DNA from: Escherichia coli | GTDB lineage: Bacteria; Pseudomonadota; Gammaproteobacteria; Enterobacterales; Enterobacteriaceae | Length of the DNA stretch: 64,000 nt | Assembly: GCF_041248615.1 (NCBI RefSeq) | Contig: NZ_CP158425.1 | Reading direction: 5' to 3' (one strand) | Part shown: positions 1 to 64,000 of the stretch, piece by piece | Layout of the letters: each line of letters begins with the position of its first letter | Numbering within the stretch: position 1 is the first letter of the stretch | Notes under the pieces: generated by a model | Told to the model about the DNA's origin: nothing | The model's database searches: none | Seen by the model: the letters and a program-made list of their open reading frames with translations, nothing else | Made by a program: the position numbers and the translations under genes

Positions 1-133
1 GATTGGGTATCGCCGTGCTTCCGATATGTTCAATGGCTACGGCATGAGAACCGAAAAAATGGAGCAATTTTATTTTCTCTTCTTCAAAATTCTTTGTCCA
101 ATCCGGGTTATATTCCATAATTTCAATTTTCAT
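1..133 (-). CDS. GrpB-family protein, N-terminal part only (gene continues beyond window start)
   Basis: Minus-strand ATG at 133-131; translation MKIEIMEYNPDW..FEEEK..IEHIGSTAIP resembles GrpB N-terminus; no ORF-track entry because partial. Confidence 0.4.
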   Translation of the reverse strand, partial: MKIEIMEYNPDWTKNFEEEKIKLLHFFGSHAVAIEHIGSTAIPN

Positions 134-170
134 GATAGTTTCGTCCTTGCCTCAAAAACCATGTTTGGTA

Positions 171-1034
171 TTATACTCCATATCTCTCCGGTGCAGGAAT
201 AGCCTTTTCTGATGCACGGCTAACAGCTTCCCATTCTTCCCAGGTAGCCATCCGTGCTTTTAAGGTATCCATCGCCAAATCGTATACCATGCTGCCAAGG
301 ATAAGCCTCAAAGGCGGATTATTGCTGGCTACTAATTTCATAAGGGCTTCCGCTGCCAAGGAAGGATCACTATCGACCGAATCTTCGGAATACTGTTTCG
401 CCAGCTCATCGCGCAGTGTACCGTATGAATCTAATGGATTGCTGTAACTCATCGAAGTGTATAAATCTGTCCAATATCCTCCTGGTTCCACCATAGTGAG
501 TTTCACTCCGAAATGTTCCGCTTCTTTTGCTAAGGCTTCACTCATTCCTTCCAGCGCAAATTTACTTGCACTGTAAATACCAGACATCGGACCCGAGATA
601 ATAGCGCCAATGCTTGTAATCTGTATGATATGTCCAGAACGCTGCGACCTCAAATAGGGCATCACTGCCTGACAAACCCAAAGAGCTCCAAAAAAGTTTG
701 TGTCCATTAGTTTCCGAGCATCGGATTCGTTTAGTTCTTCAATCATACCCATAGTCATGATACCCGCATTATTAACAACAATATCAAGCCTACCGAAATG
801 TTTAACTGCTGTTTCAACCGTAGAAAAAACAGCCTCCCTATCTGTAACATCGAGGTTTAATGGCAGTAAGCTCTCTTGATATGTTTCTTCTAGCTTCGCC
901 AAATTATCGATAGTCCTTGCAACTGCAACAACTTTATCCCCGGCTTTCAAGGCGGCGCATGTAAAAGCATAGCCAAGCCCCTTGCTTGCTCCGGTAATAA
1001 ACCATACTCTTTTATTTTCGCTATTAGGTATCAT
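171..1034 (-). CDS. short-chain dehydrogenase/reductase (SDR) family oxidoreductase
   Basis: 287 aa ORF with N-terminal TGASKGLG Rossmann motif and YSASK (YxxxK) catalytic motif. Confidence 0.85.
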   Translation of the reverse strand: MIPNSENKRVWFITGASKGLGYAFTCAALKAGDKVVAVARTIDNLAKLEETYQESLLPLNLDVTDREAVFSTVETAVKHFGRLDIVVNNAGIMTMGMIEELNESDARKLMDTNFFGALWVCQAVMPYLRSQRSGHIIQITSIGAIISGPMSGIYSASKFALEGMSEALAKEAEHFGVKLTMVEPGGYWTDLYTSMSYSNPLDSYGTLRDELAKQYSEDSVDSDPSLAAEALMKLVASNNPPLRLILGSMVYDLAMDTLKARMATWEEWEAVSRASEKAIPAPERYGV

Positions 1035-1179
1035 AGATATTCTCCTTTAGGCTATTATAGAAAGATTATTATAAGCGAAATTAATACCGTTAAACGCCAT
1101 GAGCCCGACAATTTTGAGCACTTTGTTTTGTACTCCCAGAAGCTCACCACTACAAATTATCATCAACCCGGTCCTTTTT

Positions 1180-1439
1180 TCAGTCCACTTGCGGTTTCAT
1201 TGTTACTTTGTCATAGCGTCGTGTCAGAATGCGGCAGAGAACAGCGTTTACTATCAACGCAACACCAGACCAGAAAAACCATGTATTAACACCTATAACC
1301 TCAACAACCGGACCTGCAACAAGTAAGCCTATCGGCATAGAAAGAGTCATGGCGGTCATCAAAAGGGAAAACACCTTGCCCATCATTTCAGGGGCAATGC
1401 TTTCTTGAACATAAGCCATAACAGGAACATTCATAAATG
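1180..1439 (-). pseudogene. MFS-type transporter, C-terminal fragment truncated by IS26
   Basis: Hydrophobic C-terminal segment of a transporter-like ORF; reading frame runs into the IS26 terminal repeat at 1440. Confidence 0.5.
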
Positions 1440-2259
1440 GGCACTGTTGCAAAGTTAGCGATGAGGCAGCCTTTTGTCTTATTCAAAGGCCTTACATTTC
1501 AAAAACTCTGCTTACCAGGCGCATTTCGCCCAGGGGATCACCATAATAAAATGCTGAGGCCTGGCCTTTGCGTAGTGCACGCATCACCTCAATACCTTTG
1601 ATGGTGGCGTAAGCCGTCTTCATGGATTTAAATCCCAGCGTGGCGCCGATTATCCGTTTCAGTTTGCCATGATCGCATTCAATCACGTTGTTCCGGTACT
1701 TAATCTGTCGGTGTTCAACGTCAGACGGGCACCGGCCTTCGCGTTTGAGCAGAGCAAGCGCGCGACCATAGGCGGGCGCTTTATCCGTGTTGATGAATCG
1801 CGGGATCTGCCACTTCTTCACGTTGTTGAGGATTTTACCCAGAAACCGGTATGCAGCTTTGCTGTTACGACGGGAGGAGAGATAAAAATCGACAGTGCGG
1901 CCCCGGCTGTCGACGGCCCGGTACAGATACGCCCAGCGGCCATTGACCTTCACGTAGGTTTCATCCATGTGCCACGGGCAAAGATCGGAAGGGTTACGCC
2001 AGTACCAGCGCAGCCGTTTTTCCATTTCAGGCGCATAACGCTGAACCCAGCGGTAAATCGTGGAGTGATCGACATTCACTCCGCGTTCAGCCAGCATCTC
2101 CTGCAGCTCACGGTAACTGATGCCGTATTTGCAGTACCAGCGTACGGCCCACAGAATGATGTCACGCTGAAAATGCCGGCCTTTGAATGGGTTCATGTGC
2201 AGCTCCATCAGCAAAAGGGGATGATAAGTTTATCACCACCGACTATTTGCAACAGTGCC
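1440..2259 (-). mobile_element. IS26 (IS6 family), 820 bp
   Basis: Terminal inverted repeats GGCACTGTTGCAAA at 1440 and complement ending 2259; encloses Tnp26; flanking 8 bp differ (no target-site duplication). Confidence 0.95.
1492..2196 (-). CDS. tnp26: IS26 transposase Tnp26
   Basis: Protein MNPFKGRHFQRDIILWAVRWYCKYGISYRELQEM... matches remembered Tnp26; ORF-track N-terminal extension ignored. Confidence 0.95.
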   Translation of the reverse strand: MNPFKGRHFQRDIILWAVRWYCKYGISYRELQEMLAERGVNVDHSTIYRWVQRYAPEMEKRLRWYWRNPSDLCPWHMDETYVKVNGRWAYLYRAVDSRGRTVDFYLSSRRNSKAAYRFLGKILNNVKKWQIPRFINTDKAPAYGRALALLKREGRCPSDVEHRQIKYRNNVIECDHGKLKRIIGATLGFKSMKTAYATIKGIEVMRALRKGQASAFYYGDPLGEMRLVSRVFEM

Positions 2260-2605
2260 CCTGCGGGTTCTGACTGGAAAGGGCGCTCAGATCGACACCA
2301 CGACTGCGTCCGGTCGCATGGTGTTCGGAATCTTCGCCACCTTGGCCGAGTTCGAGCGGGATCTGATCCGAGAGCGCACCATGGCGGGTCTCGCCTCCGC
2401 GAGAGCGCGCGGTCGCAAGGGCGGACGAAAATTCGCGCTCACCAAAGCTCAGGTGCGTCTCGCGCAAGCCGCCATGGCCCAGCGCGATACTTCAGTTTCC
2501 GATCTCTGCAAGGAACTCGGCATCGAGCGCGTCACTCTCTACCGATATGTCGGTCCCAAAGGCGAGCTCAGAGACCATGGAAAGCATGTTCTCGGACTTA
2601 CGTAG
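2260..2605 (+). pseudogene. tnpR: Tn5393 resolvase tnpR, 3' fragment (5' end removed by IS26)
   Basis: 346 bp identical in translation to the 3' part of the intact tnpR at 11075-11420; begins directly at the IS26 boundary. Confidence 0.9.
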
Positions 2606-2669
2606 TGGACTTGCCTCGGTTTCGTTCCGGTCTTTTTGAGAGCATTATTTGTTATCAAGGAGACCATAT

Positions 2670-2945
2670 ATGTCATTAAAGCATAGTGATGAATTTAAGC
2701 GTGATGCAGTTCGCATAGCACTCACTAGTGGCTTAACACGCCGTCAAGTTGCGTCAGATTTAAGTATTGGGCTTTCCACGCTTGGGAAATGGATCGCATC
2801 AATTTCCGATGAAACTAAAATTCCTACCCAAGACACTGATCTTCTGCGTGAGAATGAACGTTTACGCAAAGAGAACCGTATCCTTCGGGAGGAGAGGGAG
2901 ATATTAAAAAAGGCAGCAATATTTTTCGCAGTACAAAAGCTGTGA
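2670..2945 (+). CDS. IS1133 transposase OrfA (helix-turn-helix)
   Basis: IS3-family OrfA-like protein with leucine-zipper C-terminus; ATG at 2670 preceded by AAGGAG. Confidence 0.8.
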   Translation: MSLKHSDEFKRDAVRIALTSGLTRRQVASDLSIGLSTLGKWIASISDETKIPTQDTDLLRENERLRKENRILREEREILKKAAIFFAVQKL

Positions 2946-3799
2946 GATTTCAGTTTATTACGGATTACCGTGGCTCTCTCTCACGTTCACGCATATGTCG
3001 TTTGATGGGCGTAACAGATCGTGGTTTACGTGCATGGAAACGCCGTCCTCCATCACTGCGCCAGCGTCGTGATCTTATACTTCTAGCGCATATACGTGAG
3101 CAGCATCGGTTGTGTTTGGGGAGCTATGGTAGGCCGCGTATGACAGAAGAGTTGAAAGCGCTGGGCCTGCAGGTTGGGCAGCGTCGGGTTGGACGTTTGA
3201 TGCGCCAGAATAACATTACAGTTGTTCGAACGCGTAAATTCAAACGGACAACGGATAGTCATCATACCTTCAACATTGCACCGAACCTATTAAAACAAGA
3301 CTTTAGCGCAAGCGCACCCAACCAGAAATGGGCAGGCGATATCACTTATGTTTGGACCAGAGAAGGATGGGTCTATCTTGCTGTTATCCTTGACCTGTAT
3401 TCCCGTCGCGTGATTGGCTGGGCAACAGGTGATCGATTAAAGCAGGATCTTGCATTAAGGGCACTGAATATGGCGTTGGCTTTACGCAAACCACCACCGG
3501 GTTGTATTCAACACACAGACCGTGGGAGCCAATATTGCGCTCATGAATATCAAAAGCTACTGCTCAAACATCAATTGCTGCCGTCCATGAGCGGGAAAGG
3601 CAATTGTTTTGATAACTCCGCAGTAGAAAGCTTCTTTAAATCATTAAAGGCTGAGTTGATTTGGCGCAGACACTGGCAAACAAGGCGAGATATTGAGATT
3701 GCAATCTTCGAATATATAAATGGCTTTTATAATCCACGCCGAAGACATTCAACACTCGGCTGGAAATCGCCGGTGGCATTTGAGAAAAAAGCCGCTTAA
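2942..3799 (+). CDS. IS1133 transposase OrfB (integrase core, DDE)
   Basis: 285 aa ORF overlapping OrfA in typical IS3 frameshift arrangement; DITYV...integrase core. Confidence 0.85.
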   Translation: MRFQFITDYRGSLSRSRICRLMGVTDRGLRAWKRRPPSLRQRRDLILLAHIREQHRLCLGSYGRPRMTEELKALGLQVGQRRVGRLMRQNNITVVRTRKFKRTTDSHHTFNIAPNLLKQDFSASAPNQKWAGDITYVWTREGWVYLAVILDLYSRRVIGWATGDRLKQDLALRALNMALALRKPPPGCIQHTDRGSQYCAHEYQKLLLKHQLLPSMSGKGNCFDNSAVESFFKSLKAELIWRRHWQTRRDIEIAIFEYINGFYNPRRRHSTLGWKSPVAFEKKAA

Positions 3800-3905
3800 A
3801 ATGAGAGATAGACCGGAACACAACCGGTGCAAGTCCATAGCAACTCGTTTCTTTTCGCAGGTTGAGCCACCTCCGCGCTTCATCAGAAAACTGAAGGAAC
3901 CTCCA

Positions 3906-4709
3906 TTGAATCGAACTAATATTTTTTTTGGTGAATCGCATTCTGACTGGTTGCCTGTCAGAGGCGGAGAATCTGGTGATTTTGTTTTTCGACGTGGTGA
4001 CGGGCATGCCTTCGCGAAAATCGCACCTGCTTCCCGCCGCGGTGAGCTCGCTGGAGAGCGTGACCGCCTCATTTGGCTCAAAGGTCGAGGTGTGGCTTGC
4101 CCCGAGGTCATCAACTGGCAGGAGGAACAGGAGGGTGCATGCTTGGTGATAACGGCAATTCCGGGAGTACCGGCGGCTGATCTGTCTGGAGCGGATTTGC
4201 TCAAAGCGTGGCCGTCAATGGGGCAGCAACTTGGCGCTGTTCACAGCCTATCGGTTGATCAATGTCCGTTTGAGCGCAGGCTGTCGCGAATGTTCGGACG
4301 CGCCGTTGATGTGGTGTCCCGCAATGCCGTCAATCCCGACTTCTTACCGGACGAGGACAAGAGTACGCCGCAGCTCGATCTTTTGGCTCGTGTCGAACGA
4401 GAGCTACCGGTGCGGCTCGACCAAGAGCGCACCGATATGGTTGTTTGCCATGGTGATCCCTGCATGCCGAACTTCATGGTGGACCCTAAAACTCTTCAAT
4501 GCACGGGTCTGATCGACCTTGGGCGGCTCGGAACAGCAGATCGCTATGCCGATTTGGCACTCATGATTGCTAACGCCGAAGAGAACTGGGCAGCGCCAGA
4601 TGAAGCAGAGCGCGCCTTCGCTGTCCTATTCAATGTATTGGGGATCGAAGCCCCCGACCGCGAACGCCTTGCCTTCTATCTGCGATTGGACCCTCTGACT
4701 TGGGGTTGA
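3906..4709 (+). CDS. strA: aminoglycoside 3''-phosphotransferase APH(3'')-Ib (streptomycin resistance)
   Basis: Protein from NRTNIFFGESHSDWLPVRGG... to ...LRLDPLTWG matches StrA; TTG start at 3906; ORF-track upstream extension not coding. Confidence 0.95.
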   Translation: MNRTNIFFGESHSDWLPVRGGESGDFVFRRGDGHAFAKIAPASRRGELAGERDRLIWLKGRGVACPEVINWQEEQEGACLVITAIPGVPAADLSGADLLKAWPSMGQQLGAVHSLSVDQCPFERRLSRMFGRAVDVVSRNAVNPDFLPDEDKSTPQLDLLARVERELPVRLDQERTDMVVCHGDPCMPNFMVDPKTLQCTGLIDLGRLGTADRYADLALMIANAEENWAAPDEAERAFAVLFNVLGIEAPDRERLAFYLRLDPLTWG

Positions 4710-5545
4710 TGTTCATGCCGCCTGTTTTTCCTGCTCATTGGCACGTTTCGCAACCTGTTCTCATTGCGGACACCTTTTCCAGCCTCGTTTGGAAAGTTTC
4801 ATTGCCAGACGGGACTCCTGCAATCGTCAAGGGATTGAAACCTATAGAAGACATTGCTGATGAACTGCGCGGGGCCGACTATCTGGTATGGCGCAATGGG
4901 AGGGGAGCAGTCCGGTTGCTCGGTCGTGAGAACAATCTGATGTTGCTCGAATATGCCGGGGAGCGAATGCTCTCTCACATCGTTGCCGAGCACGGCGACT
5001 ACCAGGCGACCGAAATTGCAGCGGAACTAATGGCGAAGCTGTATGCCGCATCTGAGGAACCCCTGCCTTCTGCCCTTCTCCCGATCCGGGATCGCTTTGC
5101 AGCTTTGTTTCAGCGGGCGCGCGATGATCAAAACGCAGGTTGTCAAACTGACTACGTCCACGCGGCGATTATAGCCGATCAAATGATGAGCAATGCCTCG
5201 GAACTGCGTGGGCTACATGGCGATCTGCATCATGAAAACATCATGTTCTCCAGTCGCGGCTGGCTGGTGATAGATCCCGTCGGTCTGGTCGGTGAAGTGG
5301 GCTTTGGCGCCGCCAATATGTTCTACGATCCGGCTGACAGAGACGACCTTTGTCTCGATCCTAGACGCATTGCACAGATGGCGGACGCATTCTCTCGTGC
5401 GCTGGACGTCGATCCGCGTCGCCTGCTCGACCAGGCGTACGCTTATGGGTGCCTTTCCGCAGCTTGGAACGCGGATGGAGAAGAGGAGCAACGCGATCTA
5501 GCTATCGCGGCCGCGATCAAGCAGGTGCGACAGACGTCATACTAG
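4709..5545 (+). CDS. strB: aminoglycoside 6-phosphotransferase APH(6)-Id (streptomycin resistance)
   Basis: Protein MFMPPVFPAHWHVSQPVLIADTFSS... matches StrB; start overlaps strA stop (TGATG). Confidence 0.95.
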   Translation: MFMPPVFPAHWHVSQPVLIADTFSSLVWKVSLPDGTPAIVKGLKPIEDIADELRGADYLVWRNGRGAVRLLGRENNLMLLEYAGERMLSHIVAEHGDYQATEIAAELMAKLYAASEEPLPSALLPIRDRFAALFQRARDDQNAGCQTDYVHAAIIADQMMSNASELRGLHGDLHHENIMFSSRGWLVIDPVGLVGEVGFGAANMFYDPADRDDLCLDPRRIAQMADAFSRALDVDPRRLLDQAYAYGCLSAAWNADGEEEQRDLAIAAAIKQVRQTSY

Positions 5546-5570
5546 ATATCAAGCGACTTCTCCTATCCCC

Positions 5571-5651
5571 TGGGAACACATCAATCTTACCGGAGAATAT
5601 CGTTGGCCAAAGCCTTAGCGTAGGATTTCGCCCTCTCCCGCAAACGACCCC
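5571..5651. repeat. Tn5393 81-bp terminal inverted repeat (IRR)
   Basis: Reverse complement aligns with the IRL at 7762-7842 with a few mismatches. Confidence 0.85.
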
Positions 5652-5880
5652 TTTATTGTAGGTGGGCCAGTTGGTGATTTTGAACTTTTGCTTTGCCACG
5701 GAACGGTCTGCGTTGTCGGGAAGATGCGTGATCTGATCCTTCAACTCAGCAAAAGTTCGATTTATTCAACAAATCCACGTTGTGTCTCAAAATCTCTGAT
5801 GTTACATTGCACAAGATAAAAATATATCATCATGAACAATAAAACTGTCTGCTTACATAAACAGTAATACAAGGGGTGTT

Positions 5881-6696
5881 ATGAGCCATATTCAACGGGA
5901 AACGTCTTGCTCGAGGCCGCGATTAAATTCCAACCTGGATGCTGATTTATATGGGTATAAATGGGCTCGCGATAATGTCGGGCAATCAGGTGCGACAATC
6001 TATCGATTGTATGGGAAGCCCGATGCGCCAGAGTTGTTTCTGAAACATGGCAAAGGTAGCGTTGCCAATGATGTTACAGATGAGATGGTCAGACTAAACT
6101 GGCTGACGGCATTTATGCCTCTTCCGACCATCAAGCATTTTATCCGTACTCCTGATGATGCATGGTTACTCACCACTGCGCTCCCCGGGAAAACAGCATT
6201 CCAGGTATTAGAAGAATATCCTGATTCAGGTGAAAATATTGTTGATGCGCTGGCAGCGTTCCTGCGCCGGTTGCATTCGATTCCTGTTAGTAATTGTCCT
6301 TTTAACAGCGATCGCGTATTTCGTCTCGCTCAGGCGCAATCACGAATGAATAACGGTTTGGTTGATGCGAGTGATTTTGATGACGAGCGTAATGGCTGGC
6401 CTGTTGAACAAGTCTGGAAAGAAATGCATAAGCTTTTGCCATTCTCACCGGATTCAGTCGTCACTCATGGTGATTTCTCACTTGATAACCTTATTTTTGA
6501 CGAGGGGAAATTAATAGGTTGTATTGATGTTGGACGAGTCGGAATCGCAGACCGATACCAGGATCTTGCCATCCTATGGAACTGCCTCGGTGAATTTTCT
6601 CCTTCATTACAGAAACGGCTTTTTCAAAAATATGGTATTGATAATCCTGATATGAATAAATTGCAGTTTCATTTGATGCTCGATGAGTTTTTCTGA
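5881..6696 (+). CDS. aph(3')-Ia: aminoglycoside 3'-phosphotransferase APH(3')-Ia (kanamycin/neomycin resistance)
   Basis: Protein MSHIQRETSCSRPRLNSNLDADLYGYKWARDNVGQSGATIYRLYGK...; upstream leader matches Tn903-type aphA1 context. Confidence 0.95.
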   Translation: MSHIQRETSCSRPRLNSNLDADLYGYKWARDNVGQSGATIYRLYGKPDAPELFLKHGKGSVANDVTDEMVRLNWLTAFMPLPTIKHFIRTPDDAWLLTTALPGKTAFQVLEEYPDSGENIVDALAAFLRRLHSIPVSNCPFNSDRVFRLAQAQSRMNNGLVDASDFDDERNGWPVEQVWKEMHKLLPFSPDSVVTHGDFSLDNLIFDEGKLIGCIDVGRVGIADRYQDLAILWNCLGEFSPSLQKRLFQKYGIDNPDMNKLQFHLMLDEFF

Positions 6697-6849
6697 TAGT
6701 TAGTCTTTGTAGAGACACAAACCTGAAATTCCGGACACCGCGCTTCAGGACATCTCCCTGGACGCCGATATCTGGCAGTATCCGGACGGTACTATCGAAC
6801 GCCGGGCCAACGGTACTCCCCTGCCCTTTATGACTGACGACCGGCTATT

Positions 6850-7758
6850 TCACCCACGCACTTCTCCATGAAATTTAGCATCGTCGCGGTTAATGTCGAA
6901 AATTTGCCACCTGACGTGGTTGGCATCGAGGGTGAAAACTGCCGTGGCGAGGGTGTTCTCCTCATCCGGATCGTCGGCAGCCAGCCGGTAAATTGGCAGT
7001 TCTGCGTCATGGGTATCTGAGAGAATGGTTTTTGCCGCCGCGGCGTCAAACGGAGGTTGCGTTTCCCGCCACTGCACGAGGCGTAACTGCCGCGACGCTG
7101 AACTGTCGGTAACGATCTGCTCAACGCCAGCCAGTGCCGCATGCACCAGATGGTTGGCATGCCCGGTTACCGTCGTCAGGGGTAGAACGGAACAGCCTTG
7201 ACCGGTGGCCTCAACGCTGAACAGCCGCGCATCGCCCAGCTGCCCGAGCGTATGGTGAAACGCCCCGGATCGCGGCTGGCCGGTAAGTATAGTGATGGCC
7301 TCGTCGAGGGTGTTCGCATTCAGCGAGGCGCGAGCCAGGATCTGACGCGGTAATCCCTGCGGACGATACACTGCACGGATGTTATTCACCGTGTTAACGA
7401 TACCTTTTTCATTTACCGCAAAGGTGTGGCCGCAAATCGACCCCGGATAGGCAAAACTCGTAAAGCTCAGACCGCGACTCGGAGTAATGGTAGCCAGCAA
7501 GCATTCATCCCGTAACTGAGGAAAACCGTCTTCATTATGCGCGATAATCCGCTCGCCTGCGGCGTTTACCCCGGCCACCGTCGTACAGCCATCCGACGTT
7601 GAGCGCACCAGATCGCCACGGCAGTTCCAGGCAAAGACCTGATCAACAGTGGCCTCCAGTCCCTGCGCCAGCCCCTCCAGCTCCTGCCAGATGTGCGGAT
7701 AATGCCGCTGCACCTCGGCGCGCATTAACCGGGTCTCAGGGGATGCCTGCAGGGTCAT
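6850..7758 (-). CDS. C45-family autoproteolytic acyltransferase/hydrolase-like protein (tentative)
   Basis: About 302 aa; DGCTTV motif resembles the Gly-Cys self-cleavage site of acyl-CoA:6-APA acyltransferase-like enzymes; ends 3 bp before Tn5393 IRL. Confidence 0.5.
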   Translation of the reverse strand: MTLQASPETRLMRAEVQRHYPHIWQELEGLAQGLEATVDQVFAWNCRGDLVRSTSDGCTTVAGVNAAGERIIAHNEDGFPQLRDECLLATITPSRGLSFTSFAYPGSICGHTFAVNEKGIVNTVNNIRAVYRPQGLPRQILARASLNANTLDEAITILTGQPRSGAFHHTLGQLGDARLFSVEATGQGCSVLPLTTVTGHANHLVHAALAGVEQIVTDSSASRQLRLVQWRETQPPFDAAAAKTILSDTHDAELPIYRLAADDPDEENTLATAVFTLDANHVRWQIFDINRDDAKFHGEVRG

Positions 7759-7761
7759 CAC

Positions 7762-7842
7762 GGGGTCGTTTGCGGGAGGGGGCGGAATCCTACGCTAAGG
7801 CTTTGGCCAGCGATATTCTCCGGTGAGATTGATGTGTTCCCA
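7762..7842. repeat. Tn5393 81-bp terminal inverted repeat (IRL)
   Basis: GGGGTCGTTTGCGGGAGGGGGCGGAATCCTACGCTAAGG...; tnpA reading frame terminates inside it. Confidence 0.85.
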
Positions 7843-10680
7843 TCCGAGCGGCGAAACATGGGCCAAGAGATCGGGCGATAGCAGCTTTCCATCGCGTTTC
7901 TGGTTTGCAACGACCTCGCCGAGCTTCATGGTGTTCCAGAAGATGATGATGGCGGCGAGCAGATTCATGCCGGCGATGCGGTAATGCTGGCCTTCGGCGG
8001 AACGGTCGCGGATTTCACCGCGGCGGTGGAAGCTGATTGCCCGCTTCAGCGCATGATGAGCTTCGCCTTTGTTGAGCCCGATCTGGGCACGCCGTTGGAG
8101 TTCGGCATCCAGAATCCAGTCGATCATGAACAGGGTGCGCTCGACGCGACCGACTTCCCGCAGGGCTGTCGCGAGCTCGTTCTGCCGCGGATAGGAGGCG
8201 AGTTTCCGCAGAATCTGGCTTGGCGCGACGGTCCCGGCAGCAATGGTGGCGGCGATGCGCAGGATGTCGGGCCAATTGCGCTCGATCATGGCTTGGTTGA
8301 CCTTTCCGCCGATCAACGCTCGCAGGTGCGCCGGGGCGGCCGACGGATTGAACGCGTAGAGCCGTTTGGATGGCAGGTCGCGGATGCGCGGAGCGAACCG
8401 GTAGCCGAGAATGGCACATGCGGCAAAGACGTGATCGGTGAAGCCGCCCGTGTCGGTGAACTGCTCGCGGATATGGCGTCCAGCATCGTTCATCAGCAGG
8501 CCATCGAGGATGTAAGGCGCTTCGCTTGCCGTTGCAGGAATCACCTGGGTTGCGAACGGCGCATATTGGTCGGAGACGTGGCTATAGGCTTTCAGGCCCG
8601 GGGTATTGCCATATTTCGCGTTGACCAGGTTCATGGCCTCACCTTGCTCTGTAGCGACGAAGAACTGTCCGTCGCTCGAAGCCGACGTGCCCATGCCCCA
8701 GAACCGGGCCATGGGTAACGCTGCCTGTGCCTCGACCACCATGGCCAGCGCCCGGTCATAGGCTTCGCCCTCGACATGCCACCGTCCAATGCGGATCAAT
8801 TCCCAGAAGGTGTGGGTGTTTGTCGCATCCGCCATTTTGCGCAAGCCGAGGTTGATCCCTTCCGCCAAGATAACGTTCATTAGCCCGATCCGGTCAGCGC
8901 AGGGTGCTCCTGTGCGCAGATGGGTGAACGCTTCGGTGAAGCCGGTCGCCGCATCCACCTCCAGCAGGAGATCGGTGATGCGCGTGGGCGGGATCTGCTT
9001 GTAGAGATCGAGCACCAGATCTTCGGCGCCTGTCGGCGCGGCGGCTTCGAGTTTCTCGATATGCAGAACGCCGTTTTCAATCGACCCGCCCGGGATCGTG
9101 CCTGCGCGAGCGGCACGGCCAAGCTCGCGCAACCGCATGTCGAGGCGAGCTTGCCGGTCTGCCAGCCATTCCTCCGGCCGCAATGGCACAGCGAGACGAC
9201 CGCCTTCCGCGATGGATTGTGCCGGAACGAGTGCGTGTTTCAGATCGCCATAGCGCCGGGACCTAGTAAGCCAGACATCTCCGGAGCGGAACGCATCGCG
9301 CAGATGGAACAGCACCGCGATCTCCCATAGGCGAGCGTCGCCAGCCCTCTGGGCCCGAAGGTGGCGATGCCATTTCGAGCTGGGCCGCAAGAAGCTGGTC
9401 ATCGCGGCATCGTTCAAACCGGTACGAAGGGCCGTCACCGCTTCCAGAAGCGGCAGTGCAACGGGCGCAGCTCGCAGATCGAGCAGGCGCAACATGCGTG
9501 GAGCGTATCGGCGGAAGCGGTGATAACCGTCGAGCACATGATTGAGCGGATCGTCGGCCATGGTGGCGGTCAGCCTGGTTGCCATTGCAACAAGGGTTTT
9601 TAAGCCGTCCCACCCTGACCCACTCGCGATGACATCGCCCAGCGGCTGGCCATCATCCTGTGCATCGACCAGGGCGCCCCCGATCTCGGCGAAGGATTTC
9701 AGGGTGTCACGCACCACCCCCGCTTCGTCTGCGACCTTTGCATGGCAAATACGCTCCGAAGCACGGTAGAGACGGCCGACGATCCGGTCGTGGGTTTCGA
9801 CCACTGCGTCGGCCAACATCGCCTGCCATTCCGAGACGCAAACAGCCAAGATCGCAAGCCGCCTGTCCTCCGGGAGATCGCGCATGCCGTCGGCATAATA
9901 CCGTTCACCCTGCCTGCGCAGACGAGTCACCCGATGGGCAGGAACGCCGGCAAGCAGATCCTCGGGGAGATCGATGCGTTGCAGATATTCGAGCCGGTCG
10001 AGCAGCCGGTTGGCCGACGAAGAGTTCGAGCCAGGCTCGAACTGGCGCAGCCACACAAAACGGGTCACCCGATCATCAGCCGTCTCCTCGAGCAATGCCA
10101 GCAACTGTTCTCGGATCGACATAGGCAGCCGACTGGCGATCCTCGTCTCGATGCGTCGCTCGGCATCGACGAGAGCCGCGGCACAAAGCCGCTCGATCGT
10201 GGATGTCGCGGGAAGGACAGTGCGGGTGCGTCGGCACTCGGCTACGAAGCGACGGGCGATATCCTCGTTCGACACCGCCATCTCGGCTTCTCGGAACAAC
10301 CATTCCTTCAGCTCGCTCGCACCACGTCCGGAGAAGGTGCGGAAGCCGTAGAGCCCCCGTAACTCGGCAAGATGCTCGTGCCGTGTTTCCTCGCGGGCAG
10401 CATAGTCTACGAGATCGTCGGCACCCAGGCCAAGCTGCGCTCCGATAAATTCGATGACCTCTGCAGGGATCAGTTCGCCTGGAGCCAGCACCCGGCCGGG
10501 ATAGCGCAGGACACACAATTGCAGGGCGAAGCCGAACCTGTTGTGAGCGCGCCGACGCAGCCTGATATGCCCAAGGTCTTCATCACTCAGCGTATAGTGC
10601 TTGAGCAAATCCGTCTGTGAAGTCGGCAAGCGCAACAGCGCGTCTTTCTGCCGATCGGTTAGAGTGACGCGACGCGGCAT
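7795..10680 (-). CDS. tnpA: Tn3-family transposase TnpA of Tn5393
   Basis: 961 aa ORF typical of Tn3-family transposases; divergent from tnpR. Confidence 0.95.
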   Translation of the reverse strand: MPRRVTLTDRQKDALLRLPTSQTDLLKHYTLSDEDLGHIRLRRRAHNRFGFALQLCVLRYPGRVLAPGELIPAEVIEFIGAQLGLGADDLVDYAAREETRHEHLAELRGLYGFRTFSGRGASELKEWLFREAEMAVSNEDIARRFVAECRRTRTVLPATSTIERLCAAALVDAERRIETRIASRLPMSIREQLLALLEETADDRVTRFVWLRQFEPGSNSSSANRLLDRLEYLQRIDLPEDLLAGVPAHRVTRLRRQGERYYADGMRDLPEDRRLAILAVCVSEWQAMLADAVVETHDRIVGRLYRASERICHAKVADEAGVVRDTLKSFAEIGGALVDAQDDGQPLGDVIASGSGWDGLKTLVAMATRLTATMADDPLNHVLDGYHRFRRYAPRMLRLLDLRAAPVALPLLEAVTALRTGLNDAAMTSFLRPSSKWHRHLRAQRAGDARLWEIAVLFHLRDAFRSGDVWLTRSRRYGDLKHALVPAQSIAEGGRLAVPLRPEEWLADRQARLDMRLRELGRAARAGTIPGGSIENGVLHIEKLEAAAPTGAEDLVLDLYKQIPPTRITDLLLEVDAATGFTEAFTHLRTGAPCADRIGLMNVILAEGINLGLRKMADATNTHTFWELIRIGRWHVEGEAYDRALAMVVEAQAALPMARFWGMGTSASSDGQFFVATEQGEAMNLVNAKYGNTPGLKAYSHVSDQYAPFATQVIPATASEAPYILDGLLMNDAGRHIREQFTDTGGFTDHVFAACAILGYRFAPRIRDLPSKRLYAFNPSAAPAHLRALIGGKVNQAMIERNWPDILRIAATIAAGTVAPSQILRKLASYPRQNELATALREVGRVERTLFMIDWILDAELQRRAQIGLNKGEAHHALKRAISFHRRGEIRDRSAEGQHYRIAGMNLLAAIIIFWNTMKLGEVVANQKRDGKLLSPDLLAHVSPLGWEHINLTGEYRWPKP

Positions 10681-10805
10681 ACATGTTCCTTTTTCAAAAT
10701 CTGATAGCGTTCAAGACGCTTTGTTTATGAAGCTGGTTGAGATACATTTCCAGAGGTCAATGCAATCGTGGCCGAAGCGCCGCCTCAAACCAACGTTTGT
10801 GATAC
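10681..10805. promoter_or_regulatory. res site / divergent tnpA-tnpR promoter region of Tn5393
   Basis: 125-bp intergenic region between divergently transcribed tnpA and tnpR, the usual position of res in Tn3-family elements. Confidence 0.6.
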
Positions 10806-11420
10806 ATGCTGATCGGATATGCCCGCGTCTCCAAAGCCGATGGCTCGCAGTCTCTCGACCTGCAGCACGACGCCTTGCGCGCCGCAGGTGTCGAACGGGA
10901 CAATATCTATGATGATCTTGCTTCCGGCGGTCGTGATGATCGCCCTGGCTTGACTGCCTGCCTCAAGTCATTGCGTGACGGCGATGTGCTGGTGGTCTGG
11001 AAGCTCGATCGCCTCGGACGATCGCTTGCCCATCTGGTCAACACGGTGAAGGAGCTGTCAGACCGCAAGATCGGCCTGCGGGTTCTGACTGGAAAGGGCG
11101 CTCAGATCGACACCACGACTGCGTCCGGTCGCATGGTGTTCGGAATCTTCGCCACCTTGGCCGAGTTCGAGCGGGATCTGATCCGAGAGCGCACCATGGC
11201 GGGTCTCGCCTCCGCGAGAGCGCGCGGTCGCAAGGGCGGACGAAAATTCGCGCTCACCAAAGCTCAGGTGCGTCTCGCGCAAGCCGCCATGGCCCAGCGC
11301 GATACTTCAGTTTCCGATCTCTGCAAGGAACTCGGCATCGAGCGCGTCACTCTCTACCGATATGTCGGTCCCAAAGGCGAGCTCAGAGACCATGGAAAGC
11401 ATGTTCTCGGACTTACGTAG
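10806..11420 (+). CDS. tnpR: Tn5393 resolvase TnpR (serine recombinase)
   Basis: 204 aa; N-terminal MLIGYARVSKADGSQSLDLQ serine-recombinase motif; C-terminal helix-turn-helix. Confidence 0.95.
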   Translation: MLIGYARVSKADGSQSLDLQHDALRAAGVERDNIYDDLASGGRDDRPGLTACLKSLRDGDVLVVWKLDRLGRSLAHLVNTVKELSDRKIGLRVLTGKGAQIDTTTASGRMVFGIFATLAEFERDLIRERTMAGLASARARGRKGGRKFALTKAQVRLAQAAMAQRDTSVSDLCKELGIERVTLYRYVGPKGELRDHGKHVLGLT

Positions 11421-11450
11421 CAACTCGTTTCTTTTCGCAGGTTGAGCCAC

Positions 11451-11871
11451 AGAGGTGGATCAGGAAATTTGAACAACACTTATAAGTGATATTTTGCTCC
11501 CCAAATGATGTTATAAACATCAATATATGGAGTATTTTATGACACGTAGACCAAGAAGAAATCATTCAAATGACTTTAAAGCTAAGGTAGCACTTGCTGC
11601 GATTAAAGCAGAAAAAACACTTGCTGAATTGAGTGCTGAATTTGATGTTCATCAAAACCAAATTATTGACTGGAAAAATCAACTGATTTCAGCTTCCTCG
11701 CAAGCTTTCGATCAATCAAAAGCTCCAACAGAACCACCCATCGATCTAAAAAAACTACATGCAAAAATCGGTGAGCAGGCATTAGAAATTGATTTTTTAG
11801 AAGGTGTGTTGAAGAAACTGGGTCGCTTCAACCACAAAAGTTAATCGATGACTCACTTCAGATTTCAGTAT
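11451..11871 (+). mobile_element. IS3-family element, left end only (AT-rich), truncated
   Basis: Starts AGAGGTGGATCAGG (similar to ends of the IS at 13781-15064); contains OrfA but no OrfB before the IS5-family element. Confidence 0.55.
11539..11844 (+). CDS. IS3-family transposase OrfA
   Basis: MTRRPRRNHSNDFKAKVALAAIKAEKTL... similar to the OrfA at 14669-14980. Confidence 0.7.
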   Translation: MTRRPRRNHSNDFKAKVALAAIKAEKTLAELSAEFDVHQNQIIDWKNQLISASSQAFDQSKAPTEPPIDLKKLHAKIGEQALEIDFLEGVLKKLGRFNHKS

Positions 11872-11938
11872 CTAGGGTCAGGACCCATTGATTTGAACTG
11901 ACGGCTGTGATTCAGATGGGCGTATAGGAGCCCGACTG

Positions 11939-12289
11939 ATGAGTAATTTGTTTTGGCTGACGGACGAGCAAATGGCTCGTCTTCAGCCCTATTTCCCCAA
12001 GAGCCATGGCCGCCAGCGCGTTGATGATCGACGCGTTCTGAGCGGCATCATCTTCGTCAACCGCAACGGGCTGCGTTGGCGTGATGCGCCGAAGGAATAT
12101 GGCCCGGCGAAGACGCTTTATAACCGCTGGAAACGCTGGGGCGACAAGGGCGTATTTATCCAGATGATGGAAGGTCTGGCCGTGCCTGAAGCCGCAGAGC
12201 ACAAGACCATCATGATCGATGCGACCTATCTCAAGGCCCACCGCACGGCTTCCAGCTTGCGGGTAAAAAAGGGGGCGCGGGCCGCCTGA
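11939..12289 (+). CDS. IS5-family transposase, N-terminal ORF
   Basis: 116 aa MSNLFWLTDEQMARLQPYFP... typical IS5/IS427-group OrfA. Confidence 0.75.
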   Translation: MSNLFWLTDEQMARLQPYFPKSHGRQRVDDRRVLSGIIFVNRNGLRWRDAPKEYGPAKTLYNRWKRWGDKGVFIQMMEGLAVPEAAEHKTIMIDATYLKAHRTASSLRVKKGARAA

Positions 12290-12309
12290 TTGGACGCACG
12301 AAAGGCGGC

Positions 12310-12699
12310 ATGAACACCAAGCTTCATGCCGTAACGGATGCGAGTGGTCGCCCGATCAGCTTCTTCATAACGGCAGGCCAGGTCAGCGATTACACCGGTG
12401 CTGCCGCCTTGCTTGATGAACTTCCCAAGGCCAAATGGTTGCTGGCCGACCGTGGCTATGATGCCGACTGGTATCGTGACGCTTTACAGGCGAAGGGGAT
12501 CACTCCCTGCATTCCAGGTCGAAAATCCCGCAAGAAGACCATCAAATACGACAAACGCCGCTACAAACGGCGCAACCGGATCGAGATCATGTTCGGGCGT
12601 CTCAAAGACTGGCGGCGTGTCGCTACGCGTTACGACCGGTGCCCAATGGCCTTTCTCTCCGCCATCGCTCTCGCTGCGACCGTTATCTTCTGGCTATGA
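12310..12699 (+). CDS. IS5-family transposase, C-terminal ORF (DDE)
   Basis: 129 aa, ...LADRGYDADWYRDAL... DDE-domain portion; likely joined to OrfA by frameshifting. Confidence 0.75.
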   Translation: MNTKLHAVTDASGRPISFFITAGQVSDYTGAAALLDELPKAKWLLADRGYDADWYRDALQAKGITPCIPGRKSRKKTIKYDKRRYKRRNRIEIMFGRLKDWRRVATRYDRCPMAFLSAIALAATVIFWL

Positions 12700-12719
12700 G
12701 CAATGAGTCCTGACCCTAG

Positions 12720-13318
12720 CGCATATCAAGCCAGAGGAGCCTGAGGTACTTGGTCTTTTAGCCCTCATGGAACTCCAGTGCTCTCGGCTGCTTGCCCGAC
12801 AAGATCGTCAAGGCTTGCCAGTGCCGCTCGATCGTCAGGATCGTGGCTTGTGGGATCGATTGCTCATACGTCGAGGTCTGGAGATAGTTGAGCGAGCATG
12901 CCGCATGTCGTCTCCCACTGGATGGTATCTTCTGCAAGCGTTGATTTCTGCTTGTCACGCGCGGGCTGCGAGCTTTCGAGACACCAATTGGCGAGAGATA
13001 CTGGCGAGATATGACGCGCTCTTCCTGTTGAGCCCTACATACGTAGTTGCCCTCAATCGAGCAGTCGCTGTGTCGTGGGCCATGAACCCCGCTGCAGGGA
13101 TGGCGGTCCTTAAGGCGATTGAGGACGAGTGGGACGTGGAGACCTACCCGCTTTTTCACGCGACGCGGGCGGATTTCCTTTCGCGTCTTGGTTTCCAAGA
13201 CCAAGCTGCGGCAGCCTATCAGGCTGCGGCCGTACTCAGCACCAACCTACCTCAAAAGTTGTTCTTGGTCACGCGCGCTGAGGAATGCCTGGCAGGGTCT
13301 CGGACAGATGTTGGATAA
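12720..13318 (+). pseudogene. ECF-type RNA polymerase sigma factor, C-terminal domain fragment (GC-rich)
   Basis: YLLQALISACHARAASFRDTNWREI...VVALNRAVAV resembles C-terminal extension of ECF sigma factors; N-terminal sigma regions absent. Confidence 0.45.
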
Positions 13319-13841
13319 CATCAGTCGATTGACGGTGATTGCGCGCACGTGGACGCGCATCATGACAGGTATGACGAGCCTTTGAACGTCCGCTGGCTGT
13401 GCCGGCGCCATCATATCCGGCTGCACTTCTACGGTGAGGACATGTTTCCTATGTGCAGGCCGCATCACGTATGAACGGCGGCTCTCCGGTTATGCCTCAA
13501 CGCCGCTGAAAGCGTCGCGCGGTCAGTCAGCCATGACGATCATACCTTATTCAGATCATGCGATCGGCGCCCTGCCATCAGGAGGATGAAATGCGTAAAG
13601 ATCAGATCCCGGATTTCGTTGATGAGATCTTCGCCACCGGCTGCCCAATCACCGCAGTAGGACAAGATTGCTATGTTTTGCAGAGAGCGATCTGCTGGCA
13701 GAAGACTTCGACCGTGTTGGTGAGGTGGTCGATAAAATCTGCCAGCGATAAGGAAAGCGTGACCATCTGTTGCTGACATCAGAGGTGGCTCGGTTTGTCT
13801 GAACAGTTTTGGGCGTTTTGCTAAGTGGATTTCCGCCTTGA

Positions 13842-14672
13842 TTATGCCGCCACCATCATTGGTGCCAGCGCGTTGAAGTAGGCCTGATCCGGCGTCTGCC
13901 GGTCAAGGGATGAATGTGGACGTCGGCTATTGTAGAAGGCGAGATAGCGGCCGATGCCAGCGCGAGCCTCGGATACGGTCTTGTAGGCGTGGAGATAGAC
14001 CTCTTCGTATTTGATCGACCGCCAGAGCCGCTCGACGAAGACGTTGTCGCGCCACGCGCCCTTGCCATCCATCGAGATGGCGATCTCCGCCTTCTTCAGC
14101 ACGGCTGTGAAGTCGATGGAGGTGAACTGCGAACCCTGATCGGTGTTGAATATTTCAGGCTTTCCATAGCGGGCCAGCGCGTCCTCGACCGCTTCGATGC
14201 AGAAGTCCGCCTCCATCGTGATCGACAGCCGCCAGGACAGAACCCGCCGGCTAAACCAGTCCACGACGGCGCAGAGATAGACGAATCCCCGCGCCATCGG
14301 CACATACGTTATGTCCATTGCCCAGACCTGGTTGGGCCGGGTGACCGCCAGCTTGCGCAGGAGATAAGGATAGATTTTGTGACCTGGCGCTGGTTTGGAG
14401 GTGTTCGGGCGACGGTAGATTGCCTCGATGCCCATCTTCTTCATCAGCGTGGCGACGTGCAACCGCCCGACCTCGGTCCCTTCACCCCTCAAAAGCCCTT
14501 GCAACATCCGACTTCCGGCGAACGGATAGTCGAGGTGCAGTTCGTCGATCCGCCGCATCAGGTCCAGATCGCCGTCGGACACTTGACGTGGAGAATAGTA
14601 GACACTGCCACGGCTGAAGCCGAGAAGCCTGGCCTGACGTGCGACCGACAGTTTGTGTGTTCGGTCGATCAT
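13842..14672 (-). CDS. IS3-family transposase OrfB (integrase core)
   Basis: 276 aa with DITYV...D...E integrase core; overlaps OrfA by 4 nt. Confidence 0.85.
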   Translation of the reverse strand: MIDRTHKLSVARQARLLGFSRGSVYYSPRQVSDGDLDLMRRIDELHLDYPFAGSRMLQGLLRGEGTEVGRLHVATLMKKMGIEAIYRRPNTSKPAPGHKIYPYLLRKLAVTRPNQVWAMDITYVPMARGFVYLCAVVDWFSRRVLSWRLSITMEADFCIEAVEDALARYGKPEIFNTDQGSQFTSIDFTAVLKKAEIAISMDGKGAWRDNVFVERLWRSIKYEEVYLHAYKTVSEARAGIGRYLAFYNSRRPHSSLDRQTPDQAYFNALAPMMVAA

Positions 14673-14980
14673 TTCTTTCCGCCCAGCAATCCCGCTTTGC
14701 CGAGCGCTCCGGCTAAAAAATCATTCTCCAATGTCAGTTCGCCTATTTTGGCGTGCAGCGTTTTGACATCGACGGTTGGACCTGCCGGTTCCGCCTTCGC
14801 TTCATCGCCGAAAACGCCTGTCGCCCCATCAAGGAGCTGGTCTTTCCACTGTTTGATCTGGTTGGCATGCACGTCGAACTGCTGGGACAATTCCACCAGC
14901 GTCTGCTCACCTCGGATCGCGGCGAGCGCCACTTTTGCCTTGAAAGCCGGGCTGTGGTTCCGGCGCGGTCGTCTTGTCAT
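14669..14980 (-). CDS. IS3-family transposase OrfA
   Basis: MTRRPRRNHSPAFKAKVALAAIRGEQTL... Confidence 0.8.
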   Translation of the reverse strand: MTRRPRRNHSPAFKAKVALAAIRGEQTLVELSQQFDVHANQIKQWKDQLLDGATGVFGDEAKAEPAGPTVDVKTLHAKIGELTLENDFLAGALGKAGLLGGKK

Positions 14981-15226
14981 GGTATCTCCTGTTCCCGGCA
15001 TCTAAGCCGAAGTCAGGCAGAAATTCCACTTATCACCGCTGTGCAGATTTCCCGAGCCACCTCTATCGTCGATCATTTGAGGAGCCTCGGCCGTTTCTAC
15101 GACCTGCGGCTTGAGACACTCCAATAGCGACTATGGGTCGGTCCGCGCTTTAGAATAAGGGATCTAGACCCTGTCGCCAATTTTGGCCTGACGGGGGTTT
15201 CCAGCTACGCCTTCATATGTCGTGCC

Positions 15227-15418
15227 TCAGCCGCGCTGCAAGCGCCGGGCACTGATGCCCAGCATGCTGGTGGTCTTCACCTTTCCGCCGACGCGCCTGA
15301 GGATGATGATTGCCGCGTCCGTGGCCAGCCCGGTGCCGATGGCAGCCAAATGACCCAATTGGAACGGCAGATAGCCCGGCTTGACCACGAGAAGCACTCC
15401 GATGAAGCCGATGACCAC
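15227..15418 (-). pseudogene. possible EamA/DMT transporter fragment
   Basis: 63 aa hydrophobic ORF GFIGVLLVVKPG...; short remnant only. Confidence 0.3.
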
Positions 15419-15999
15419 GGCGGTCCACCGCCGAACCGCGATGCTGAAGCCACAAATCGAGCTTTGCGAGGAGTTTCTTTATCCGTCTCAATGAGATAAG
15501 GGCCAACTTTAGATCAAGTGCGTCGTAGTACGGCGTGCACCTTGGGCTTGATCCAGCTATAGTGTAATTGTATGCTGGAAATATGTGCAACCCTGGTGTC
15601 TAGGCCGTGCGAAGCCAATCAGGCTCGAAAGTCGTTGCGGGTTGTTATCCGTTAAAGGCGGCGACTGTAGCCGCCGCTATTTGGCCCCTTGATACCATTT
15701 AGCATTTGGAGCTTTAGGTTCTATAATTTAACGTTACGCTACAGCCGACACCCCGCTTGCCTGAGCGTTTGGATTTCAATCACTTAGTAGACCAACTTGC
15801 GGGTCGACGGTTCGTGTCCCTTCAAGGCGGAGGCTTCGGCAGCTGGCGTCTCTATGCCGCGGTGGTGCTTTTCCGAAACGGAAGTCGCCCATTCGCGTCA
15901 CGTAAACCGACCGTCAGGCGGTACGGCTTAGGAGAATAATCGCAAAGCAGACTGAGACCACCACCCTCGCGCTACCCTTTGCGCAGGCGTCGAAGGCGA

Positions 16000-16542
16000 T
16001 CAGGTGCGCTGATCGAGTCTGTCGAGCACCATCGCTGCAAGTTCATCGCTGGTGTGTGCACCACTATCGAGAACACGGGTTGTGGACGGAAGCCGTTCCC
16101 TTGCGGCCAAGCATCGGGCGACATTCGCTAATCGCCACTCTCGAATCTCCGCATTCCGATTCGGGTCAGGATGCATGGTCTGGTTCGAGATCCGGTGACG
16201 CAATAGGTCCTCGTTAAGCATCAGAAAGATGTGCAGCAGCTGATCGTCGATCTGCCTTAACCCGTCGAGTATCTCAGTCAGATAGTCCGGGTGCACGAGC
16301 GTCATTGGGATGATGATGTCCTGCGAGTAATTCCTGCGAATCTCGCTGACCGCAGCGATCGTAAGTCCCCTCCACAAGGGGAGATCCTGATAGTCTCCGC
16401 TCGCTGGTATGGGGACCGTTTCTTTCACCACGAACCCGATTTCCTCAGGGTCAAAGATCAGCGATTTCGGACGCCGATCGCGCAGCCGCTCAGCGAGAGT
16501 CGTCTTTCCGGCGCCGAAAGGTCCGTTGATCCAGATTATCAT
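16000..16542 (-). CDS. tmrB: TmrB-like P-loop ATPase (tunicamycin resistance protein family)
   Basis: 180 aa with Walker A GPFGAGKTT; lies immediately downstream of aac(3)-II as in remembered contexts. Confidence 0.8.
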   Translation of the reverse strand: MIIWINGPFGAGKTTLAERLRDRRPKSLIFDPEEIGFVVKETVPIPASGDYQDLPLWRGLTIAAVSEIRRNYSQDIIIPMTLVHPDYLTEILDGLRQIDDQLLHIFLMLNEDLLRHRISNQTMHPDPNRNAEIREWRLANVARCLAARERLPSTTRVLDSGAHTSDELAAMVLDRLDQRT

Positions 16543-16554
16543 TGTCGACGGCCT

Positions 16555-17415
16555 CTAACCGGAAGGCTCGCAAGAGCGCTGGGCGGCTTCGTGTGCTGGC
16601 ACGATCGGAGTGGCTCCGAAGTGCTTCTCAAGATAGGTGACGCCGAACGTCACGATGTCCTGCGCGTCGAACAGGTAGCACTGAGCAAAGCCCACGACAC
16701 CTTCTCGATGGCGACCGAGCTTCACGTAAGCATTTGCTATAGTTTCGACCGCATCCGGCTTTCCTTCGATAGCAAAGCAATCGAGAATGCCGTTTGAATC
16801 GTATTCTGATGCCGTTTTCCAGGCGACTTCACCGTTTCTTCCAAGCATCGGCATCTCATACGTCACCCATCGTTTGTTGGGGATATCCGCAACCGCCTCG
16901 GCGTAGTGCAATGCGGTAACGGAGTTTAGCGGCGCACCCAACAGCAGGGCCTTCCCGCCAAGGCGGACGAACCGCTCGACGGGCGACCCTTCCCCCAAGG
17001 CGTGACCGAGTTCGTGAGGCTCCGTCAGCGTTTCAGCTAGCGGACCAACCGCGACCATCGATGCATCGGGGTGCGCGCTGCGCCGCGCGCCGGGGGCTTG
17101 AACCAGAAATTGATTCAGCAGGCCGAACCCACGGTAAGTCCCGGCCGTTGCGGGATCGAACGGCGGCCAGGTACGGCGGGCTTTGTCATCCAACCGAGCG
17201 CCATTCAGAGTCTCCTCGTAGGGTGATCGGTCCCACGACGCGTATCCCATCACAGTGCCAGTCGGCCCAACCGCGGAGCGTAACGCGGCAACGACCGTCT
17301 CCGCTCCTCCTTCGACCGGACCAATCGCTTTAAGTGAGGCATGCACCATCAACAGGTCACCGGTTTGGACTCCGAGTTTTCGAATTGCCTCCGTTATTGC
17401 CTTCCGCGTATGCAT
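16555..17415 (-). CDS. aac(3)-II: aminoglycoside N-acetyltransferase AAC(3)-II (gentamicin resistance); sub-variant not resolved
   Basis: 286 aa MHTRKAITEAIRKLGVQTGDLLMVHASLKAIGPVEGGAETVVAALR... matches AAC(3)-II family. Confidence 0.92.
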   Translation of the reverse strand: MHTRKAITEAIRKLGVQTGDLLMVHASLKAIGPVEGGAETVVAALRSAVGPTGTVMGYASWDRSPYEETLNGARLDDKARRTWPPFDPATAGTYRGFGLLNQFLVQAPGARRSAHPDASMVAVGPLAETLTEPHELGHALGEGSPVERFVRLGGKALLLGAPLNSVTALHYAEAVADIPNKRWVTYEMPMLGRNGEVAWKTASEYDSNGILDCFAIEGKPDAVETIANAYVKLGRHREGVVGFAQCYLFDAQDIVTFGVTYLEKHFGATPIVPAHEAAQRSCEPSG

Positions 17416-17491
17416 CGCGATATCTCCTTTTAAATTAAAAATGAAGTTTTAAATCAATCTAAAGTATATATGAGTAAACTTGGTCTGACAG

Positions 17492-18364
<873 letters not shown>

Positions 18365-18517
18365 TCAATATTATTGAAGCATTTATCAGGGTTATTGTCT
18401 CATGAGCGGATACATATTTGAATGTATTTAGAAAAATAAACAAATAGGGGTTCCGCGCACATGGTGATGCTGCCAACTTACTGATTTAGTGTATGATGGT
18501 GTTTTTGAGGTGCTCCA

Positions 18518-18793
18518 GTGGCTTCTGTTTCTATCAGCTGTCCCTCCTGTTCAGCTACTGACGGGGTGGTGCGTAACGGCAAAAGCACCGCCGGACATCA
18601 GCGCTATCTCTGCTCTCACTGCCGTAAAACATGGCAACTGCAGTTCACTTACACCGCTTCTCAACCCGGTACGCACCAGAAAATCATTGATATGGCCATG
18701 AATGGCGTTGGATGCCGGGCAACCGCCCGCATTATGGGCGTTGGCCTCAACACGATTTTCCGCCATTTAAAAAACTCAGGCCGCAGTCGGTAA
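18518..18793 (+). CDS. insA: IS1 InsA
   Basis: 91 aa [40 protein letters not shown]... Confidence 0.9.
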
Positions 18794-19215
18794 CCTCGCG
18801 CATACAGCCGGGCAGTGACGTCATCGTCTGCGCGGAAATGGACGAACAGTGGGGATACGTCGGGGCTAAATCGCGCCAGCGCTGGCTGTTTTACGCGTAT
18901 GACAGGCTCCGGAAGACGGTTGTTGCGCACGTATTCGGTGAACGCACTATGGCGACGCTGGGGCGTCTTATGAGCCTGCTGTCACCCTTTGACGTGGTGA
19001 TATGGATGACGGATGGCTGGCCGCTGTATGAATCCCGCCTGAAGGGAAAGCTGCACGTAATCAGCAAGCGATATACGCAGCGAATTGAGCGGCATAACCT
19101 GAATCTGAGGCAGCACCTGGCACGGCTGGGACGGAAGTCGCTGTCGTTCTCAAAATCGGTGGAGCTGCATGACAAAGTCATCGGGCATTATCTGAACATA
19201 AAACACTATCAATAA
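18712..19215 (+). CDS. insB: IS1 InsB reading frame (expressed as InsAB' by frameshift)
   Basis: 167 aa ORF overlapping insA. Confidence 0.9.
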
Positions 19216-19230
19216 GTTGGAGTCATTACC

Positions 19231-20737
19231 CTCCCCTCAAAGCCATATCACGTACGTTAATCCTGACTTCATTAAAATCAGTGGTTTCACTGAGGAAGAA
19301 CTATTAGGCCAGCCTCACAACATCGTAAGACACCCAGATATGCCGCCTGCTGCATTTGAGCATATGTGGAGTACATTAAAATCTGGCCGCTCATGGATGG
19401 GGCTAGTAAAAAATCGCTGTAAAAATGGCGACCACTATTGGGTAAGTGCTTATGTAACGCCAATAGCTAAGAATGGTTCGATTGTTGAATACCAGTCTGT
19501 AAGGACCAAGCCTGAACCTGAGCAGGTTTTGGCTGCGGAAAAATTATATGCTCAATTGAGAAGCGGGAAGGCCGCGAGGCCGAAATTGGCTGCTAGCTTT
19601 TCCGTGAAAATACTCTTGCTCATATGGGGTAGTATTATATCAAGCGCAATGGCTGCCGGCATGCTTACTGATACATCAATAAGCAGCTTATTGTTAGCCA
19701 CTTTAATGTCAGGAAGCTTAAGCTCTGTTAGTGTTTTGGCTATTCTCTCTCCTCTTGGAAGACTGGTTGAAAGAGCCAGGAATATTTCCAATAACCCATT
19801 AAGTCAATCCCTCTACACTGGGCGCACCGATGAGTTTGGCCAAATAGAGTTTGCTTTACGAATGATGCAAGCTGAAACAGGCGCCATAGTAGGTCGCATA
19901 GGTGATGCATCAAATCGGCTTAGCGAACACACCCGAGGCCTACTAAAGGATATTGAGTCAAGCAATGTACTTACAGTTGAGCAGCAGGCAGAGACAGATC
20001 AAATAGCAACGGCAGTAAACCAAATGGTGGCAAGCATTCAAGAGGTTGCGAGCAATGCACAGCATGCTGCAGATGCGGCCGGAAGAGCAGACACTGAGAC
20101 GGCATCTGGCCAGCGTCTGGTAGCCCACACAAGCCAGTCAATCACTGCCCTTGAAGGTGAAATTAGGCAAGCCACTCAGGTTATTCATGAGCTTGAAGGT
20201 CAAAGTAACGAGATATCAAAAGTTCTTGACGTTATACGAGGGATCGCCGAGCAAACGAATTTGTTGGCACTCAACGCAGCAATTGAGGCCGCGCGTGCTG
20301 GTGAGCAGGGGCGTGGTTTTGCTGTTGTCGCCGATGAGGTTCGCAGTCTTGCTGCTCGCACACAGCAATCGACAACGGATATTCAAAGCATGATCAGCGC
20401 TCTACAAGAGCGAGCGCAATCCGCTGTTACAGTCATGGAGCAAAGTAGTCGGCAAGCGCACACGAGTGTAGCTCACGCAGAGGAAGCAGCTACAGCTCTT
20501 GATGGAATTGGCCAACGCGTTAACGAAATTACCGACATGAACGCGCAAATAGCGACTGCGGTCGAGCAGCAGGGAGCAGTAAGTGAAGACATAAACCGCA
20601 GTATTATCAATATACGCGATGCTGCTGATACCAATGTACAGACCGGGCAGAATAATTTGCAAAGTGCGAAATCTGTCGCTCAGTTAACTAGCGCTCTGAG
20701 CGAACTGGCAAAACAGTTTTGGGAAAAACGAGGATAA
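19231..20737 (+). pseudogene. aer: aerotaxis-receptor-like PAS/methyl-accepting chemotaxis protein, 5'-truncated by IS1
   Basis: [16 protein letters not shown] segment and MCP signalling domain resemble Aer; first ~25 codons missing, frame starts at the IS1 boundary. Confidence 0.7.
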
Positions 20738-20870
20738 CGCTTTTCAGTATCTCGACAGGGATAACTTACTTTACCATCGGTTATCCCTTTTAGCCGCACA
20801 AATTTTAGCCATGGCTTTTCAGGAAGTCAGGGCTATCAGAATGGCCTTAGAAAGCCTAGTCAAAGAGCTG

Positions 20871-21671
20871 TCACGAGAACACCGTTAGCTTAGCGTACGA
20901 TTTTTTCCGAATTCTGCGGTTCCCCCTTAAATACCTTCCGATGGACTTAAACCTTGCCGCTGCAACTTCCTCGAAATAGGGCAGCATTCTTTTGCTGGCA
21001 TTAGCGATTGCCTGCGTTCGTTGTGTGATGATTTTGCTGATGGCTGTGCTGATCTGCCCTTCTTTTAAGGCCGCTTCTCTGATTTGTTCAATGCGGGTAT
21101 CTGAAATACCAGAGGACAGAGCATTCTGAACTGATCCAATTGCCAAGGAAGTGACCGCCTGCTGCTCTTGAGAGGGCACTAACGCAACGCTAATGCCCGT
21201 CACAGGGTTTTCACGGTCATCTGTACCTAATTGCTCAATCGCGAGGTCACGGAGCCCCTGAGCATCACTCACGAGGGCTGTAAGCGATGCCTGTAGGCTA
21301 TTCACTTCTTCCTGAGCTTGTCTGAGTTCAGCATCCCGGATTACCTTATGGTCGGGTTCAAATACAAAACTGGACAGAAAATCCTTAACCAGGAAGCGAT
21401 GCTCTCGCATTTCTTTGCCACGTTCCCTACGGTAGCCACTGCTGTCTTCAGTGACAATAGCAACAGTCTGACCGTAAACGCGGGGATGGGCGCGTAGAAT
21501 TACTGTATGCAGCTTATCTTCAACGTAACGCAAAGACGTAATGAGCAGTGTATCCCCTGCCACAATACCCTCTTCAGGGATGCTGTCAGTGGACGTCCAG
21601 TACTGACCCGCCAGCAAAGAATGAAATCGCTCTAAACGGTCAATGCTATTTTTGCTGACCAGGTCACCCAT
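20871..21671 (-). CDS. hypothetical protein (266 aa)
   Basis: ORF with GGAAGGA upstream of the ATG; no recognisable motif. Confidence 0.5.
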   Translation of the reverse strand: MGDLVSKNSIDRLERFHSLLAGQYWTSTDSIPEEGIVAGDTLLITSLRYVEDKLHTVILRAHPRVYGQTVAIVTEDSSGYRRERGKEMREHRFLVKDFLSSFVFEPDHKVIRDAELRQAQEEVNSLQASLTALVSDAQGLRDLAIEQLGTDDRENPVTGISVALVPSQEQQAVTSLAIGSVQNALSSGISDTRIEQIREAALKEGQISTAISKIITQRTQAIANASKRMLPYFEEVAAARFKSIGRYLRGNRRIRKKSYAKLTVFS

Positions 21672-21864
21672 ATACTTTTCCTTCCAGATTCGTGTGTTAG
21701 GTGAATCATACCAGATTGCCCTTGCCGTCTAATAACGCAGAAAACTGTGAATCCAAAATTCCTTAAATTCAAACCTGTCCAATATAAAAGATGGCTCTTT
21801 TTCTTATCCAGTGTTAAGCGATAATGCTCAATTTTATTTCATTATTGTCAGAATCAAAATAATC

Positions 21865-21896
21865 TGAAAATAAAAAAGGCTTCAGAATTGAAGCCT
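21865..21896 (-). terminator. rho-independent terminator after the 118-aa gene
   Basis: Stem AGGCTTCA / TGAAGCCT followed by a T-run on the minus strand. Confidence 0.5.
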
Positions 21897-21921
21897 CTAT
21901 ATTATACAACGTGAATGTATT

Positions 21922-22278
21922 TTATTTATCTTTCACCGGGTTCATTTCCCAGTATCTTTCACGTACGTTTTCTTGGCAATGGTCCGCTCGCTCCGGCGTG
22001 TCCCTTTTACGAGTAGCAAATGCTTCAATTACGGCATTCAAGTCTTTTTCTTTGATTTTAGATCCAACAGGCAAGTTTTCTTCAAACTCAGTCCTTACCA
22101 GTTCTTTCGTTTTTTTATAATCGGTTTCACTTTGGATTTCAGGTTTTAAACAAATATCGGCAACCATCACATCTGATTTGCCCGGGATCGGTTTTTTCCC
22201 GTTTTCAGATGCAAGGACCGCAGAGGAGGTAAAGGCGACAGACAGAGTTGCACATAACAGAAGGTATTTTAATTTCAT
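21922..22278 (-). CDS. hypothetical secreted protein (118 aa, signal peptide)
   Basis: N-terminal MKLKYLLLCATLSVAFTSSAVLA signal-like sequence; GGAG upstream. Confidence 0.5.
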   Translation of the reverse strand: MKLKYLLLCATLSVAFTSSAVLASENGKKPIPGKSDVMVADICLKPEIQSETDYKKTKELVRTEFEENLPVGSKIKEKDLNAVIEAFATRKRDTPERADHCQENVRERYWEMNPVKDK

Positions 22279-22427
22279 GACTCACTCCATGATTATCAAT
22301 GATGGTTGCTCAGACACATCATTTATACCATGCCTGTCACCGAATACGAGATCCCCATATTTTGGCTTTAAATATTATCCAATAGGGTTTCATACACCTG
22401 GCTTCTGAAAGCAAGGTTCAAGGAGCT

Positions 22428-23045
22428 TCAGGGGGAAATCAGATTGTTGTCGACCCAGTACTTGTGCAAACCTACCACCCAATTCCTGGAAATGGACGAA
22501 AGTTCATGCGCCAGTTCACGACAGCATTCAGGCGTAAAAATACGTATGGGTCCTGAAGTACCGATATCAACAGACATGATAAACTCCAGAATGTTGCCAT
22601 GGCATAGGTTGTTTCTCAGCCTGACAATTTCTGCTTCAGGTGTTCTCCCGGCTGCTACCTTAACCAACATATCCTGCTCGGCTGGAAATGAAAGTAATTC
22701 TACCGGCACCCCTTCCTGCTTGGCCTTTCTCAGTAAGGCATTACTCATTACGGAGATACCCTCCAAGTCCACCAGCTCAGGAGCTGCATGCTGATCGTTA
22801 ACTGTTGGTTTCAGCATCAGCGACTTCAACGTAACCATGAGTGATGTTTCAATCCCGTTCAGGAAGCTCGTACAGGCCGGTATCCATAGTTCGTGATGCA
22901 ACGCCTCGGTTGCTTGTTTAAAGAACCAGTCAATCACGGGGACAGTGTGATAATCATAATAGTGATTTATCTCGCTGAATCTTGACATATAAGCATCGTA
23001 CTCAGCCTGGTCTTCAGGAGATAAAAAATTTGGTGGGAGGGGCAT
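22428..23045 (-). CDS. hypothetical protein with HEPN-like Rx4HG motif (205 aa)
   Basis: RNNLCHG motif near C-terminus; otherwise unassigned. Confidence 0.45.
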   Translation of the reverse strand: MPLPPNFLSPEDQAEYDAYMSRFSEINHYYDYHTVPVIDWFFKQATEALHHELWIPACTSFLNGIETSLMVTLKSLMLKPTVNDQHAAPELVDLEGISVMSNALLRKAKQEGVPVELLSFPAEQDMLVKVAAGRTPEAEIVRLRNNLCHGNILEFIMSVDIGTSGPIRIFTPECCRELAHELSSISRNWVVGLHKYWVDNNLISP

Positions 23046-23199
23046 CAGAATCCTTTCATCCTAGCTTGTATACCTTCTTCGTAGGCCAGCTCGCCATTAT
23101 CGGTAAAAGATGGTTTTTGGTGTTTGTGACAAAGCTTAATTTTTCGTCAGGCTCGATAGCGTTACCGGAGAGATTTGATCTTTTCTCTGTAACTCGCAA

Positions 23200-23219
23200 T
23201 ACTGTTTATACATACAGTA
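23200..23219 (+). promoter_or_regulatory. LexA (SOS) box upstream of the umuD-like gene
   Basis: TACTGTTTATACATACAGTA = CTGT-N8-ACAG consensus, 20 bp upstream of the ATG. Confidence 0.75.
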
Positions 23220-23238
23220 TGAGAATTCGAGTGTAGCT

Positions 23239-23673
23239 ATGTCTGTTATCCTTGAGCACATTAGCAACAAGCCTTACGAAATGGCACCTTTTTTCAGTGA
23301 TTTACTGAGCTGTGGAGTGATGAGTCCGTGCGCCGGGCATGAAGATAATGAATTAAATTTGCATGAATATGTAGTCCGTAACCGCCCCTCAACCTTCTTT
23401 GTCAGGGCGGCGGGCCTCAGTATGATCAATGCCGGTATCAATGATGGCGCTATTCTGGTTGTGGATCGGTCTTTAACGGCACGACACGGCTCTATCGTCG
23501 TTGCGCTGGTGGATGGAGAGTTCACGGTAAAGATCTTACACACGTATCCTGAGCTGCTTTTGATGCCTTCTAATCCAGCCTATAAGCCGATACGTGTAAA
23601 TCCCGAATCCCTTGAGATATGGGGCGTCGTCACCTTTGCACTGAATCAGTTTAGCCATGTACATGCACGTTGA
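23239..23673 (+). CDS. umuD: UmuD/MucA-like translesion-synthesis accessory protein (S24 peptidase)
   Basis: 144 aa; Cys-Gly cleavage-site region, Ser in AGLSM and Lys in GEFTVK as in UmuD. Confidence 0.85.
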   Translation: MSVILEHISNKPYEMAPFFSDLLSCGVMSPCAGHEDNELNLHEYVVRNRPSTFFVRAAGLSMINAGINDGAILVVDRSLTARHGSIVVALVDGEFTVKILHTYPELLLMPSNPAYKPIRVNPESLEIWGVVTFALNQFSHVHAR

Positions 23674-24916
23674 TATTAACGGGGCCTATGCGGCATTTGA
23701 GTGTGCGATGGATCCCAAGCTGGCAAAAAAGCCGCTCATCATAGCCAGCAATAACGATTCGTCCGTCATTGCAATGAATAAACTGGCTAAAAGCGTTGGT
23801 ATTAAGCGTGGGACCCCAATTTTTAAGTGCAGGGATTTGATTCAGCAACACCAGATCGAAGTCCGGAGCTCTAACTTTACTTTGTATGAAGACTACTCAA
23901 ATCGCTTCCATGAAACGCTGGAAAGCTTCGCGCCTCAATCGAGTCGATATAGCATAGATGAAAATTTCATGTTATTGAAAAACATGAACAAGATAATAGA
24001 TTATGAAGATTACGGCCGGTTGATCAGAAGTACACTTCTTCATAATCTGTCCCTTACCTGTGGTGTGGGGTGTTCAAGCACCAAAACCCTGGCTAAATTA
24101 TGCACCTATGCGAGCAAACGATGGGCAGCTACAGGCGGGGTTGTAGTTTTGACTGATCAGGCCAGGATCAGGAAGCTCCTGGGCCTTATCAGTACCAGAG
24201 AAATATGGGGTATTGGTCAAAAGATCAGTGAACGCCTGTCGGCTTTCGGGATCATCACTGCCGGTGATTTTTATAATAGCGACGTTCGCTTTTTACGTAA
24301 AAGCTTTGGCGTTGAAATCGAGCGTACCTGGCGGGAACTGCATGGCGAACCATGTTTCCGGCTGCATGAATCCCCTCCTGTCCGGCAACAGATTATCGTT
24401 TCCAGAAGTTTTGGTCAGCGCCTTAATGAGATAGGCAAGCTACATGAGGCAGTTTCATTTTTTACCGCCCGGGCGGCAGAGCAGCTGCGCAAGGATGGCT
24501 CGTGGACCCGTCAAATCACAGTCTTCATTCAGAGCAGCAATTATGCGCAAGGTGAAAACCGCTACAGCAATTGTGGTATCGAGCCGCTTACCGCTACACA
24601 GGACACCCGCGATCTGGTTGATGCAGCCATGACCATCCTGAACCGCATTTACAAACCCGGGATAGCGTATGCGAAAGCTGGGGTAATGCTCTCCGCTATG
24701 ACTGACGGCACAGAGCAACTCAGCCTGTTTGATGAGCGCCCGGCCAGGCCTGGCAGTCAGGCACTGATGAAAGTTATGGACCGGTTCAATAAAGAAAAGC
24801 GCGGAGCTCTGTTTTTGCTGGGGGAAGGCATTCAACAGGATTTTCGTATGAAACAGGCCATGCTATCACCGAGATATACGACCCGCTGGGATGAATTACT
24901 CGTTGTAAAAGCGTAG
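23657..24916 (+). CDS. umuC: UmuC/MucB-like Y-family DNA polymerase
   Basis: 419 aa; N-terminal D..NGAYAA, SIDENF, and C-terminal LSPRYTTRWDELLVVKA resemble UmuC. Confidence 0.9.
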   Translation: MYMHVDINGAYAAFECAMDPKLAKKPLIIASNNDSSVIAMNKLAKSVGIKRGTPIFKCRDLIQQHQIEVRSSNFTLYEDYSNRFHETLESFAPQSSRYSIDENFMLLKNMNKIIDYEDYGRLIRSTLLHNLSLTCGVGCSSTKTLAKLCTYASKRWAATGGVVVLTDQARIRKLLGLISTREIWGIGQKISERLSAFGIITAGDFYNSDVRFLRKSFGVEIERTWRELHGEPCFRLHESPPVRQQIIVSRSFGQRLNEIGKLHEAVSFFTARAAEQLRKDGSWTRQITVFIQSSNYAQGENRYSNCGIEPLTATQDTRDLVDAAMTILNRIYKPGIAYAKAGVMLSAMTDGTEQLSLFDERPARPGSQALMKVMDRFNKEKRGALFLLGEGIQQDFRMKQAMLSPRYTTRWDELLVVKA

Positions 24917-24961
24917 CGGCCATGACCGGCATGGCCGTACTCATCAAAAGTGAAAGTAACT

Positions 24962-25771
24962 TTAGGCCCCGCGAGCTTTTTCGATTGCGCCCTGCAAAGT
25001 TGCTGCGTCCATAGCCCCGGGGATAAATGTGGTAGTCGCCGCATTCGGCTTTTTCATATTCATAATGATGAAGCCGGGTGTGCCGGTGATCCCAAGCGCT
25101 TCGCCCAGCTGCATGTTGCCGGAGATCACGTTTTCATATCGGTTTTTTTCCCTGTCAGAAAACGTGCTGTTAAACCCTGACTTATCCACCACAGTATTAA
25201 AGTCGCTGAGTTCGAATTTGCGTTGAGAGGTCATGAAGGTATGAGCCACAGCCATCAGGTTGTTGTGGTATTTACGATAGGCTTCAGCACCGAAATTCTG
25301 ATAGACGTGCAGACCCGTAGCGGCCCCCATGGCAGATACAGGTTTTGAACCGGCAAAAATCGGGAATTCTTTAAAGAAGAATTTTACATCTTTGCTCTGA
25401 TTCATTACCGATTCAACAACAGGTGTAACCCGCATGCAGTAAATACACTGATAGTCGAAGAACTCGATTACCGCGACGTCGGCGTCATCCGGGCCGATGT
25501 TTGGCGTCTCCTTGGTATCCAGCAGAGCTGGCGCATATGGAATTATTCGTTCCACTGAGGCACTTACGTTCTGATTTTCCAGCGCCTTACCTGCTTCCAC
25601 TAAATAATGGGGATTTTTTACCAGGTAAGTAGCGGCAATTTTGCCAATTTCTTCCTCACTGAGCACCTTCGGTTTAAAATAAGTTGCCGCGATTAACGCC
25701 GAGGCAGCGGTAGCAATTACCGCAGAAATTAAAATCGTGGCCATCGGTTTTAAATAAAATTCTTTAGACAT
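24962..25771 (-). CDS. DsbA-family thiol:disulfide oxidoreductase-like protein
   Basis: 269 aa with CIYC (CxxC) active-site motif and N-terminal membrane anchor. Confidence 0.65.
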   Translation of the reverse strand: MSKEFYLKPMATILISAVIATAASALIAATYFKPKVLSEEEIGKIAATYLVKNPHYLVEAGKALENQNVSASVERIIPYAPALLDTKETPNIGPDDADVAVIEFFDYQCIYCMRVTPVVESVMNQSKDVKFFFKEFPIFAGSKPVSAMGAATGLHVYQNFGAEAYRKYHNNLMAVAHTFMTSQRKFELSDFNTVVDKSGFNSTFSDREKNRYENVISGNMQLGEALGITGTPGFIIMNMKKPNAATTTFIPGAMDAATLQGAIEKARGA

Positions 25772-25877
25772 AGCTACCTTTATGCTTTTCAGCCTGTTAG
25801 TTATTAACCTGCGATGGATTATACTGGCCCGGTAAATCGGAATTATTCGTGAAACAATGCTTTTTGGAGATTAAAGG

Positions 25878-26489
25878 ATGATTAGGCAGGGCTTTATACT
25901 CACAACCGCAATGCTTTTGAGTGGTTGTGGATATCATTTCGCAAACCAGGTAGATGCGTACGATCTAATGCCTCGTCCTGTTACAAATAAAAGGTTTCAG
26001 ATAGTCCCTCCGGACGAAAGTATTCAGTCCAGAATGTTTTCAGGCCGTTTTGCTGATGGATTAGCAAAAAAAGGAGTCATTATTTCCACTCACCAGCCAG
26101 ATTATGTGCTCAGGTTCCGAATGAGCAGCTCACAGGAGAACATGCAGTATAGCGAGCAGCTTCTTACTGGGGTGACAGGCTACGTTGTAGATAAAAAGAC
26201 AACGAGAACTGACAAGCATGGCGAATCGCATACTGACTATGACTACAGGCCGGTCGATGGGGTAATAGGCACTGAGACGATGTCGCAGATGCACTATATG
26301 CGACAGCTGGATGTCGAGGTATACCCGTCAGCGAAAGGAGCAAAGCAGGTTCTGAAAGTGAGTATGCAAAGCAATGCACCTGTGCCGTCAGACAGCATTG
26401 CTTATTCAGCAATGATCGACGCCTTTACTGATAAATTTGATGCGCCGCTGCGTTCCGGAAATTATGTTGCAGTGATCCCCTGGAACTGA
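25878..26489 (+). CDS. hypothetical lipoprotein
   Basis: Lipobox LLSGC at residues 13-17. Confidence 0.5.
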   Translation: MIRQGFILTTAMLLSGCGYHFANQVDAYDLMPRPVTNKRFQIVPPDESIQSRMFSGRFADGLAKKGVIISTHQPDYVLRFRMSSSQENMQYSEQLLTGVTGYVVDKKTTRTDKHGESHTDYDYRPVDGVIGTETMSQMHYMRQLDVEVYPSAKGAKQVLKVSMQSNAPVPSDSIAYSAMIDAFTDKFDAPLRSGNYVAVIPWN

Positions 26490-26548
26490 AAGCAGACGGC
26501 GGGAAGAGAATGTTCAAAAGTGACTTTTGGACACGCACATAAACGTGG

Positions 26549-26971
26549 CTATCGCCCTCCCCCATTAAAATCATAAAGTCGGTAAAGATCGCCCATCGTG
26601 ATGGAATTGGGCTTATTAATGATTAGATACTGTAACTGTTCTTTATGTTGAGTACTGGCGGCTGCATTCATAAGCACTTCCAGGTAGAACTTGTAGCCTA
26701 TGCTTCGCTCTGAATACATATACTGGAACTGCAACAGTAAAATGCCTGACATAACATACAACAGCAGCAGACTGAGTAACACAGTGCTATCAGGCTGTTC
26801 CAGTGCCATACTGACATACCCTGAACCCAGAATGCACAGAAGCCAACCCGTCATTAGAGCAGGCACCCTACGACTCAGACGTTCATAACAACGTTTTATT
26901 ACGGGATCCCGGAGATACTTTTTGTCAGGTATCCCCGTTGCCCTGATGACGAAGTTACTGAGTATCGACAT
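26549..26971 (-). CDS. hypothetical membrane protein
   Basis: 140 aa ORF with hydrophobic segments. Confidence 0.4.
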   Translation of the reverse strand: MSILSNFVIRATGIPDKKYLRDPVIKRCYERLSRRVPALMTGWLLCILGSGYVSMALEQPDSTVLLSLLLLYVMSGILLLQFQYMYSERSIGYKFYLEVLMNAAASTQHKEQLQYLIINKPNSITMGDLYRLYDFNGGGR

Positions 26972-27004
26972 CTTTTTTCCTTCTGGACGCTCTCAGTCAA
27001 TAAA

Positions 27005-27403
27005 TCAGGCCAGGCGCTCATTGAAAGCTACCACGAGCTGCGAATCGGGATTTTTTACCAGTTCGGGCCGGATAACTTTTAGTTGCCTCGTTGGGGCGAG
27101 CTCATCTGTAGGCCTGATGGTGGTATTACCCGGCCCCTTGCGGGTACTGTCGGTGTTTACCTTGAGCTTTTTATTTCCCAGGTAGCTTTCCATCTTTTTA
27201 GAGATGGTGTCACCTGTGGTCGCAACACCAGAGAGTTCCTTTAGTTGTTCACCTTGATCCATTTGTACCGATGACATCAGAAATACGATTCCTGGATCGT
27301 TTTCCGTTCCACAGGCTCCGTACTGACATTGTGCAGCGAAAACGGGCTGTACACCTACAGCAACCAGCATTAACGTACTCAGTAAAGTAGATTTCATACA
27401 CAC
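27005..27403 (-). CDS. hypothetical secreted protein
   Basis: 132 aa, signal-peptide-like N-terminus ending VFA. Confidence 0.45.
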   Translation of the reverse strand: MCMKSTLLSTLMLVAVGVQPVFAAQCQYGACGTENDPGIVFLMSSVQMDQGEQLKELSGVATTGDTISKKMESYLGNKKLKVNTDSTRKGPGNTTIRPTDELAPTRQLKVIRPELVKNPDSQLVVAFNERLA

Positions 27404-27416
27404 CTCTTACAGTCGG

Positions 27417-27429
27417 AAAAGTTACTTTT
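27417..27429. repeat. AAAAGT-N-ACTTTT motif instance (AAAAGTTACTTTT)
   Basis: Perfect; overlaps dsbC-like stop codon, 14 bp upstream of next gene start. Confidence 0.6.
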
Positions 27430-28171
27430 GCGCAGCGCCCATTTGGGTCACCAGGTTTTCCGGGCTCAGCCACCCCGTAAATAACTGCGGTTTGCCGCTT
27501 AGTGTCACCATGGTAGGAGTACCTTGCAGCGGGATTGTTGAGGCCACCTGGAAATGCGATTTGATAATGTTTAAGCAAGCCTCATCAGGACGTCCTTCCG
27601 GGATAGTTGAAACCGGATTCATCGCTGCATCCAGAGCTTCGTTTGGCTTTGCTGAACACCAGATTTTGGCCATGTTCCCGGCTACTACCGAGTTCAGTCC
27701 TGCACGTGGGAATGCAAGAAACTTAATCGAAATACCGGCATCAAGATAAGACTTCAGATCATGATGCAGTTTTTGGCAGTATCCACAGGTTATATCGGTA
27801 AAGATAGCAAGCCGGTATTTTTCGTTTGGTGATTTGTAGTCGATGGATTTTGTTTTGGATGCGAATTCCCGGACGCCCATTAAAATGGCCTGCTCAGTGG
27901 TGTTTACCACATCTTTACCTTTCACGTGGAATAAGCTTCCGGTAAAAATGTAATCTCCGTCTTTGCTCACGTAACTTACCCCCTCCCTGGAAATCACCGT
28001 AAAAATATCTTTTACTGGCGAGGGTTCGACGTGCTCGATTGAAAGCCCAATGGCTTTGAGCTTATCCCGGGCTGCATCTGGCAGTACCATTGTATTAACC
28101 GGCTCGGCATTCATCGTGAAGGCGGTACTTAATGAAAGAAGTAATACCGATGCCTTAATAATTTTTTTCAT
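27422..28171 (-). CDS. dsbC: DsbC-like disulfide isomerase
   Basis: 249 aa; signal peptide; FTDITCGYCQKLH active site and overall similarity to DsbC. Confidence 0.85.
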   Translation of the reverse strand: MKKIIKASVLLLSLSTAFTMNAEPVNTMVLPDAARDKLKAIGLSIEHVEPSPVKDIFTVISREGVSYVSKDGDYIFTGSLFHVKGKDVVNTTEQAILMGVREFASKTKSIDYKSPNEKYRLAIFTDITCGYCQKLHHDLKSYLDAGISIKFLAFPRAGLNSVVAGNMAKIWCSAKPNEALDAAMNPVSTIPEGRPDEACLNIIKSHFQVASTIPLQGTPTMVTLSGKPQLFTGWLSPENLVTQMGAAQK

Positions 28172-28318
28172 TTATGCTCCTTGAATCGAGCACTAATATT
28201 ATCACGCCCAAAAATTCCAGAATTTTGCTTAAACGCTTAAATCAACGGGTAAAGCCGAAAGAAAGTCGATAGATATATGGGAGAATAGATAAAACGTAGA
28301 TTCAGTGGAGAAATCGTT

Positions 28319-28858
28319 GTGTTTACACCACCAGCAGATGATGTGAAACCTATTCCCGTTCCTGATGAGATTTACACTCAGTGCATTACGGATGCCGCCC
28401 GCTTCTTCGGAATTGATGCCGAACTGGTTTTTACGTTGTTTGACAATGAAGGCGGTAAGGTTGGTACTTTCAGCAGGAATACTAACGGCACTTATGATAT
28501 TGGCCCGATGCAGATCAACTCATCCAATCTGCCTGAAATAAAAAAGCATTTCCCGACTGTAACGTGGCGGGTTCTGGCTTACGATGCTTGCGCTAGTTTC
28601 TGGGTTGGAACATGGTGGCTCTACAGAAAAATTGTTGATCGCAAGGGCAATGTGTTTGAAGGGATTGCAGATTACAACAGCAAAACCCCAAAGGTACGTG
28701 CAAAGTACATATTTAACTTCATGGTAAAGTACAATCGCCGGATCCAGCAGCGTAACGGGATGGGTGAGCTTTATCAATGGACCCAACAACCTCCTCGATA
28801 CAATGGCCATATAGCTAAAAATGTCCCGGAGCAAAACCCGACTCCTGTTGTTAAATAA
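28319..28858 (+). CDS. lytic transglycosylase (transfer-associated, Slt domain)
   Basis: NEGG...GPMQIN motifs typical of plasmid X/Orf169/P19-type lytic transglycosylases. Confidence 0.7.
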   Translation: MFTPPADDVKPIPVPDEIYTQCITDAARFFGIDAELVFTLFDNEGGKVGTFSRNTNGTYDIGPMQINSSNLPEIKKHFPTVTWRVLAYDACASFWVGTWWLYRKIVDRKGNVFEGIADYNSKTPKVRAKYIFNFMVKYNRRIQQRNGMGELYQWTQQPPRYNGHIAKNVPEQNPTPVVK

Positions 28859-28940
28859 ATTCAACCTGATATTACAGAAGATCATCGAGTAGCTTGGGTA
28901 CCCCCCCGCAAAAAATTCGCATAGACTCAGGGGTAATAAA

Positions 28941-29507
28941 TTGTCTTTTTCTGCAAGAAATATATTTAAGATTCTCTCTTCTTTCTTGATGCAGAAAAGC
29001 CCTCTTCATGAAGAAGTATGTGTTCCTGAAGAAACAACAGCTGGTTTATGGGGCCCTCTCCCTGATTCGCATGTCGTGCTTTTCTTAGATTTCGATGGGG
29101 TTTGTCACAGGTGCAAAAATGAAACCTTTGAGCGAATGCCATTGGTGGAAAAATTACTGGATAAATGCCCTTCCATGGTGATTGTCATCTCCAGTTCGTG
29201 GCGTGAATGTGCCAGTATAACTTACCTGAAATCTCTTTTCCGGCTACCTTATAGAGACAAAGTCATAGGTGCTACCGATTCGGTATATTTAAAACCTAAT
29301 CAGTCAGGTGTGCGGGCTGCTGAGTGTGAGGACTTTGTATTTTCACATCGAGTTAAAGCATTTATCTGCCTTGATGACGACGAATCATTATTCCCGGTCG
29401 GTTATCCACATTTGCAAAAAACCAATTATTACACCGGCCTCACCGAATCTGATCTTGCAGCTCTTAACACCAGGTATCATCTGCTTATGAAACGTTGGGC
29501 TTCCTGA
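28941..29507 (+). CDS. HAD-superfamily-like hydrolase (tentative)
   Basis: FLDFDGV (DxDG) motif I, SSS motif II and CLDDDE motif IV-like. Confidence 0.4.
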   Translation: MSFSARNIFKILSSFLMQKSPLHEEVCVPEETTAGLWGPLPDSHVVLFLDFDGVCHRCKNETFERMPLVEKLLDKCPSMVIVISSSWRECASITYLKSLFRLPYRDKVIGATDSVYLKPNQSGVRAAECEDFVFSHRVKAFICLDDDESLFPVGYPHLQKTNYYTGLTESDLAALNTRYHLLMKRWAS

Positions 29508-29509
29508 AT

Positions 29510-29522
29510 TAAAGTAACTTTT
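29510..29522. repeat. AAAAGT-N-ACTTTT motif instance (TAAAGTAACTTTT)
   Basis: 12/13; between convergent HAD-like and HNH genes. Confidence 0.5.
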
Positions 29523-29614
29523 ACGGAGAGCATGCCCGCATTATCAGTTCTATGCTTCTCCATTTCTGCCCCGGGTCAAAGCATTGCACAGTTGGAAGAA
29601 AACATGCCGGTCTC

Positions 29615-30904
29615 TTAAGCTTGCTGCTCAGTTTGGTTCCGGTGCTGAAAAACCTGCCAACGGTGCTTTAGGAATTCAGTATTGATGGGTTTACGCAGCG
29701 GCTTAATAAACTCTCCTTGATATGCCGCTAAATCATGATCTACCGCCAAAGCTTCAGCGAGAATGTTAACCTCCAACGTCACCGGATGAATGGCAATCAT
29801 GTTTGCGTCGAAAAGATCGTGTATATCATGGCGTAAGAGCAACCCATTTGTATAATGGTCTACTCCTCCGTTACGATGCTCCATCAGATGAGCAGCCTCA
29901 GTGCGCTGGCGCAGTCTAGAGCCTGTAATCACACATTGGTCATAACAGTTGTTGCGGACGGCTTCTGCAAATGAGGCCTGATCTGGTCGTGTCTCGACAG
30001 TTGTCTTACTACCCTTACGCTTACCCGGTACAGTAGTTTCATCAGGAATATTCGGCTGAAGCTCCTTTTCTTCTATACCATCAGTCTTCATAGCGACCAT
30101 AATCGCGGCCGGTGGAGATTTAGGCTGATCTTCCTGCGATCTTTCGCGGCCACCAACTGGATACCCTAGAAAACCCTCAATGATCTCTAGTGGAGGTAAT
30201 GTAGCGTTTGAACGTGCATAAATAGCGAACTCTGCGGCACGTCCGCCGGGAATATATCTACGTACCAGTATTGGAAGAGAGGCTTCTTCATCTGGTTCCT
30301 CTTTTTCCGACAGGATTATTCGTTCGGTGAGACGGGCTGAATTTTTTTTCATTTCACTCAACAGTCTATTGCGTTCTTTTACCTTTCGGTCATTATCCTC
30401 CAACATCTTACGATGACTAACCTTAGCCAGATGGTCTTCCAGTTCCTGTATATATTCGGGATCGATAGTGTCAATTAGACCGAACGCCATCAACCGCTCC
30501 CCCCTTGTTTTACAAGATTCTAGCCGAACGCGAATGTACTCCTTACGCTTGGCCATCAAATGTTCTTTTTGTTTTTTTTCTCGAATTACACGGAGCTGAG
30601 TATTGTAATTAGAATAAACGGTTTCGCTATTCTGCTCTGTCTCTAGAGCAAATTTTTGTAGGTGTTCACGTAGTTTTTTACGGGTATTTTTGGGGGCATG
30701 CATTACGGTACGCTCAATGTATGAGCCTGTGCAGCGTAAAGAAAGTACAGTTTCAGCATGGGAATAACCAGCATTGAGACGATAGCGGGCAATTTTAAGC
30801 AAATTATTAAAGTGTGCACCATTACATATACCTAGTTCTTCCAAGACACGACGTTCTCTATCATTAATAGATGGATGGTTAATATCTTTTACTTTGTTTG
30901 CCAT
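29615..30904 (-). CDS. HNH endonuclease-domain protein with long coiled-coil N-terminal region
   Basis: C-terminal CVITGSRLRQRTEAAHLMEH...VDHYTNGLLLRHDIHDLFDANMIAIHP matches HNH_2-type motif. Confidence 0.65.
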   Translation of the reverse strand: MANKVKDINHPSINDRERRVLEELGICNGAHFNNLLKIARYRLNAGYSHAETVLSLRCTGSYIERTVMHAPKNTRKKLREHLQKFALETEQNSETVYSNYNTQLRVIREKKQKEHLMAKRKEYIRVRLESCKTRGERLMAFGLIDTIDPEYIQELEDHLAKVSHRKMLEDNDRKVKERNRLLSEMKKNSARLTERIILSEKEEPDEEASLPILVRRYIPGGRAAEFAIYARSNATLPPLEIIEGFLGYPVGGRERSQEDQPKSPPAAIMVAMKTDGIEEKELQPNIPDETTVPGKRKGSKTTVETRPDQASFAEAVRNNCYDQCVITGSRLRQRTEAAHLMEHRNGGVDHYTNGLLLRHDIHDLFDANMIAIHPVTLEVNILAEALAVDHDLAAYQGEFIKPLRKPINTEFLKHRWQVFQHRNQTEQQA

Positions 30905-30983
30905 GTCCTGTGTCTCAGTGCCTATTCAGCCGGAACATCTACTACATAAAGAACGAGATTGTACAGAAATCAGCTAAGTTTAT

Positions 30984-31019
30984 GAATAAAAAAGGCCGCA
31001 AATTTATACTTTGCGGCCT
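30984..31019 (-). terminator. rho-independent terminator downstream of the TraG-like gene
   Basis: Stem GGCCGCAAA / TTTGCGGCC followed by T-run on the minus strand. Confidence 0.6.
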
Positions 31020-31084
31020 TCACTGTTTAACACCATATTTTAGTAAATACGTTTAATTTTCATTAGGTTATATTTGAAACTCAC

Positions 31085-34000
31085 CTACCTTTTATTTTCA
31101 TTAAGCCACTGATCCGCTTTATCGACACGTGACTGGTAAGGCTCATTTGTGTTGCTCAGCTCTGACTTCATGTACTGAATGAATTCATCTGCTTTCTGAG
31201 GCCCAAAGCGTGGGTCATCCGTCAATTGCTGCCGGATAGCCCTTTCAGAGTTCTGCGCTGCATTCGCATAAGTCGAAACGCCGTCGCTGCTAATACTCTG
31301 ATACCGGTCACTTACAGCTGCGACGCCATCAGACATCTGCATGTGATTAAGGACTTTACCCTGGAGAGAATCAGGCATATTTGCAGGGTTAGAGGCATCA
31401 TTTGCTATCGATGTCTGGGTTTGAAGGATGCCCGCTCCCGTAAGCATCTCATTTACCGGTTTCGCCCCAACGCTGGTTAGCGTATCCGAAACAAATTGCT
31501 GGCCCCCGAGTAGCGCACCAGAAATCGCGCCCCGCTCAGTGTTGGCCTCTATCTTTTCCCCAACCAAGCGATCTGTGACGGTCTGAGTGCGGTTACCAAC
31601 GAGACCACCGCCCGACCCACCCTCTCCTAGGTTTGCCCGTACGACTGACTCAAGTGAACCATCAGCTCTGTTATGAGTGTTGAAACTGCTATGGATGCTC
31701 TGAACGTCATTCATACTCCAGTTAACGTTATAGTTACCCAGTTCATTAAGGATCTTCTGGGTATCCGCTTTGAGCTGCTCTCTTTCGGCACCGGTAGCCA
31801 TGGTGCTGGCACCATAGGTAAAGACAGCTTGCTGTGCCAATTCAGCTCGCTTATCGTCCCGGCTTAAGTTCGGGTTGTTGGCAACACGACTAAAGTAGTT
31901 ATCAGTGTTATTAGATAAGCCACGAACTTGACCGCTCTGATACATACTGTTCAAAGCAGTGGCTCGTTGATCCATTCCATCACCAACCACCCGACCTCCG
32001 GTAGCCTTTTCCAGATCGTTAAATGTGCCTTCTGCATTTCTGACATCCTGACCTGAATTGACGACTTTCTCTACACCCTGATTATTCAGTACAGGGCCAT
32101 TCGTTTTGAGAGAATTGAGCACATTCCTTTCTTCATCAGAATAAGTGCGGCCCACGTTGTTGTTATGTATTCCCTGAATATCGCCTTTGCCCGCGTTATC
32201 AAGGTTATACGGAGTAAAGCCAGCTTCACTTTTTCCAGGGACACGCTGAGTCGCGTCCTGAGCGTTGGAGGAAAGACCGAGTTTAGCCTGCGAATCAACA
32301 CTTCCACCCAGTTCCCCTACGCGTGACGCACTCATCACGCCAGACGTATTTACGCTGTCAGGAGTTCTATCCTGTGCCTGAGTGATAGTATTAATTCCTG
32401 ACCCTTCGCCTGAAATTCTGTCGAGCTGATTGGTGATAGGTAGCAGCTGCTGTGCATTACCACCGAAGTCGGAAACCAGACTTTTAAGCAGGCTGGAGGT
32501 TTCACGGAGATCCTGTTTATTACTTTCGGCCGTCTCTCCCCGGGCGGTATCAATCGCAATTTTTTGCTCACTGAAATCTCGTGTTGCAGCCACAAGCGCG
32601 TCAGTACGTTGAAGCTGCGAACCAAGCTGATTACTGGCCTTGAAGGTATCGTTATAGGAGTTAAATTTCTCCATAAACGCATTCTCATCCAGCCCATTCT
32701 TACGAGCAAAATTCCTTACATCATCATCACTGAAGTTTTTGTTGCGAATAGAATCGGAGAACCTGTCCAGGTTAATGCTTTGTTTAGAATCAAGGCTCAT
32801 TCCACTATTGGAGCTGGCGTTAGTCGATACCGATGTAGAAATGTTTTGCGCCATCGTCTGTGTCGCCTGGTTCATTTTCGACGATGCTTCTTTAAACGCA
32901 TTAGTATTGGATATCTGATCGCTGCTTACCTGAGACGCCGCTTTACTGAACTGGTCAGTCAAAGCAGAATCCTGGCTAAGCTGATTCGTGATTGCTTTTG
33001 AAAGGTCATTTGAAAGCGAGTCACTGCCTGTATTGGTCTTAGATGCGCCGCTACTCAATTGCCCTGCTACAGCTGCTTTCAGCCCGGCTCCGTTGCCAGT
33101 TCCAGCACCTCCATTAAGCCCAGCGTTTAGAATAACATTTGAAGCAATGCTGGCCATCTGAGACGCACTCACCCCATGTTTCGTTGCAATACCTTCTGCT
33201 ACAGAGGCACCAATCTTATCCGAGATCTGCTTCATTGTTTGCAGGTTGGTTGAGAACTGCTGGCTCGACTGTCCTGACCTTCCAATTTCACTCATCTGAC
33301 TGTAACCAGCCTGGAATGAATTACTTGCCGCACTCATAACTGATGAGGTTACAGCTGATCCTTGCCCCTGGCTGTTAGCGATACTTGAACCAGCATTCCA
33401 CATTCCAAGACGGAAATTACTTGAATCAACTGCGCCGCCATCGCTGTATCCCTGACCGGTACTGGTCAAGGCGGTTCGTGTCACGTCACCAAATGAAGAT
33501 TTACCGCTGTTAGGGCCATCCCATACTTTGGGCGTTACATGACCAGTATCCACCGGCGCATCGGGGGTCACTCCCTTAACCGCATTCATCATCGGGTGAA
33601 TCGACTGTGTCATCAGGAATAATGTGAGTACCGGAATCAGAGCATAAAGCGCGGAAGCAACAGACAGGTATGAACTGTATGTTTCCGCAAGCCCTGGGAG
33701 CCCCATCCACGTGACGGCATTATTCTGGCTGTTGAGGGTGCTCCAGGTATCCAGATCGGCCGTCGCGACTTTCTTCACATACGCGTTGACCATTACTGCC
33801 GTAAGCGGCCACATATTCACGAAGAGAATAAGTTGCAAATATTTCGCCGCAGCGGCAACACCATTACCACCTAACGCCAGCAGCATAAGCAAAGCAAATG
33901 GAGCAACCATGTAAGCAAACATCTCAAGGAATGCGATTGCTGCTCCAGACAGTTGTAACCACAACTGGCCCTGTGAAGCCATTGTGTTGGTTCGCTTCAG

Positions 34001-35038
34001 AGAAGCCTCAAACAACTGCATATCGGAAGCCAGACCGAGTGGGGTCTTATATTTGCTTGCGCCATTTCTGAGCTCATTCATTATGAACAGGTTCAGGGTG
34101 GCGTCATACGAACCAATAGCCTTACCGTACATACCATTTGCTGACGCCATAACATCAGTAAAACTTGCGCCGGTAGGTGCACCATTTGCTTCGTCTGGAG
34201 TAAGGATGCCGTTTGTCTGTCCTATAAGGGAAATAGTCTGGCGAGCTTCAGCTGTACTGGTAACCTGTTTCACAGTTGACCAGACCTCATCACACGTACC
34301 AGATTTTGAACCGTTAGCGCCAACAATACTGGCAGAGGCATTCTTCAGTGCGCCTTTCATCGCCTGATTAATCCGGTCCATGCTATCTGCCAGATTAGCT
34401 GAGAAAATATCGTTAAAAATAGTTTCTTTACCGGCAATATTTGCGCTTGAGTTTTGGGTAGCCTTCAGGCAGTTGTATGCAAGAGACTGAACGGTAGCAC
34501 ATACGTTCATTGGCCCTAGCCCGCTGGCCGGTTCAGGAAATGCAGAACAGTAGCCCTGGCTATCGCCGCCCCATTGCAAAAACTTCACGAATCGGATCAT
34601 CGGACCGAGGGTGATGTCATCGTCCAGAGTTGTTGCAGACAGGTCCACCGGAGAAAGCGGATCAAACGCAGTTTTATAATCCTTCAGCAAACCCTGGCTT
34701 AAGTTAGTGGTGACGGTGGCCATCGCAGCAATAAAAATTGGAATTCCGTCGACGTTTCTGACCTCTCCCGACTTTACAGATTCAATAGTTACATCCACTC
34801 GAACCATTGCCATCATGAAAAGGATCAACCCCAAAAACCAGGAGAAAAACGGTAATTCATTTTTGGTCGGAGCCTGAAGCCATAGCCACGTTTTATAGAA
34901 TAGGCTCACACCTGCTACAACGGCGGCCGTGGTCAGGAACTCTTTTACACCAGTATATTGAGAAAAGATTAGGGCAATACCGGTAAAAGCCGACCAGACA
35001 AAATCAATATCACCCAGGGTATATATGTTGTAATCCAT
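31085..35038 (-). CDS. traG: F-type conjugative mating-pair stabilisation protein TraG/TrhG (large, N-terminal polytopic membrane domain)
   Basis: 1317 aa; N-terminal multi-TM TraG_N-like region; follows TraH as in F-like/IncHI systems. Confidence 0.85.
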   Translation of the reverse strand: MDYNIYTLGDIDFVWSAFTGIALIFSQYTGVKEFLTTAAVVAGVSLFYKTWLWLQAPTKNELPFFSWFLGLILFMMAMVRVDVTIESVKSGEVRNVDGIPIFIAAMATVTTNLSQGLLKDYKTAFDPLSPVDLSATTLDDDITLGPMIRFVKFLQWGGDSQGYCSAFPEPASGLGPMNVCATVQSLAYNCLKATQNSSANIAGKETIFNDIFSANLADSMDRINQAMKGALKNASASIVGANGSKSGTCDEVWSTVKQVTSTAEARQTISLIGQTNGILTPDEANGAPTGASFTDVMASANGMYGKAIGSYDATLNLFIMNELRNGASKYKTPLGLASDMQLFEASLKRTNTMASQGQLWLQLSGAAIAFLEMFAYMVAPFALLMLLALGGNGVAAAAKYLQLILFVNMWPLTAVMVNAYVKKVATADLDTWSTLNSQNNAVTWMGLPGLAETYSSYLSVASALYALIPVLTLFLMTQSIHPMMNAVKGVTPDAPVDTGHVTPKVWDGPNSGKSSFGDVTRTALTSTGQGYSDGGAVDSSNFRLGMWNAGSSIANSQGQGSAVTSSVMSAASNSFQAGYSQMSEIGRSGQSSQQFSTNLQTMKQISDKIGASVAEGIATKHGVSASQMASIASNVILNAGLNGGAGTGNGAGLKAAVAGQLSSGASKTNTGSDSLSNDLSKAITNQLSQDSALTDQFSKAASQVSSDQISNTNAFKEASSKMNQATQTMAQNISTSVSTNASSNSGMSLDSKQSINLDRFSDSIRNKNFSDDDVRNFARKNGLDENAFMEKFNSYNDTFKASNQLGSQLQRTDALVAATRDFSEQKIAIDTARGETAESNKQDLRETSSLLKSLVSDFGGNAQQLLPITNQLDRISGEGSGINTITQAQDRTPDSVNTSGVMSASRVGELGGSVDSQAKLGLSSNAQDATQRVPGKSEAGFTPYNLDNAGKGDIQGIHNNNVGRTYSDEERNVLNSLKTNGPVLNNQGVEKVVNSGQDVRNAEGTFNDLEKATGGRVVGDGMDQRATALNSMYQSGQVRGLSNNTDNYFSRVANNPNLSRDDKRAELAQQAVFTYGASTMATGAEREQLKADTQKILNELGNYNVNWSMNDVQSIHSSFNTHNRADGSLESVVRANLGEGGSGGGLVGNRTQTVTDRLVGEKIEANTERGAISGALLGGQQFVSDTLTSVGAKPVNEMLTGAGILQTQTSIANDASNPANMPDSLQGKVLNHMQMSDGVAAVSDRYQSISSDGVSTYANAAQNSERAIRQQLTDDPRFGPQKADEFIQYMKSELSNTNEPYQSRVDKADQWLNENKR

Positions 35039-35046
35039 GTCAGACC

Positions 35047-36462
35047 TCAGTTACGTGTGCCACGAATACTTTCAGTGAAAGCCTTCCGTTGCAGGCGACG
35101 GTTATCCCAGGTTGAAATGACGTCCGAGCTGGTACCGACCTGGCTGTGCGATAGCTCATAGGCGGCTTTAACCTGTTTTGAGAGATTGTCTGTTAATCGG
35201 TTGAGATCATCCCTTTTACCCGACAGCGACTCACTCGGTATGCTCATGGTTGAAATTTTGGCCTCAACCTGGCGCAACATGTTGATTACGAGGCTCGTCG
35301 CAGCAATAGTGCTTATGTCCTGAATGTATGCGTACCCTTCCGGTGCTTCGAATGTTTGCAAAGAGTCGATAATGGTCGGGATGCCGATATAGGAGATAAT
35401 GCGTAATTCATCATCTGAAACACGAACGTCGTTGATGATTTTTTTCTGTACGTTTAAAAGAAGATCAGAAATGGTATCCTTCAATCCCTTAAAACCACCG
35501 TCATTAACTTCTGACATGACAAGGCACTGAGCCTTTCGTGGGGATGATGGATCTGGTGCCGGAGAACACTTGAGCATTTTAATTGATCCGCCAGCTGGTG
35601 GCCCCATGATGTAATCCGTGACAGTCATGGTAGACGGGCGGACTTCCATTCCCGCTTTTTCGCCTTTGCTATCCCAGTTGATAATGACAGTACCCACGAG
35701 AGACATAAGTTGTTCTGCCAATTTATAACCGGATAACTCCGTTACCCCTCCGATGTTCATTGTTCCCTTATCAATATCCATGAACGACATATAGAAGAGG
35801 TTACCACTGAATTTTTCAGCGAACTCTTCGGGATCCTTTGCTTTAACCTGAGAAGTGACAGCTTCAGGTGACTTTGTCATCGATGAGCCAAAATCAGGAA
35901 TGAGACCATTAATCGATCCCAGAATTGAGGCTGGTCCAGAGCTAACTGAGTTAGCGAACTGGCTTGGCGTACCCACGTTTTCAGAAAGGAAAGAGTAAGT
36001 TGCATTGCATGAATCTTTCGCAAATTTATTTAGCGCTTGCAGTTTGTTTTGGATGTCATTAATCGTTGCAGCACAGTCAGCACAAATAGCTGAAACAGCA
36101 ACGTTAAAAGCATAGATAGCCGCACCCTGGGCAATACCACGGGCCACCTGCACAAGCTGGTCCCCGTTGATCATGCTGAAGGACCCAAGAAAAACGTCAA
36201 TACCATTACAACCGACAGAAGCTTTTGGAAACGACATGGAAACAAGGTTGGTATTAACGTTTGTTGTTCGGTAAGACATTGACCCGCCAACTATGCCTGT
36301 ACGGGTTGCTGTGGAAAAGGTGGCCGGGCTGGTAGACGTCATCATGCCATTGAAAATGTTACGCATTGCGTTGTCTGCATTTGCAGTCGGGGCTAAAATT
36401 GCAGCACAAACAGAAAGAGACAAAAGTAACTTTTTGAAGTTGAAAACGGCATTACTGCGCAT
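35047..36462 (-). CDS. traH: F-type conjugative pilus assembly protein TraH/TrhH
   Basis: Signal peptide MRSNAVFNFKKLLLSLSVCAAILA; TraH-like sequence; ATG at 36462 has GGAGG upstream. Confidence 0.85.
   Translation of the reverse strand: MRSNAVFNFKKLLLSLSVCAAILAPTANADNAMRNIFNGMMTSTSPATFSTATRTGIVGGSMSYRTTNVNTNLVSMSFPKASVGCNGIDVFLGSFSMINGDQLVQVARGIAQGAAIYAFNVAVSAICADCAATINDIQNKLQALNKFAKDSCNATYSFLSENVGTPSQFANSVSSGPASILGSINGLIPDFGSSMTKSPEAVTSQVKAKDPEEFAEKFSGNLFYMSFMDIDKGTMNIGGVTELSGYKLAEQLMSLVGTVIINWDSKGEKAGMEVRPSTMTVTDYIMGPPAGGSIKMLKCSPAPDPSSPRKAQCLVMSEVNDGGFKGLKDTISDLLLNVQKKIINDVRVSDDELRIISYIGIPTIIDSLQTFEAPEGYAYIQDISTIAATSLVINMLRQVEAKISTMSIPSESLSGKRDDLNRLTDNLSKQVKAAYELSHSQVGTSSDVISTWDNRRLQRKAFTESIRGTRN
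36422..36434. repeat. AAAAGT-N-ACTTTT motif instance (AAAAGTAACTTTT)
   Basis: Perfect; inside the traF/traH overlap (traH signal-peptide codons). Confidence 0.5.
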
Positions 36463-37498
36463 AAGTGCCTCCAAAACTGCCGCCAGCATTGAGATAATTG
36501 ACCGGATCGGCCGTAGGCATGTCATAGCCTTCGAGTTTTTGGTCCATTATTTTTTGAAGTAAGAATGGGTCTGATTCCATTTCGGATTTATTAACGGTAA
36601 TAACGCCATCATCACCGATGGTATATTGCCTTTTAATATCTAGAGTTGACTGAAACGAAGCGTCATCGATCAGATTCATGCCCTTCGCGGCAAGTATAAT
36701 AGTGTTCTTTAATTCATCAGCGGAGATCATGCCTTCACTAATGCGCTGAGCTGATGTCCCATCCTTTGAAACCAGGAAAATTGTAGGTACCTCTCGAATT
36801 TTAAATTGATCAATAATTTGTGCATTGGGGATGTTAAAATCCTGAAAAAGGCCATTATGCAATGGCCTTCCATCCATACTGATTGGAAGAATATCTACCG
36901 AATAATAGTTCTGCATAAATTGAAGTATTTGGCTCTCTTCGTGGCAAAACTGGCAAGTACTCTGGAAAAAGAAAAATAAACCTGACTTAGTAAAGATATC
37001 TTTCATTACCGTTTGCTGATTTTTTTCAACAACAGTGCGGTGAGCATCCAGTGCCACCTTTTCCACTGGTTGCCTGCGTTTTTCAGACATCATCGGGTTT
37101 TTAAGAAAATAATCTTTTGATTTGTCAGAAAAACGCGTACTGATATCCAGCATTAACCTTTGCGCCGTGTAATAACGTGATAGATTTTCTGCGGTAGGGT
37201 TATCCATTGCCTGCGTTAACAGTCGAGGCATATTCTCTTTTAGCCATTTTGAATTTAAATCTACCTTTTCCTCTTTTGAAGGCGAGCTAGCAGCACCGGT
37301 TGGTGGCAAAACCTTTTCTTCTTCAGCTTCGCTTTTTTTAGCAGGATCGTCATACCAGAAGAAACCCTTCTTATAAGCCTGGCCTGATACAAAGGGCGTA
37401 TCTTTTATTAGGGGTTGCTCAGGGCTGGCGTGGGCACCAGTAATTACCAAAGACATAAGCAAAACCATCTTTGAAGGCGCTAATGCAATACGAGTCAT
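36452..37498 (-). CDS. traF: F-type TraF/TrbB-like thioredoxin-fold pilus assembly protein (CxxC)
   Basis: 348 aa with CQFC motif in a thioredoxin-like C-terminal domain; AAGGAG upstream of the ATG. Confidence 0.8.
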   Translation of the reverse strand: MTRIALAPSKMVLLMSLVITGAHASPEQPLIKDTPFVSGQAYKKGFFWYDDPAKKSEAEEEKVLPPTGAASSPSKEEKVDLNSKWLKENMPRLLTQAMDNPTAENLSRYYTAQRLMLDISTRFSDKSKDYFLKNPMMSEKRRQPVEKVALDAHRTVVEKNQQTVMKDIFTKSGLFFFFQSTCQFCHEESQILQFMQNYYSVDILPISMDGRPLHNGLFQDFNIPNAQIIDQFKIREVPTIFLVSKDGTSAQRISEGMISADELKNTIILAAKGMNLIDDASFQSTLDIKRQYTIGDDGVITVNKSEMESDPFLLQKIMDQKLEGYDMPTADPVNYLNAGGSFGGTYAQ

Positions 37499-38091
37499 AG
37501 ACCGTTCTCCTTTTCTGATGCGGTTATGATGGCATACAAAAAAAAGGTTAGAGCTCGTATAGCATGGTCGTTTTTATGTTGAAAAGGACGGAAAAGGAGT
37601 GCTGACTAAGAAGATAGTCTCGGTGATGGAAAGATCATCCATCTTGCACATTGTGAAAAATCCGGTGTAACAAAAACATGGTTTTATCGAATATCTAAAA
37701 GCAAATATTGCTTTGAAAACAGGTGTATTAAGAGCTGAAAAAAATCATCACCAGTAACGCTGTTTCTATATTTCAAAGAAGGAATAGCTAAGGATCAAAG
37801 AAGCGAACTTAGGCAAGAATATAAAATATATTAATTGAAAGCGATTAAGAAGTCGTCATGCATAGAAGGTTTTAGAGAACCTAAGTAGTTTTACGTTTTC
37901 AACAGAAAAAAAGGTGAACATTTTTTGGAACGAAGAAAGACTGTATAAAGAAAAATCAAATTATATCTTTACTTGTCAAGAGTTAATATTTAAGTTGTAA
38001 CTAATATTTGATTGTAAAGCAAACAACAGAATTTGACTTAAGTCAATATTTAGATTCAGACAAGGCAAGTTTCGCGATATCTTTTTTAAAT

Positions 38092-38604
38092 TTAATCTAA
38101 TTCTTCTTGAGAATACCTCTCTATGGCTGAAGCAGTTGAAGATAATCTGCAACGTGGACAATAAGCATCATTTGTCACTGGCACAATGTATGGGCGTTTA
38201 CATTTTTCGCAGGCACCTAGTTCTTCAATTTCTTTCATAGAAGTAAGGATTTCTATTATTTTATTAACTTCCGGTGCGCATACAAAGTATCCCAGATTAT
38301 GAAGGACACTCATTATTCGGTTGAAGTCAATTTGCCGAAAACTCGCTTCCGGATTTATTGGATCAAAACCAAAATAGTTAACTGCGACATCAATAACAGC
38401 AGAAAAAGCTCGGCGGTTATCTGTGCGTTTGCTCCAGCCCCGGATACCTTTTTTGAGTTTTGTTTTTGCACCAGGCTCAAAATCGATATTTTCAGCAACA
38501 TGATTACCGTACAAAATTCGTATTGTATTTTTATTTGCCCCAAGCGACATAGTCCTTGCTGCTCGCAATAGAGCATTAGCTTTTGTTTGATCGACCTTTG
38601 CCAT
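38092..38604 (-). CDS. hypothetical protein with C-terminal zinc ribbon (possible transfer regulator)
   Basis: 170 aa; CEKC...CPRC motif; position equals trhR/trhY-like genes next to oriT in IncHI Tra1 (assignment not verified). Confidence 0.5.
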   Translation of the reverse strand: MAKVDQTKANALLRAARTMSLGANKNTIRILYGNHVAENIDFEPGAKTKLKKGIRGWSKRTDNRRAFSAVIDVAVNYFGFDPINPEASFRQIDFNRIMSVLHNLGYFVCAPEVNKIIEILTSMKEIEELGACEKCKRPYIVPVTNDAYCPRCRLSSTASAIERYSQEELD

Positions 38605-38605
38605 A

Positions 38606-39406
38606 TTAATAATCCTTTAACATAACTTTATTTGTTAAAGTGTTGAACACATCCTGACGGTGACTGGTGAACATAGTGTCATAACGTAATAGTTCCATCA
38701 AATCATCACTAACTTTTCCTAACCGGATGTCAGCAGACAATTCATAAGCCCAGGCAAAAACTTTCGTTTTAAGTGAAACACTCTCTTCAATATGCCCTTG
38801 TGAGAAAGCAATTGTACGTGGGAAAAGAACGACATCGTTAATTGTTTTTAACGATGAATAACCAATGTCTTTAATAGCATCAGCTGTAGTTGGTTTTAAA
38901 CCAAAGAAAACACTTACAAACTCTGGTGCGAGCATTGAGATAAAGAACACCTGCATAAAGTAGTCATTCTGTATATCAACACATTTAGAACGCAACTCAT
39001 GAATCTTCTTGGGATTATAGATATCCACTGTACCATTCAGAAAAGTCACTTTTTCACCGGCATCGTAAATACCATAGTCAATATCATTTGTATCATATTC
39101 ACGAATTACATTGGAATCACCGTCCAAGACCGCAGAAAAAAACCTCTCCCATGTAATTTCCTTTCCGAGTGTACGCGGAACCAAAAAACTACCTGGACGT
39201 GTTTCCACTTCAAAAGCTAAATCAGCGGCTGTACTAAATCCTTTCCCAAATAGGCGACGCTGGAGAAGAGGAGTCCCAGTTTGATATGCAGAAGATCCAT
39301 GCACAGGCAATAACATTAAAAATGCACGGTAACTACGAATAAGCGAAATCTCAGTGCGGAAAAGTTTACCGAGTAAGCTACGAGTTAAATTATCAGATTC
39401 TGACAT
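38606..39406 (-). CDS. hypothetical protein (266 aa)
   Basis: ORF separated by 1 nt from the following gene; no motif recognised. Confidence 0.5.
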   Translation of the reverse strand: MSESDNLTRSLLGKLFRTEISLIRSYRAFLMLLPVHGSSAYQTGTPLLQRRLFGKGFSTAADLAFEVETRPGSFLVPRTLGKEITWERFFSAVLDGDSNVIREYDTNDIDYGIYDAGEKVTFLNGTVDIYNPKKIHELRSKCVDIQNDYFMQVFFISMLAPEFVSVFFGLKPTTADAIKDIGYSSLKTINDVVLFPRTIAFSQGHIEESVSLKTKVFAWAYELSADIRLGKVSDDLMELLRYDTMFTSHRQDVFNTLTNKVMLKDY

Positions 39407-39481
39407 GTGCTGATTGTCCTTGCGCCATTACAATTGTTCAAATCTTCAACATGGATTTTTTGTTAGGTGTTCGGTAGGGTG

Positions 39482-39494
39482 AAAAGTAACTTTT
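39482..39494. repeat. AAAAGT-N-ACTTTT motif instance (AAAAGTAACTTTT)
   Basis: Perfect; oriT-candidate intergenic region. Confidence 0.6.
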
Positions 39495-39733
39495 AGTATT
39501 TTCTTAAGGCTTGAATAAGCCTTAAATCTATCCCTTCAACCACACCGCTTACTTGTAACACTTTTTAACCAAACTGACCAGAATTTTATCAAAATTTCTT
39601 CGCATGCTAACGAAATGTGAAGCGATTAAAAAAAAACCTAAATCCAGCCCCTCCCAACGTTGGATTAGAATAACGACGTCTTTCACTGACCGTCATAAAC
39701 TGACATTTTTACTTTTCATCAACCTCATGCTTA

Positions 39734-39898
39734 CATAGGATCACTAAACAAAGAAAAGTGACCCTATGAATGCCTCACATAGGGTCACTTATGTTTGAAA
39801 AGTGACCCTATGTAATGTCGTCATAGGGTCACTTTTTATAAAAGTGTCACTATGGACAAAGTTCCATAGGGTCATTTTTTTTGGAAAAGTGGCACTAG
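39734..39898. repeat. array of about 43-bp-periodic imperfect palindromes (AAAAGTGACCCTATG-N9-CATAGGGTCACTTTT); candidate oriT/operator region
   Basis: Three full palindromes at 39754-39790, 39797-39837, 39841-39880 plus half-sites at 39734-39745 and 39883-39898, in the 760-bp divergent intergenic region before the relaxase operon. Confidence 0.5.
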
Positions 39899-39966
39899 AT
39901 ATATGTATAACTTTAATAGAGCAATGCACATTATCAAAAGCAATAATCCACAATGGTCATTCCCTC

Positions 39967-39979
39967 AAAAGTAACTTTA
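39967..39979. repeat. AAAAGT-N-ACTTTT motif instance (AAAAGTAACTTTA)
   Basis: 12/13; oriT-candidate intergenic region, other side of the palindrome array. Confidence 0.55.
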
Positions 39980-40164
39980 GAGGGTAGCGATGGAAGTGAG
40001 GCTAAACTCGCTGTTACTGTTTCTGAAGGCCCCTCCCGAATGGGGGAAACAGCGAGTGCATTACATCTGTTCAATTCCCTCATCAAAGAGCATTCAAAAA
40101 TCTTCTGTTCGTGAAAAAAAACGGAAATTTCCTCCGGTATAGTAATTTCACATCAGGAGGCGTC

Positions 40165-40650
40165 ATGAGTAATTCGAATCTTATAAGTTCTATAGAGCTA
40201 ACACGTAAAAATTTACGTGCTCAGATTGAAGGTTTGCGTGTTGAGGCTGAAGATCTCATTACAAAATACTGGATCAAGTGGAAGGAACGAAACCACCAAG
40301 AGATTAACCTTACCCGACATAGCAAAGTTCCAAAGAGGGAGTATCTGGGTTCTTACGCACCAAAAGTTGAGCTAATTGGTAATGCCAGAAAAGTAACGAT
40401 CACTTGGCATCAGTTCAGCCCTTATAAAACAAGAGCGCCTAGTCACATGTCAAAACGGGTGCAACCAATGAAAAGTGGAAAATATTCTAAGAACTGTTTT
40501 GTAAACCATGCCAGCTGGGAATACGAAATGATTTCTGAAACGGAAGCATTGCTGGAGCCTTACAGAGAAATGCTTGAGCTCTATCATTCAGCATATATCG
40601 AACTTGGACGAAAAATCCGTCAATACTCAAAAACTAAGGTGGCACAATGA
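40165..40650 (+). CDS. hypothetical protein, first gene of relaxase operon (possible relaxosome accessory)
   Basis: ATG at 40165 with AGGAGG 6 nt upstream; ORF-track start 40111 less likely. Confidence 0.5.
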   Translation: MSNSNLISSIELTRKNLRAQIEGLRVEAEDLITKYWIKWKERNHQEINLTRHSKVPKREYLGSYAPKVELIGNARKVTITWHQFSPYKTRAPSHMSKRVQPMKSGKYSKNCFVNHASWEYEMISETEALLEPYREMLELYHSAYIELGRKIRQYSKTKVAQ

Positions 40651-41384
40651 CCGACGCAATTATCACGGACAATGAGCGTATTAACATTGAACCAAAAGAT
40701 GTAATGGTAAAAGGTTCAAATAAAAAGCAAGGCGTAAACGCTCAAACTTCTACTCAACGTAGACCAGAGCACCAGGGTATGGCCAAAGTTATTATTAACC
40801 CCGGCACCCCAGATTTTAACCGGTTTTTAACTGCCAGAAATGGAGCAGTCATCAGAGGTTTTGATGATGTGAGTATCGCTATTTCCTCTCTCTTTAAAAC
40901 GGTTGATGCAGTTAAACATCCTGACCTTGTTCAGGCTATTCAGGATTGGTTCAACGAGCTGCATGAAGAAAACAATAAGATGAAAGAAAATCTTGTTGCT
41001 TATATTAAGTCAATTGAGTTCGACAAGAATGACTCATTCATGTCATCAACTCAGTTTGTACCTTTCAGTTTTGAACCAGTACAACTCAACTTCAATAACC
41101 ACAACACCATGAGGTTTTACAAGTACATCTTCGAGATGAACCAGCTCATGAACACAATGTATGAGTACAACTCATTGGGTTTACTGGCTGTAAGCGACTA
41201 TCCGGTTATGTCTCACAACATTATAAAGAGTATTAATTTATATGTTGAGAATGTGAAAAAGACTCTGAATGTTTCTCGCCGTAAGGATGGGCCATACAGT
41301 CCAGCAGAGTTCATCACCAAAGTAATGCAATATAAAAGTGTGCAGGCATACATTGCAGCCGAACTGTCAGGCAAACGTCGATAA
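40647..41384 (+). CDS. hypothetical protein (245 aa)
   Basis: Overlaps upstream stop by 4 nt (operon coupling). Confidence 0.5.
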   Translation: MTDAIITDNERINIEPKDVMVKGSNKKQGVNAQTSTQRRPEHQGMAKVIINPGTPDFNRFLTARNGAVIRGFDDVSIAISSLFKTVDAVKHPDLVQAIQDWFNELHEENNKMKENLVAYIKSIEFDKNDSFMSSTQFVPFSFEPVQLNFNNHNTMRFYKYIFEMNQLMNTMYEYNSLGLLAVSDYPVMSHNIIKSINLYVENVKKTLNVSRRKDGPYSPAEFITKVMQYKSVQAYIAAELSGKRR

Positions 41385-41387
41385 GGT

Positions 41388-44300
41388 ATGATGATGAATT
41401 TCAGGGCGCTGTATTTATGTATTAAACGGATTTTGGGGATATTCTCATCTCAGGAGAATGATGCAACCTCTGTAATGATTGAGGATATATCAAGCCTCTC
41501 TCCTTTTGCGCAGATTCTAGGAGATCAGAAGTACACTGTTCCTGATCATCCAAATCCAGAAGTCCTGAAATTCATCGAGTATCCAACTCGTCCGACGGGC
41601 ATACAGACATTTAATGAACAGTCAATCCTGTCTCTGTATCGGGAAAAGCTGCACTCAATTTCAATGATGTTAGCTATCAGCGATAGCGACATCAGGGACG
41701 ATGCATATACATTTACTAATTTAGTATTAAAGCCCTTGGTTGAATATGTTCGCTGGATACATCTTTTGCCAGCTTCCGAAAATCATCATCATAATGGTAT
41801 TGGTGGGTTACTTTCTCACAGCCTGGAAGTGGCCATACTCTCTTTAAAAAATGCGCATCACTCAGAACTGAGACCAATCGGATATCAAGATGAAGAAGTA
41901 GTCCGTAGAAAAGTATATCTCTATGCTGCGTTTATCTGTGGTTTAGTCCATGATGCCGGAAAGGTTTACGATCTCGATATTGTAAGCCTGAATTTAGCTA
42001 GTCCGATCATTTGGACGCCAAGCTCACAAAGTCTTCTTGACTGGGCACGTGAAAATGACGTGGTTGAATACGAAATCCACTGGCGAAAGCGTATTCATAA
42101 TCAACATAATATCTGGTCCAGCGTTTTCCTTGAGCGAATCCTAAACCCGGTATGTCTTGCATTTTTGGATCGGGTAAATAAAGAACGTGTTTATTCAAAA
42201 ATGATCACCGCCCTAAACGTTTATACTGATGGGAATGACTTTTTGTCTAAATGCGTGAGGACCGCTGATTTCTATTCTACTGGTACAGACCTTAATGTTT
42301 TACGTGACCCTATCATGGGTCTGCGTTCTAATGATGCAGCAGCAAGGGCCATTAGTACCATCAAGCACAACTTTACCAGTATCAATATCAACAATTACAA
42401 TGCTAAGCCTATGCACATCATTATCGTAAATGGTGAGGTATACCTTAACGAGAACGCATTCCTTGATTTTGTTCTCAATGATTTCGAATTACATAAATAT
42501 AACTTCCCTCAGGGAGAGGCTGGTAAGACGGTATTGGTAGAATCCCTAGTTCAACGTGGTTACGTCGAGCCCTATGATGATGAGCGTGTCGTTCACTACT
42601 TCATTCCGGGTATCTATTCGGAAAACGAAATATCAAACATCTTTAGAAATGGGATAGGGAAACTAGAATTCTATAACCTTCTTAAGCTAAGGTGGATTGG
42701 TTTAATCTTTGATTCCTATAAAATCCCTGACTCAGTGCCGGGTCTTTTTAGCGTTAATGCCAATAAAGACTTTATTTACATTGACGAGCAAAAAACAGTT
42801 ACTGAATACAGAAGACCAGTGCCCGGTCGGGACGCTATAACTAAAATTACTGATACTGTTGAGACGGCTGTTCTTAAGGTTAATGATTTAGGCCGCTCCA
42901 CTGCCTCTATTGATGTTGATATACATTCTAAGAAAAATGAAGGCTCATCCGACGATTTTGAGAAGAAAGCCGAAAGTGATAATGAAATTGATAATGACAC
43001 GCAGATAGTTAAATCTGAGGGTGAGGAAGCAGCTGATCCTGTCATTCCTGATATAGAAGAAAGTGAAGATGAATCGGCAAAGGACACGGAATCCCATGTC
43101 CTGGTCAACCAACTTCATGAACTCCTTTTAAGCGCTCCACTTTCCAATGACTATATAGTGTGTGTAGATGCTGTCCCCTACCTCAACATAGATGCCACTA
43201 TGGCATTGCTGCCGGGATTAGATGAAAAAGCATTTAGTGAAGAGCCCTATTTCCAACTGACATTCAGAGAAGGCTCTCTCGATGGAATGTGGATAGTAAG
43301 GGACATTGACGATCTGCGTTTAGTCCAGCTCGGCGATAACTGCGCCGGGTTCCAGCTCACCTATCATGAGCCAAGAAGGCCAACAACTTTAAAGTCACTT
43401 TTCAATACTTCTATGTATCAGGCATTAGTGATTAATGATGAGTCTTCTGTTGAAAACTCTGCCCCACGTCCAAAGCAAACGCTTGAGCTGCCTCCCCCAC
43501 GTGTAAATGCACTCGAAGAACATTCTGGCGACGTGGAATATCATGGAACCGATAGTGCATCCGCGACTGGTCCGCTGAAAACTGAGGCTGTGGAATATGA
43601 ACATTATCAACATCTTTTTGAGGAAGAAGATGAAGAGCATGAGATCATTGATTATACCGATTTCACACAGCTTAGTGTTTCTCGGCCAGAAGTCGGTAGT
43701 TGTGCAACAAGCTCTTCGGTCCATAATGAAAAGCTTCTCCCCGAGCCGTCAGAATTACCAGAACTTAACCGAGAACAGAACGCTGATCCCCAGGGTACGA
43801 TTGAACGCTCTATGGATGTTTCTGTAGGACAAGAAAACTCAGAACCAGATACTGAGGGTAACTGCCCACCACCAGCTGAAGTTGTGTATTCCCAGACCGA
43901 AGCAGCCGCAACCAGTGTGATGGCAAGTGAAGAGCCCGCCTTACCTCCTGTACTTGAAGAATCAAATGGAGAGCATGCGCCCACAGACGCTAAGGGGCAT
44001 CATCTTTCGCCAGCACTGGCCAGACTGTTCGCCCCAACAGCACCGGTAGAAAAACAAAATCCCAAGCGCAACCGGAATAAATCATCGGACAAAGCAGAAG
44101 TACAAAAACCAGCATCACCTGTTTCTGGTCACAATCTGAACAGTAAAGTCTTTGCAACTACTGAATCAGACCAAAATGGTGAATTCTCGCTTATAAGCGA
44201 AGGTGACGTTACAGAGCTTGAATTTGTAGAAATTGCGTCAGTACTGCATCAAATTCTGTCCAAAATGGAGGTGGCGTTTAAAAGAAAGCGCAAAAACAGA

Positions 44301-44540
44301 TTTATGGTAAGTACTCCTAATACTCTCTATCTGACCCAATCTTGCGTGGAAAAATTTGGGTCGCAGTTAGAGGCTCAAGATCTTTTCAATAAGCTTCCTC
44401 AGTACCTCGTTAATTCTGGTGCTGTGATCAATACAAAATGCCATGCATTTAACATGCCTACTTTGCTGGCCGCATCAGACCGGGCGAAAGTGGACATTGA
44501 ACGAATTATCAATAACCTGAAAGAGGCTGGGAACCTATAA
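41388..44540 (+). CDS. traI: MOB-H-family relaxase TraI-like (HD-hydrolase motif)
   Basis: 1050 aa; HHHNG and LVHDAGK motifs consistent with MOB-H relaxases; precedes coupling protein; acidic low-complexity C-terminal half. Confidence 0.65.
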   Translation: MMMNFRALYLCIKRILGIFSSQENDATSVMIEDISSLSPFAQILGDQKYTVPDHPNPEVLKFIEYPTRPTGIQTFNEQSILSLYREKLHSISMMLAISDSDIRDDAYTFTNLVLKPLVEYVRWIHLLPASENHHHNGIGGLLSHSLEVAILSLKNAHHSELRPIGYQDEEVVRRKVYLYAAFICGLVHDAGKVYDLDIVSLNLASPIIWTPSSQSLLDWARENDVVEYEIHWRKRIHNQHNIWSSVFLERILNPVCLAFLDRVNKERVYSKMITALNVYTDGNDFLSKCVRTADFYSTGTDLNVLRDPIMGLRSNDAAARAISTIKHNFTSININNYNAKPMHIIIVNGEVYLNENAFLDFVLNDFELHKYNFPQGEAGKTVLVESLVQRGYVEPYDDERVVHYFIPGIYSENEISNIFRNGIGKLEFYNLLKLRWIGLIFDSYKIPDSVPGLFSVNANKDFIYIDEQKTVTEYRRPVPGRDAITKITDTVETAVLKVNDLGRSTASIDVDIHSKKNEGSSDDFEKKAESDNEIDNDTQIVKSEGEEAADPVIPDIEESEDESAKDTESHVLVNQLHELLLSAPLSNDYIVCVDAVPYLNIDATMALLPGLDEKAFSEEPYFQLTFREGSLDGMWIVRDIDDLRLVQLGDNCAGFQLTYHEPRRPTTLKSLFNTSMYQALVINDESSVENSAPRPKQTLELPPPRVNALEEHSGDVEYHGTDSASATGPLKTEAVEYEHYQHLFEEEDEEHEIIDYTDFTQLSVSRPEVGSCATSSSVHNEKLLPEPSELPELNREQNADPQGTIERSMDVSVGQENSEPDTEGNCPPPAEVVYSQTEAAATSVMASEEPALPPVLEESNGEHAPTDAKGHHLSPALARLFAPTAPVEKQNPKRNRNKSSDKAEVQKPASPVSGHNLNSKVFATTESDQNGEFSLISEGDVTELEFVEIASVLHQILSKMEVAFKRKRKNRFMVSTPNTLYLTQSCVEKFGSQLEAQDLFNKLPQYLVNSGAVINTKCHAFNMPTLLAASDRAKVDIERIINNLKEAGNL

Positions 44541-46624
44541 TGTCAGATTCGAAGAGGACTAACCTCCATGCACAAGAGAATTTTTATCGGCCTATTCTTG
44601 AGTATCGTAGTGCCTCAATACTTTTGATTTGTTCGGTTTCTATGCTTTATATGGGACTTTCTTCAGACGGACTGGACATCGCCCCAATAGTTCTGTTCAC
44701 CTCAATATTGCTTTTTTTGCTGTGCCTTTATCGTTGCAAAACAGCAGCGCCATTCTTGATGGCTCATTGGCGTGTATTCAAGCGACATTTCATGTTCGTT
44801 AGTCTTGATTCACTGCGTGTAATTAACAAAAGTAACTTTTTCTCCAATGAGCGAAAGTATCGTCAACTGGTTCAGGATTATCAAAATAAAAATAAGGATA
44901 TACCCGAGCGAAAGTCCTATTTTTGTGATGGGTTTGAGTGGGGCCCGGAACATGCGGATCGGGCATATCAAATAGCTAACCTCTCCAGTGATAAACGTGA
45001 GATCGAGTTGCCATTCGTCTTCAACCCAATTAAGAGACATTTTGACGCAATGGCTCGTAAGATGGGCGGCAGCAATGCAATTTTTGCTGTGGAACGTAGG
45101 GAACCCATATTTGTAACTGAAGACAATTGGTTTGGTCATACTCTGATAACCGGAAACGTGGGTACCGGGAAAACGGTGCTACAGCGTTTACTAAGCATTA
45201 GCATGCTTCATCTTGGTCATGTTGTTGTTGTCATAGATCCAAAGAACGATGCAGAGTGGCGAGAATCTCTAATGGAAGAGGCTAAGACCCTCGGTCTTCC
45301 TTTCTATAAATTTCATCCTGGCCAGCCAGCATCTTCGGTCTGTATTGATGTCTGCAACACCTATACTAATGTTTCTGACCTAACATCTCGTCTTTTGAGC
45401 TTGGTGACAGTTCCCGGTGAGGTTAACCCATTCGTTCAGTATGCCAAGGCTCTCGTTTCCAATGTGATTTCCGGGCTTTCTTACATAGAGAAAAAGCCTT
45501 CTATTTATCTGATTCACAAGAACATGAAAAGCCACATGTCTATTGTGAATCTTACAGTCAAGGTAATGGAGTCATGTTACGCGAGATATTATGGTTACGA
45601 TGTCTGGACCGAAAAAGTTAAGTACGTCGCTAACGAAACCTTGCCGGTACGTTTCAAGCGTCTCGCTGAATGGTTTACGGCTCATTTCATGAATTACGAG
45701 GGGTCCGAACAAATAGACTGGTTAGATACTGTTTCCCAGCTTATTGATTACTCAATGTCCGACCCAGAGCATATGGCTAAAATGACCGCAGGTATTATGC
45801 CTGTTTTCGATATGCTCATTGAAAAACCTTTAAATGAGCTTTTATCTCCTAACCCGAACTCAGTATCATCAAGAGAAATTGTAACAAGCGAAGGGATGTT
45901 CAGCACTGGCGGGGTGCTATACATTTCGCTTGATGGCCTTTCAAACCCCGATACAGCAGCTGCTATTTCTCAATTAATAATGTCAGATCTGACCTCCTGT
46001 GCCGGTAGTCGCTACAACGCTCAGGATGGTGATATGTCAGCTAATTCCAGGATAAGTATTTTTGTTGATGAGGCACACTCAGCCATTAACAACCCTATGA
46101 TTAACCTTCTGGCGCAGGGTCGTGCAGCGAAAATTGCACTGTTTATTTGCACCCAAACCATCTCCGACTTTATTGCTGCGGCAAGTGTTGAAACTGCCAA
46201 TCGAATTACGGGGCTCTGCAACAATTATATAAGCTTGCGAGTCAACGATACTCCTACTCAGACGCTTGTTGTAGAGAACTTTGGTAAGAGTGCGATAAGC
46301 ACAAATATGGTCACTTATACGACCGGTTCAGAAACATCTTTGCCGCATAATAACTTCTCAGGTTCAATCTCAGAAAGAAAGCAGACAACTTTAGAAGAGA
46401 GTATTCCAAAGGATCTCTTGGGTCAGGTCCCTATGTTTCACATAGTTGCCAGGCTTCAAGATGGCAGGAAGGTTGTAGGCCAAATCCCTATTGCTGTTGC
46501 TGAGAAACAAATGAAGCCAAACACAACTCTGTCGGAAATGCTTTTCAAGAAGGCCGGAAAAGTTACTTTGCGTCAAAATCTCGATATCAAAAATCTTAAT
46601 AAATTTCTAAGGAAGTTGCATTGA
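44540..46624 (+). CDS. type IV coupling protein (TraG/TraD/VirD4 family)
   Basis: 694 aa; N-terminal TM segments; Walker A GNVGTGKT; start overlaps traI stop. Confidence 0.85.
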   Translation: MSDSKRTNLHAQENFYRPILEYRSASILLICSVSMLYMGLSSDGLDIAPIVLFTSILLFLLCLYRCKTAAPFLMAHWRVFKRHFMFVSLDSLRVINKSNFFSNERKYRQLVQDYQNKNKDIPERKSYFCDGFEWGPEHADRAYQIANLSSDKREIELPFVFNPIKRHFDAMARKMGGSNAIFAVERREPIFVTEDNWFGHTLITGNVGTGKTVLQRLLSISMLHLGHVVVVIDPKNDAEWRESLMEEAKTLGLPFYKFHPGQPASSVCIDVCNTYTNVSDLTSRLLSLVTVPGEVNPFVQYAKALVSNVISGLSYIEKKPSIYLIHKNMKSHMSIVNLTVKVMESCYARYYGYDVWTEKVKYVANETLPVRFKRLAEWFTAHFMNYEGSEQIDWLDTVSQLIDYSMSDPEHMAKMTAGIMPVFDMLIEKPLNELLSPNPNSVSSREIVTSEGMFSTGGVLYISLDGLSNPDTAAAISQLIMSDLTSCAGSRYNAQDGDMSANSRISIFVDEAHSAINNPMINLLAQGRAAKIALFICTQTISDFIAAASVETANRITGLCNNYISLRVNDTPTQTLVVENFGKSAISTNMVTYTTGSETSLPHNNFSGSISERKQTTLEESIPKDLLGQVPMFHIVARLQDGRKVVGQIPIAVAEKQMKPNTTLSEMLFKKAGKVTLRQNLDIKNLNKFLRKLH
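44828..44840. repeat. AAAAGT-N-ACTTTT motif instance (AAAAGTAACTTTT)
   Basis: Perfect; inside coupling-protein gene about 290 bp from its start. Confidence 0.5.
46558..46570. repeat. AAAAGT-N-ACTTTT motif instance (AAAAGTTACTTTG)
   Basis: 12/13; near 3' end of coupling-protein gene. Confidence 0.45.
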
Positions 46625-47733
46625 TGGATGAAAAAATTGTCCTGACGCGCCAGCAAATTTTAAGCTCTGCACTAAAAGTCAGCAAATGTCGCTCGCTCGT
46701 AAAAAGGCGCTTTCAGTCTTTGGGTTTAAAGTACGCAGATTCTCAGGAAGTTCGAGATCGGCTAACTAAGATAGAAAAAAACGCGTTTCATCATTTGGGA
46801 AAATTTTGTCAGAGCAACGATATCGATTCCCTATTCTCCATGGCAAATACCCTGTCTGAGCTTTTCCTTTTAAAGGGAGAGTTGATCACGACTGATCCCT
46901 TTGGGGACCGTGAAACCAGCTACTGGTCGGTACCACAAGGTTCATGCCATGAATGGATTCAATCGCTGACCACCAGCGAAGGTCCTGAACGTAAATTCGT
47001 TAGTTTCCGTATTTCTTTCGATAACAATGACGAACGGTGTGATCTTGTAAAGAAGAATGCCCGTATGCTTGGTTGTTATCTTTTGCCTTATTTCGTCGAT
47101 TTGACACGCACGGTGGGCGCATTCATTAATTTGCCAGGTAGTGTCTCTTTTAAACAAGTACAGCGCATCAAACCCCAGATTCATCCAGAAACAACACATA
47201 GTCATATAGTTACTATTGAGGACTCTCCCTTTCTTTCTCGGTTAAAATTTAAAATCATTACTGCCATAGATCGGCTTCCTGACCCTAATGGCCTTTATAC
47301 AAACACCTTTAACAGCATTATTGACCGTGCACTGCTGACTCATCTCAAAACCGAACAGGAAAAAATAGATAGTCCAAGAGTCTGCAAAAATGTGATTTCG
47401 GCTTTTGCCGACTCAACTCTTTCTCTGCCGGTGTTTAACATCGGCCTAAACGAGCAGTACAGATACTGGACGCCGTGGGGCATCAACTTTATAGAATTTT
47501 CCCGCCAGGCCGCAAAAGCAAGGACCGCTGTATTTGTTCCTGATGTGGGACAGATCGAGTGGAAAAGCGCAGAGCATAAAGAACTGGCGGAGTTAAGCCT
47601 CATCGACCAAATCATACCTAAACAGTACCACTGGCTCCTGGGTATCCCGACGATGTGGCGTAACAACTATTGCAATCACGATCAGAGGCTAGCTCTTTTT
47701 CGTGAATGGAGGGAAAGCAATGGCTGCGGATAA
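46621..47733 (+). CDS. hypothetical transfer-associated protein (370 aa)
   Basis: Overlaps coupling-protein stop; no motif recognised. Confidence 0.45.
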   Translation: MMDEKIVLTRQQILSSALKVSKCRSLVKRRFQSLGLKYADSQEVRDRLTKIEKNAFHHLGKFCQSNDIDSLFSMANTLSELFLLKGELITTDPFGDRETSYWSVPQGSCHEWIQSLTTSEGPERKFVSFRISFDNNDERCDLVKKNARMLGCYLLPYFVDLTRTVGAFINLPGSVSFKQVQRIKPQIHPETTHSHIVTIEDSPFLSRLKFKIITAIDRLPDPNGLYTNTFNSIIDRALLTHLKTEQEKIDSPRVCKNVISAFADSTLSLPVFNIGLNEQYRYWTPWGINFIEFSRQAAKARTAVFVPDVGQIEWKSAEHKELAELSLIDQIIPKQYHWLLGIPTMWRNNYCNHDQRLALFREWRESNGCG

Positions 47734-48382
47734 TACAAGCAGAGCAGCAGTGCTCAGAACAATGCTTTTTTTTGGCATGGTCATTTATTTTGGTTACAGC
47801 CTGGCTTTCCAGAATACTGAGGAGCTCAAATATCAGATTACTCAGGAGGTTAATGCAAGCCGGTCCATCATATCAAATGACCGTTGGAAGTCTGTTATTG
47901 CAAATAGTGAAGCGACTTTAAATTGGTTGGTACATGACTATAAGTTAATTGACTATCTGAATACTATTCTGATCCCTGACACCAAAAAACCAGCCAGAGG
48001 TATTAACATTGTTGCTGAAAAATTTACCTCTATTAATTACACTATGGCCAAAAACATACCCCTCTTACTTTATCAGTCCATTTTCCGGTGGAACTTAATC
48101 CTGGGGTGGCTAATCGTTTTTCTGCCCTATCTATTTGCCATGCTAGCAGATGGAATGTACCAGTGGAAATTGAAGAGGTACGTATTTGGTAAGGTTACAG
48201 TTCAGTTTTATCGTATTTGGTTTCGAGCATTTTGGGTGATCAGTGCTTTAACGATGGTCTACCTGGTCATGCCGAATATGTCACTATTTAACAATATCGC
48301 TCAACTTTTCCCACCAGTCGCTTTATTGATACTGGGAATTGCATTGAATCGCTTGTGGTCTAACTTTCAAAAACTCATGTAA
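47720..48382 (+). CDS. integral membrane protein (TraJ-like candidate)
   Basis: ATG at 47720 with GGAGGG upstream; several hydrophobic helices. Confidence 0.5.
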   Translation: MAADNTSRAAVLRTMLFFGMVIYFGYSLAFQNTEELKYQITQEVNASRSIISNDRWKSVIANSEATLNWLVHDYKLIDYLNTILIPDTKKPARGINIVAEKFTSINYTMAKNIPLLLYQSIFRWNLILGWLIVFLPYLFAMLADGMYQWKLKRYVFGKVTVQFYRIWFRAFWVISALTMVYLVMPNMSLFNNIAQLFPPVALLILGIALNRLWSNFQKLM

Positions 48383-48392
48383 AGGTGGTCAG

Positions 48393-49574
48393 ATGTTAAG
48401 CAGTAAAAAAAGGAAGTCCCCTACAAATATCAAAGAATCGCTCAATGATAACGCTGACCGTTTTTATAAGATGTTTCGCATTCATACCACGGCAAAAGTT
48501 GCTATGTCGCTAATTGCCATGACCGCTGTAGGGTTTTCTTTCTACAATCTTTACGAACAATGGCAGGACGCTGAAGGGAAGAAAGACCATATAGCTGTAA
48601 TACGGATTTCTGGCGAGATGGGTACCGGCTCGGAAACGGGCGATGGAACAGTGATCGCAACAGCTCTTGCCAAAGCTTACAATAATCCCCATGCCAAAGC
48701 AGTTATTATCGAGGCAGAGTCAGGTGGTGGTGGTCCCTCTGACGCCATCATTATTTACCGCCAGATAAACGCGCTTAAAAACCACCAGCCACAGATTGAA
48801 CGCGTATCAGATGCCGGTTGCTCTCTTTCATCTGTAGCCGCTGACAAGAGTAACAAAACCGGGAGCACAGAACGTGGCGATGAAGCACGGTCGAAGCAAA
48901 ACTCCCTCGAAGTACTCTCCAGCGGTACCGGTCGTTTTTTCTCTGATATCGCAGACTCATATAAACCAATCATCGTTAGTGTGAAAGGCATATGCGCATC
49001 CGCATGCTATTACGCGGTATCGCCCGCTGATGCAATTTATGCCGACAGTAATGCCCTGATCGGTTCTATCGGTGTGCGTATGGACCACTGGAATCTGTCA
49101 GAGATCATGAGCACAGTAGGCGTCAAGAATGAGCCCCTTACGGCCGGTGAGTTCAAAGATGCTCTTGACCCCTTCCACCCATTGTCCGATTCAACGAGGG
49201 AGTTCATGCAGAAGGAGATCCTGAACACGATGCATGAAAAATTTATAACTGATGTTGAACTTGGACGGGGTAAAAAGCTTCTCTCGCGTCATGATGCCGA
49301 TGCTGTTTCTCTCTATTCAGGCCGTGTATGGCCAACACCTCAGGCAGTTAAGTACGGCCTGGTGGATGGAGATCTTACGTCAGTAGAGATCCGTACACGT
49401 CTTTCAAAAATGTACTCCACTGACACGTTCAAAAACTACAATGAGCCTCATCGTAATCTCCGTTCTGCACTCGGCATGCTGATGAGCCTGTCTTCAAATA
49501 TTGAGAGCCTTACCGGTACCACTACCCGCTTGGTAGAATCTGTTAATGCCACCAGCTACCCCTCTGTGAGGTAA
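48393..49574 (+). CDS. S49-family peptidase (SppA-like)
   Basis: IAVIRISGEM... and CASACYYAVSPADAIYADSNALIGSIGV resemble the SppA/ClpP-fold signature. Confidence 0.6.
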   Translation: MLSSKKRKSPTNIKESLNDNADRFYKMFRIHTTAKVAMSLIAMTAVGFSFYNLYEQWQDAEGKKDHIAVIRISGEMGTGSETGDGTVIATALAKAYNNPHAKAVIIEAESGGGGPSDAIIIYRQINALKNHQPQIERVSDAGCSLSSVAADKSNKTGSTERGDEARSKQNSLEVLSSGTGRFFSDIADSYKPIIVSVKGICASACYYAVSPADAIYADSNALIGSIGVRMDHWNLSEIMSTVGVKNEPLTAGEFKDALDPFHPLSDSTREFMQKEILNTMHEKFITDVELGRGKKLLSRHDADAVSLYSGRVWPTPQAVKYGLVDGDLTSVEIRTRLSKMYSTDTFKNYNEPHRNLRSALGMLMSLSSNIESLTGTTTRLVESVNATSYPSVR

Positions 49575-49575
49575 C

Positions 49576-50307
49576 ATGGATGCTTTCAATCTGCTGTGGA
49601 GCATTACGGGGGTAGCTTTCATTATCCTTATTTTCGTCGTGTTGCTGTGTCTGTTGGGTTTTATGACCTCTGCCATAGCGGAACGGCGGACTGCAAAGGC
49701 AATTGAATCTGGGCTTCCTGAAGAAGCTCAGGGGCTACTTAGTGATCTCACCTTTCAGTTGTCGGCTCATAGCACTACTCAGGTTGATCACATTCTCGTA
49801 GCCCCACATGGTATATACGTCATAGAGCAGAAAAACTACGTAGGCAAGCTCTACGGTACTCTGGAGGAAAGCCACTGGCGGAAATGGACTCAGTCCCGAA
49901 CCCTCAAGTTGCAGAACCCGTTTAAGCAAAACCAGGGGCACATCAGGGCTATTCAGTCTGCTCTTAAGGCTAGAGAACTGGAATGTATCAATGTCGTCAT
50001 CATAAACGGACGTTGTAAGTTTGATGGCATCAAGCCGGAATGGTTATGTATGGGGATGGACGATTTTATCCATAAAGTCAAACAACGACGAGGGCTACGG
50101 TTGTTCACACCGGAGTCTGTTCAGCACATCTGTTCGGTGTTGAAGTCAACAAGGAAGTCGCCAGGGCTCTATACGGACCTTACTCATATTCACAACATAA
50201 CGACAAAGTACAAAGCCCCGATGAAATTCGAGCAACGAGTAACATACATTCTGCTCAACTTTATCCATTATCTGTGGGCAAGTCTGTTCACTAAGCAGAA
50301 GCCTTAG
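49576..50307 (+). CDS. NERD-domain protein with N-terminal membrane anchor
   Basis: DHILVAPHGIYVIEQKNYVGKLYG matches the NERD core; ATG one nucleotide after the peptidase stop. Confidence 0.65.
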   Translation: MDAFNLLWSITGVAFIILIFVVLLCLLGFMTSAIAERRTAKAIESGLPEEAQGLLSDLTFQLSAHSTTQVDHILVAPHGIYVIEQKNYVGKLYGTLEESHWRKWTQSRTLKLQNPFKQNQGHIRAIQSALKARELECINVVIINGRCKFDGIKPEWLCMGMDDFIHKVKQRRGLRLFTPESVQHICSVLKSTRKSPGLYTDLTHIHNITTKYKAPMKFEQRVTYILLNFIHYLWASLFTKQKP

Positions 50308-50345
50308 CGCTCTATCATTGGTAAGGCTGTAAAATGTCTGCAAAA

Positions 50346-50378
50346 GGCCCCATCGGTAAATTGTTGGGGCTTTTTCTT
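50346..50378 (+). terminator. rho-independent terminator ending the relaxase/coupling operon
   Basis: GCCCCA-loop-TGGGGC followed by TTTTTCTTT. Confidence 0.6.
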
Positions 50379-50593
50379 TGCGTAGTTCTGATACGGTTTA
50401 TCCTGTGGAGCATTATGGCCACCAGCCAGCTGGTGACTGGCCAACGCTTTGTATGACGTAGCCTACTCAGGGCAGGCTATTTTAGAGGGACCGATTTTTA
50501 TCCGGGCTAATTTAGAAAGAGATAATTTGAACTTAGGCGGGCTGACCACCAGCAGAGAGGTAAATCACTAGCCGGTGATATTGACAGAAGTCG

Positions 50594-50956
50594 TCAGGGG
50601 TTTAACGCCGGAATATTTTGCCAGGCCTCCTGCAAGGTCTGCAAGACTTCTACAAGTGATAGTGACGGCCACAGGACTGTTTCCGTCATTATCACTCCAG
50701 GTGGCTCGCACTCTACTGGTACCAGAATTAAAACAACACGAGTTCCTTTTACCTGGTAGGCAAGGTTTACTGCCGGTTGGCGGTAGGAGGCCAGTACACC
50801 CTCACCATATTGAGCAGGGTTACTTGCCCAGTTCCGCACCATTGCATACACCTGAGGCATATACCGACTATCCAGATCCCCTTTGGGCCGTCTGAACGGC
50901 ACGATTTCTTCTGAGCGGTAGGTGGTCGTTGTTGTATTGGTTGTCATCTTTGTCAC
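50594..50956 (-). CDS. hypothetical protein (120 aa)
   Basis: ORF only. Confidence 0.35.
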   Translation of the reverse strand: MTKMTTNTTTTTYRSEEIVPFRRPKGDLDSRYMPQVYAMVRNWASNPAQYGEGVLASYRQPAVNLAYQVKGTRVVLILVPVECEPPGVIMTETVLWPSLSLVEVLQTLQEAWQNIPALNP

Positions 50957-51012
50957 CTCCCCTGTTCGTCCATTTAGAGTTTTAAGCTGCTTTACACATC
51001 ACACTCAACTGA

Positions 51013-51297
51013 TTATTTAAGCTGGTCATCGTCTCTGGCCAGCATAGCCCAACCATTCGACTGGTTTTCGCGGGAGTAAGGATTCATTTCAAAATAACTA
51101 TCTACCGCGTCGCTGTCCGCAACAGAACTGTTGTTAGCTCTCTTTGAACCCTGAACCACTACAGCATCAACCTCTGCGGCTTTCCCGTTGCGCTGTACCA
51201 GGATTTTAACCGTCTTGGGCTTACGTCTTGCGAGCAGTTTGTTGGCGATAAAAAGCACAACAATCCAGGCCAAAAGCACGTATAAAAATTTATTCAT
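51013..51297 (-). CDS. small membrane protein (94 aa)
   Basis: N-terminal TM helix MNKFLYVLLAWIVVLFIANKLL. Confidence 0.4.
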   Translation of the reverse strand: MNKFLYVLLAWIVVLFIANKLLARRKPKTVKILVQRNGKAAEVDAVVVQGSKRANNSSVADSDAVDSYFEMNPYSRENQSNGWAMLARDDDQLK

Positions 51298-51451
51298 AAT
51301 GCCCTCCTTTGTATGTGATTATTATACCTGCTTCCATTGCAGGCCAAACAGGTTCGGTGTATGAAAAATAGACTTCTCTCCGGCGTATAGCAATCTACTT
51401 ACTGATCTGTTTTCGTATCAAACTGTATGGCATAACCGAGGGGCGTACGTG

Positions 51452-51464
51452 GTGAGTCAGAAAG
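51452..51464. repeat. AAAAGT-N-ACTTTT motif instance (GAAAGTTACTTTT, followed by CCG)
   Basis: 12/13; intergenic, 155 bp upstream of 51297 gene start. Confidence 0.55.
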
Positions 51465-51653
51465 TTACTTTTCCGTAATAGTTAATTTCAGATCCTTCTT
51501 CCAGTTACGCTTCAGTATAAAACCGATACCCTCTAATTCAGCATCCTTCACGTTTAATACGCTTCACTTTAAGGCAGGGCTTTTCGGTTGATATGAATTC
51601 TTTTTCCGGTTGCTGGACATGGGTTTCATCCTGATAGTTAAAATTGCAGGCTA

Positions 51654-51956
51654 TCAGTCACCACCACCACCTCCTCCTCCTCCTCCTCCACCGCCACCAT
51701 CACAACCACCAGCTATGCTATTTTCACCATTACAATCACCTCCGAGGGGGTTCAAATGGCTGCTCCCCTGTAGATGGTGTCCTTGCCAGATCGAACCCGA
51801 ACCAGCGCCTCCTGAGCGTCTTTGCTTGCCCTGAGGCAATTGTGCAGGCTCACCAGCACCGGCGGTCCCAAAAATGTCCCGGGCAATTTTATAAAGAAGG
51901 TAAAAAGGTACGCCCAGCATCATAAAAAAGATTACTGAAAATATTACACGTTCCAT
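51654..51956 (-). CDS. small membrane protein with C-terminal poly-glycine tail
   Basis: N-terminal TM helix; C-terminus GGCDGGGGGGGGGGGGGD encoded by the GGN repeat tract; strand chosen by neighbours. Confidence 0.35.
   Translation of the reverse strand: MERVIFSVIFFMMLGVPFYLLYKIARDIFGTAGAGEPAQLPQGKQRRSGGAGSGSIWQGHHLQGSSHLNPLGGDCNGENSIAGGCDGGGGGGGGGGGGGD
51661..51707. repeat. CCN/GGN trinucleotide repeat tract
   Basis: caccaccaccacctcctcctcctcctccaccgccaccatcacaaccacc. Confidence 0.8.
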
Positions 51957-52388
51957 TGATGATCTCCTGTCTTGTGAGAGACCAGTTATATCAGGGTGAT
52001 TCAGTATTTCCGTTTAGAAAAGAGTACTAATTTGGCCCTGTTCGATCTTAATTTGCCATCCGGGAAAAAGTCATAGGGATAGGCCTGCCAGAGTCAATAA
52101 CTTCCAGTGATCTGGAGGAGACCCCGGCTCTCTGAGCCCTCATGGATGGTACGGCTTTACCCCCTGTAAACAGATTCACGTTCCGCAGGACAAACATCGA
52201 CTACTGACGTCTCATATTTGCTGACGCTAATCCGACGTCTCATTGCCGTCTGCTTGTTTTCTTTAAAGGGTGTATTAGACGAATATCAAATCGGAATGGT
52301 AGGGGATGTGTGGGCACCATGCCCGGCCCTCTTTGAGCATCTGAGAGATTGGAGACCTAGCCGGGTAAGATAGCTACTTTCTTACGGG

Positions 52389-52757
52389 TTACCCTTCAAA
52401 TCCAAAGACGAAACGGACGCTGCCGTTCTCCACGTGGAGACGCTTTACTTCTTCGACAAATTCCTGGATCACCTCTCCGGCGTTATCGGGTGGTATGGCT
52501 GACAAAATTTCTTCCGAAGTCAGCCATGAGTATGAATGTTCACCGAATAAATCATCATCTTCGGACGGTATATCATCAGGTAATCCGCGTAATGCGTGGA
52601 TAAAAACTGCTGATGTGCTCGCCCTTTCACGATCTACATCAAATCCGAGCCAGGCAAAGTGGAGATATGATCGGTCCCCTTTATAATTGCTTGATAAATT
52701 AATCCATTTACCAGGCTTTTCTTCCCTTTGAAATCGCCAGCAGATATCAACGCCCAT
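52389..52757 (-). CDS. hypothetical protein (122 aa)
   Basis: ORF only. Confidence 0.35.
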   Translation of the reverse strand: MGVDICWRFQREEKPGKWINLSSNYKGDRSYLHFAWLGFDVDRERASTSAVFIHALRGLPDDIPSEDDDLFGEHSYSWLTSEEILSAIPPDNAGEVIQEFVEEVKRLHVENGSVRFVFGFEG

Positions 52758-52921
52758 TAAGAAACTCCATTACTATCGTTCGTATGAGATAACTATCATT
52801 TCAGAATACTATGACTTCTTCCCGTATAGAACTAATCGCTCACGCCAACTGGGCGAAGCCAACCGGTTCCGCCACTTCGCTCATTGGTTTTTAGGCGTAA
52901 GCACTGAAGCCAGTCTCCATG

Positions 52922-53464
52922 CTAACTGGCGAGCCTGCGAAAGTCAGACTCGTTGTTATAAAGCGGCATATCGTAAGCGGTGTCTGAAATGAACATGCGG
53001 ATCTGCTCAAGCGTCATGCCACAATGAAAACGGTTTACGCTCACATTGGCCCGGGGGAAGTCAGCACAAAACGCATTCAAAACATTTTCATGGACAATGC
53101 CAATGTTGATCAACGCAGCTGGCCCGTTGTCACGGAAGGATACGACACGGAATCCCCCATACCAGCCTGAATGGGAGAAAAATGAAAATGCGCCGGATGC
53201 CAGACCATTAGACAGGTCATAGCGCAATTTCCCGCACAGAGACTGGCTGTCTTTGCTGTACACGCGATTAATGAAAATACCGGGACCAACTTCTACCGGC
53301 TGCTTGTTGCTTGCTAAACACGGAAAGCCCACCAGCGAAACCTCCCTTTCTCCTGACCAGTTTACCTGATACCCGGCAGTGAGAAAGTCCGTCAGTTCTA
53401 CGCCAGAAAGAGCATTAATGGCCGCGATATCGGTAGTCAAAATATTTACGTTTTTCATATTCAT
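52922..53464 (-). CDS. hypothetical protein (180 aa)
   Basis: ORF only. Confidence 0.4.
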   Translation of the reverse strand: MNMKNVNILTTDIAAINALSGVELTDFLTAGYQVNWSGEREVSLVGFPCLASNKQPVEVGPGIFINRVYSKDSQSLCGKLRYDLSNGLASGAFSFFSHSGWYGGFRVVSFRDNGPAALINIGIVHENVLNAFCADFPRANVSVNRFHCGMTLEQIRMFISDTAYDMPLYNNESDFRRLAS

Positions 53465-53525
53465 CTCATCTTTATTCTAAAGTGCGTTTTTTGTCTATCA
53501 GCCCGAGGATTGAAAATTTGAATAT

Positions 53526-53963
53526 TTAATGTGACAGATAAATACCTGTCACTTTTTCAAAAACAGCCTGTAATTGAATATCGAGAGAGTTCATTTTAAA
53601 ATCCACCAGCTCACCTTTATTATCGCAAACCAAATAAAAATAGGAGTCAAATGCGTCTGTATCTTCATCTTTAAAAATACGGAAGGAATTAATTTTATCA
53701 TGCCCTTCAAATTCGGCATGAATACCATAGCGAACCGAGCCGTCATCGAACTGAACAACCCGTCGTACAGAATTAATCCGGACGTACTGTTTTAAGGCCC
53801 TCGCGAAATCGGCATTTAACGCCAACGCTCGTAAGATTGAATCAGCGGTTTCATTCTGCTTTTTACGATCGTATTCAAATATCCCACAGCCGGTGTTACG
53901 AAAGACCGGCTGAAGAGCATTAACCAGGTTGAAGGAATCCACGTTTCTGTCGTTTCTGTACAT
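53526..53963 (-). CDS. hypothetical protein (145 aa)
   Basis: ORF only. Confidence 0.4.
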   Translation of the reverse strand: MYRNDRNVDSFNLVNALQPVFRNTGCGIFEYDRKKQNETADSILRALALNADFARALKQYVRINSVRRVVQFDDGSVRYGIHAEFEGHDKINSFRIFKDEDTDAFDSYFYLVCDNKGELVDFKMNSLDIQLQAVFEKVTGIYLSH

Positions 53964-54007
53964 GAGATATCTCCTGCCCCTCCGCTATACGAAGGGGCTT
54001 GATAGGG

Positions 54008-54304
54008 TTACTGCCAGGCTGCGATCACTTCTTCGCACTGGAAATGAGATAAGCACTGCTGGAGTAGAAGAGCCAGCACCGCTGTGTTAGGGACGCGATT
54101 GTTACACCACGCGTTGAAAAGCAGCTGCCATGGACCGGCATAATACCCGGCCAGTTTCTTTTTTTGTTTAGCTGTACGGCAGCGGGAAATGGCCTGCTGA
54201 TAAAGGCTTTCATTCTCATCACCAGCCCGTTTTTGCAGAGTGCGATAAATATACGAATAAAGACTGTCAGAACAGTTTGAAGCGTACGCCAGTTGTTTTT
54301 TCAT
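54008..54304 (-). CDS. hypothetical protein (98 aa)
   Basis: ORF only. Confidence 0.35.
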   Translation of the reverse strand: MKKQLAYASNCSDSLYSYIYRTLQKRAGDENESLYQQAISRCRTAKQKKKLAGYYAGPWQLLFNAWCNNRVPNTAVLALLLQQCLSHFQCEEVIAAWQ

Positions 54305-54424
54305 AATACCTCCTGTTTAGAAGTATTATATGTAAACAGCCTCAGCGGCTAATAACCCGTAGCAATATAATTTGCATTTTTTCTATTTCTGAAGACGCTT
54401 TTTAAATTAATATTTACTGAGTTA

Positions 54425-54703
54425 TCACAACTTATTATTCTTCCCGTCTGCTGTTTTATTAATCCCCCAGTTAGTAATCACGCCAAGTCGGCGCAATTTT
54501 TCACGTTGTTCATAAATAAAAAAATCGCCAAGGCAGTCTTTTAAAACTTCACTATCCTGATATTTTATTTTTTGAAGCATCCTCGCAACTATGGCGCGTT
54601 TCAGGAATATGGCTGCATCAGACTCAAGCATTTGTGAGGACTGTCTGACGGTCTCCTGCATGTCGACGATACTGCTGAGCTTTCGTCTGACCACGCTTAG
54701 CAT
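54425..54703 (-). CDS. hypothetical protein (92 aa)
   Basis: ORF only. Confidence 0.35.
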   Translation of the reverse strand: MLSVVRRKLSSIVDMQETVRQSSQMLESDAAIFLKRAIVARMLQKIKYQDSEVLKDCLGDFFIYEQREKLRRLGVITNWGINKTADGKNNKL

Positions 54704-54887
54704 AGTGTCCGGGAACCGCTTAGCGGCTGAATGTAACCCGCAACAACGTTACGCATTGTTTTACTCACTGCAATTTTCCATTTAAGTCTGTTTGTTCCAC
54801 CAGCTGCTAACATCAGCGTTATTCATCCTGAGGTTTCGCCCGCGATTGACAGATCAGAGGCAGCATGGATGAAATTGCCAGAGTAGA

Positions 54888-55169
54888 TCACTGCATACGC
54901 GAATAGTGGTTTGTATTCAGTTCTGCGTTTGCCTGCTTTTCCAGTGCTGTCATAACCCGGCGGAGCATCGCCAGAGCCTGAACAGGCGAGCTCCCAAACT
55001 GCACTTTCACTTCAGCCGTATCATGATCCTGAATCAGGTCGAGTATATTCACTTCGATCCCTGCCCCGTTTTCATCTTTTGCCGTGCACTGAATACTTAC
55101 CCGGGTCACCGAATCCGTCAGGACTGGCAGTGGGTTAGTTTTGTCTACGTTGATAACAGCCTTCTTCAT
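54888..55169 (-). CDS. hypothetical protein (93 aa)
   Basis: ORF only. Confidence 0.35.
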   Translation of the reverse strand: MKKAVINVDKTNPLPVLTDSVTRVSIQCTAKDENGAGIEVNILDLIQDHDTAEVKVQFGSSPVQALAMLRRVMTALEKQANAELNTNHYSRMQ

Positions 55170-55188
55170 TGCCCTGTTTCCCCTTGTC

Positions 55189-55232
55189 CTGAAAAAGTTA
55201 CCGACCCGTCCGGATGGAGGGGTCGGTCAGAA
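55189..55232 (-). terminator. terminator-like hairpin after the ParB-like gene
   Basis: GACCGACCC / GGGTCGGT stem followed by T-run on the minus strand. Confidence 0.45.
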
Positions 55233-55234
55233 AA

Positions 55235-56419
55235 TCATGACTGTCCCTTGTTCATCTTATCAGCATGCTTACGCAGGTACTCTTTCAGGTCAGCATGAGC
55301 GTTGATGATATCGTTCATTTCATCATTGGTCAGAACAAGCGTGTAAGTATCAGTACTGACAGATTCACCTTCTTTAAGCTTGGCTTCTTCAGCAATACGT
55401 TCAAAAATCGGGATCGCGGTGTCTGCAATGACGGTCACAGTCTTTTTGTTCAGAACGCTGGACATGGAAGGTGCTTTACCTGCCGGGTTCTGTTTAGGAG
55501 CGCTGTCCTTTGGAGCTGGAGCCGGTTCCTGTACCGGTGGCGTATCCAGCGTCTCCGTATTGCTTTCATCGTTCAGTTGATCCGGTACCGGGGTGTTATC
55601 GGTAGTATCATCTGCCGGTTGCTCAGCACCGATGTTTTCCGGAGTCTGCGGATCTGCCATGCGCTCTTCTACCTTGGCAGCTTTGACGAATTTCAGCGTG
55701 TTTTTCGTCGCCTTGCCATAGATGGAGATCGCTTTGTTGATGTTATCTACCGCATCCTCACCGCTGTACATATACTCGTCCAGTGCAACGTACATGCTCA
55801 CCTGATCGCTCACAAGCATGGTCTGTAGTTCAGAAGGCAGGTCCAGTACGCGAACCATCTGGCGAAGATGCTGCTCTGATTTACCACGTTTTTTTGCCAG
55901 TTCCGCAAAGGTCTTAGGCTCTTCTTTATCTTCAACCAGACGCTTAATTGAAAGCGCTTCAGCTACGACAGACAGCGCCAGGTTGGAGTTGCCGGTCAGG
56001 GTGAAGAGTTCTGCTTTTGAAGCGCTACCGCGAAACTCTTCGCAGCGAATACGAGTAATGCGTTCACGCCCTTCTGCTTCCAGCTGGCGGTTTGCAATAG
56101 CGATGGAACGGATACGGCAAGCCCCCTGACGCAGTACAGGTACGCCATTAACCATCTGAACAACGATAGGCGTCACGCTGAACGGGTCTTCCATGTAGGC
56201 ATCGGCCAGGCTGTTCAGGTGTTCCACAACGTGAGGCATTGAATAGTAGAGCTCGCCCATACCGGCCGTGCGGGTGTTAAAGCCTTCCTGCTCTACAACA
56301 ACCGAAGGGTCAATGATAAGGCCGTTGCCTTTACGGGCACCGTTACCAGTGCGTTCCAGGTAACCACGAAGGCTGATTTCGTTGCTGTTGTTTTTTACTT
56401 CAGTTTCGATTGCGGACAT
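55235..56419 (-). CDS. ParB/Srx-domain protein (ParB-like, orphan)
   Basis: N-terminal IIDPSVV..NTR and GACRIRS (GxxRxR[AS]) ParB-box-like motifs; acidic linker; no parA partner adjacent. Confidence 0.55.
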   Translation of the reverse strand: MSAIETEVKNNSNEISLRGYLERTGNGARKGNGLIIDPSVVVEQEGFNTRTAGMGELYYSMPHVVEHLNSLADAYMEDPFSVTPIVVQMVNGVPVLRQGACRIRSIAIANRQLEAEGRERITRIRCEEFRGSASKAELFTLTGNSNLALSVVAEALSIKRLVEDKEEPKTFAELAKKRGKSEQHLRQMVRVLDLPSELQTMLVSDQVSMYVALDEYMYSGEDAVDNINKAISIYGKATKNTLKFVKAAKVEERMADPQTPENIGAEQPADDTTDNTPVPDQLNDESNTETLDTPPVQEPAPAPKDSAPKQNPAGKAPSMSSVLNKKTVTVIADTAIPIFERIAEEAKLKEGESVSTDTYTLVLTNDEMNDIINAHADLKEYLRKHADKMNKGQS

Positions 56420-56508
56420 TTTTGTTCTCTTTTTTGGTTGGTTGTTTAACTGCGCTACAACACAACAATACCAGGTTCGACATTTTTCCTAATAGGTTGC
56501 GGAGAAGA

Positions 56509-56521
56509 AAAAGTAACTTTT
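56509..56521. repeat. AAAAGT-N-ACTTTT motif instance (AAAAGTAACTTTT)
   Basis: Perfect; 90 bp upstream of ParB-like gene start. Confidence 0.6.
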
Positions 56522-56634
56522 TTTAAAAATTTTCCTGAGGCAATACTACTCGATCCGTCCGTTTTAAATCTTCACAACAGTGGGCCGTTTTTACGTTTAA
56601 GCAAAATAACTGGTTCAGAAGGTGACTCAGAGAG

Positions 56635-56647
56635 AAAAGTTACTTTT
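56635..56647. repeat. AAAAGT-N-ACTTTT motif instance (AAAAGTTACTTTT, followed by CCGG)
   Basis: Perfect; 216 bp upstream of ParB-like gene start. Confidence 0.6.
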
Positions 56648-56834
56648 CCGGTTGTCTGGGCCAGTGATGGGAGAGTGGCAGGACAGGAATGGCTAAACCG
56701 GTGCGGGTCTCTTGTAAGTCGCAGGGGATTCAGGAGATATAGAGGTAAACTGGTACGTTCAGTTTTTGGATTGAGCCGGGCTTTTGGCCCGGGCTTAAGG
56801 AAGCAGAAATTTGAACGAACTGGCAGGTAATGCT

Positions 56835-57011
56835 TTATGCCGCCGACAGCTGGCCGTCAGTGCTTTGCTGTTCTGGTTTGACAGTTGGGGGATAACCGGC
56901 AGTTAGCCGCTGGCATTCCGCATCACAGAAAGCCCTGAGGTTGCTGAAGACGGACTCCATGAAATCAGCATGAGCATACGAGTCTACAGGACGTGTCTTG
57001 TTATCTTTCAT
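56835..57011 (-). CDS. small hypothetical protein (58 aa)
   Basis: ATG preceded by GAGGAGAA; shorter than ORF-track entry. Confidence 0.3.
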   Translation of the reverse strand: MKDNKTRPVDSYAHADFMESVFSNLRAFCDAECQRLTAGYPPTVKPEQQSTDGQLSAA

Positions 57012-57520
57012 CTTGTTCTCCTCAATCATTATTAAAACCAGCGGATTTAGTTTCTGGCGCTCCATCTGCTGACCGGCTTTCCCAGAGAGCAGCGATGTGT
57101 CGGGTTCTTTTTCTCATTTTATCGTTTTCATCGGGCCCATCCGGGCGTATAAGAGACCGATTTGGCATGTTTAGGAAACGTACTGGCGTAATTAAAAGCT
57201 GAGGTTGGATTTGGAATAAAAGGATGCTTTTCCCGTTTGTCGGGTCTTTCGCCACCGCTGCACGATGATTCTGTCAGGCATTCTGCGCCCTCCCAGGCTG
57301 CACATCTGGAAACAAGCGTTGGGATGTTCCCTTCCCCTGCTCACCGTAGAAAGATCGGCAAGTCCCGACGGTCGTTCCGTACGAGCCGGGTCCAAATAAT
57401 GAATAAATAAAACGCCGCTTCAATTGTATTGACAATAGAAGTCAGGAGGATCATAGTGTCATTCATGGTGCGGCTTTCGCACCACCGCCCCGGCGGTACC
57501 GGGCAGAACTGGAGTACCTC

Positions 57521-58465
57521 ATGAAACTTTCCCGTCAGACGACTTCTGATACTTCTGTTGATGGCCGTTCACGCGCATATGCCTGGGGCCGTGTCCATTA
57601 TTTCATTATCGAACATGCACCAATGGCTGAGCTGGTCGCTATTGACGAGCTGCTGGAAAAAGCTGGCTGGAGCAATGACGGCTGTCCGAACTATGAGAAA
57701 GATGACGAGTTTGGTAATGCTGGTTACAGCTGTGGTTACTGGATCGATATTGACAGCGTGGGAAGCTTCAAGGCTGACTACAAACGTCTTAAGGGGGAGA
57801 TTAGTGCGCATATCGCCTCAAAGGCGGCAGAGGTGGAGATCCGCGTACTGGACTCGATGTCCGACAAAGAATGTAAAGATGTTGCCTCGGTGGCATCTAC
57901 TGTTCGCCGTGACTTACGTACGCAGTCCGAATCGCTTCATTCACTGCGTACAATCGTAACGGTTGATCATTACAATCCCTATGTGACCACCAGCCGCCCG
58001 CTGAGCATTTCCGCCTGGACACTTATCCACGACTGTCTGAAAACAGGCACCATCAATGACGTCTGTTCACGGTTGAGTTCATTAATCCTGCACTCTGAAG
58101 CCGCGATTGCCCGTTGTAAGGGAAGCTCCGACTACTCTTCGGAACACGCTCAGCTATCGTTTTTTGCTGGTAACGACTATGTCACCAGACGCACCCTTGT
58201 TGATGCAGCTCACGAAGAGGCTCTGCGAATGAACCGCCGCTTTGATGAACGCATTGCAATGAACGCGGATTCTGATGCCAGAAGGCTCCAGTGCGAATTC
58301 AACCTTAGCAACCATGTCGTACAGCGTAGGACCGTTGAATCTGCTCATATCCAGGCACTCAATGAAGACGTCACCCGTTCACAGGCGGAACCACGCTGCC
58401 CTGGAAAGCTTCTTCTGAATATGACCAGTCATGAGGAAGTGCGGGACTCACTGAGCGCCTGTTAG
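57521..58465 (+). CDS. hypothetical protein (314 aa)
   Basis: GGAG upstream of the ATG. Confidence 0.45.
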   Translation: MKLSRQTTSDTSVDGRSRAYAWGRVHYFIIEHAPMAELVAIDELLEKAGWSNDGCPNYEKDDEFGNAGYSCGYWIDIDSVGSFKADYKRLKGEISAHIASKAAEVEIRVLDSMSDKECKDVASVASTVRRDLRTQSESLHSLRTIVTVDHYNPYVTTSRPLSISAWTLIHDCLKTGTINDVCSRLSSLILHSEAAIARCKGSSDYSSEHAQLSFFAGNDYVTRRTLVDAAHEEALRMNRRFDERIAMNADSDARRLQCEFNLSNHVVQRRTVESAHIQALNEDVTRSQAEPRCPGKLLLNMTSHEEVRDSLSAC

Positions 58466-58561
58466 TCCAGCGACACCCCCTGCGGCTCTACTACCGGGCC
58501 GCAGTCTGCTCCTGCCCAGATGGTGCCAGTGGTGTAATGAATTTGTTTAATAAGGCTAAGT

Positions 58562-59164
58562 ATGATGAATAAAGAACAACTAATCGACAAACTGGAACGC
58601 GTGGTATGTGGTCAGTACTCCTACGAAATGCAGGAGCTTGCGTATTCGGCCCTCTGCTGCATTAAAGGCACCCCGGACGACTGCGCTAAGTTCCCTGTTA
58701 CGCGTCCGCTGCCTGACACCTTAGTGGACGTATGGGACGAAATCGGGCAATACCTTGGCACAGGCAAAGCCATTGAAACTCGCAGTTGCGGCGTTTCGCT
58801 TCTGCTTCATGGACACTGCTACGATTCAAATCATGTGCTTTACTGGCGCAATGCTGGCGCACTTCCAGCAGCTTGCGATACGCCACTGGCTGGTGGGTCT
58901 CGCAAACTGTTCACCTGCTCAGCCTGTGGAGTGGACGGTCTGGATGAACCACCTGAAACCAGTTGCCACTGCTGCACAGAGGGGGCCCACTGGGTTGAGA
59001 GCAGGCTCTTCACCTCCGGGCAGGCAGACCCTGAAGAATTTAGACCCGTGGCGGTCGTGAAAGAGTGTGCAGGCTCAACGCCGGATGATCGGCTCATCTG
59101 GAGTGTGATTGAACAGCTCAACGGCGAACTGGCGGAAGGCGATAAACTATTTAAGCGACGCTGA
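58562..59164 (+). CDS. hypothetical Cys-rich protein (200 aa)
   Basis: Multiple Cys pairs. Confidence 0.4.
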   Translation: MMNKEQLIDKLERVVCGQYSYEMQELAYSALCCIKGTPDDCAKFPVTRPLPDTLVDVWDEIGQYLGTGKAIETRSCGVSLLLHGHCYDSNHVLYWRNAGALPAACDTPLAGGSRKLFTCSACGVDGLDEPPETSCHCCTEGAHWVESRLFTSGQADPEEFRPVAVVKECAGSTPDDRLIWSVIEQLNGELAEGDKLFKRR

Positions 59165-59217
59165 CAGATCACGGCAGCATTTATAACAGACGAACTCCAG
59201 AATAATTTAAAGCAACC

Positions 59218-59574
59218 ATGAACATGAAAAAGCCCAAAGCTGCATTACAGAATGCCATGAAAGAAGATGTGCCAGCTGTGACACAGATTCAGATGCGATC
59301 TACGGTTTCCAGAAAGGTTCGCTATGTAAAACAGGCAAATCGAGAGGGTCTGAAATTATCTGAGTGGATGTCGCGGCATCTCGACGCTGTCTGTGATACC
59401 GCAGATGAGATTCATAAAGGCAAACGCTCAACTCCGGTTGCGCCTGGGAAGATTCCCCCAGAGGTATACCAGGTGATATACGATCAGTGCGGCGGGTTCG
59501 TGGAGTGTGATGCTAATGCCCAGGTTATCTGGGAAGCCTGCCGTAATGCCATTCTTAACGGAGACAAAGGGTAA
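59218..59574 (+). CDS. hypothetical protein (118 aa)
   Basis: ORF only. Confidence 0.4.
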   Translation: MNMKKPKAALQNAMKEDVPAVTQIQMRSTVSRKVRYVKQANREGLKLSEWMSRHLDAVCDTADEIHKGKRSTPVAPGKIPPEVYQVIYDQCGGFVECDANAQVIWEACRNAILNGDKG

Positions 59575-59604
59575 ACGGCAGGTATCGCCTGTCATTTTAC
59601 CCTT

Positions 59605-59823
59605 GTGAGGACAATACTGATGAACCATGAGAGCCGAACTGTATACCTGAACACGGCCATTGAGGCCCTGCTGAAAGCTGAGGCGGCTCTGAACGATCTG
59701 GCATTAGCCTATGAGCTTAAACCTGATGAAAAGGCAAGCGCATGCCATCCCAGAACCGGCACACTTTCCACTGCGTCCCAGGTAAAAAAACTCCGCCGTG
59801 TCCTTGAGAAGCAGAAGGTATGA
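59605..59823 (+). CDS. hypothetical small protein
   Basis: ORF only. Confidence 0.3.
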   Translation: MRTILMNHESRTVYLNTAIEALLKAEAALNDLALAYELKPDEKASACHPRTGTLSTASQVKKLRRVLEKQKV

Positions 59824-60199
59824 AGGGCTGCATCAGCCAGGCCCGGATATAAATACATGCTCTGCCAGGTGAGTACCACTGCCCGGTAGCCGAATGATAA
59901 GTTTTGATTTCACGGTTGCAATTTCTCCCTCTGGCATCACTGCTCCACGATGCACCCCGATCAGCTTAGCGTCTGAAAATGAAGATGCACCGGACCTGCA
60001 TGAAGCGGAACGGTGCCCAGCTGAGTGTTTGTGGGCACAATGAACCGCAATTTCATGATGGGAATGAAAGATGGCTGGTGGCCCGCTGATATGAACGCTT
60101 ACCCTGCATAACGTTACTAACCACAATCTTTTCACTAAAAGAAAAAAGGGTTCCTCCGCTTTAGAGGAACCCTTTCAAAAGGTGCCGATGGCATACTAA

Positions 60200-60232
60200 T
60201 CCACACCCTGAAAAGAGGGGGGTTGCCCCCCT
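60200..60232 (-). terminator. strong GC hairpin immediately 3' of hok-like gene
   Basis: AGAGGGGGG-TTG-CCCCCCTCT followed by T-run on the minus strand. Confidence 0.6.
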
Positions 60233-60241
60233 CTTTGTCAG

Positions 60242-60400
60242 CTACTTACCGGATTCGTAGGCCAGGATAGCAAATACCTCCCTTGTTCCGTCTTTCATCC
60301 GCAACTCGCAAAGCGAGTTTCGTGTGAGCCAGGTGAATATCAACAGCGTTAAACAAACTATTAATATGCACAAAACAATGGGTTGGTTCGGCATTTTCAT
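60242..60400 (-). CDS. hok: Hok/Gef-family membrane toxin (type I toxin-antitoxin)
   Basis: 52 aa [52 protein letters not shown] closely resembles Hok; in-frame upstream extension is mok-like. Confidence 0.85.
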
Positions 60401-60754
60401 GGCCTTCTTCTCCTTGCATTTAAGCAGGCAAGAGGCTACGCTGTGTGTGACTAGCATACAGGGGCCTCGGGTTAATTGAAAAATTACTCGGGGCTTTCTG
60501 CTTTTACCACAGTCAAACAGTGTTACCGCTGGCTGGGGCAAAAGCCTCCAGCACCAGCGTCATTATATCACTCTGCCCTGATCAGCCAAACACCCTGCCT
60601 GCATAAATCATTGATTTATAATTTATTTGACATGAGTCACTTCCGGTTGTCGGAGACAGTCTTTTTACACTAAAGAAAAGGGTAACGGGCAGCTGCTTGG
60701 TCGGAACATACAGTGCAGTTCCTGCCCGTTTAATTTCCGGATGCAATGGTAGGA

Positions 60755-61360
60755 TCAGGAGGCACTGGTTCCGTTGATTAGGGAAAGCTTATGTGCCTGA
60801 ATACGGCTGTATTCGAGATGGGATGGAATATTACAGATGCGCTCCAGTCGATCATGCAGCCTCGTGTAGGTCAGTCGATGAATACCGGACATTTCATCAA
60901 GTAGCCAGCGCTTGATGTAAGGGTTACAGGAAAGCCGGGCAAGATCGTCGTCATCCACTTCGTCAAAGAACCAGTACTGCTCCATCGGGACTACCTGAAA
61001 TATCCACGGCCGGGGATAGTCCCCTGTGACAACCAAAAACCATGCGAGAAAGCATAGACACAGCTCAACGATCATCAGCATCGAAAATTGCGAATAACTT
61101 AGACCAGGCACATAGGGTGAACTATCCGCAACATACCCCCTGAACAATTCCGCCACAAGGTAGCCCAATAGCGACAAGGCCAGCATCAGGGTCAGGATTA
61201 ATCCCCCATTAAACGCTACCGAAGCCTTTTGAACCCGATCAGGTGCTGTCCGGCTGCGATAGTTGGTCACTACTCTTTCTACAAGTGCCCTTATGGCAGC
61301 CTGTTCTTTACTGACATCAGCTCCGGAAAAACCGGACGGGCTTTTATTTAATTCAGTCAT
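60755..61360 (-). CDS. hypothetical membrane protein (201 aa)
   Basis: Two hydrophobic helices. Confidence 0.45.
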   Translation of the reverse strand: MTELNKSPSGFSGADVSKEQAAIRALVERVVTNYRSRTAPDRVQKASVAFNGGLILTLMLALSLLGYLVAELFRGYVADSSPYVPGLSYSQFSMLMIVELCLCFLAWFLVVTGDYPRPWIFQVVPMEQYWFFDEVDDDDLARLSCNPYIKRWLLDEMSGIHRLTYTRLHDRLERICNIPSHLEYSRIQAHKLSLINGTSAS

Positions 61361-61575
61361 ACCCCACTCCTGTTATGTGCTCTACTGAACAAACACGTAG
61401 ATCATACAGAGCTCACGGACGCACTCCTGCCAGATAAAGGAGGGAATTTGGCTGTAAGACGGTTAGCCAACAGTTCAGGTTATGCGTGGGATCCGGCCAG
61501 TCAGAAAGGATTCCGTTATTAACAGGCAAGGTTAAAGGCAGATGGACGTTGAAATTGTGGATGCTAAAAGGGGTA

Positions 61576-61857
61576 TTACTCTTTTTCCTGCATAGCGGCT
61601 TTTTCAGCCCGGGTGGCCAGGCGAGCATTTCCGAAAGGTTCACGGACAAGCAGGGGCTTCTCCTTCTTCCAGCCCCTGATAGCCGTTTCTCCAAAACGAC
61701 GTGGTGCATTGCCGTTCCAGCGAGCAATCACATGATTATCATGAATTTCTATAATGACAACGGGGTGGACAATGACCGTTGTAATGGTGGTATTTCCCAT
61801 TTTGGTACGGGTTACAGACCAAACCTGCATCCCGGATTCCAGCTGGCTGATTTTCAT
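61576..61857 (-). CDS. hypothetical protein (93 aa)
   Basis: ORF only. Confidence 0.35.
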   Translation of the reverse strand: MKISQLESGMQVWSVTRTKMGNTTITTVIVHPVVIIEIHDNHVIARWNGNAPRRFGETAIRGWKKEKPLLVREPFGNARLATRAEKAAMQEKE

Positions 61858-62231
61858 ATTATATCCTTAAGCCAACACGAACTGCGCCACAAAAATTAAT
61901 GTGGCGCAATTTACCATAAACAATAAACATCAGATACCCGTGAAGAGATTTCCCTTTATTTTAAAATTCTTCTGGAGAAAAAATGATATTTCCAGAAGAA
62001 GTCAGCGAAATTCAGAAACGGCCATCACAATGGTGCTGCGCTGACGCTGGCGTTCTGCCTTGCGCTGCCTGCGGCGATAGATCTATTTTGCGCTGACGTA
62101 AGGGCAGTCCTCACGGGTATACCAGCAGCAGCCGCAAGGTTCGGGCCGGGGTTTTCCGGCAAGTCCAAATGGTTTCATCAAGTCACCTTTTTAATATTTT
62201 TAATGGCAAGATACTTCCCTAACACATTGTT

Positions 62232-62543
62232 TTATCGCATATAACGCTGTTGCATAAACAGATACAGATAACCCTCAGGAGAAAACATGCAAAGGTTATC
62301 AGTGATAACCGCATCCAGATACCGAGTGTCAGTCTGTAAACGTTTTATCACCAGAAAATGTGCTGCCGCAGCCTTAATGCCAGAACTACCGTTTACAACA
62401 TTATGTATACCCGCTTCGAATAACGAACGAGCATGAATTACCTTTTCCCGGGCCGCTTCGATCTCCGCATTAATAACGCATTGCCGCGCCTGGATGACTG
62501 CCTCTCCGGTTAAATCGCGGAAATTCATTAGAGATGTGATCAT
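62232..62543 (-). CDS. hypothetical protein (103 aa)
   Basis: ORF only. Confidence 0.35.
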   Translation of the reverse strand: MITSLMNFRDLTGEAVIQARQCVINAEIEAAREKVIHARSLFEAGIHNVVNGSSGIKAAAAHFLVIKRLQTDTRYLDAVITDNLCMFSPEGYLYLFMQQRYMR

Positions 62544-62765
62544 GATTAACTCTCCAGATTATGTGGAATCATTATAACAACTGGCATCCCGCCACAAATA
62601 ACCTGAGAAAAATTCTTTGAAATATTCCTATATATAAGGAATTACAGTCGGAAAAGAAACGATGAAATAGCGCCGACCGCTTAAAATCGATAAATTAAAA
62701 TGGACGGCACTGGAATGAAAAACTGAAAGTAGTAAGACCGTAATTATCCTTCACGGATGTAAGCT

Positions 62766-62966
62766 TTATAAGAGGAGTACTGGCAAAGCTTTGCCAAGTA
62801 CTTCGGCGGTTGTGTCTACGATTTTACGGATGTCATCGATCTGCGAAGGCTTATTCAACACCACCGTAAAAAGCTCTCCTTCGTTATCAGCCTGCTCGCA
62901 GTTTCCGTATCGGCTCCCGTCGTACAGCTGCACAATACGTGACATAGAAGACTTTGTTTGTTTCAT
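62766..62966 (-). CDS. hypothetical small protein (66 aa)
   Basis: ORF only. Confidence 0.3.
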   Translation of the reverse strand: MKQTKSSMSRIVQLYDGSRYGNCEQADNEGELFTVVLNKPSQIDDIRKIVDTTAEVLGKALPVLLL

Positions 62967-63005
62967 GGCTTTGCACCTGCTTTTAGGCAGTTTGGTTACT
63001 GGTTA

Positions 63006-63230
63006 TCAGAAGCTGGTTTCATGCGCTTCCGGCTGGGACACGAACTGGTATTTGACGCCGCCAGGCACACCTACTGCTTCGGCAATAGAGTCGCAAAGCC
63101 GCGATAAATCATTTAGTGTCATCGGATATTCAATATCTACAGAATATAAAGCACCTGCATTTTCAGCATCTTCGATGTTTTTATACTGGGCACTAAATAT
63201 AGCAATGGTCTGAATTTCGTGGTTATGCAT
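63006..63230 (-). CDS. hypothetical small protein (74 aa)
   Basis: ORF only. Confidence 0.3.
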   Translation of the reverse strand: MHNHEIQTIAIFSAQYKNIEDAENAGALYSVDIEYPMTLNDLSRLCDSIAEAVGVPGGVKYQFVSQPEAHETSF

Positions 63231-63284
63231 GAACCGGTCCTTATTAAATTATAAAAGCCACCCGAGAGTGGCCTGAGTTGAAAC

Positions 63285-63488
63285 TTAAATCTGTGAAGTA
63301 TTTTTGAGAGATTTTTTGCGATCCAGATGCCGGGCAACAATGGTTCCGATAACAAGTAGCATGATGACCGCACTGAAGAAGGTGCTGTCAGGGACGCCCT
63401 GGAAAAAATCACTGAAACTGTAAACAATAAAAATCAATGCGCAAAAATAGAAAACGATACGAACATAAGGGGTAAAAAACATTTTCAT
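63285..63488 (-). CDS. small membrane protein (67 aa)
   Basis: Single TM helix. Confidence 0.35.
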   Translation of the reverse strand: MKMFFTPYVRIVFYFCALIFIVYSFSDFFQGVPDSTFFSAVIMLLVIGTIVARHLDRKKSLKNTSQI

Positions 63489-63627
63489 CGGTTGCCTTCC
63501 ATTCAGGGAGAATTCTCAGTAATTACATCACACCTGAAGAGAAACTATTTTCGTATAAATGAGCATTTTCGACATATCAGAGGGGGGGTTTACTCATAAA
63601 TGAGGTAGTAAGGGTCACACTTGAGGT

Positions 63628-63640
63628 GAAAGTTACTTTC
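63628..63640. repeat. AAAAGT-N-ACTTTT motif instance (GAAAGTTACTTTC)
   Basis: 11/13; intergenic, 140 bp upstream of 63488 gene start. Confidence 0.45.
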
Positions 63641-63667
63641 CTGGCTGCGAACGAACTATCTCAAATG

Positions 63668-63961
63668 TTAGAGGTGTGCGTTCGCCTTGAGAGCCTCATG
63701 CCCTGAGGAGCTCAACTTGAGCCGATAGTATAAACCTGGCTCCAGATGGCTTGCTGGCTGGCATAACTCCACGAGGCCGAGCCGGAACAGGACCGGAGAG
63801 CTCCTGCACGTCACATCATCAGGATTCCCCATAAACGTACGCCGTTCTCTGGCCCGTCTGAAATTGCCAGAGATATCATAGACCGTGCCGGATGCCATCC
63901 GTCGTAACACGTAAATCTGTGCCATTGTAAGCTTCTGGGCGGAACTGCTTAAACCTGACAT
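63668..63961 (-). CDS. hypothetical protein (97 aa)
   Basis: ORF only. Confidence 0.3.
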   Translation of the reverse strand: MSGLSSSAQKLTMAQIYVLRRMASGTVYDISGNFRRARERRTFMGNPDDVTCRSSPVLFRLGLVELCQPASHLEPGLYYRLKLSSSGHEALKANAHL

Positions 63962-64000
63962 ACCTTCCCCTCCTTATATAAAACAATCCGCCAGCAGCTC

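Follow-up and report, generated by a model that had tools for sequence, protein, structure and literature searches.

The first 1,439 nucleotides of the 64,000-nucleotide stretch of Escherichia coli DNA analysed here (contig NZ_CP158425.1; "the window") form the distal end of the sul3 module, which in class 1 integrons of the sul3 type takes the place of the usual 3'-conserved segment. With high confidence, we read them as a module tail in which mef(B) was cut by an IS26-mediated loss of 1,367 bp, most likely through adjacent deletion. The resulting structure, ΔmefB:260bp-IS26, is an ordinary and already published IS26 deletion scar of the sul3 module.

The left end of the window belongs to a sul3 module

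All coding sequence in the segment lies on the minus strand and comprises the start of a GrpB-family gene, an intact gene for an SDR oxidoreductase and the 3' end of an MFS transporter gene, bordered by IS26 (Table 1). At 42.5%, the GC content of the segment is below that of IS26 (52.4%) and that of the window as a whole (47.9%).

Table 1. Features at the left end of the window, with the evidence for each assignment.
Feature	Position	Strand	Evidence or remarks
5' part of the grpB pseudogene, codons 1-44 ("orf1/orfA")	1..133	-	Pfam GrpB PF04229, positions 1-39 of 159, 41.7 bits
Intact 287-aa classical SDR oxidoreductase ("orf2/orfB")	171..1034	-	adh_short PF00106, 172 bits; PRK08263, 464 bits
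mef(B)-SDR spacer, 145 bp	1035..1179	-	Weak promoter-like site at 1093-1065, from a consensus scan only and not evidence of function
ΔmefB:260bp, 3' remnant of mef(B)	1180..1439	-	2 nt + 85 codons + stop
Complete IS26, 820 bp	1440..2259	-	14-bp terminal inverted repeats GGCACTGTTGCAAA / TTTGCAACAGTGCC, read directly
IS26 transposase, 234 aa	2196..1495	-	DDE_Tnp_IS240 match, 164 bits
ΔtnpR, 3' fragment of a resolvase gene cut by the other IS26 end	2260..2605	+	Pfam Resolvase, positions 102-145 of 145, plus HTH

Bases 1-25000 of the window are 100% identical to positions 128001-153000 of NZ_LT599829.1, the 238-kb plasmid p14408_M1 of E. coli NRZ14408, typed as IncHI2A. Immediately to the left of window base 1, this plasmid carries intI1-estX-HAD hydrolase(psp)-aadA2-cmlA1-aadA1-qacL-IS256-family transposase(IS440)-sul3, and sul3 is followed by an 81-aa ORF annotated as "GrpB family protein", the SDR gene, the mef(B) fragment and IS26. 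The GrpB ORF is partial in the window because the left window edge runs through it. Directly beyond grpB, outside the window, NZ_LT599829.1 contains sul3, IS440 and a class 1 integron without the usual 3'-CS, and the GrpB remnant and the SDR gene, the two ORFs that separate sul3 from mef(B), share the same strand. The order of the module is intI1 - cassettes - qacL - IS440 - sul3 - ΔgrpB - SDR - ΔmefB:260bp - IS26.

The segment is widespread. It matched 967 plasmids in PLSDB (at least 80% of the segment covered in 945), with an identity of at least 99% in 962 of the 967 and of 100% in hundreds of Enterobacterales plasmids. Hosts were mostly Escherichia, Salmonella and Klebsiella, and the matching regions were annotated as GrpB / SDR / mef(B). 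The carriers were IncHI2, IncF, IncI, IncC and other plasmids, and the segment was always situated within resistance regions.

The array tnp440-sul3-orfA-orfB-ΔmefB:260bp-IS26 was reported by Reid et al. 2017 (PMC5761274), who described "260 bp of mefB truncated by IS26", found an identical array in pCAZ590 and proposed IS26-mediated mefB deletions as tracking signatures; mef(B) was first described by Liu et al. 2009, as cited in PMC5761274. In its two ORFs, the 260-bp remnant and the junction with IS26, the window is identical to pCAZ590 and to the porcine E. coli integrons (g)/(h) of that study, and p14408_M1 additionally shares with those integrons the estX-psp-aadA2-cmlA1-aadA1-qacL(qacI/H) cassette array. 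Compared with the published module, only the DNA beyond IS26, here ΔtnpR-IS1133-strAB, varies between plasmids. The first-pass annotation of the window did not name this published scar.

mef(B) is truncated at the IS26 junction

The MFS gene fragment matched positions 325-409 of the 409 positions of the NCBIfam model NF000051 Mef(B) (E 3e-55; 187.8 bits, against a curated cutoff of 800). What the window holds is a gene fragment only and not a full-length 409-aa Mef(B) scoring above that cutoff, and 1180-1439 contains no complete reading frame for a transporter. The remnant is 100% identical to the same part of the intact mef(B) (409 codons) of plasmid p14EC029c (NZ_CP024144.1), and base-level comparison with this copy placed the break between mef(B) and IS26 exactly between positions 1439 and 1440. 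Across the break, p14EC029c reads ...TCATAAATG/TGCCAGAGG and the window reads ...TCATAAATG/GGCACTGTTG, where the sequence after the break is the IS26 repeat, GGCACTG. Exactly 260 bp of the mef(B) 3' end lie directly against the terminal inverted repeat of IS26. When a 300-bp probe across the ΔmefB/IS26 break was compared with PLSDB, this junction was found in 606 of 72,556 plasmids.

With its 820-bp length, 14-bp inverted repeats and single 234-aa DDE transposase, the insertion sequence is a complete IS26, and it is annotated as such in NZ_LT599829.1. The first-pass annotation had proposed a transporter gene cut by IS26, with the last 85 or so codons remaining, which agrees with the 85 codons and stop codon identified here as Mef(B) 325-409. 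It had also named what would speak against this, namely that the segment is ordinary plasmid backbone and that the short ORF, here of 85-90 codons, is an intact small gene. Such a reading could draw on a 90-aa ORF at 1180..1452 in the ORF list, with a TTG start inside IS26. However, this TTG sits within the IS26 inverted repeat, and the ORF is collinear with Mef(B) residues 325-409 and with the full gene, which is complete in 102 PLSDB plasmids. The lower GC content of the segment relative to the window and its occurrence on several plasmid types, always in resistance regions, also count against plasmid backbone. Given the Mef(B) match, the intact gene in 102 plasmids and the junction in p14EC029c, we regard an intact backbone gene as ruled out for practical purposes.

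The remnant has neither a start codon nor a promoter and amounts to about a fifth of the 409-residue MFS transporter; for this reason, macrolide efflux by Mef(B) has presumably been lost in the window copy. The earlier suggestion that the original function of the block was lost or altered would hold for the efflux activity of the transporter. In a consensus scan, no hybrid promoter formed with IS26 was detected that would read into ΔmefB/SDR.

The intact form and the route of the deletion

The first-pass annotation had recommended a BLAST search for an intact version, and one exists: mef(B) is complete in 102 PLSDB plasmids, with IS26 located 397 bp upstream. In p14EC029c, where these 397 bp precede the mef(B) ATG, IS26 faces the gene with the end and orientation that it also has in the window, and this end is at position 10807. 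Relative to this plasmid, the window lacks 1,367 bp (p14EC029c positions 9440-10806), corresponding to mef(B) codons 1-324 and the 397-bp leader, which includes 95 bp of the 3' end of ISCR28. The remainder, consisting of sul3, ΔgrpB, the SDR gene and the 260 bp at the 3' end of mef(B), is 100% identical between the two forms. The intact form, with its 1,367 additional bp, is the rarer one, the 102 plasmids comparing with ~606 that carry the 260-bp scar. Because the intact form has the same IS26 end in the same orientation 397 bp upstream of the gene, we attribute the loss of the 1,367 bp to IS26.

In the ancestral form, mef(B) would accordingly have been complete, and IS26 would have lain 397 bp ahead of the start codon. 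IS26 would then have taken out the adjoining 1,367 bp, that is, the leader and codons 1-324, most likely through a single intramolecular replicative transposition into mef(B), which amounts to an adjacent deletion. After this event, the same IS26 end would abut codon 325; the SDR gene would be left intact, and grpB would already have been a pseudogene before the deletion. For the transposition chemistry we infer from established IS26 biology: adjacent deletion by intramolecular replicative transposition is established behaviour of this element, as are IS26 pairs and the loss of translocatable units.

No 8-bp target duplication is present around the IS26 of the window, where the flanks are CATAAATG and CCTGCGGG. 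This absence fits a history of deletion or recombination rather than a simple insertion. Deletion variants point to the same process. Among 800 mef(B)-positive plasmids, the majority have a remnant of 257-260 bp, and rarer remnants of 887, ~248, 108, 63 and 47 bp occur elsewhere; a 111-bp remnant is described in PMC5761274. The breakpoints of these variants differ from that of the window copy. IS26 appears to have advanced from the 5' side of mef(B) toward sul3 in each of them, and the 260-bp variant is by far the commonest. The several lengths indicate that IS26 generated deletions repeatedly from the same side.

A two-step route is a somewhat unlikely alternative to adjacent deletion. Here, a second IS26 would have inserted at codon 324/325 of mef(B) with an 8-bp duplication, and subsequent recombination between the direct IS26 copies, either homologous or Tnp26-mediated, would have excised the 1,367 bp and one IS26 as a translocatable unit. 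Judged by the sequence, the product would be the same as that of the one-step deletion, namely a single IS26 in the same orientation without a target duplication, and many of the plasmids do carry several IS26 copies. The intermediate, a mef(B) split by IS26 with its 5' part retained, was nevertheless not found among the matches listed, and adjacent deletion is the simpler of the two routes. We therefore favour the one-step adjacent deletion.

On its other side, IS26 has cut tnpR, and the annotation downstream of ΔtnpR comprises IS1133, aph(3'')-Ib and aph(6)-Id (strA-strB). Because ΔtnpR-IS1133-strA-strB lies on this side, two unrelated resistance segments meet at IS26. What stands to the right of IS26 is not the same in the two plasmids compared, being aph(3')-Ia in p14EC029c and ΔtnpR-IS1133-strAB in the window. 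The one-step scheme is therefore not traceable in a single lineage, and further IS26 events occurred.

The SDR gene and the grpB pseudogene

The SDR translation contains the cofactor motif TGASKGLG (TGxxxGxG) and the catalytic motif YSASK (YxxxK) of a classical SDR, and its PRK08263 score compares with an NCBIfam cutoff of 290 bits. The gene is intact and 100% conserved across plasmids, and the protein is 97% identical in amino acids to proteins of Oscillibacter ruminantium and Clostridia MAGs. It may still be expressed.

The grpB gene, separated from the SDR gene by 37 bp, is in a different state. Compared with a full-length 178-aa GrpB gene on a Clostridia MAG contig (L018), the plasmid version lacks 1 bp at nt 188, with the annotated 81-aa ORF as the result, and its homology to the full gene stops at ~codon 100 of 178, a 3' truncation. 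A complete GrpB domain of ~160 residues in one frame is not present, and grpB was frameshifted and truncated in every plasmid copy examined. With the 1-bp deletion and the cut at ~codon 100, the plasmid grpB is a pseudogene. The same-strand arrangement of the SDR and GrpB genes noted in the first-pass annotation is correct, with both on the minus strand (171-1034 and 1-133), and the two are best read as passenger genes captured together with mef(B).

A Clostridial counterpart of the block

Species-representative genomes were scanned with the SDR protein, and the hits were then compared with the plasmid block at the nucleotide level. Two Clostridia MAG contigs (L018 and L007) contain the mef(B) leader, mef(B), SDR and grpB over 2,790 bp at 96.7% and 96.6% nucleotide identity. 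A 959-kb scaffold of O. ruminantium GH1 (L006) and a Bacillota MAG (L005) match over 2,523 bp at 95.4%, both ending just after the SDR gene. On L018, DUF4180 is followed in order by mef(B), SDR, full-length GrpB and GNAT. Upstream are genes for an APH-family kinase, an ANT(2'')-like protein fused to a CPT-like kinase, a hexapeptide acetyltransferase and, by reading of the translation, a flavodoxin-like ORF; a type IV coupling protein is encoded nearby. The O. ruminantium island is bounded by a tyrosine integrase on one side and a type IV coupling protein of the L018 type on the other; given these flanks, it may be the accessory region of an integrative conjugative element. The collinearity of the plasmid genes was likely inherited from a Clostridial donor.

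The first-pass annotation had raised the possibility that the genes are remnants of a small accessory operon combining efflux with a modifying enzyme. One part of this idea finds an echo, since the three genes are collinear in the likely Clostridial donor. They are co-directional in the plasmids as well as on L018 and L007, with spacers of 145 bp and 37 bp; the native island is rich in resistance-type enzymes (the APH kinase, the ANT(2'')-like/CPT-like fusion, the hexapeptide acetyltransferase and GNAT), and the SDR gene has stayed intact and invariant across plasmids. The linkage is not kept in more distant SDR homologues, however. Adjacency of mef(B) and SDR occurred only in near-identical copies of one segment (L005, L006, L007, L018, L037 and L097), and linkage only in copies with at least 95% nucleotide identity, which is not the pattern of a conserved operon. 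No Mef(B)-like or GrpB neighbour was found beside SDR homologues at 68-90% identity, those at 81-90% included. In O. ruminantium, nucleotide homology stops right after the SDR gene and a different, shorter GrpB-family ORF follows. On the plasmid side, the degraded state of grpB in all copies examined speaks against an operon, and some plasmids without any mef(B) keep the SDR gene simply as it sits between IS26 and sul3. Family searches (Pfam and NCBIfam) did not tie the SDR to antibiotic modification or a drug substrate. An operon of efflux and modifying enzyme is thus unsupported, though not disproved, and we consider it very improbable that mef(B)-SDR-GrpB is a functional accessory operon whose remaining genes still confer an altered resistance function.

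ISCR28 ends flank the intact block

Beyond the window, mef(B)-SDR-ΔgrpB in the intact module has one copy of a perfect 95-bp direct repeat on each side (p14EC029c positions 7539-7633 and 10712-10806). The copy on the sul3 side is longer, at ~290 bp; at its start, the terminal 15 nt of a transposase gene are fused directly to grpB codon ~100. In Tn1548-type regions, this sequence is found again at 97-97.5% identity, immediately before armA and just past ΔISEc28. An ISEc28 end was considered as the origin of the 243-bp sequence common to the regions upstream of sul3 and armA and was rejected, the ISEc28 transposase ORF stopping 57 bp before it, so that the 243-bp segment was taken to begin right after the end of ISEc28; ISEc28 is simply inserted beside the shared segment.

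Copies in other genomes connect the repeat to a transposase. A Treponema MAG (L037) has a copy of 77% identity, preceded by an ORF fragment with a match to the C-terminus of the ISCR1 transposase (BLASTP E 6e-12); no Pfam domain matched in the Treponema ORF fragments. The terminal 19-mer GAAATGACAGTTCCTATCA was present in >120 metagenome contigs, many from sludge or digesters as judged from their names. In several of these contigs, a complete 430-aa transposase of the IS91/ISCR family, with the domains Zn_Tnp_IS91 and Y2_Tnp, precedes the segment (97-98.6% identity), and this transposase is found at 99.8-100% identity upstream of rmtE2 (pS68), rmtE1 (CP082410.1) and armA (pSY153-MDR). The element was named ISCR28 in the pSY153-MDR paper (PMC5620268) and is called "ISCR20-like" in the rmtE literature (PMC10132066).

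The intact module consequently reads IS26 / ΔISCR28(95 bp) - mef(B) - SDR - ΔgrpB / ΔISCR28(~290 bp) - sul3. Between the ISCR28 end and the start of detectable homology to the Clostridial sequences, the plasmid block has 57-98 bp. Neither ISCR28 remnant is present in the window itself: IS26 has deleted one, and the other is located to the left of base 1. A sandwich of the form ISCR28-armA-ΔISCR28 has reportedly been described by Yuan et al. 2024. The module resembles the ISCR28-armA-ΔISCR28 "sandwich" of pSY153-MDR (PMC5620268) in that an identical 3' (oriIS-side) end of ISCR28 stands on either side of mef(B)-SDR-ΔgrpB; sul3 follows the second of these ends, and armA and rmtE follow the same terminus, ...GAAATGACAGTTCCTATCA. 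Unlike in the armA sandwich, both ISCR28 copies of the sul3 module are remnants, of 95 bp and ~290 bp, without a transposase. In metagenomes, the terminus also precedes Sul3-like genes (81% and 60%) and Erm(42)-like genes.

We tentatively propose, as a possibility somewhat short of even, that ISCR28, a rolling-circle element, lifted mef(B)-SDR-grpB' from a gut or rumen Clostridia (Oscillospiraceae-like) island and served as a common vehicle bringing several low-GC resistance genes into Proteobacteria. The proposed donor island is flanked by integrase and conjugation genes, and the ISCR28 family is abundant in anaerobic-digester and sludge communities. The links of ISCR28 to armA and rmtE are already published. 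A link between ISCR28 and sul3 or mef(B) did not appear to be made in any of the open-access papers found on ISCR20, ISCR28 and sul3 with oriIS, and PMC13041382 does not mention mef.

Implications

The scar provides a published signature for tracking sul3 integrons across animal, food and human Enterobacterales, and it identifies a lineage of the sul3 module that has been very successful. For the plasmid in the window, it would mean that Mef(B)-type macrolide efflux is absent, though resistance-gene callers flag "mef(B)". Potentially new material is confined to the context outside the window, namely the likely Clostridial source and ISCR28 as a shared vehicle. If unreported, the Clostridial counterpart (95-97%) of the whole block and the ISCR28 ends before sul3 would matter modestly for the origins of resistance genes. 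Should the proposed transfer be true, mef(B) would gain a donor lineage, and ISCR28 would be a vehicle shared by mef(B), sul3, armA and rmtE.

ISCR28 ends around the mef(B) block

In the intact sul3 module of NZ_CP024144.1 (L001), a perfect 95-bp direct repeat was found on either side of the mef(B)-SDR-ΔgrpB block. These repeats are the 3' (oriIS-side) ends of ISCR28, and the sul3 leader follows directly after the second copy. The window holds neither of them: one was lost to the IS26 deletion, and its partner falls outside, left of base 1.

The same ISCR28 terminus, ...GAAATGACAGTTCCTATCA, was located directly upstream of armA in Tn1548 and pSY153-MDR, and directly upstream of rmtE2 (pS68) and rmtE1 (CP082410.1). 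In Tn1548, the shared segment begins 57 bp past the ISEc28 transposase stop, and we therefore take ISEc28 to interrupt the upstream part.

Features and their coordinates in the window and in other sequences
Feature	Location	Strand	Remark
95-bp repeat copies	L001 7539-7633, 10712-10806
Extended repeat copy	L001 about 7542-7834
ISCR28 terminus	L003 (NZ_CP095567.1) 4001-4243; L206 (pSY153-MDR) 4001-5608; L204/L205 7286-7574
Predicted 90-aa ORF	window 1180-1452	-	TTG start
Tn5393-derived segment	window 2260-6696
Clostridial island features	L018 2707-5955, 9451-9981; L006 833-2080, 11107-12930
mef(B)/SDR with ISCR28-like end	L037 5902-6499, 6499-8344; L097 457-3055		L097, 568-kb contig
Tandem oriIS-end arrays	L127 11256-11406; L099 1531-1761; L119 6327-6640; L122 1120-1398
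Tet(M/W/O)-type gene, ISCR28, Erm(42)-like gene	L163 5-1966, 2979-4271, 4640-5539
Sul3-like proteins	L152 9037-9822; L087 532-1320; L126 2447-3229

The IS26 junction in the window

Beyond IS26, the window continues with a Tn5393-derived segment, which is joined to the sul3 module by IS26 only. A resolvase gene is cut by this other IS26 end, leaving ΔtnpR, and is followed by IS1133 and then by aph(3'')-Ib/aph(6)-Id (strAB) and aph(3')-Ia. On the mef(B) side, the start codon of the predicted ORF was observed within the IS26 inverted repeat, from which the frame runs into the C-terminal fragment of Mef(B).

mef(B) in Clostridia and Treponema

The mef(B)-bearing island of a Clostridia MAG contig (L018) and an Oscillibacter ruminantium GH1 scaffold (L006) is crowded with resistance-type enzymes: an APH-family kinase, an ANT(2'')-like protein fused to a CPT-like kinase, a hexapeptide acetyltransferase and a GNAT. 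A tyrosine integrase lies on one side of it and a T4SS coupling protein on the other, an arrangement that suggests integrative conjugative element cargo.

In a Treponema sp. MAG (L037) and in L097, a diverged ISCR28-like 3' end precedes mef(B) and a portion of the SDR gene, which are 99.9% identical to the Clostridia allele. Here the junction lies 175 bp nearer mef(B) than in the E. coli plasmids; this suggests that the capture or deletion in spirochaetes was an independent one.

ISCR28-like ends and linked genes in metagenomes

Several metagenome contigs carry the terminal 19-mer and 50-110 bp of an ISCR28-like end in two to five tandem copies with irregular spacing. On another contig (L163), an intact ISCR28 adjoins a Tet(M/W/O)-type ribosomal protection gene and the gene of an Erm(42)-like methyltransferase, which scored 481 bits, below the 600-bit cutoff. 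Sul3-like proteins are encoded on three further contigs. One (81% amino acid identity) has its gene immediately behind an ISCR28-like end that is 77% identical, and the other two show 60% identity. These proteins are possibly relatives or precursors of sul3 tied to the same ISCR family.

Follow-up and report, generated by a model that had tools for sequence, protein, structure and literature searches.

Two Tn5393 fragments in p14408_M1

The window, meaning the whole 64-kb stretch of DNA that was analyzed, is from the IncHI2 plasmid p14408_M1 of Escherichia coli NRZ14408 (record LT599829.1). Near its left end lies a block conferring resistance to streptomycin and kanamycin/neomycin, with IS1133 upstream of strAB, that is built on fragments of two Tn5393 copies, here termed copy A and copy B, rather than on one transposon (Table 1). 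The remnant of tnpR in copy A corresponds to positions 3314 to 3659 of Tn5393c; the start of the gene and the res site are absent. It is abutted on the left by IS26, whose two ends carry the 14-bp terminal repeat GGCACTGTTGCAAA and which lacks an 8-bp duplication (flanks TTCATAAATG and CCTGCGGGTT), and on the right by IS1133, which directly follows the tnpR stop codon, with TAG duplicated at 2603-2605 and 3838-3840. This is the IS1133 site of the classical Tn5393 (PMC10333595). The 81-bp IRR of copy A faces the IRL of copy B across 2,110 bp; these terminal inverted repeats match at 77/81 positions and each is identical to its Tn5393c counterpart.

Table 1. Features of the Tn5393-derived region, with positions numbered from the first base of the window
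Feature	Position	Strand	Remarks
IS26	1440..2259	-	820 bp; cuts copy A in tnpR, mef(B) on other side; annotated IS26 transposase
Copy A tnpR 3' 346 bp (nt 270-615 of 615), repeat copy 1	2260..2605	+	Exact match to 11075-11420
IS1133 (IS3 family), 1,232 bp	2606..3837	+	Imperfect terminal inverted repeats; annotated IS1133 family transposase
Copy A right end	3838..5651	+	30 bp common to copy B, strA, strB, IRR; 100% identical to Tn5393c 3657-5470
strA, aph(3'')-Ib	3906-4709	+	AMRFinder 100%; ORF intact
strB, aph(6)-Id	4709-5545	+	AMRFinder 100%; ORF intact
IRR, 81 bp	5571-5651	+	strA-strB adjoins IRR, as in Tn5393
IS903B-type inner 125 bp	5652..5776	-	Matches IS903B positions 1-125 (read from L006); PLSDB IS903B matches cover stretch
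aphA1 / aph(3')-Ia segment	5777..6849	+	Gene 5881-6696, 104 bp upstream, 153 bp downstream; AMRFinder 100%
C45 peptidase gene (acyl-CoA:6-APA acyltransferase-like), 5'-truncated	6850..7761	-	Pfam PF03417, E = 7e-36
Copy B left part	7762..11450	.	IRL to 30 bp beyond tnpR; 100% identical to Tn5393c 1-3689
IRL	7762-7842		Copy B
tnpA	7795-10680	-	961 aa, ORF intact; DDE_Tnp_Tn3 Pfam on identical product
res region, only one in window	10681-10805		Position from gene order only
tnpR, complete	10806-11420		204 aa, ORF intact; resolvase Pfam PF00239, E = 7e-45; repeat copy 2 at 11075-11420
ISAba14-like IS3-family element, left 422 bp	11451..11872	+	Starts 30 bp after tnpR; Tn5393g junction
ISKpn12	~11873-12718		Interrupts ISAba14-like element; ends located

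The 3' end of tnpR is present twice as an exact direct repeat (346/346 bases) that cannot be extended on either side. A further 33 bp, including the TAG duplicated by the IS1133 insertion, recurs at 3838-3870 and 11418-11450, so that 376 bp of Tn5393 sequence is present twice. The repeat is thus the overlap between the surviving parts of copies A and B, and BLAST of the whole 64-kb window against itself identified no second repeat of ≥100 bp.

When positions 7762-11420 were joined virtually to 3841-5651, the resulting 5,470 bp was 100% identical to the intact Tn5393c found in many plasmids, and every Tn5393-derived base of the window is identical to that element. Unlike Tn5393c, the window contains no intact element. 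A single transposed unit would run from IRL to IRR between 5-bp target duplications; here IRR precedes IRL, and the 5 bp adjoining them differ (TTTAT beside IRR and ATCAC beside IRL). An earlier note on this DNA, made from the sequence alone, had described the tnpR repeat, had placed the strA-strB-IRR and IRL-tnpA-res-tnpR ends about 2.1 kb apart and had argued that this order could not result from one simple insertion; all three statements were borne out, and the alignment to Tn5393 reference variants that it proposed gave 100% identity to Tn5393c for both parts. Because there is no IRR beyond the IRL, normal Tn5393 transposition is not open to either part as it now stands.

Comparison with known Tn5393 variants

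Judged by its junctions, copy B is of the Tn5393g type. Tn5393g of pHHV35 (FJ012882; Heuer et al. 2009), which PMC10333595 states was named by Cain and Hall (2011), has the same junction between tnpR plus 30 bp and an ISAba14-like element, and in both sequences ISKpn12 lies within this element and a region with ecf-like, tmrB-like, and aac(3)-IIe genes follows downstream. The window differs from pHHV35 in having ISKpn11 and blaTEM-1 and in the position of ISKpn12, which is ∼260 bp nearer the IS end. The ISAba14-like element of pHHV35 has both ends and a CAC duplication, indicative of a simple insertion; the right end and the CAC were seen only there. Tn5393g of pHHV35 continues to strAB-IRR, whereas no such continuation of copy B past the aac(3)-IIe insert was identified anywhere in the 64-kb window, in which blaTEM-1, IS1, and the IncHI2 backbone lie downstream. 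Two proposals of the earlier note stand in part. An IS3-family end does begin at 11451, as it had noted, but this marks what is a simple insertion in pHHV35 rather than a truncation, strAB-IRR having been lost further downstream. Likewise, the two parts represent different variants with respect to their insertions (IS1133 at the classical site versus the ISAba14-like element of Tn5393g), but not in their shared Tn5393 sequence, which is identical. The tnpR/ISAba14-like junction was also found in many Acinetobacter plasmids.

Tn5393e, as reportedly set out by Cain and Hall in 2011, is a single Tn5393 into which Tn6023 (IS26-aphA1-IS26) has inserted. Like the window, it brings Tn5393 and aphA1 together, but it has one Tn5393 with an internal IS26-bounded insert, whereas in the window aphA1 lies between two copies and outside both. 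Corynebacterium resistens pJA144188 was considered as a candidate double element and rejected, as it carries a single Tn5393 with IS26-aphA1-IS26 inside tnpR, similar to Tn5393e. IncHI2 plasmids with IS903B inside Tn5393 were also set aside as a separate, Tn5393i-like structure.

The spacer between copies A and B

The IS903B-type remnant, the target of copy A, ends exactly at the IRR, with TTTAT as the adjacent 5 bp. At the other side of the spacer, the C45 remnant retains a 302-codon ORF of 340 native codons and meets the IRL at ATCAC. The native C45 gene of Klebsiella michiganensis DSM 25444 starts 114 bp further upstream, and the interruption by the IRL falls at GTGAT. DNA comprising aphA1 and the C45 gene has been traced to K. 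michiganensis (PMC12670165).

The spacer resembles TnaphA1-pIE545 and other aphA1 (pseudo-)compound transposons (PMC12670165, PMC12802963) in having the C45 gene after aphA1 and an IS903-group element upstream. It differs from them in being bounded by two Tn5393 copies and not by IS102, IS903, or IS26, in the distance from the IS end to aphA1 (104 rather than 116 bp), and in the C45 gene being cut by the IRL. A structure of the TnaphA1-pIE545 type was not recovered, as there is one 125-bp IS903B-type end only and both a second IS and glnQ are absent. A Tn5393-bounded form of aphA1 is not listed in PMC12670165 (Moran and Hall 2025) or PMC12802963 (Harmer and Hall 2025), and no description of a compound Tn5393-aphA1-Tn5393 arrangement was found in the openly readable literature.

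One metagenome contig with C45-aphA1 and no Tn5393 genes (L026) was evaluated as a possible native context and rejected, since it retains the last 11 bp of the IRL and is therefore a derivative.

Distribution of related loci

The window-type arrangement occurs in at least five other plasmid records. The same 16 kb is present at 100% identity in MZ419555, MH924589, OR724977, and CP026933.2, and the independent, PacBio-assembled plasmid pMCR_1139_D1 (MT929287) is 100% identical over positions 1-14302 of the window. The same core was found in the IncF plasmid pSH163_120 and the IncHI2 plasmid pSE08-00436-1. More broadly, ≥80% of window positions 5560-7860 is present in 139 PLSDB records, and 112/5,426 complete E. 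coli genomes carry the C45 segment. All related loci share the 2,110-bp spacer at 100% identity, and the inner junctions, IRR/TTTAT-IS903B and C45-ATCAC/IRL, are the same in every relative examined, recurring in >100 plasmids. No record reveals the site at which the double element arose: the reciprocal junctions that two simple insertions should have left (IS903B outer part-TTTAT-IRL and IRR-ATCAC-C45 5' end) are absent from PLSDB, and a search for the C45-IRL junction in one genome per species gave no match. Ranking PLSDB records with an 8,980-bp query representing a hypothetical double element was uninformative, as a single subject region was credited to both copies and the window itself scored 100%.

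The point to which copy A is cut back varies by plasmid. In the window it is set by IS26 at nucleotide 270 of tnpR, and elsewhere by IS10, IS1, a different IS26 cut, or an RSF1010-type sul2-strA junction. Copy B ends at the ISAba14-like insertion in the window and is complete in two other genomes; in locus L024 it is complete including IS1133, and L021 retains its IRR end. The chromosome of Pseudomonas sp. GXZC (CP114115.1) contains a near-complete double element with a 5-bp duplication, AATTA, on both outer sides, the one complete double element identified in which a target duplication could be assessed (n = 1); in the window, both outer ends have been lost. Copy A of the GXZC element has a 1,302-bp IS in place of Tn5393c positions 1870-2969 (the 5' part of tnpA and the tnpA-proximal 50 bp of res), its two copies are 12 substitutions and 1 indel apart, and both tnpA genes are defective.

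Predicted deletion between the tnpR repeats

The earlier note had predicted that recombination between the repeats would remove strAB, aph(3')-Ia, and tnpA as one segment, and the expected product was found in two sister IncHI2 plasmids, pMCR_170_D1 and pMUB-MIN9-1. Both keep the window flanks, with collinearity of 2,605 bp to the left of the missing segment and 7,388 bp to its right (99.96 to 100% identity), but lack exactly 8,815 bp, corresponding to one Tn5393::IS1133 plus the spacer (6,705 + 2,110 bp). Homologous recombination between the two 346-bp repeats (376 bp with the 30 bp beyond IS1133) would release an 8,815-bp circle carrying IS1133, strAB, aphA1, the C45 remnant, tnpA, res, and the 5' part of tnpR. 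One recombination step can thus remove streptomycin and kanamycin resistance along with the sole functional tnpA, res, and tnpR, which accounts for differences among otherwise near-identical plasmids of one meat survey.

As the deleted and inserted sequences are identical, the direction of the event cannot be read from them. The deleted form may have come first, an IS26-truncated Tn5393g (IS26/346-bp stub/ISAba14-like element) having gained the circle by homologous recombination in tnpR. A single crossover is possible both ways, both forms occur in sister plasmids, and the exact one-unit difference between them fits this direction also. It nevertheless appears improbable. In six complete E. 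coli records the IS26/346-bp stub runs straight into IS1133-strAB, and one of these shares the sul3/mef(B) left context without the ISAba14-like junction, whereas the stub is joined straight to the ISAba14-like element in two records only. The shorter path begins with a single IS26 cut in a copy bearing IS1133 and ends with deletion.

Origin of the arrangement

Taken together, these data favor, at a probability of about 0.8, a real mosaic left from two directly oriented Tn5393 copies that flanked a 2,110-bp passenger of K. michiganensis origin. The inner junctions would have been made by two separate transposition events, with IS903B and the C45 gene as the respective targets, and the resulting unit may then have moved, or recombined, as a block. 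In the Tn3 family, a double element with two res sites is subject to collapse by the TnpR resolvase. A double Tn5393 would be expected to collapse in this way, and loss of one res would spare the structure. Consistent with this, wherever a copy A was seen beside the spacer, its res was missing either entirely or at the crossover end. As only one res is left in the window, the present structure should be safe from resolvase and open to homologous recombination.

The geometry of copy, spacer, and copy in direct orientation would also match an unresolved cointegrate, with a single Tn5393 having duplicated itself in one replicative transposition so that direct copies bracket a small donor. This is very improbable, as it requires the same 5 bp at both donor ends, whereas TTTAT lies in IS903B and ATCAC in the C45 gene; the spacer also has no replicon, and the copies in Pseudomonas sp. 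GXZC differ at 13 positions. An assembly artefact, in which a collapsed or chimeric join at the repeated tnpR, IS26, or IS1133 gave a false order, was considered because 346-bp repeats and several IS copies are usual trouble spots for short reads and LT599829.1 is flagged as linear; the 100% matches in four further records and in the PacBio-assembled pMCR_1139_D1, together with inner junctions repeated in >100 plasmids, reduce it to a negligible prospect and answer the earlier note's concern over assembly error. Hardly any credence attaches to a single Tn5393 split and rearranged by inversion or circular permutation, never with a second copy, since, even with the two parts summing to exactly one Tn5393c, 376 bp is present twice in the window and relatives have strAB, tnpR, IRL, and IRR in duplicate, so that L019 (the GXZC element), L021, and L024 already refute it.

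One point against the reading of a mosaic left in place from two flanking copies is that the IS26/tnpR stub-IS1133-strAB module was also found without aphA1 or copy B, and hence the left part of the window may have been joined by recombination in strAB rather than by IS26 cutting in place.

All parts of the region are already known elements, and no new kind of element or mechanism is revealed. Tentatively, the ∼13-kb Tn5393-(IS903B remnant-aphA1-truncated C45)-Tn5393 structure could be an uncatalogued compound transposon for aphA1 bounded by two whole Tn3-family transposons, which possibly formed once, moved as a unit via its outer IRL and IRR as in Pseudomonas sp. GXZC, and seeded the aphA1-strAB blocks that have decayed in >100 IncHI2, IncF, and other plasmids. 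Because the GXZC copies differ and each has a defective tnpA, we can only infer that the unit moved as a whole. The finding adds a possible Tn3-family-bounded way out of K. michiganensis to the recently published aphA1 routes and provides a concrete history for a resistance block common in IncHI2 (often with mcr-1) and IncF plasmids of food animals and people. We also considered whether TnpA might act "inside-out" on the IRR and IRL that face one another and so mobilize the remainder of the plasmid; this is formally possible and found no support.

Composite transposons bounded by Tn3-family elements exist, such as the IS1071-bounded catabolic transposons. These likewise have two direct Tn3-family copies around a passenger, and the Pseudomonas double element shares with them a 5-bp outer duplication; in the double Tn5393, however, each bounding element is a full resistance transposon that has a res and a tnpR of its own. 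The invariant IRR-TTTAT-IS903B and C45-ATCAC-IRL junctions can be used as markers of a single origin.

Structure and authenticity of the Tn5393 region

Two parts of Tn5393 bound a 2,110-bp spacer that carries aphA1; copy A, on the left, retains a tnpR stub, IS1133, strAB, and IRR, and copy B, on the right, retains IRL, tnpA, res, and tnpR. Joining positions 7762-11420 to 3841-5651 gave 5,470 bp with 100% identity to intact Tn5393c copies on plasmids from Klebsiella, Pseudomonas, Phaeobacter, Paracoccus, Aeromonas, and others. Insertions aside, no sequence differences were found between copy A, copy B, and the reference. The proposal that the two parts derive from different Tn5393 variants thus holds for their insertions (IS1133 versus an ISAba14-like element) and fails for the Tn5393 sequence itself, which is identical.

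Features of the Tn5393-bounded region in the window
Feature	Position	Strand
IS26	1440-2259	
Copy A stub, tnpR nt 270-615	2260-2605	
IS1133	2606-3837	
strA	3906-4709	
strB	4709-5545	
IRR	5571-5651	
IS903B-type element, inner 125 bp	5652-5776	
aphA1	5881-6696	
C45 peptidase ORF, 302 codons	6850-7758	minus
IRL	7762-7842	
tnpA, 961 aa	7795-10680	minus
res region	10681-10805	
tnpR, 204 aa	10806-11420	
Tn5393, 30 bp past tnpR	11421-11450	
ISAba14-like IS3-family element, split by ISKpn12	11451 onward	

Sequence comparison bore out the 346-bp tnpR direct repeat of the earlier note: 2260-2605 and 11075-11420 are equal at all bases and cannot be extended on either side. The first repeat copy is limited by the end of IS26 on the left and by the 1,232-bp IS1133 on the right, which is inserted immediately after the tnpR stop codon with TAG duplicated. 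Past IS1133, 3838-3870 equals 11418-11450, so that the Tn5393 sequence present twice totals 376 bp. Self-comparison of the 64-kb window identified no other repeats of at least 100 bp, and no Tn5393 sequence lay elsewhere within it. Upstream, the end of a sul3-associated integron region occupies positions 1-1439. It includes a minus-strand gene for an SDR oxidoreductase (171-1034) and what is left of mef(B) (∼1180-1434), which IS26 cuts; no 8-bp target duplication was found at that IS26.

E. coli NRZ14408 carries the IncHI2 plasmid p14408_M1 (NZ_LT599829.1), of which the window covers positions 128001-192000. The first 16,000 bp of the window share 100% identity with four other plasmid records (MZ419555, MH924589, OR724977, and CP026933.2), and MT929287 matches 1-14302 at 100%. 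The latter record is that of pMCR_1139_D1, which came from turkey meat, belongs to IncHI2/ST4, and has a PacBio assembly (PMC7843963). Because identical records include one assembled from PacBio data, the arrangement is not an assembly artifact.

IRR lies upstream of IRL with the outer ends 2,110 bp apart, and the adjoining 5 bp are TTTAT at IRR and ATCAC at IRL. Neither a single insertion nor circular permutation of one Tn5393 copy explains the 376 bp present twice, and a simple cointegrate would need equal 5-bp sequences at both inner junctions. The order therefore cannot come from one simple insertion, in agreement with the earlier note.

The right-hand part and Tn5393g

The junction in which the tnpR stop codon and 30 bp are followed by AGAGGTGGATCAGG is identical in the window and pHHV35, and Acinetobacter plasmids commonly carry the same tnpR/ISAba14-like junction. 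The pHHV35-type element with this junction is Tn5393g (PMC10333595). In pHHV35, both ends of the IS3-family element are present along with a CAC duplication, and the transposon runs on to strAB-IRR; the element is therefore an insertion rather than the truncating event. Copy B does meet an IS3-like element at this junction, as described earlier; the loss of its distal strAB-IRR part instead took place past the aac(3)-IIe region, and the window then continues with blaTEM-1, IS1, and the IncHI2 backbone. Within window 11873-18500, ISKpn12 lies ∼260 bp nearer the end of the ISAba14-like element than in pHHV35, and is followed by a truncated DUF6596/ECF-associated gene, ISKpn11, a tmrB-like AAA ATPase gene, and aac(3)-IIe. 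IS1 ends the resistance region, with backbone from ∼19.2 kb.

Origin of the spacer

The 125 bp adjoining IRR match IS903B positions 1-125, and thus one Tn5393 inserted into an IS903B-type element. At the other end, the plasmid C45 gene leaves the native sequence exactly at IRL (GTGAT), having lost the first 38 of the 340 codons present in Klebsiella michiganensis DSM 25444; the C45 gene was therefore the target of a second Tn5393 insertion. The annotated "C45 family peptidase" of these plasmids is a truncated remnant. Moran and Hall assigned both aphA1 and its neighbor C45 a chromosomal origin in K. michiganensis and described an IS102-bounded transposon with aphA1, C45, and glnQ (PMC12670165).

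Several contexts of these genes differ. In the type strain DSM 25444 (5334-7700 of the compared region), C45 is present with no aphA1 at that position; homology to the window begins 13 bp past the aphA1 stop codon, and an unlike 273-codon ORF follows. Acinetobacter idrijaensis MII (JQCU01000494.1, ∼1400-9300) carries an IS26-bounded segment with glnH, glnP, glnQ, the full 340-codon C45, and aphA1, which resembles a long pseudo-compound transposon with aphA1 in this Acinetobacter; it has three differences from DSM 25444 over 270 bp aligned around the C45 start. ENA contig ERZ27273322 has C45-aphA1 without Tn5393 genes, and because the last 11 bp of IRL (CAAACGACCCC, 9990-10000) remain beside C45, this context likewise descends from the Tn5393 junction.

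At window 5758-5880, aphA1 is preceded by the IS903B-type end at a distance of 104 bp. This is the spacing of Tn903 (V00359) and differs from that of IS102 in pIE545, reported as 116 bp. Despite this, the DNA downstream of aphA1 is of the pIE545/C45 type, a combination that suggests recombination within aphA1 or separate capture. The aphA1 stop codon, TGA in the window, is the exact point at which Tn4352/Tn903-type aphA1 contexts cease to match. The stretch from aphA1 to the C45 ORF (6697-6849) is 153 bp long, and ∼80 bp of it (6767-6846) are 78 to 84% identical to the 3′ ends of ISNCY-family transposase genes.

Complete and decayed forms

At least 80% of window 5560-7860 was present in 139 PLSDB records, and the C45 segment in 112 of 5,426 complete E. 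coli genomes. In every fetched locus with the full spacer, the spacer was 100% identical and bordered by Tn5393c position 5470 at one end and by position 1 at the opposite end; relatives varied in how much of each Tn5393 copy remained. Copy A ends at IS26 at Tn5393c position 3314 in the window, at the RSF1010-type sul2-strA junction (position 3693) in pSE08-00436-1, and in other plasmids at IS1 cutting IS1133 or IS26 at position 5131. In IncF plasmid pSH163_120 the boundary is IS10, interrupting an IS1133 seated 25 bp inside tnpR. This IS1133 remnant (4001-4120, IncF Salmonella lineage) lies upstream of strA and not at the tnpR stop codon, and its interruption by IS10 (ISVsa5) is as in Tn5393h/i-type variants. 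Copy B ends at IS26 (374, 1249, 1535, or 3153) or an ISAba14-like element (3689), and is complete in two cases. The pSE08-like plasmid JARBTG020000002.1 (12108-19525) holds two inverted strAB sets, sul2-strAB-IRR and IS26-IS1133 remnant-strAB; should these recombine, the segment could be inverted and the sequence upstream of strA swapped.

The Pseudomonas sp. GXZC chromosome (CP114115.1; PMC10848231) carries a full Tn5393c as copy B and a copy A that keeps both ends, with a 1,302-bp IS in place of positions 1870-2969 (the 5′ part of tnpA and 50 bp of neighboring res sequence). AATTA adjoins both the outer IRL and outer IRR (chance of a 5-bp match, ∼1/1,024), and thus the whole ∼13.25-kb unit occupies one Tn3-family target site. 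The two copies are 12 substitutions and one indel apart and are therefore not a fresh duplicate. Copy B of JAPGJR010000001.1 is a complete 6,705-bp Tn5393 with IS1133, and its copy A begins at the sul2-strA junction; the IRR of this copy B (3293-3373) matches the IRL sequence at 80 of 81 positions, the usual match being 77/81. CP130675.1 retains the copy B IRR, though an IS26-bounded aac(3)-IV/hph insert splits that copy.

Two transposition events would be required, with IS903B and C45 as the respective targets and the same orientation in both. Either two Tn5393 insertions may have entered one aphA1 transposon, or one insertion may have been followed by an intramolecular event releasing a Tn5393-plus-spacer circle that later recombined into another Tn5393. 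The reciprocal junctions expected from either route were absent from PLSDB. During Tn3-family resolution, TnpR would recombine two direct res sites, deleting the DNA between them. Copy A lacks the tnpA-proximal (crossover) end of res, or all of res, in the window, in CP114115.1, and in every relative mapped, a loss that would fit selection for stable forms.

Deletion between the tnpR repeats

The earlier note predicted that recombination between the repeats would excise strAB, aph(3′)-Ia, and tnpA together. A 646-bp query joining window 2160-2605 to 11421-11620 was searched in PLSDB, and this product was found uninterrupted at 100% identity in two sister IncHI2 plasmids, pMCR_170_D1 (MT929288, PacBio) and pMUB-MIN9-1 (CP069683). 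Their surroundings agree with those of the window: the sul3 integron, SDR gene, and truncated mef(B) precede the join, and ISKpn12, ISKpn11, aac(3)-IIe, and blaTEM-1 follow it. Collinearity with the window extends over 2,605 bp to the left and 7,388 bp to the right (99.96 to 100% identity; 346 bp common to both arms), and each plasmid corresponds to the window lacking exactly 8,815 bp (6,705 + 2,110). A third sister plasmid, pMCR_1085_C1, has another, IS26-made deletion that removed copy A, aphA1, and most of C45.

Because a single crossover is reversible and the sequences are identical, the direction of the 8,815-bp change cannot be proven. Six complete E. coli records, including CP015833.1 (left context as in the window, intI1 after strB) and CP122649.1 (msr(E)-mph(E) context), have the IS26/346-bp stub adjoining IS1133-strAB; in only two records does it adjoin the ISAba14-like element directly. 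The simplest reading is a single cut by IS26 in an IS1133-bearing copy, with the short form being a deletion. The stub-IS1133-strAB records also show that the left module is exchangeable by recombination within strAB, and the left part of the window may therefore have been attached in this way.

Novelty and present function

All components are already known, and the sequence is present in several public records. The Tn5393-bounded form is missing from both 2025 inventories of aphA1 transposons, and no description was found in the openly readable literature; it is a compound structure bounded by Tn3-family elements. The block confers streptomycin resistance via strAB and kanamycin and neomycin resistance via aphA1. 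IS1133 lies upstream of strAB in the window, and resistance is raised by the inserted IS, according to a review (PMC10333595). Each of tnpA, tnpR, res, IRL, and IRR is intact, but their order does not make up a normal transposon; the block is best regarded as unable to move by itself and open to removal in one homologous recombination event.

Follow-up and report, generated by a model that had tools for sequence, protein, structure and literature searches.

A 2.1-kb aph(3')-Ia segment between two partial Tn5393 copies is very probably a relic of aphA1 capture from a K. michiganensis chromosome

The window analyzed here is a 64,000-nucleotide stretch of the Escherichia coli contig NZ_CP158425.1, in which two partial copies of Tn5393 flank a 2.1-kb segment. 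The left partial copy (2260-5651, plus strand) consists of a tnpR fragment cut by IS26 (2260-2605), which is 100% identical to the 3' part of the other tnpR of the window (11075-11420), IS1133 (about 2606-3837), strA or aph(3'')-Ib (3906-4709), strB or aph(6)-Id (4709-5545) and, downstream of strA-strB, the 81-bp Tn5393 IRR (5571-5651). Its genes were delineated by ORF calls and named via the colinear plasmid pSE08-00436-1; the names IS1133 and Tn5393 are those that we take to apply from established knowledge of Tn5393. The right partial copy (7762-11450, minus strand), delineated by ORF calls and plasmid annotations, comprises the 81-bp IRL (7762-7842), a Tn3-family tnpA encoding 961 amino acids (7795-10680, minus strand) and tnpR (10806-11420, plus strand), which is followed by 30 bp more and then a truncation. 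The first-pass annotation had placed aph(3')-Ia and a minus-strand acyltransferase-like gene between the two terminal repeats, and this arrangement was found at exactly the coordinates that it gave. Within the segment, 125 bp left over from the left end of an IS903-group IS (5652-5776, minus strand) are followed by a 104-bp aph leader native to K. michiganensis (5777-5880, plus strand), an intact aph(3')-Ia, or aphA1, gene (5881-6696, plus strand), K. michiganensis intergenic DNA between two convergent genes (6697-6849, no strand assigned) and a 5'-truncated fragment of a C45-family, acyltransferase (AAT)-like gene with codons 38-340 and the native stop (6850-7761, minus strand).

The 271-amino acid product of the aph ORF is WP_000018321.1, which is annotated as APH(3')-Ia, and it scored 643.6 bits with NCBIfam NF051474 (cutoff, 625 bits), with residues 1-271 of 271 covered. 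Judging from its family membership and from the literature (PMC12670165), this enzyme would inactivate kanamycin and neomycin by 3'-O-phosphorylation. The leader upstream is identical at all 104 bp to the chromosomal contigs L005, L006, L012 and L014. A promoter proposed for aphA1 is located in this leader (Moran and Hall, 2025; PMC12670165), and in the window it reads TTGTGT (5780-5785), a 17-nt spacer and TACATT (5803-5808). The aph(3')-Ia gene is predicted to be the only working part of the segment and to be expressed from this native promoter.

The TGA stop of aph(3')-Ia (6694-6696) is followed by TAGTTAGTC, whereas Tn903 has a TAA stop followed by TCAGAATTGG; the first-pass annotation was accurate in describing a Tn903-type leader joined to a different 3' flank. 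The ORF differs at four nucleotides from the allele of the K. michiganensis contig L005 and at seven from the Tn903 cassette allele, and its product differs from the Tn903 reference by M19L, E77A, I101L, V126A and C137S. Of these changes, I101L and C137S are absent from every chromosomal or other mobile allele compared, and they might have arisen after mobilization. When SNP patterns were compared for ancestry shared by the window and Tn903, the chromosomal aph alleles were found to be mosaics.

The IS remnant is identical at 124 of 125 positions to the matching end of IS903B in PTn2680 of Rts1 (record NC_003905 was used in place of AP004237), and the sole difference lies in the terminal IR (AAATCC versus AAAGCC). 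This terminal IR adjoins the aph leader, with the IS end at 5776 and the aph ATG at 5881, and thus lies 104 bp upstream of the gene, while at its far side the remnant is truncated by the Tn5393 IRR tip.

The minus-strand ORF encodes 303 amino acids from GTG 7761 or 302 from ATG 7758, the latter being the start of the PGAP call WP_000174819.1. Its DGCTTV motif (residues 57-62 of the 303-amino acid ORF; 7576-7593, minus strand) had been likened in the first-pass annotation to the self-cleavage site of acyl-CoA:6-aminopenicillanic acid (6-APA) acyltransferases, for which a profile search of the 302-amino acid protein was suggested. The search confirmed the C45/AAT family, with 124.4 bits for Pfam PF03417 (AAT; cutoff, 23.2) and 236.6 bits for NCBIfam NF040521 (C45_proenzyme; cutoff, 85). 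The likeness of the motif was likewise borne out by alignment: DGCTT of a full-length 340-amino acid homologue, P0001, whose residues 38-340 are 98% identical to the ORF, aligns with Gly102-Cys103, at which Penicillium chrysogenum AAT (PDB 2x1d) cleaves itself. The ORF therefore belongs to the C45, or acyl-CoA:6-APA acyltransferase, family. The P. chrysogenum acyl-CoA:isopenicillin N/6-APA acyltransferase (MEROPS C45; PDB 2x1c, 2x1d, and 2x1e) has PF03417 in common with this family member, but it is only distantly related to the full-length K. michiganensis homologue (E = 3.5e-8, with only the first 200 residues aligned). Unlike it, the bacterial C45 gene is part of a glutamine-type ABC-transporter operon with no link to penicillin biosynthesis, and the copy in the window is truncated.

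Residue 1 of the ORF corresponds to residue 38 of P0001, the first 37 codons being gone, and the match to NF040521 starts at profile position 42 of 313. The missing part includes GSPFEIG (residues 8-14), which represents a conserved N-terminal GxPFEIG element. The truncation point lies exactly at the outer tip of the Tn5393 IRL: homology to the chromosome ends at 7761/7762, where the window switches to IRL and the chromosome runs on. The fragment lacks its native start codon and the upstream glnHPQ operon. No Shine-Dalgarno element was found in the sequence upstream of the ORF, CCCTCCCGCAAACGACCCC, nor was a promoter-like site found in the IRL directly upstream of the fragment, and a promoter and terminator scan around the fragment yielded no excess over the expectation from shuffled sequences. 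The truncation is the only damage to the ORF. The first-pass annotation had allowed that the protein might be a frameshifted remnant or a member of an unrelated family; a remnant it is, by virtue of the 37-codon truncation at the IRL tip, but it has no frameshifts and belongs to the family proposed. PGAP calls it a C45 peptidase, with a pseudogene flag ("incomplete; missing N-terminus") in some records.

It is very unlikely that the C45 gene is functional, co-selected cargo, such as an acyltransferase or amidase with beta-lactams, acyl-homoserine lactones or bile salts as its substrates. The ORF does stay open for 303 codons to the native stop, retains the catalytic Gly-Cys site, scores far over the family cutoffs and is kept at 100% identity in many plasmids. 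It also shares the strand of tnpA and follows that gene by 33 nt, and read-through from tnpA may transcribe the fragment and permit some translation from GTG 7761 or ATG 7758. Such a function is, however, hard to reconcile with the loss of 37 N-terminal residues that include a motif conserved with AAT, with the want of a ribosome-binding or promoter-like site noted above, with a truncation at a transposon tip, which points to an insertion accident, and with the many derivative plasmids that keep aph and have lost most or all of the fragment; the 100% identity would be due to one joint having spread recently, not to purifying selection. Given that the fragment is without 37 codons including the conserved motif, without a start signal and without the operon promoter, it is most likely inert passenger DNA. 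The first-pass view of the acyltransferase as unusual cargo was not upheld, and the fragment is better described as a truncated by-product of aphA1 capture. A false lead is thereby removed, in that an acyltransferase-like gene beside resistance genes does not here represent a new resistance or virulence function.

The IRR and IRL match at 77 of 81 positions, and their outer tips (…GACCCC | and | GGGGTC…, in which the vertical bar marks the segment border) both point toward the 2.1-kb segment. Because the outer tips face it, the segment lies outside both Tn5393 copies, which are partial and differ from each other in that IS1133 is present in the left copy and absent from the right one: positions 11418-11450 continue from tnpR and match 3838-3870, which means that the IS1133 site is uninterrupted in the right copy. 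The copies overlap by 346 + 33 bp, and this overlap, together with the presence or absence of IS1133, ruled out a single, circularly permuted Tn5393 copy. The 5 bp beside the IR tips are also unlike each other, TTTAT on the IRR side versus ATCAC on the IRL side, and thus do not form the target-site duplication that a single insertion into a circle would leave; on this ground, insertion of one Tn5393 into a 2.1-kb circle was rejected.

The same observations bear on the proposal that a new Tn5393 variant carries the segment as internal cargo, or that the segment arose as a cointegrate-type product when one Tn5393 transposed into a small circular aphA1 molecule. The Tn5393 terminal repeats bracket the segment precisely, and aphA1-carrying variants of Tn5393 have been described, for example Tn5393e with Tn6023 (reported by Cain and Hall, 2011). 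The inward-facing outer tips, the unlike 5-bp flanks and the derivation of the flanking copies from different variants, with and without IS1133, nevertheless make this proposal extremely unlikely.

The origin of the DNA between the IS remnant and IRL can be traced to K. michiganensis. Positions 5775-7761 of the window are colinear with the chromosomal contig L005 over 1,987 bp, of which 5777-7761 (1,985 bp) form the K. michiganensis-derived passenger. The C45 part shows 99.34% nucleotide identity to L005 and L006, and the region between aph and C45, which contains an 11-bp indel at about 6795-6805, just 86-95%; the exact donor strain is not among the contigs examined. In contigs of the L005 type, aph and an intact 340-amino acid C45 gene converge as they do in the window, whereas in sister contigs the aph and C45 parts, each about 98.8% identical, are about 6.3 kb apart. 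The native C45 gene is the last gene of an SBP-permease-ATPase-C45 (glnHPQ-C45) operon, with a 19-bp gap in L005. No transposase-type Pfam match was found among the called genes of the 20-kb L005 locus. Of 100,044 species-representative genomes, only that of K. michiganensis DSM 25444 was hit by a 32-nt probe over the native upstream junction.

Transfer in the reverse direction, by which K. michiganensis chromosomes would have gained aph and neighboring DNA from plasmids, might be suggested by the variability of aph in this species (intact in 5 of the 10 contigs listed, with partial deletions in the remaining 5 and the type strain, and found in three different 3' contexts), but it is exceedingly improbable in view of chromosomal copies that lack IS903 and Tn5393 ends and run on both sides into intact flanking genes (SnoaL-like upstream; C45 with glnHPQ downstream), of partial copies that are deletions with a common upstream junction, and of several independent mobile forms, each of which matches its own chromosomal configuration (see also PMC12670165).

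The junction of TGA and TAGTTAGTC is present in the chromosomal contig L005, with related forms in R478 and Rts1, and chromosomes of the L006 type have the Tn903-type flank after the aph stop. The two flanks are thus two natural chromosomal haplotypes. Moran and Hall (JAC 2025, PMC12670165) showed earlier that K. michiganensis is the source of aphA1 and described a transposon passenger in which this C45 gene is included. The K. michiganensis origin of aphA1 is therefore already published, and the window alone reproduces that conclusion.

Among the known aphA1 elements, TnaphA1-pIE545, an IS102-bounded compound transposon (Moran and Hall, 2025; PMC12670165), resembles the window in having a K. 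michiganensis passenger with aphA1 and a convergent C45 gene in the YZUMF202001/L005-type configuration, and in being flanked by an IS of the IS903 group. The 3,312-bp passenger of pIE545, however, contains a complete C45 gene with glnQ and part of glnP after it, and the IS lies 116 bp upstream of aphA1 rather than 104 bp; the window retains 125 bp of the IS, and its 1,985-bp passenger ends within C45 at IRL. This comparison with pIE545 (PV671756) was made at the level of the published description. Unlike the passengers described by Moran and Hall, that of the window does not have the capturing IS on both sides, being bordered by the 125-bp remnant on the left and by the IRL in C45 on the right.

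PTnaphA1-R478 and PTn2680 of Rts1 share with the window a TGA-type stop and a related 3' flank, and both are K. michiganensis-derived (PMC12670165). R478 is 99.2% identical to the window over 5799-6750 and 98.4% over 6740-6990. Both elements differ from the window in being IS26-bounded pseudo-compound transposons. In addition, R478 is missing most of C45 via a 1,540-bp chromosomal deletion, while Rts1 has 53 additional bp after the stop and its IS903B insertion is displaced by 1 bp, to 103 bp before the start codon.

Tn903 (IS903-aphA1-IS903) also has a 104-bp leader, and presumably the same IS end faces aph there as in the window. The length of its leader was derived by subtracting the 816-bp gene and the 60-bp 3' flank from the 980-bp passenger (PMC12670165), given that the sequence of the Tn903-type record examined (L020), a cloning cassette, reaches only 99 bp upstream of the start codon. 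Downstream of the gene, Tn903 departs from the window: its stop is followed by a 60-bp flank, TCAGAATTGG…GACGGC, and then by a second, inverted IS903. This flank is the L006-type chromosomal haplotype, whereas the window has TGA TAGTTAGTC and 1 kb of C45 DNA.

Taken with these comparisons, the 2.1-kb segment is very probably a relic of the capture of aphA1 from a K. michiganensis chromosome, with the C45 piece as an inert by-product. The captured DNA (5777-7761) would have come from a type of strain whose aph gene converges on C45, the last gene of the glnHPQ-C45 operon. Its left edge is marked by an IS903-group element, the insertion of which, 104 bp before the aph start codon, is directly evident. 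A Tn5393 copy would then have inserted into, or recombined beside, that element, sparing 125 bp of it, and a second Tn5393 copy would have cut the C45 gene at codon 37/38; we infer the order and the mechanism of both Tn5393 events. The reciprocal junction of the second event (IRR, ATCAC, then CGTTTGCCACAATGACG…, the 5' part of C45) was not found in PLSDB. The query combined the 5' part of C45 with glnQ and glnP, and it matched nothing above 92% identity except glnP segments of the R478 type; the 5' part of this C45 gene was in no PLSDB plasmid. Since no reciprocal junction was found, insertion of Tn5393 into C45 is a model that we infer.

The truncated neighbor genes can be read as molecular fossils that trace the site and the route of resistance-gene capture. 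The widespread IncHI2/IncX1 form would stem from the "aph-C45 adjacent" chromosome type and Tn903 from another chromosomal haplotype. This reading is an incremental addition to existing knowledge, and its sole new detail is the present passenger form, which is unlisted in Moran and Hall (PMC12670165). We tentatively suggest that the 1,985-bp passenger could represent an aphA1 capture independent of the three events that they listed, on the basis of an IS903-group insertion at a possible hotspot 104 bp upstream of the start codon combined with the "aph-C45 adjacent" configuration.

Whether the IRR-to-IRL segment recurs had been raised in the first-pass annotation. The exact joint, which is far from a chance pattern, was found in at least 139 PLSDB plasmids and at least 112 complete E. 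coli genomes, and many plasmids carry the entire 2.4-kb stretch at 100% identity. The same junction between C45 and IRL occurs in IncHI2 (L001), IncX1-like (L002 and L004) and pAH25-2 (L003) contexts. The block would now be spreading within larger resistance regions rich in IS26 and Tn elements on IncHI2, IncX1 and other plasmids. There is no sign of selection on the C45 fragment, as one junction is shared, shortened derivatives occur and the 5' part is absent from PLSDB. In the shorter derivatives from E. coli records, aph is kept and the queried 3' stretch is reduced to 334, 248, 189, 116 or 56 bp. In IncX1-like plasmids, nt 1-23 of IRL are joined to window position 5711, a joint that would be producible by deletion within a once-complete left-hand Tn5393 copy.

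In the window, strA and strB extend to 5545, and the 81-bp right terminal repeat of Tn5393 (IRR, 5571-5651) comes next. The 81-bp left repeat (IRL, 7762-7842), which agrees with IRR at 77 of 81 positions, precedes the minus-strand gene of a 961-aa Tn3-family transposase (7795-10680) and tnpR (10806-11420). Between IRR and IRL are an intact aph(3')-Ia (i.e., aphA1; 5881-6696, 271 aa; NCBIfam NF051474, 643.6 bits against a cutoff of 625), whose TGA stop codon is followed by TAGTTAGTC, and a minus-strand open reading frame (ORF) from 7761 to 6850, which encodes 303 aa from a GTG or 302 aa from the ATG at 7758 (PGAP call WP_000174819.1). All these features, together with a DGCTTV motif, were found where the first-pass annotation had placed them, and its assignment of the ORF to the C45/AAT acyltransferase family was right, as the ORF matched PF03417 (124.4 bits) and NF040521 (236.6 bits) in profile searches. 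Its reading of the acyltransferase-like gene as unusual cargo did not hold: aph and C45 form a known native neighbourhood of Klebsiella michiganensis (PMC12670165), and the ORF is truncated. The observation stands, but it is an ordinary one that has already been explained.

The DGCTTV motif occupies residues 57-62 of the C45 ORF (window 7576-7593), and the NF040521 alignment begins only at profile position 42 of 313. C45 homologues in the protein database have 337-344 aa. The closest of them (P0001, 340 aa, labeled K. michiganensis by NCBI) is 98% identical, and its residue 38 aligns with residue 1 of the ORF. Beyond the equivalent of 7761 the chromosome runs on from GGGTCATCAC into CGTTTGCCACAATG, while at the same point the window changes from GGGTCATCAC to the IRL tip, GGGGTCGTTTGCGGG. 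The full-length protein P0001 aligns with the Penicillium chrysogenum acyltransferase (PDB 2x1d, E = 3.5e-8); its DGCTT aligns to the Gly102-Cys103 self-cleavage site, and its conserved GSPFEIG (residues 8-14), which falls within the 37 residues absent from the window copy, aligns to the AAT motif GTPFEIG. No Shine-Dalgarno element was found in the IRL sequence upstream of the GTG/ATG (ending in CCCTCCCGCAAACGACCCC), and a consensus scan found no promoter-like site in IRL. In two of the fetched records, this ORF carries the PGAP tag "incomplete; missing N-terminus". Judged from its sequence, the C45 fragment is most likely inert. Transcription could conceivably read through from tnpA, located 33 nt upstream on the same strand; any resulting product would be without the conserved N-terminal element and without a recognisable translation start signal.

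It was previously reported that aphA1 has its origin in K. michiganensis, from which it was captured on at least three occasions, that one passenger with the C45 gene corresponds to strain YZUMF202001, and that R478 goes back to a type of chromosome that had lost the peptidase gene through a 1,540-bp deletion (Moran and Hall, J Antimicrob Chemother 2025, PMC12670165). The K. michiganensis origin of aphA1 is thus already published, and because the arrangement in the window matches the published native neighbourhood, the acyltransferase-like gene is a hitchhiker. We looked up the contigs encoding P0001 (69-430 kb each). In those shown, an intact C45 gene closes a block that encodes a substrate-binding protein, a permease, an ABC ATPase and C45, with a gap of 19 bp before C45 in L005. 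In this contig a 271-aa APH gene and C45 converge just as they do in the window; the same gene is about 6.3 kb farther from C45 in L006, L007 and L012, is separated from it by two genes in L014 and is partly deleted in L008-L011 and L013. BLAST aligned 1,987 bp of L005 colinearly with window 5775-7761; the other contigs match 5775-6697 and 6710-7761 at about 98.8% identity each. The 104-bp leader is identical to all chromosomal alleles compared, the aph ORF differs from that of L005 by 4 nt, and the C45 part is 99.34% identical to L005 and L006. The intergenic spacer is 86-95% identical to these two contigs, with an 11-bp indel relative to L005. A 32-nt probe over the native upstream junction (GGCGGGAACC joined to ACGTTGTGTC) hit just one of 100,044 species-representative genomes, that of K. 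michiganensis DSM 25444, a strain that has lost most of aph.

The window aph differs from the closest chromosomal allele, that of L005, at four nucleotides, and each of these changes is nonsynonymous (E77A, I101L, V126A and C137S). I101L and C137S (window 6181 and 6289; codons 101 and 137) are absent from every other chromosomal or mobile allele compared; selection after mobilisation may account for them, or they may simply have been inherited from a donor that was not sampled.

The aph 3' junction is polymorphic within K. michiganensis. In L006-type chromosomes a TAA stop codon is followed by TCAGAATTGGTTGTAACACTGGCAG through GACGGGACGGC, which is the 60-bp 3' flank of Tn903, as it adjoins the IS903 end in a Tn903 cloning-cassette record. 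L005 has TGA followed by TAGTTAGTCTTTG and TAGAGACAC, the same as the window; R478 and Rts1 have related TGA-type flanks, and L014 has a third kind of junction. The description of a Tn903-type leader with a different 3' flank was accurate, and is therefore accounted for by two natural chromosomal haplotypes. It should be noted that the chromosomal aph locus is highly variable across L005-L015: three different sequences start no more than 3 bp from the stop codon of aph, where the rearrangement end points cluster, and aph is partly deleted in five of ten contigs and in the type strain DSM 25444, with the upstream junction always retained.

On the left side, window 5652-5776 is identical at 124 of 125 positions to the left end of IS903B in Rts1, and the terminal repeat of this IS903 remnant adjoins the leader 104 bp ahead of the aph ATG. 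The Tn903 leader has the same length, given its 980-bp passenger (PMC12670165), 816-bp gene and 60-bp 3' flank. IS102 in pIE545 is at 116 bp. The IS903-group insertion in Rts1 (2700-3790) is 1 bp off, 103 bp upstream, with the duplication CGTTGTGTC, and that in pKM58_1 (3990-4002) is also 104 bp upstream, in the orientation opposite to the window's. IS903-group insertions within 1 bp of one another in three contexts (window 5776/5777, Rts1 and pKM58_1) indicate an insertion hotspot upstream of aph; a shared junction is therefore weak evidence for shared ancestry. In the IncP plasmid pEG1-1 (MG879028.1, 3484-5091), the leader likewise begins 104 bp before the aph start codon, with no IS there, and is joined to a 520-bp stretch of K. 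michiganensis DNA whose counterpart in L006 (99.8% identical) is about 16 kb distant, which suggests a rearrangement within the donor chromosome.

Because the outer tips of both repeats face the segment, it lies outside Tn5393. A single Tn5393 insertion into a small circle is excluded by the unlike pentanucleotides beside the tips (TTTAT and ATCAC). The left copy consists of an IS26-truncated tnpR (2260-2605), IS1133 (about 2606-3837), strA, strB and IRR. In the right copy, which ends 30 bp past tnpR, nothing interrupts the IS1133 site (11418-11450 matches 3838-3870). The flanking copies thus represent two different variants, one with and one without IS1133, and would have been joined around the aphA1 segment by insertion or recombination. 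In pSE08-00436-1 the left arm is, unlike that of the window, RSF1010-type repC-sul2-strAB, which shows exchange within strAB. In IncX1-like plasmids of 46-105 kb, the left side is IRL nt 1-23 joined to window 5711 over a GCG microhomology, as would be expected if a left-hand Tn5393 that was once complete had undergone an internal deletion. A search of PLSDB did not turn up the reciprocal C45 junction. The compact IncX1-like derivative (plasmid positions 5000-5025 and 7073-7223) comprises IRL nt 1-23, the IS903 remnant, aph and the truncated C45 gene, plus 151 bp from the left end of Tn5393; it interrupts a thermonuclease gene in the backbone of the plasmid. In addition, the two Tn5393 copies (window 2260-3870 and 11075-11450) have 346 bp of the 3' end of tnpR in common as a direct repeat, a potential substrate for deletion of the entire strAB-aphA1-tnpA block.

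The IRR-to-IRL joint recurs in other plasmids, a check that the first-pass annotation had proposed: the 2.4-kb stretch 5500-7900 was found in 139 PLSDB plasmids at a coverage of at least 80%, including IncHI2 plasmids of Salmonella, E. coli and E. fergusonii, with 100% identity in all of the 30 matches listed. The aph-distal part (6690-7770) was found in 112 of 5,426 complete E. coli genomes at a coverage of at least 80%, and the C45-IRL junction is identical in all four fetched plasmid contexts. Derivatives keep aph with just 334, 248, 189, 116 or 56 bp of the queried 3' stretch, and in pAH25-2 the other side is cut by IS26. Such erosion fits DNA without selection. The working element is predicted to be aph(3')-Ia, driven by its native promoter TTGTGT-17-TACATT at 5780-5808 (PMC12670165).

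The window is an IncHI2 resistance region, colinear with pSE08-00436-1 across 3874-42675 except for one missing block. Its 1,985-bp passenger is absent from the published table (PMC12670165) and may be new in a minor way. Also absent from Table 1 of Moran and Hall (2025; PMC12670165), and perhaps new in the same minor way, is a 3.96-kb passenger of the Enterobacter hormaechei IncHI2 plasmid pKM58_1 (NZ_CP126812.1, 2937-9010), in which two directly oriented IS903B bound a 3,957-bp segment with aph, a LysR gene, an Fe-alcohol dehydrogenase gene and a partial MFS gene. This segment is colinear with L006 (99.3% identical), has the Tn903-type 3' haplotype and could be a precursor form of Tn903 or Tn602. 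Upstream of IS26 (1440-2260), window 171-1452 contains an ORF for a 287-aa short-chain dehydrogenase-like protein and a 90-aa C-terminal fragment resembling a truncated MFS transporter cut by IS26.

Follow-up and report, generated by a model that had tools for sequence, protein, structure and literature searches.

A patchwork of insertion sequences and gene remnants beside aac(3)-IIe on an E. coli IncHI2 plasmid and its probable route from Rhizobiaceae

We analyzed a 4.5 kb patchwork of insertion sequences (IS) and broken genes that lies beside the gentamicin-resistance gene aac(3)-IIe on an Escherichia coli IncHI2 resistance plasmid (positions 11451-15999 of the window, by which we mean the whole 64,000-nucleotide stretch from contig NZ_CP158425.1). 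Most probably the patchwork is non-functional passenger DNA, the left-hand part of a mobile unit with later IS damage, whose scars are explained by travelling with aac(3)-IIe and whose junctions trace a route that began in Rhizobiaceae of soil and wastewater and led by way of Acinetobacter to enterobacteria. As a structure the patchwork is known and not new, since the window is 100% identical to the annotated E. coli IncHI2A plasmid p14408_M1, with matching annotation, and the same stretch is present in 17 plasmid records. This is ordinary resistance-region biology; the modest extra is a lead on the source of aac(3)-II and tmrB.

Components of the patchwork

The first-pass annotation had placed a mosaic of five components between Tn5393 and tmrB, and all five could be located at base level where it had put them. 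None is a chance pattern, and each boundary is backed by an empty-site or intact-element comparator. GC content is 55-58% in the GC-rich parts compared with 45.3% in window 20000-64000. IS names were taken from RefSeq product labels. Only the two intact IS elements, ISKpn11 and ISKpn12, are likely to be active in E. coli, and the sigma factor, HNH and transporter pieces are dead remnants.

On the left, the patchwork abuts the left part of Tn5393 (7762-11450), annotated as a Tn3-family transposase and recombinase (tnpA 7795-10680, minus strand; tnpR 10806-11420, plus strand) and 100% identical to positions 2312-6424 of plasmid pHHV35. tnpR is followed by 30 bp ending in a CAC target triplet at 11448-11450, and the unbroken CAC target (...GAGCCACCTCCGCG) is present at window 3838-3887. 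Directly after CAC, at 11451, begins the truncated AT-rich IS3-like left end that had been described earlier, an ISAba14-like element on the plus strand of which 422 bp are kept (11451-11872, 35.8% GC), including the left inverted repeat and orfA (11527-11844). Alignment to intact copies places the cut at element position ~424 of ~1283 bp. The orfA product matched HTH_Tnp_1 under the Pfam cut-off (22 vs 24.1 bits). ISAba14 is the nearest named element (96.7% identity to the annotated sequence), with 99.8% identity to an unnamed IS3 variant common on Acinetobacter plasmids, and Acinetobacter accounts for 315 of the 415 plasmids matching this left end. The AT-rich IS is an Acinetobacter element and so hints at an intermediate host that the earlier annotation did not name.

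The adjoining IS5-family element is a complete ISKpn12 (11873-12718, plus strand; 846 bp including the terminal TA dinucleotides) of the two-ORF frameshift type. Its ORFs (11939-12289 and 12310-12699) carry DUF4096 (N-terminal part) and DDE_Tnp_1 domains according to Pfam, and RefSeq joins both frames as one CDS. The 13-bp inverted ends noted before are the perfect outer part (CTAGGGTCAGGAC) of a 19-nt terminal inverted repeat that is complementary at 18 of 19 positions. Length (~0.85 kb for this type), terminal inverted repeats and two-frame transposase all agree with the IS5 family. Insertion occurs at TA with a 2-bp duplication, as TA stands beside GGGTCAGGAC or GTCCTGACCC at 4/4 junctions examined and the intact target has a single TA. 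Outside clinical plasmids, the nearest relatives were found full-length at 92-93% in Shinella and as a partial match of 94% in Sinorhizobium.

The inner end of ISKpn12 cuts an ECF-type sigma gene at TA (junction GTCCTGACCC-TA-GCGCATATC), leaving a plus-strand fragment at 12719-13318 (coding 12722-13318) with the 3' 198 codons, which encode the terminal part of DUF6596 followed by a TPR-like tail. The ECF-sigma-like fragment reported previously is thus genuine as a C-terminal part only. It matches just the last 44 positions of Pfam DUF6596 and aligns to residues 246-427 of a 430-aa reference sigma factor, so the sigma-2 and sigma-4 regions that define ECF factors (residues 34-181 of the reference) are absent from 12722-13318. 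Its best non-mobile relatives are ~50% identical, none above ~55%, and so scattered taxonomically that a source cannot be assigned. The following spacer (13319-13780, plus strand) holds an HNH-like remnant at ~13348-13471 (motif WLCRRHHIRLH) and an annotated 61-aa hypothetical ORF (13591-13776). For 13348-13452, nucleotide identities of 73-84% were found on Paracoccus, Rhizobium, Sinorhizobium, Agrobacterium and Aminobacter plasmids.

The complete GC-rich IS3-family element is ISKpn11 (13781-15064, minus strand). Its 1284 bp fall within the 1.2-1.5 kb usual for IS3, its 26-nt inverted repeats are imperfect (81% complementary), and its two ORFs, orfA (15001-14669) and orfB (14672-13842), overlap at 14669-14672. 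Pfam matches were HTH_Tnp_1 for orfA (25.4 bits) and rve (92 bits), rve_3 and HTH_21 for orfB. Terminal 5'-TG...CA-3' is common but not universal in the IS3 family and was not found at the ends of ISKpn11, which read AGAGGTGG...CCACCTCT. The ISAba14-like element has the same end type. ATC flanks ISKpn11 at 13778-13780 and 15065-15067, and the ATC duplication proposed earlier is proven by the uninterrupted site GACATCGTC, with a single ATC, in pHHV35 and in Shinella plasmids. The nearest full-length relatives outside clinical plasmids are 88-90% identical in Rhizobium, Sinorhizobium, Ensifer and Shinella, and one 100% copy lies on a Sphingomonas plasmid.

The last piece is a 935 bp non-coding remnant downstream of tmrB (15065-15999, minus strand). 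The suspected transporter fragment within it, at ~15258-15432 on the minus strand, is of the DMT/EamA type and comprises 58 internal codons with 76% identity to residues 121-178 of a 330-aa EamA/DMT protein from Rhizobium sp. SSA_523. Two EamA domains in ~300 residues, as in a whole transporter, are not present in these 58 residues, in which Pfam finds nothing. The cargo follows on the minus strand at 16000-17415, with a tmrB-like ATPase gene (16000-16542) and aac(3)-IIe (16555-17415).

Comparison with pHHV35 and a proposed route of assembly

The closest structural comparator is pHHV35, which carries the arrangement known as Tn5393g. It shares with the window Tn5393 tnpA-tnpR, the ISAba14-like insertion with its CAC duplication, the ISKpn12/sigma junction, tmrB and aac(3)-IIe, all at 99.9-100% identity. 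In pHHV35, two identical ISKpn12 copies in direct orientation enclose a unit that splits the ISAba14-like element at position 663; the target is otherwise continuous, with element positions 1-663 and 662-1283 flanking the unit and TA on both sides, a target duplication examined in pHHV35. This arrangement shows the likely mechanism, insertion of a two-ISKpn12 unit into the ISAba14-like element of Tn5393. TA flanks of 2 bp are weak support for transposition of the unit, since ISKpn12 prefers TA as a target in any case.

The window derives from this arrangement by deletion. In pHHV35, strAB, all of the ISAba14-like element and the two ISKpn12 copies are retained. Missing from the window are 235 bp of that element and the complete right end. 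The left ISKpn12 end is shared with pHHV35, but in the window it is joined at ISAba14-like position 424, after an identical ATCTA pentamer. With the left ISKpn12 copy alone, the window holds a remnant and not an intact composite transposon. ISKpn11 also differs in position, sitting at ATC in the window, whereas pHHV35 has it upstream of aacC2 (ACC duplication) and its ATC site is empty.

Taken as a whole, the following six-step route, with the patchwork as passenger DNA of an aac(3)-IIe/tmrB unit, is the explanation that we hold with good confidence. Going by the comparators, aac(3)-II and tmrB would have resided in Shinella-like Rhizobiaceae beside DJ-1/PfpI, BA14K, EF-hand and sigma-70 genes, with already-decayed DNA (transporter remnant, HNH remnant, ECF sigma gene) on the other side. 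Two ISKpn12 copies, an element presumably native to the Rhizobiaceae group, would then have entered TA sites, one inside the ECF gene and one at the DJ-1/PfpI stop codon, creating a composite transposon; here the junctions are visible and the event is reconstructed. As pHHV35 displays, the unit next transposed into the ISAba14-like element by which tnpR and strA of Tn5393 were already separated, on a plasmid of Acinetobacter type, giving Tn5393g. ISKpn11 then entered ATC between the HNH and transporter remnants, an insertion seen directly in the window. At the left junction, which is itself visible, the ISKpn12 end would have shifted by 235 bp within the ISAba14-like flank and come to lie at a different ATCTA, with deletion of the DNA between. 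Finally, as the difference between records shows, the right side beyond ~13-26 bp upstream of aac(3)-IIe was replaced by a Tn2 fragment with blaTEM-1, after which the unit spread on IncHI2 and other plasmids.

Donor neighbourhood and competing explanations

The alphaproteobacterial likeness claimed for the GC-rich pieces holds for ISKpn11, ISKpn12, the transporter fragment and the HNH remnant; it does not extend to the sigma fragment or, among the remaining pieces, to the AT-rich IS. Enterobacterial chromosomal genes as closest relatives would have spoken against a foreign source. A scan of 5,426 complete E. coli genomes found the non-IS segments in only 13 of them, always at >=99% identity and thus as mobile copies, and no diverged native homologue among these genomes.

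An IS-free counterpart was found on Shinella wastewater plasmids. Window 13650-13780 plus 15065-17441 is uninterrupted there at 99.7-100% identity over 2.5 kb, so that the spacer from 13650 rightwards is identical and the non-coding remnant is contiguous with tmrB and aac(3)-IIe. The block continues into DJ-1/PfpI, BA14K, EF-hand and sigma-70 genes and lacks three IS insertions: ISKpn11 is missing both at ATC and at ACC, its second site, known from pHHV35, and ISKpn12 is missing at its right-hand site. The order of these neighbor genes is kept at ~80-83% nucleotide identity on pSymA of S. meliloti Rm41. It is also kept in a Brucella anthropi genome (AAC(3) 84% identical), and Ensifer sp. B1-9 has the aac/tmrB pair at 85%. 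The nearest AAC(3)-II relatives with an organism name are mostly from Hyphomicrobiales and Paracoccus. These similarities support acquisition from an alphaproteobacterial (Rhizobiaceae) source.

Assembly could instead have been piecemeal, the fragments being joined singly by independent IS events in enterobacterial or Acinetobacter plasmids and never co-linear in one donor. The stretch is visibly mosaic, the transporter and HNH remnants are truncated on both sides with no IS at their edges, and window 12719-13649 is absent from the Shinella copy. Yet 13650-17441 is one contiguous block in Shinella, meaning that the transporter remnant had decayed before mobilization, and across all plasmid lineages examined 12719-13780 plus 15065-17428 does not vary, unlike the outer flank of ISKpn12, as would be expected if one segment had been captured. 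We therefore regard piecemeal joining as unlikely.

The direction of transfer may also be questioned: plasmids from clinics or manure could have delivered the aac(3)-IIe/tmrB block to the Shinella strains, whose context would then be uninformative on origin. They are near-clonal and come from wastewater plants (bioRxiv 10.1101/2024.03.04.583314), and thus count as a single observation, made where clinical plasmids abound, and the 99.7-100% identity would fit recent receipt. Nor is the copy pristine. The right side is free of mobile elements for >12 kb, but next to the left edge (window 13650) lie a truncated IS3 orfA and part of a Tn3-family tnpA. A genome scan found no AAC(3)-IIe carrier among Shinella species representatives. 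The locus, carried by a single clonal lineage, is accessory and plasmid-borne and not a core gene. Of the features used to recognize recent origins (PMC7782503), Shinella/Rhizobiaceae show a near-identical gene and conserved synteny, and presence across the taxon is lacking. However, transfer into Shinella would require three precise excisions to leave three uninterrupted IS target sites. The block moreover runs unbroken into neighbors whose order recurs, at 80-84%, in S. meliloti and B. anthropi, and a second, diverged lineage (aac(3)-IId, 96-98%) has the same neighbors, making this reversal quite improbable.

That the fragments or IS read-out were co-opted for a selectable role in the plasmid host is exceedingly doubtful: RefSeq annotates the sigma-fragment ORF, directly downstream of ISKpn12 in the same orientation, as a multispecies 197-aa DUF6596 protein, but this protein lacks both sigma domains, frameshifted copies circulate, in another plasmid lineage that retains aac(3)-IIe a 1.2-kb deletion reaches from the ISKpn11 right end into tmrB and takes the transporter remnant with it, and 100% conservation reflects recency, not selection.

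Related captures of resistance genes

The preferred reading, a Rhizobiaceae source, can be set beside two known systems. The aac(3)-IId lineage, in which ISCfr1 is truncated, is represented by Tn6411 and by the widespread aacC2-tmrB region found on IncF and other plasmids (PMC11232968, PMC4776018). It resembles the window in gene pair and type of donor neighborhood, with 96% identity over window 15953-17441. Downstream of tmrB, only 47 bp (15953-15999) are common to both, and the IId lineage carries a distinct, related IS3 element (86% to ISKpn11) and, in Tn6411, ~6 kb more of the DJ-1/BA14K/EF-hand/sigma-70 neighborhood. With its 2-4% divergence, it looks like an independent, second capture.

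We lean, if only slightly, towards a broader proposal in which aac(3)-IIe and aac(3)-IId, gentamicin-resistance genes now common in the clinic, were mobilized with tmrB on two or more occasions out of the pool of accessory plasmids in Shinella-like Rhizobiaceae, with Acinetobacter plasmids as a stepping stone for the IIe lineage and the sigma, HNH and transporter scars in the window as the sole remaining trace of the left flank in the donor. No paper stating a Rhizobiaceae origin of aac(3)-IIe/IId and tmrB was found in the literature searched, and term searches of the 2021 origin catalogue (PMC7782503) returned no aac(3) or Rhizobiaceae entry.

A precedent is the mobilization of the BKC-1/GPC-1 carbapenemase genes from Shinella (PMC7674036; PMC7782503). 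There too, the closest IS-free surroundings of a clinical resistance gene are found in that genus, and the mobilizing IS elements were first named from Klebsiella. BKC-1/GPC-1 genes occur in several Shinella species at 80-93% identity (PMC7674036; PMC7782503). In contrast, aac(3)-IIe matches at 99.7-100% in one clonal Shinella plasmid lineage, and its wider conservation lies in Sinorhizobium, Brucella/Ochrobactrum and Ensifer.

Organization and recurrence of the mosaic region

The first 25 kb of the window were 100% identical to positions 128001-153000 of p14408_M1, the IncHI2A plasmid of E. coli NRZ14408 (NZ_LT599829.1). RefSeq annotation of this plasmid lists a Tn3-family transposase and recombinase (Tn5393 tnpA and tnpR), ISKpn12, ISKpn11 and IS1, together with a DUF6596 protein, two hypothetical proteins, an AAA ATPase (tmrB), aac(3)-IIe and blaTEM-1. 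The complete 4,549-bp stretch at 11451-15999 was found in 17 plasmid records at 99.9-100% identity, mostly from E. coli and Salmonella IncHI2 plasmids, and portions of it in well over a thousand records. The p14408_M1 annotation and the full-length matches thus show that the stretch is real, recurrent and already annotated, and its structure, already known, is of an ordinary kind for multiresistance regions. In two IncHI2 relatives (NZ_CP026933.2 and NZ_MT929287.1) the stretch is longer, at 6.8 kb against 4.5 kb. At the place that other records give to ISKpn11, the annotation here is a group II intron reverse transcriptase (ltrA), which suggests that an intron inserted in or beside ISKpn11.

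The stretch begins with the left end of an ISAba14-like IS3-family element (11451-11872, 35.8% GC), of which only positions 1 to approximately 424 are present when aligned with intact copies. It matches IS3-family elements from plasmids of Acinetobacter, the genus of 315 among the 415 records with a match, and shows 96.7% identity to copies labelled ISAba14 and 99.8% to an unnamed variant. The element starts at AGAGGTGG, directly after CAC, which is found again after its right end in the comparator plasmid pHHV35, and the uninterrupted target GAGCCACCTCCGCG is present in the other, IS26-truncated Tn5393 copy of the window (3838-3887). CAC on both sides and the uninterrupted target indicate that insertion produced a 3-bp duplication. 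IS1133 is the insertion sequence classically located after tnpR in Tn5393. This identity was rejected for the AT-rich IS3 end, since the window has its IS1133 at another place (2606-3837), and the piece in question matches ISAba14-like elements of Acinetobacter.

The IS26-truncated Tn5393 copy spans 2260-5653. Its tnpR 3' end (2260-2605) is a duplicate of 11075-11420 and is followed by IS1133, with a 3-bp overlap, and then by strA-strB. Plasmid pMUB-MIN9-1 is without the interval 2606-11074, which matches the expectation for recombination between the two tnpR repeats.

ISKpn12 (11873-12718) carries a 19-nt terminal inverted repeat with 18 of 19 positions complementary and two ORFs with DUF4096 and DDE_Tnp_1 domains. 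The outermost 13 bp of the repeat are perfect and correspond to the 13-bp inverted ends that the first-pass annotation had described for an IS5-family element. The same annotation had proposed a complete GC-rich IS3-family element with an ATC duplication, and this was borne out by ISKpn11 (13781-15064), which has 26-nt inverted repeats, ORFs with HTH_Tnp_1 and rve domains and ATC on either side, while pHHV35 shows a single ATC at this site (GACATCGTCGATC). Positions 11451-11494 (ISAba14-like left end) and 15021-15064 (ISKpn11 right end) are 77% complementary over 44 nt. The two elements are related, and 11451-15064 is bracketed by a compatible-looking pair of IS ends.

Three gene remnants lie between and beyond the IS elements. 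The sigma-factor fragment (12722-13318) is in a frame open from the ISKpn12 end and covers only positions 58-101 of the 102-position DUF6596 profile. It aligns with residues 246-427 of a 430-residue sigma factor, beyond the reference sigma-2 and sigma-4 regions (residues 34-181), which identifies it as the tail of an ECF-type gene, outside the sigma domains. Protein and tblastn searches (5.8 billion proteins) returned no relatives above about 50-55% outside mobile copies. Protein record P0002, 79% identical to the fragment and with no contig on record, was discarded as a donor lead because it differs from a second record, P0001, as expected if the two came from the same DNA, one copy carrying a frameshift. 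The HNH-like remnant (13348-13471) is a short coding piece with the motif WLCRRHHIRLH; its nucleotide matches (73-84%) were found only in alphaproteobacterial plasmids, and its single Pfam match was weak and sub-threshold (U_exon, E 0.11). The DMT/EamA remnant (ca. 15258-15432, minus strand) was matched via tblastn, with 58 residues 76% identical to residues 121-178 of a 330-residue EamA/DMT protein of Rhizobium sp. SSA_523, while Pfam searches with the 63- and 78-residue translations of transporter ORFs were empty.

Probable assembly steps suggested by pHHV35

Plasmid pHHV35 (FJ012882), which was captured from manure, has the same region. Its ISAba14-like element is complete and interrupted at position 663 by a 6.6-kb unit whose ends are two ISKpn12 copies in direct repeat, enclosing, in order, the sigma fragment, the HNH remnant, the DMT remnant, tmrB, aacC2 and ISKpn11. 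Comparison of the unit junctions (left CCAAATCTA-GGGTCAGG, right CCTGACCC-TAAGTCAGG) with the intact element at the target (CCAAATCTAAGTCAGG) indicates that the unit inserted as one piece at TA. The ISKpn11 copy of pHHV35 itself is located 34 bp upstream of aacC2 and is flanked by ACC. In the window, the ISKpn12 left end, the same as in pHHV35, is joined to ISAba14-like position 424, after another ATCTA. An IS-mediated adjacent deletion of 235 bp would fit this junction; a microhomology deletion is a possible route to the same loss.

A further arrangement was seen in the Salmonella Senftenberg IncC plasmid NZ_CP032192 (positions 5001-9671 of the retrieved sequence L023), where the ISKpn12-plus-cargo unit is circularly permuted. 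On one side it has a full IS1133 and on the other 194 bp from an IS1133 end, both oriented alike, and the overlap is 3 bp (8592-8594 in Shinella coordinates, retrieved sequence L005). This arrangement suggests that a circular ISKpn12-plus-cargo intermediate was captured at IS1133 of Tn5393.

Proposed origin of the aac(3)-II/tmrB neighbourhood

The observed mosaic of IS elements and gene fragments is confirmed. The refuting condition of the first-pass annotation, closest relatives among enterobacterial chromosomal genes, did not hold: the non-IS segments occurred in 13 of 5,426 complete E. coli genomes, in each case at 99% identity or more, and no diverged native gene was among them. The suggested alphaproteobacterial resemblance was supported for the stretch 13650-15999, for the transporter and HNH-like remnants and for the IS elements, but not for the sigma fragment, whose relatives reach only about 50%. 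Outside clinical plasmids, full-length ISKpn11 relatives at 88-90% were found in Rhizobium leguminosarum, Sinorhizobium medicae (seven sites on a single plasmid), Ensifer adhaerens and Shinella sumterensis, and ISKpn12 relatives in Shinella (92-93%), Sinorhizobium (94%, partial) and Brucella anthropi and Agrobacterium (87-89%). An ISKpn11 copy 100% identical to that of the window is located on plasmid NZ_CP029988 (68334-69617) of Sphingomonas sp. FARSPH, an isolate from insect-cell culture medium.

The strongest evidence for the origin comes from two Shinella plasmids in which ISKpn11 is absent and 13650-13780 runs straight into 15065-17441 (99.7-100% identity), although these amount to a single lineage, sampled in a habitat where clinical plasmids abound, the hosts being near-clonal acesulfame degraders from wastewater (bioRxiv 10.1101/2024.03.04.583314). 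The Shinella sequence is also uninterrupted across the second ISKpn11 site of pHHV35 and across the right-hand ISKpn12 insertion point, which is the stop codon of a DJ-1/PfpI gene, and continues with BA14K, two EF-hand genes and a sigma-70 gene. The recurrent order (tmrB, aac(3)-II, DJ-1/PfpI, BA14K, EF-hand, EF-hand, hypothetical, sigma-70) is found on S. meliloti Rm41 pSymA at approximately 80-83% nucleotide identity and in a genome of Brucella anthropi, in which tmrB is followed by genes of housekeeping type. In Ensifer sp. B1-9, aac and tmrB are present as a pair at 85% identity.

The aac(3)-IId lineage of Acinetobacter and Pseudomonas plasmids, whose context is Tn6411 (PMC11232968), contains ca. 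6 kb of this neighbourhood, 96-98% identical to the Shinella sequence, and has only 47 bp in common with the window downstream of tmrB. By sequence comparison, aac(3)-IId appears to have been captured independently, in a second event, from a closely related donor. The block from tmrB to sigma-70 plus one further gene has the same right-hand end in a Shinella plasmid, S. meliloti pSymA and the Tn6411-type sequence of A. baumannii pE47_001 (retrieved sequences L007, ca. 16120-16135; L008, ca. 16469; L006, ca. 12700). This common boundary hints that the block itself is a discrete module in Rhizobiaceae.

The closest organism-named AAC(3)-II relatives were mostly from Hyphomicrobiales and Paracoccus. 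Paracoccus was rejected as the source of the gene pair, since tmrB is not adjacent to the AAC(3) gene in its loci. Nor was the Shinella copy the direct donor, because its left edge (window 13650) adjoins debris of two mobile elements, an IS3 orfA that is truncated and part of a Tn3-family tnpA; this copy is also without 12719-13649. One scan of genome contigs for AAC(3)-IIe, which requires exact 8-residue words and can miss relatives of about 85% identity, returned Paracoccus relatives (72-75%) and one acquired copy only, with none among Shinella and Sinorhizobium species representatives. Transfer in the reverse direction, with Shinella as the recipient, is very improbable, as three IS elements would each have had to excise precisely, and the conserved synteny would be left without an explanation. 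We conclude that the donor belongs to the Rhizobiaceae/Hyphomicrobiales accessory gene pool and is most Shinella-like; we do not claim Shinella as the proven origin. A stated origin of aac(3)-II/tmrB was not found in the searchable literature, a weak negative given that parenthesised terms are unsearchable.

Present role and significance

The stretch 11451-15999 is expected to contribute nothing to phenotype, since all three gene remnants (sigma, HNH and DMT) are truncated and the stretch is situated past the stop codon of tmrB, on the far side of this transcription unit. Expression of aac(3)-IIe probably depends on read-through from blaTEM-1, with which aac(3)-IIe and tmrB are probably co-transcribed. 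At 17416-17491, only 13-26 bp of native (Shinella-type) DNA are left upstream of the aac(3)-IIe start codon, followed by a Tn2 fragment that ends 50 bp past the blaTEM-1 stop.

For the plasmid itself, the region is of little import and represents inert baggage except for ISKpn11 and ISKpn12, which are both intact and remain potential mutagens able to cause deletions. Its value is forensic: because the baggage is copied unchanged, the junctions keep a record of event order and hosts, and they would trace a route from Rhizobiaceae via Acinetobacter-type plasmids to Enterobacterales. The single point of wider interest is a concrete, testable origin hypothesis for aac(3)-II/tmrB. It would make Shinella and its wastewater relatives a source of clinical resistance genes for a second time, after BKC-1 and GPC-1, which likewise pointed at Shinella.

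In plasmid NZ_CP042866 of E. coli ATCC BAA-196 (positions 9191-9200 of the retrieved sequence L024), the ISKpn11 right end is joined to window position 16278 within tmrB. This adjacent deletion of ca. 1.2 kb took away the 3' end of tmrB together with the DMT remnant. The plasmid also has blaTEM-10 at the place of the window's blaTEM-1.
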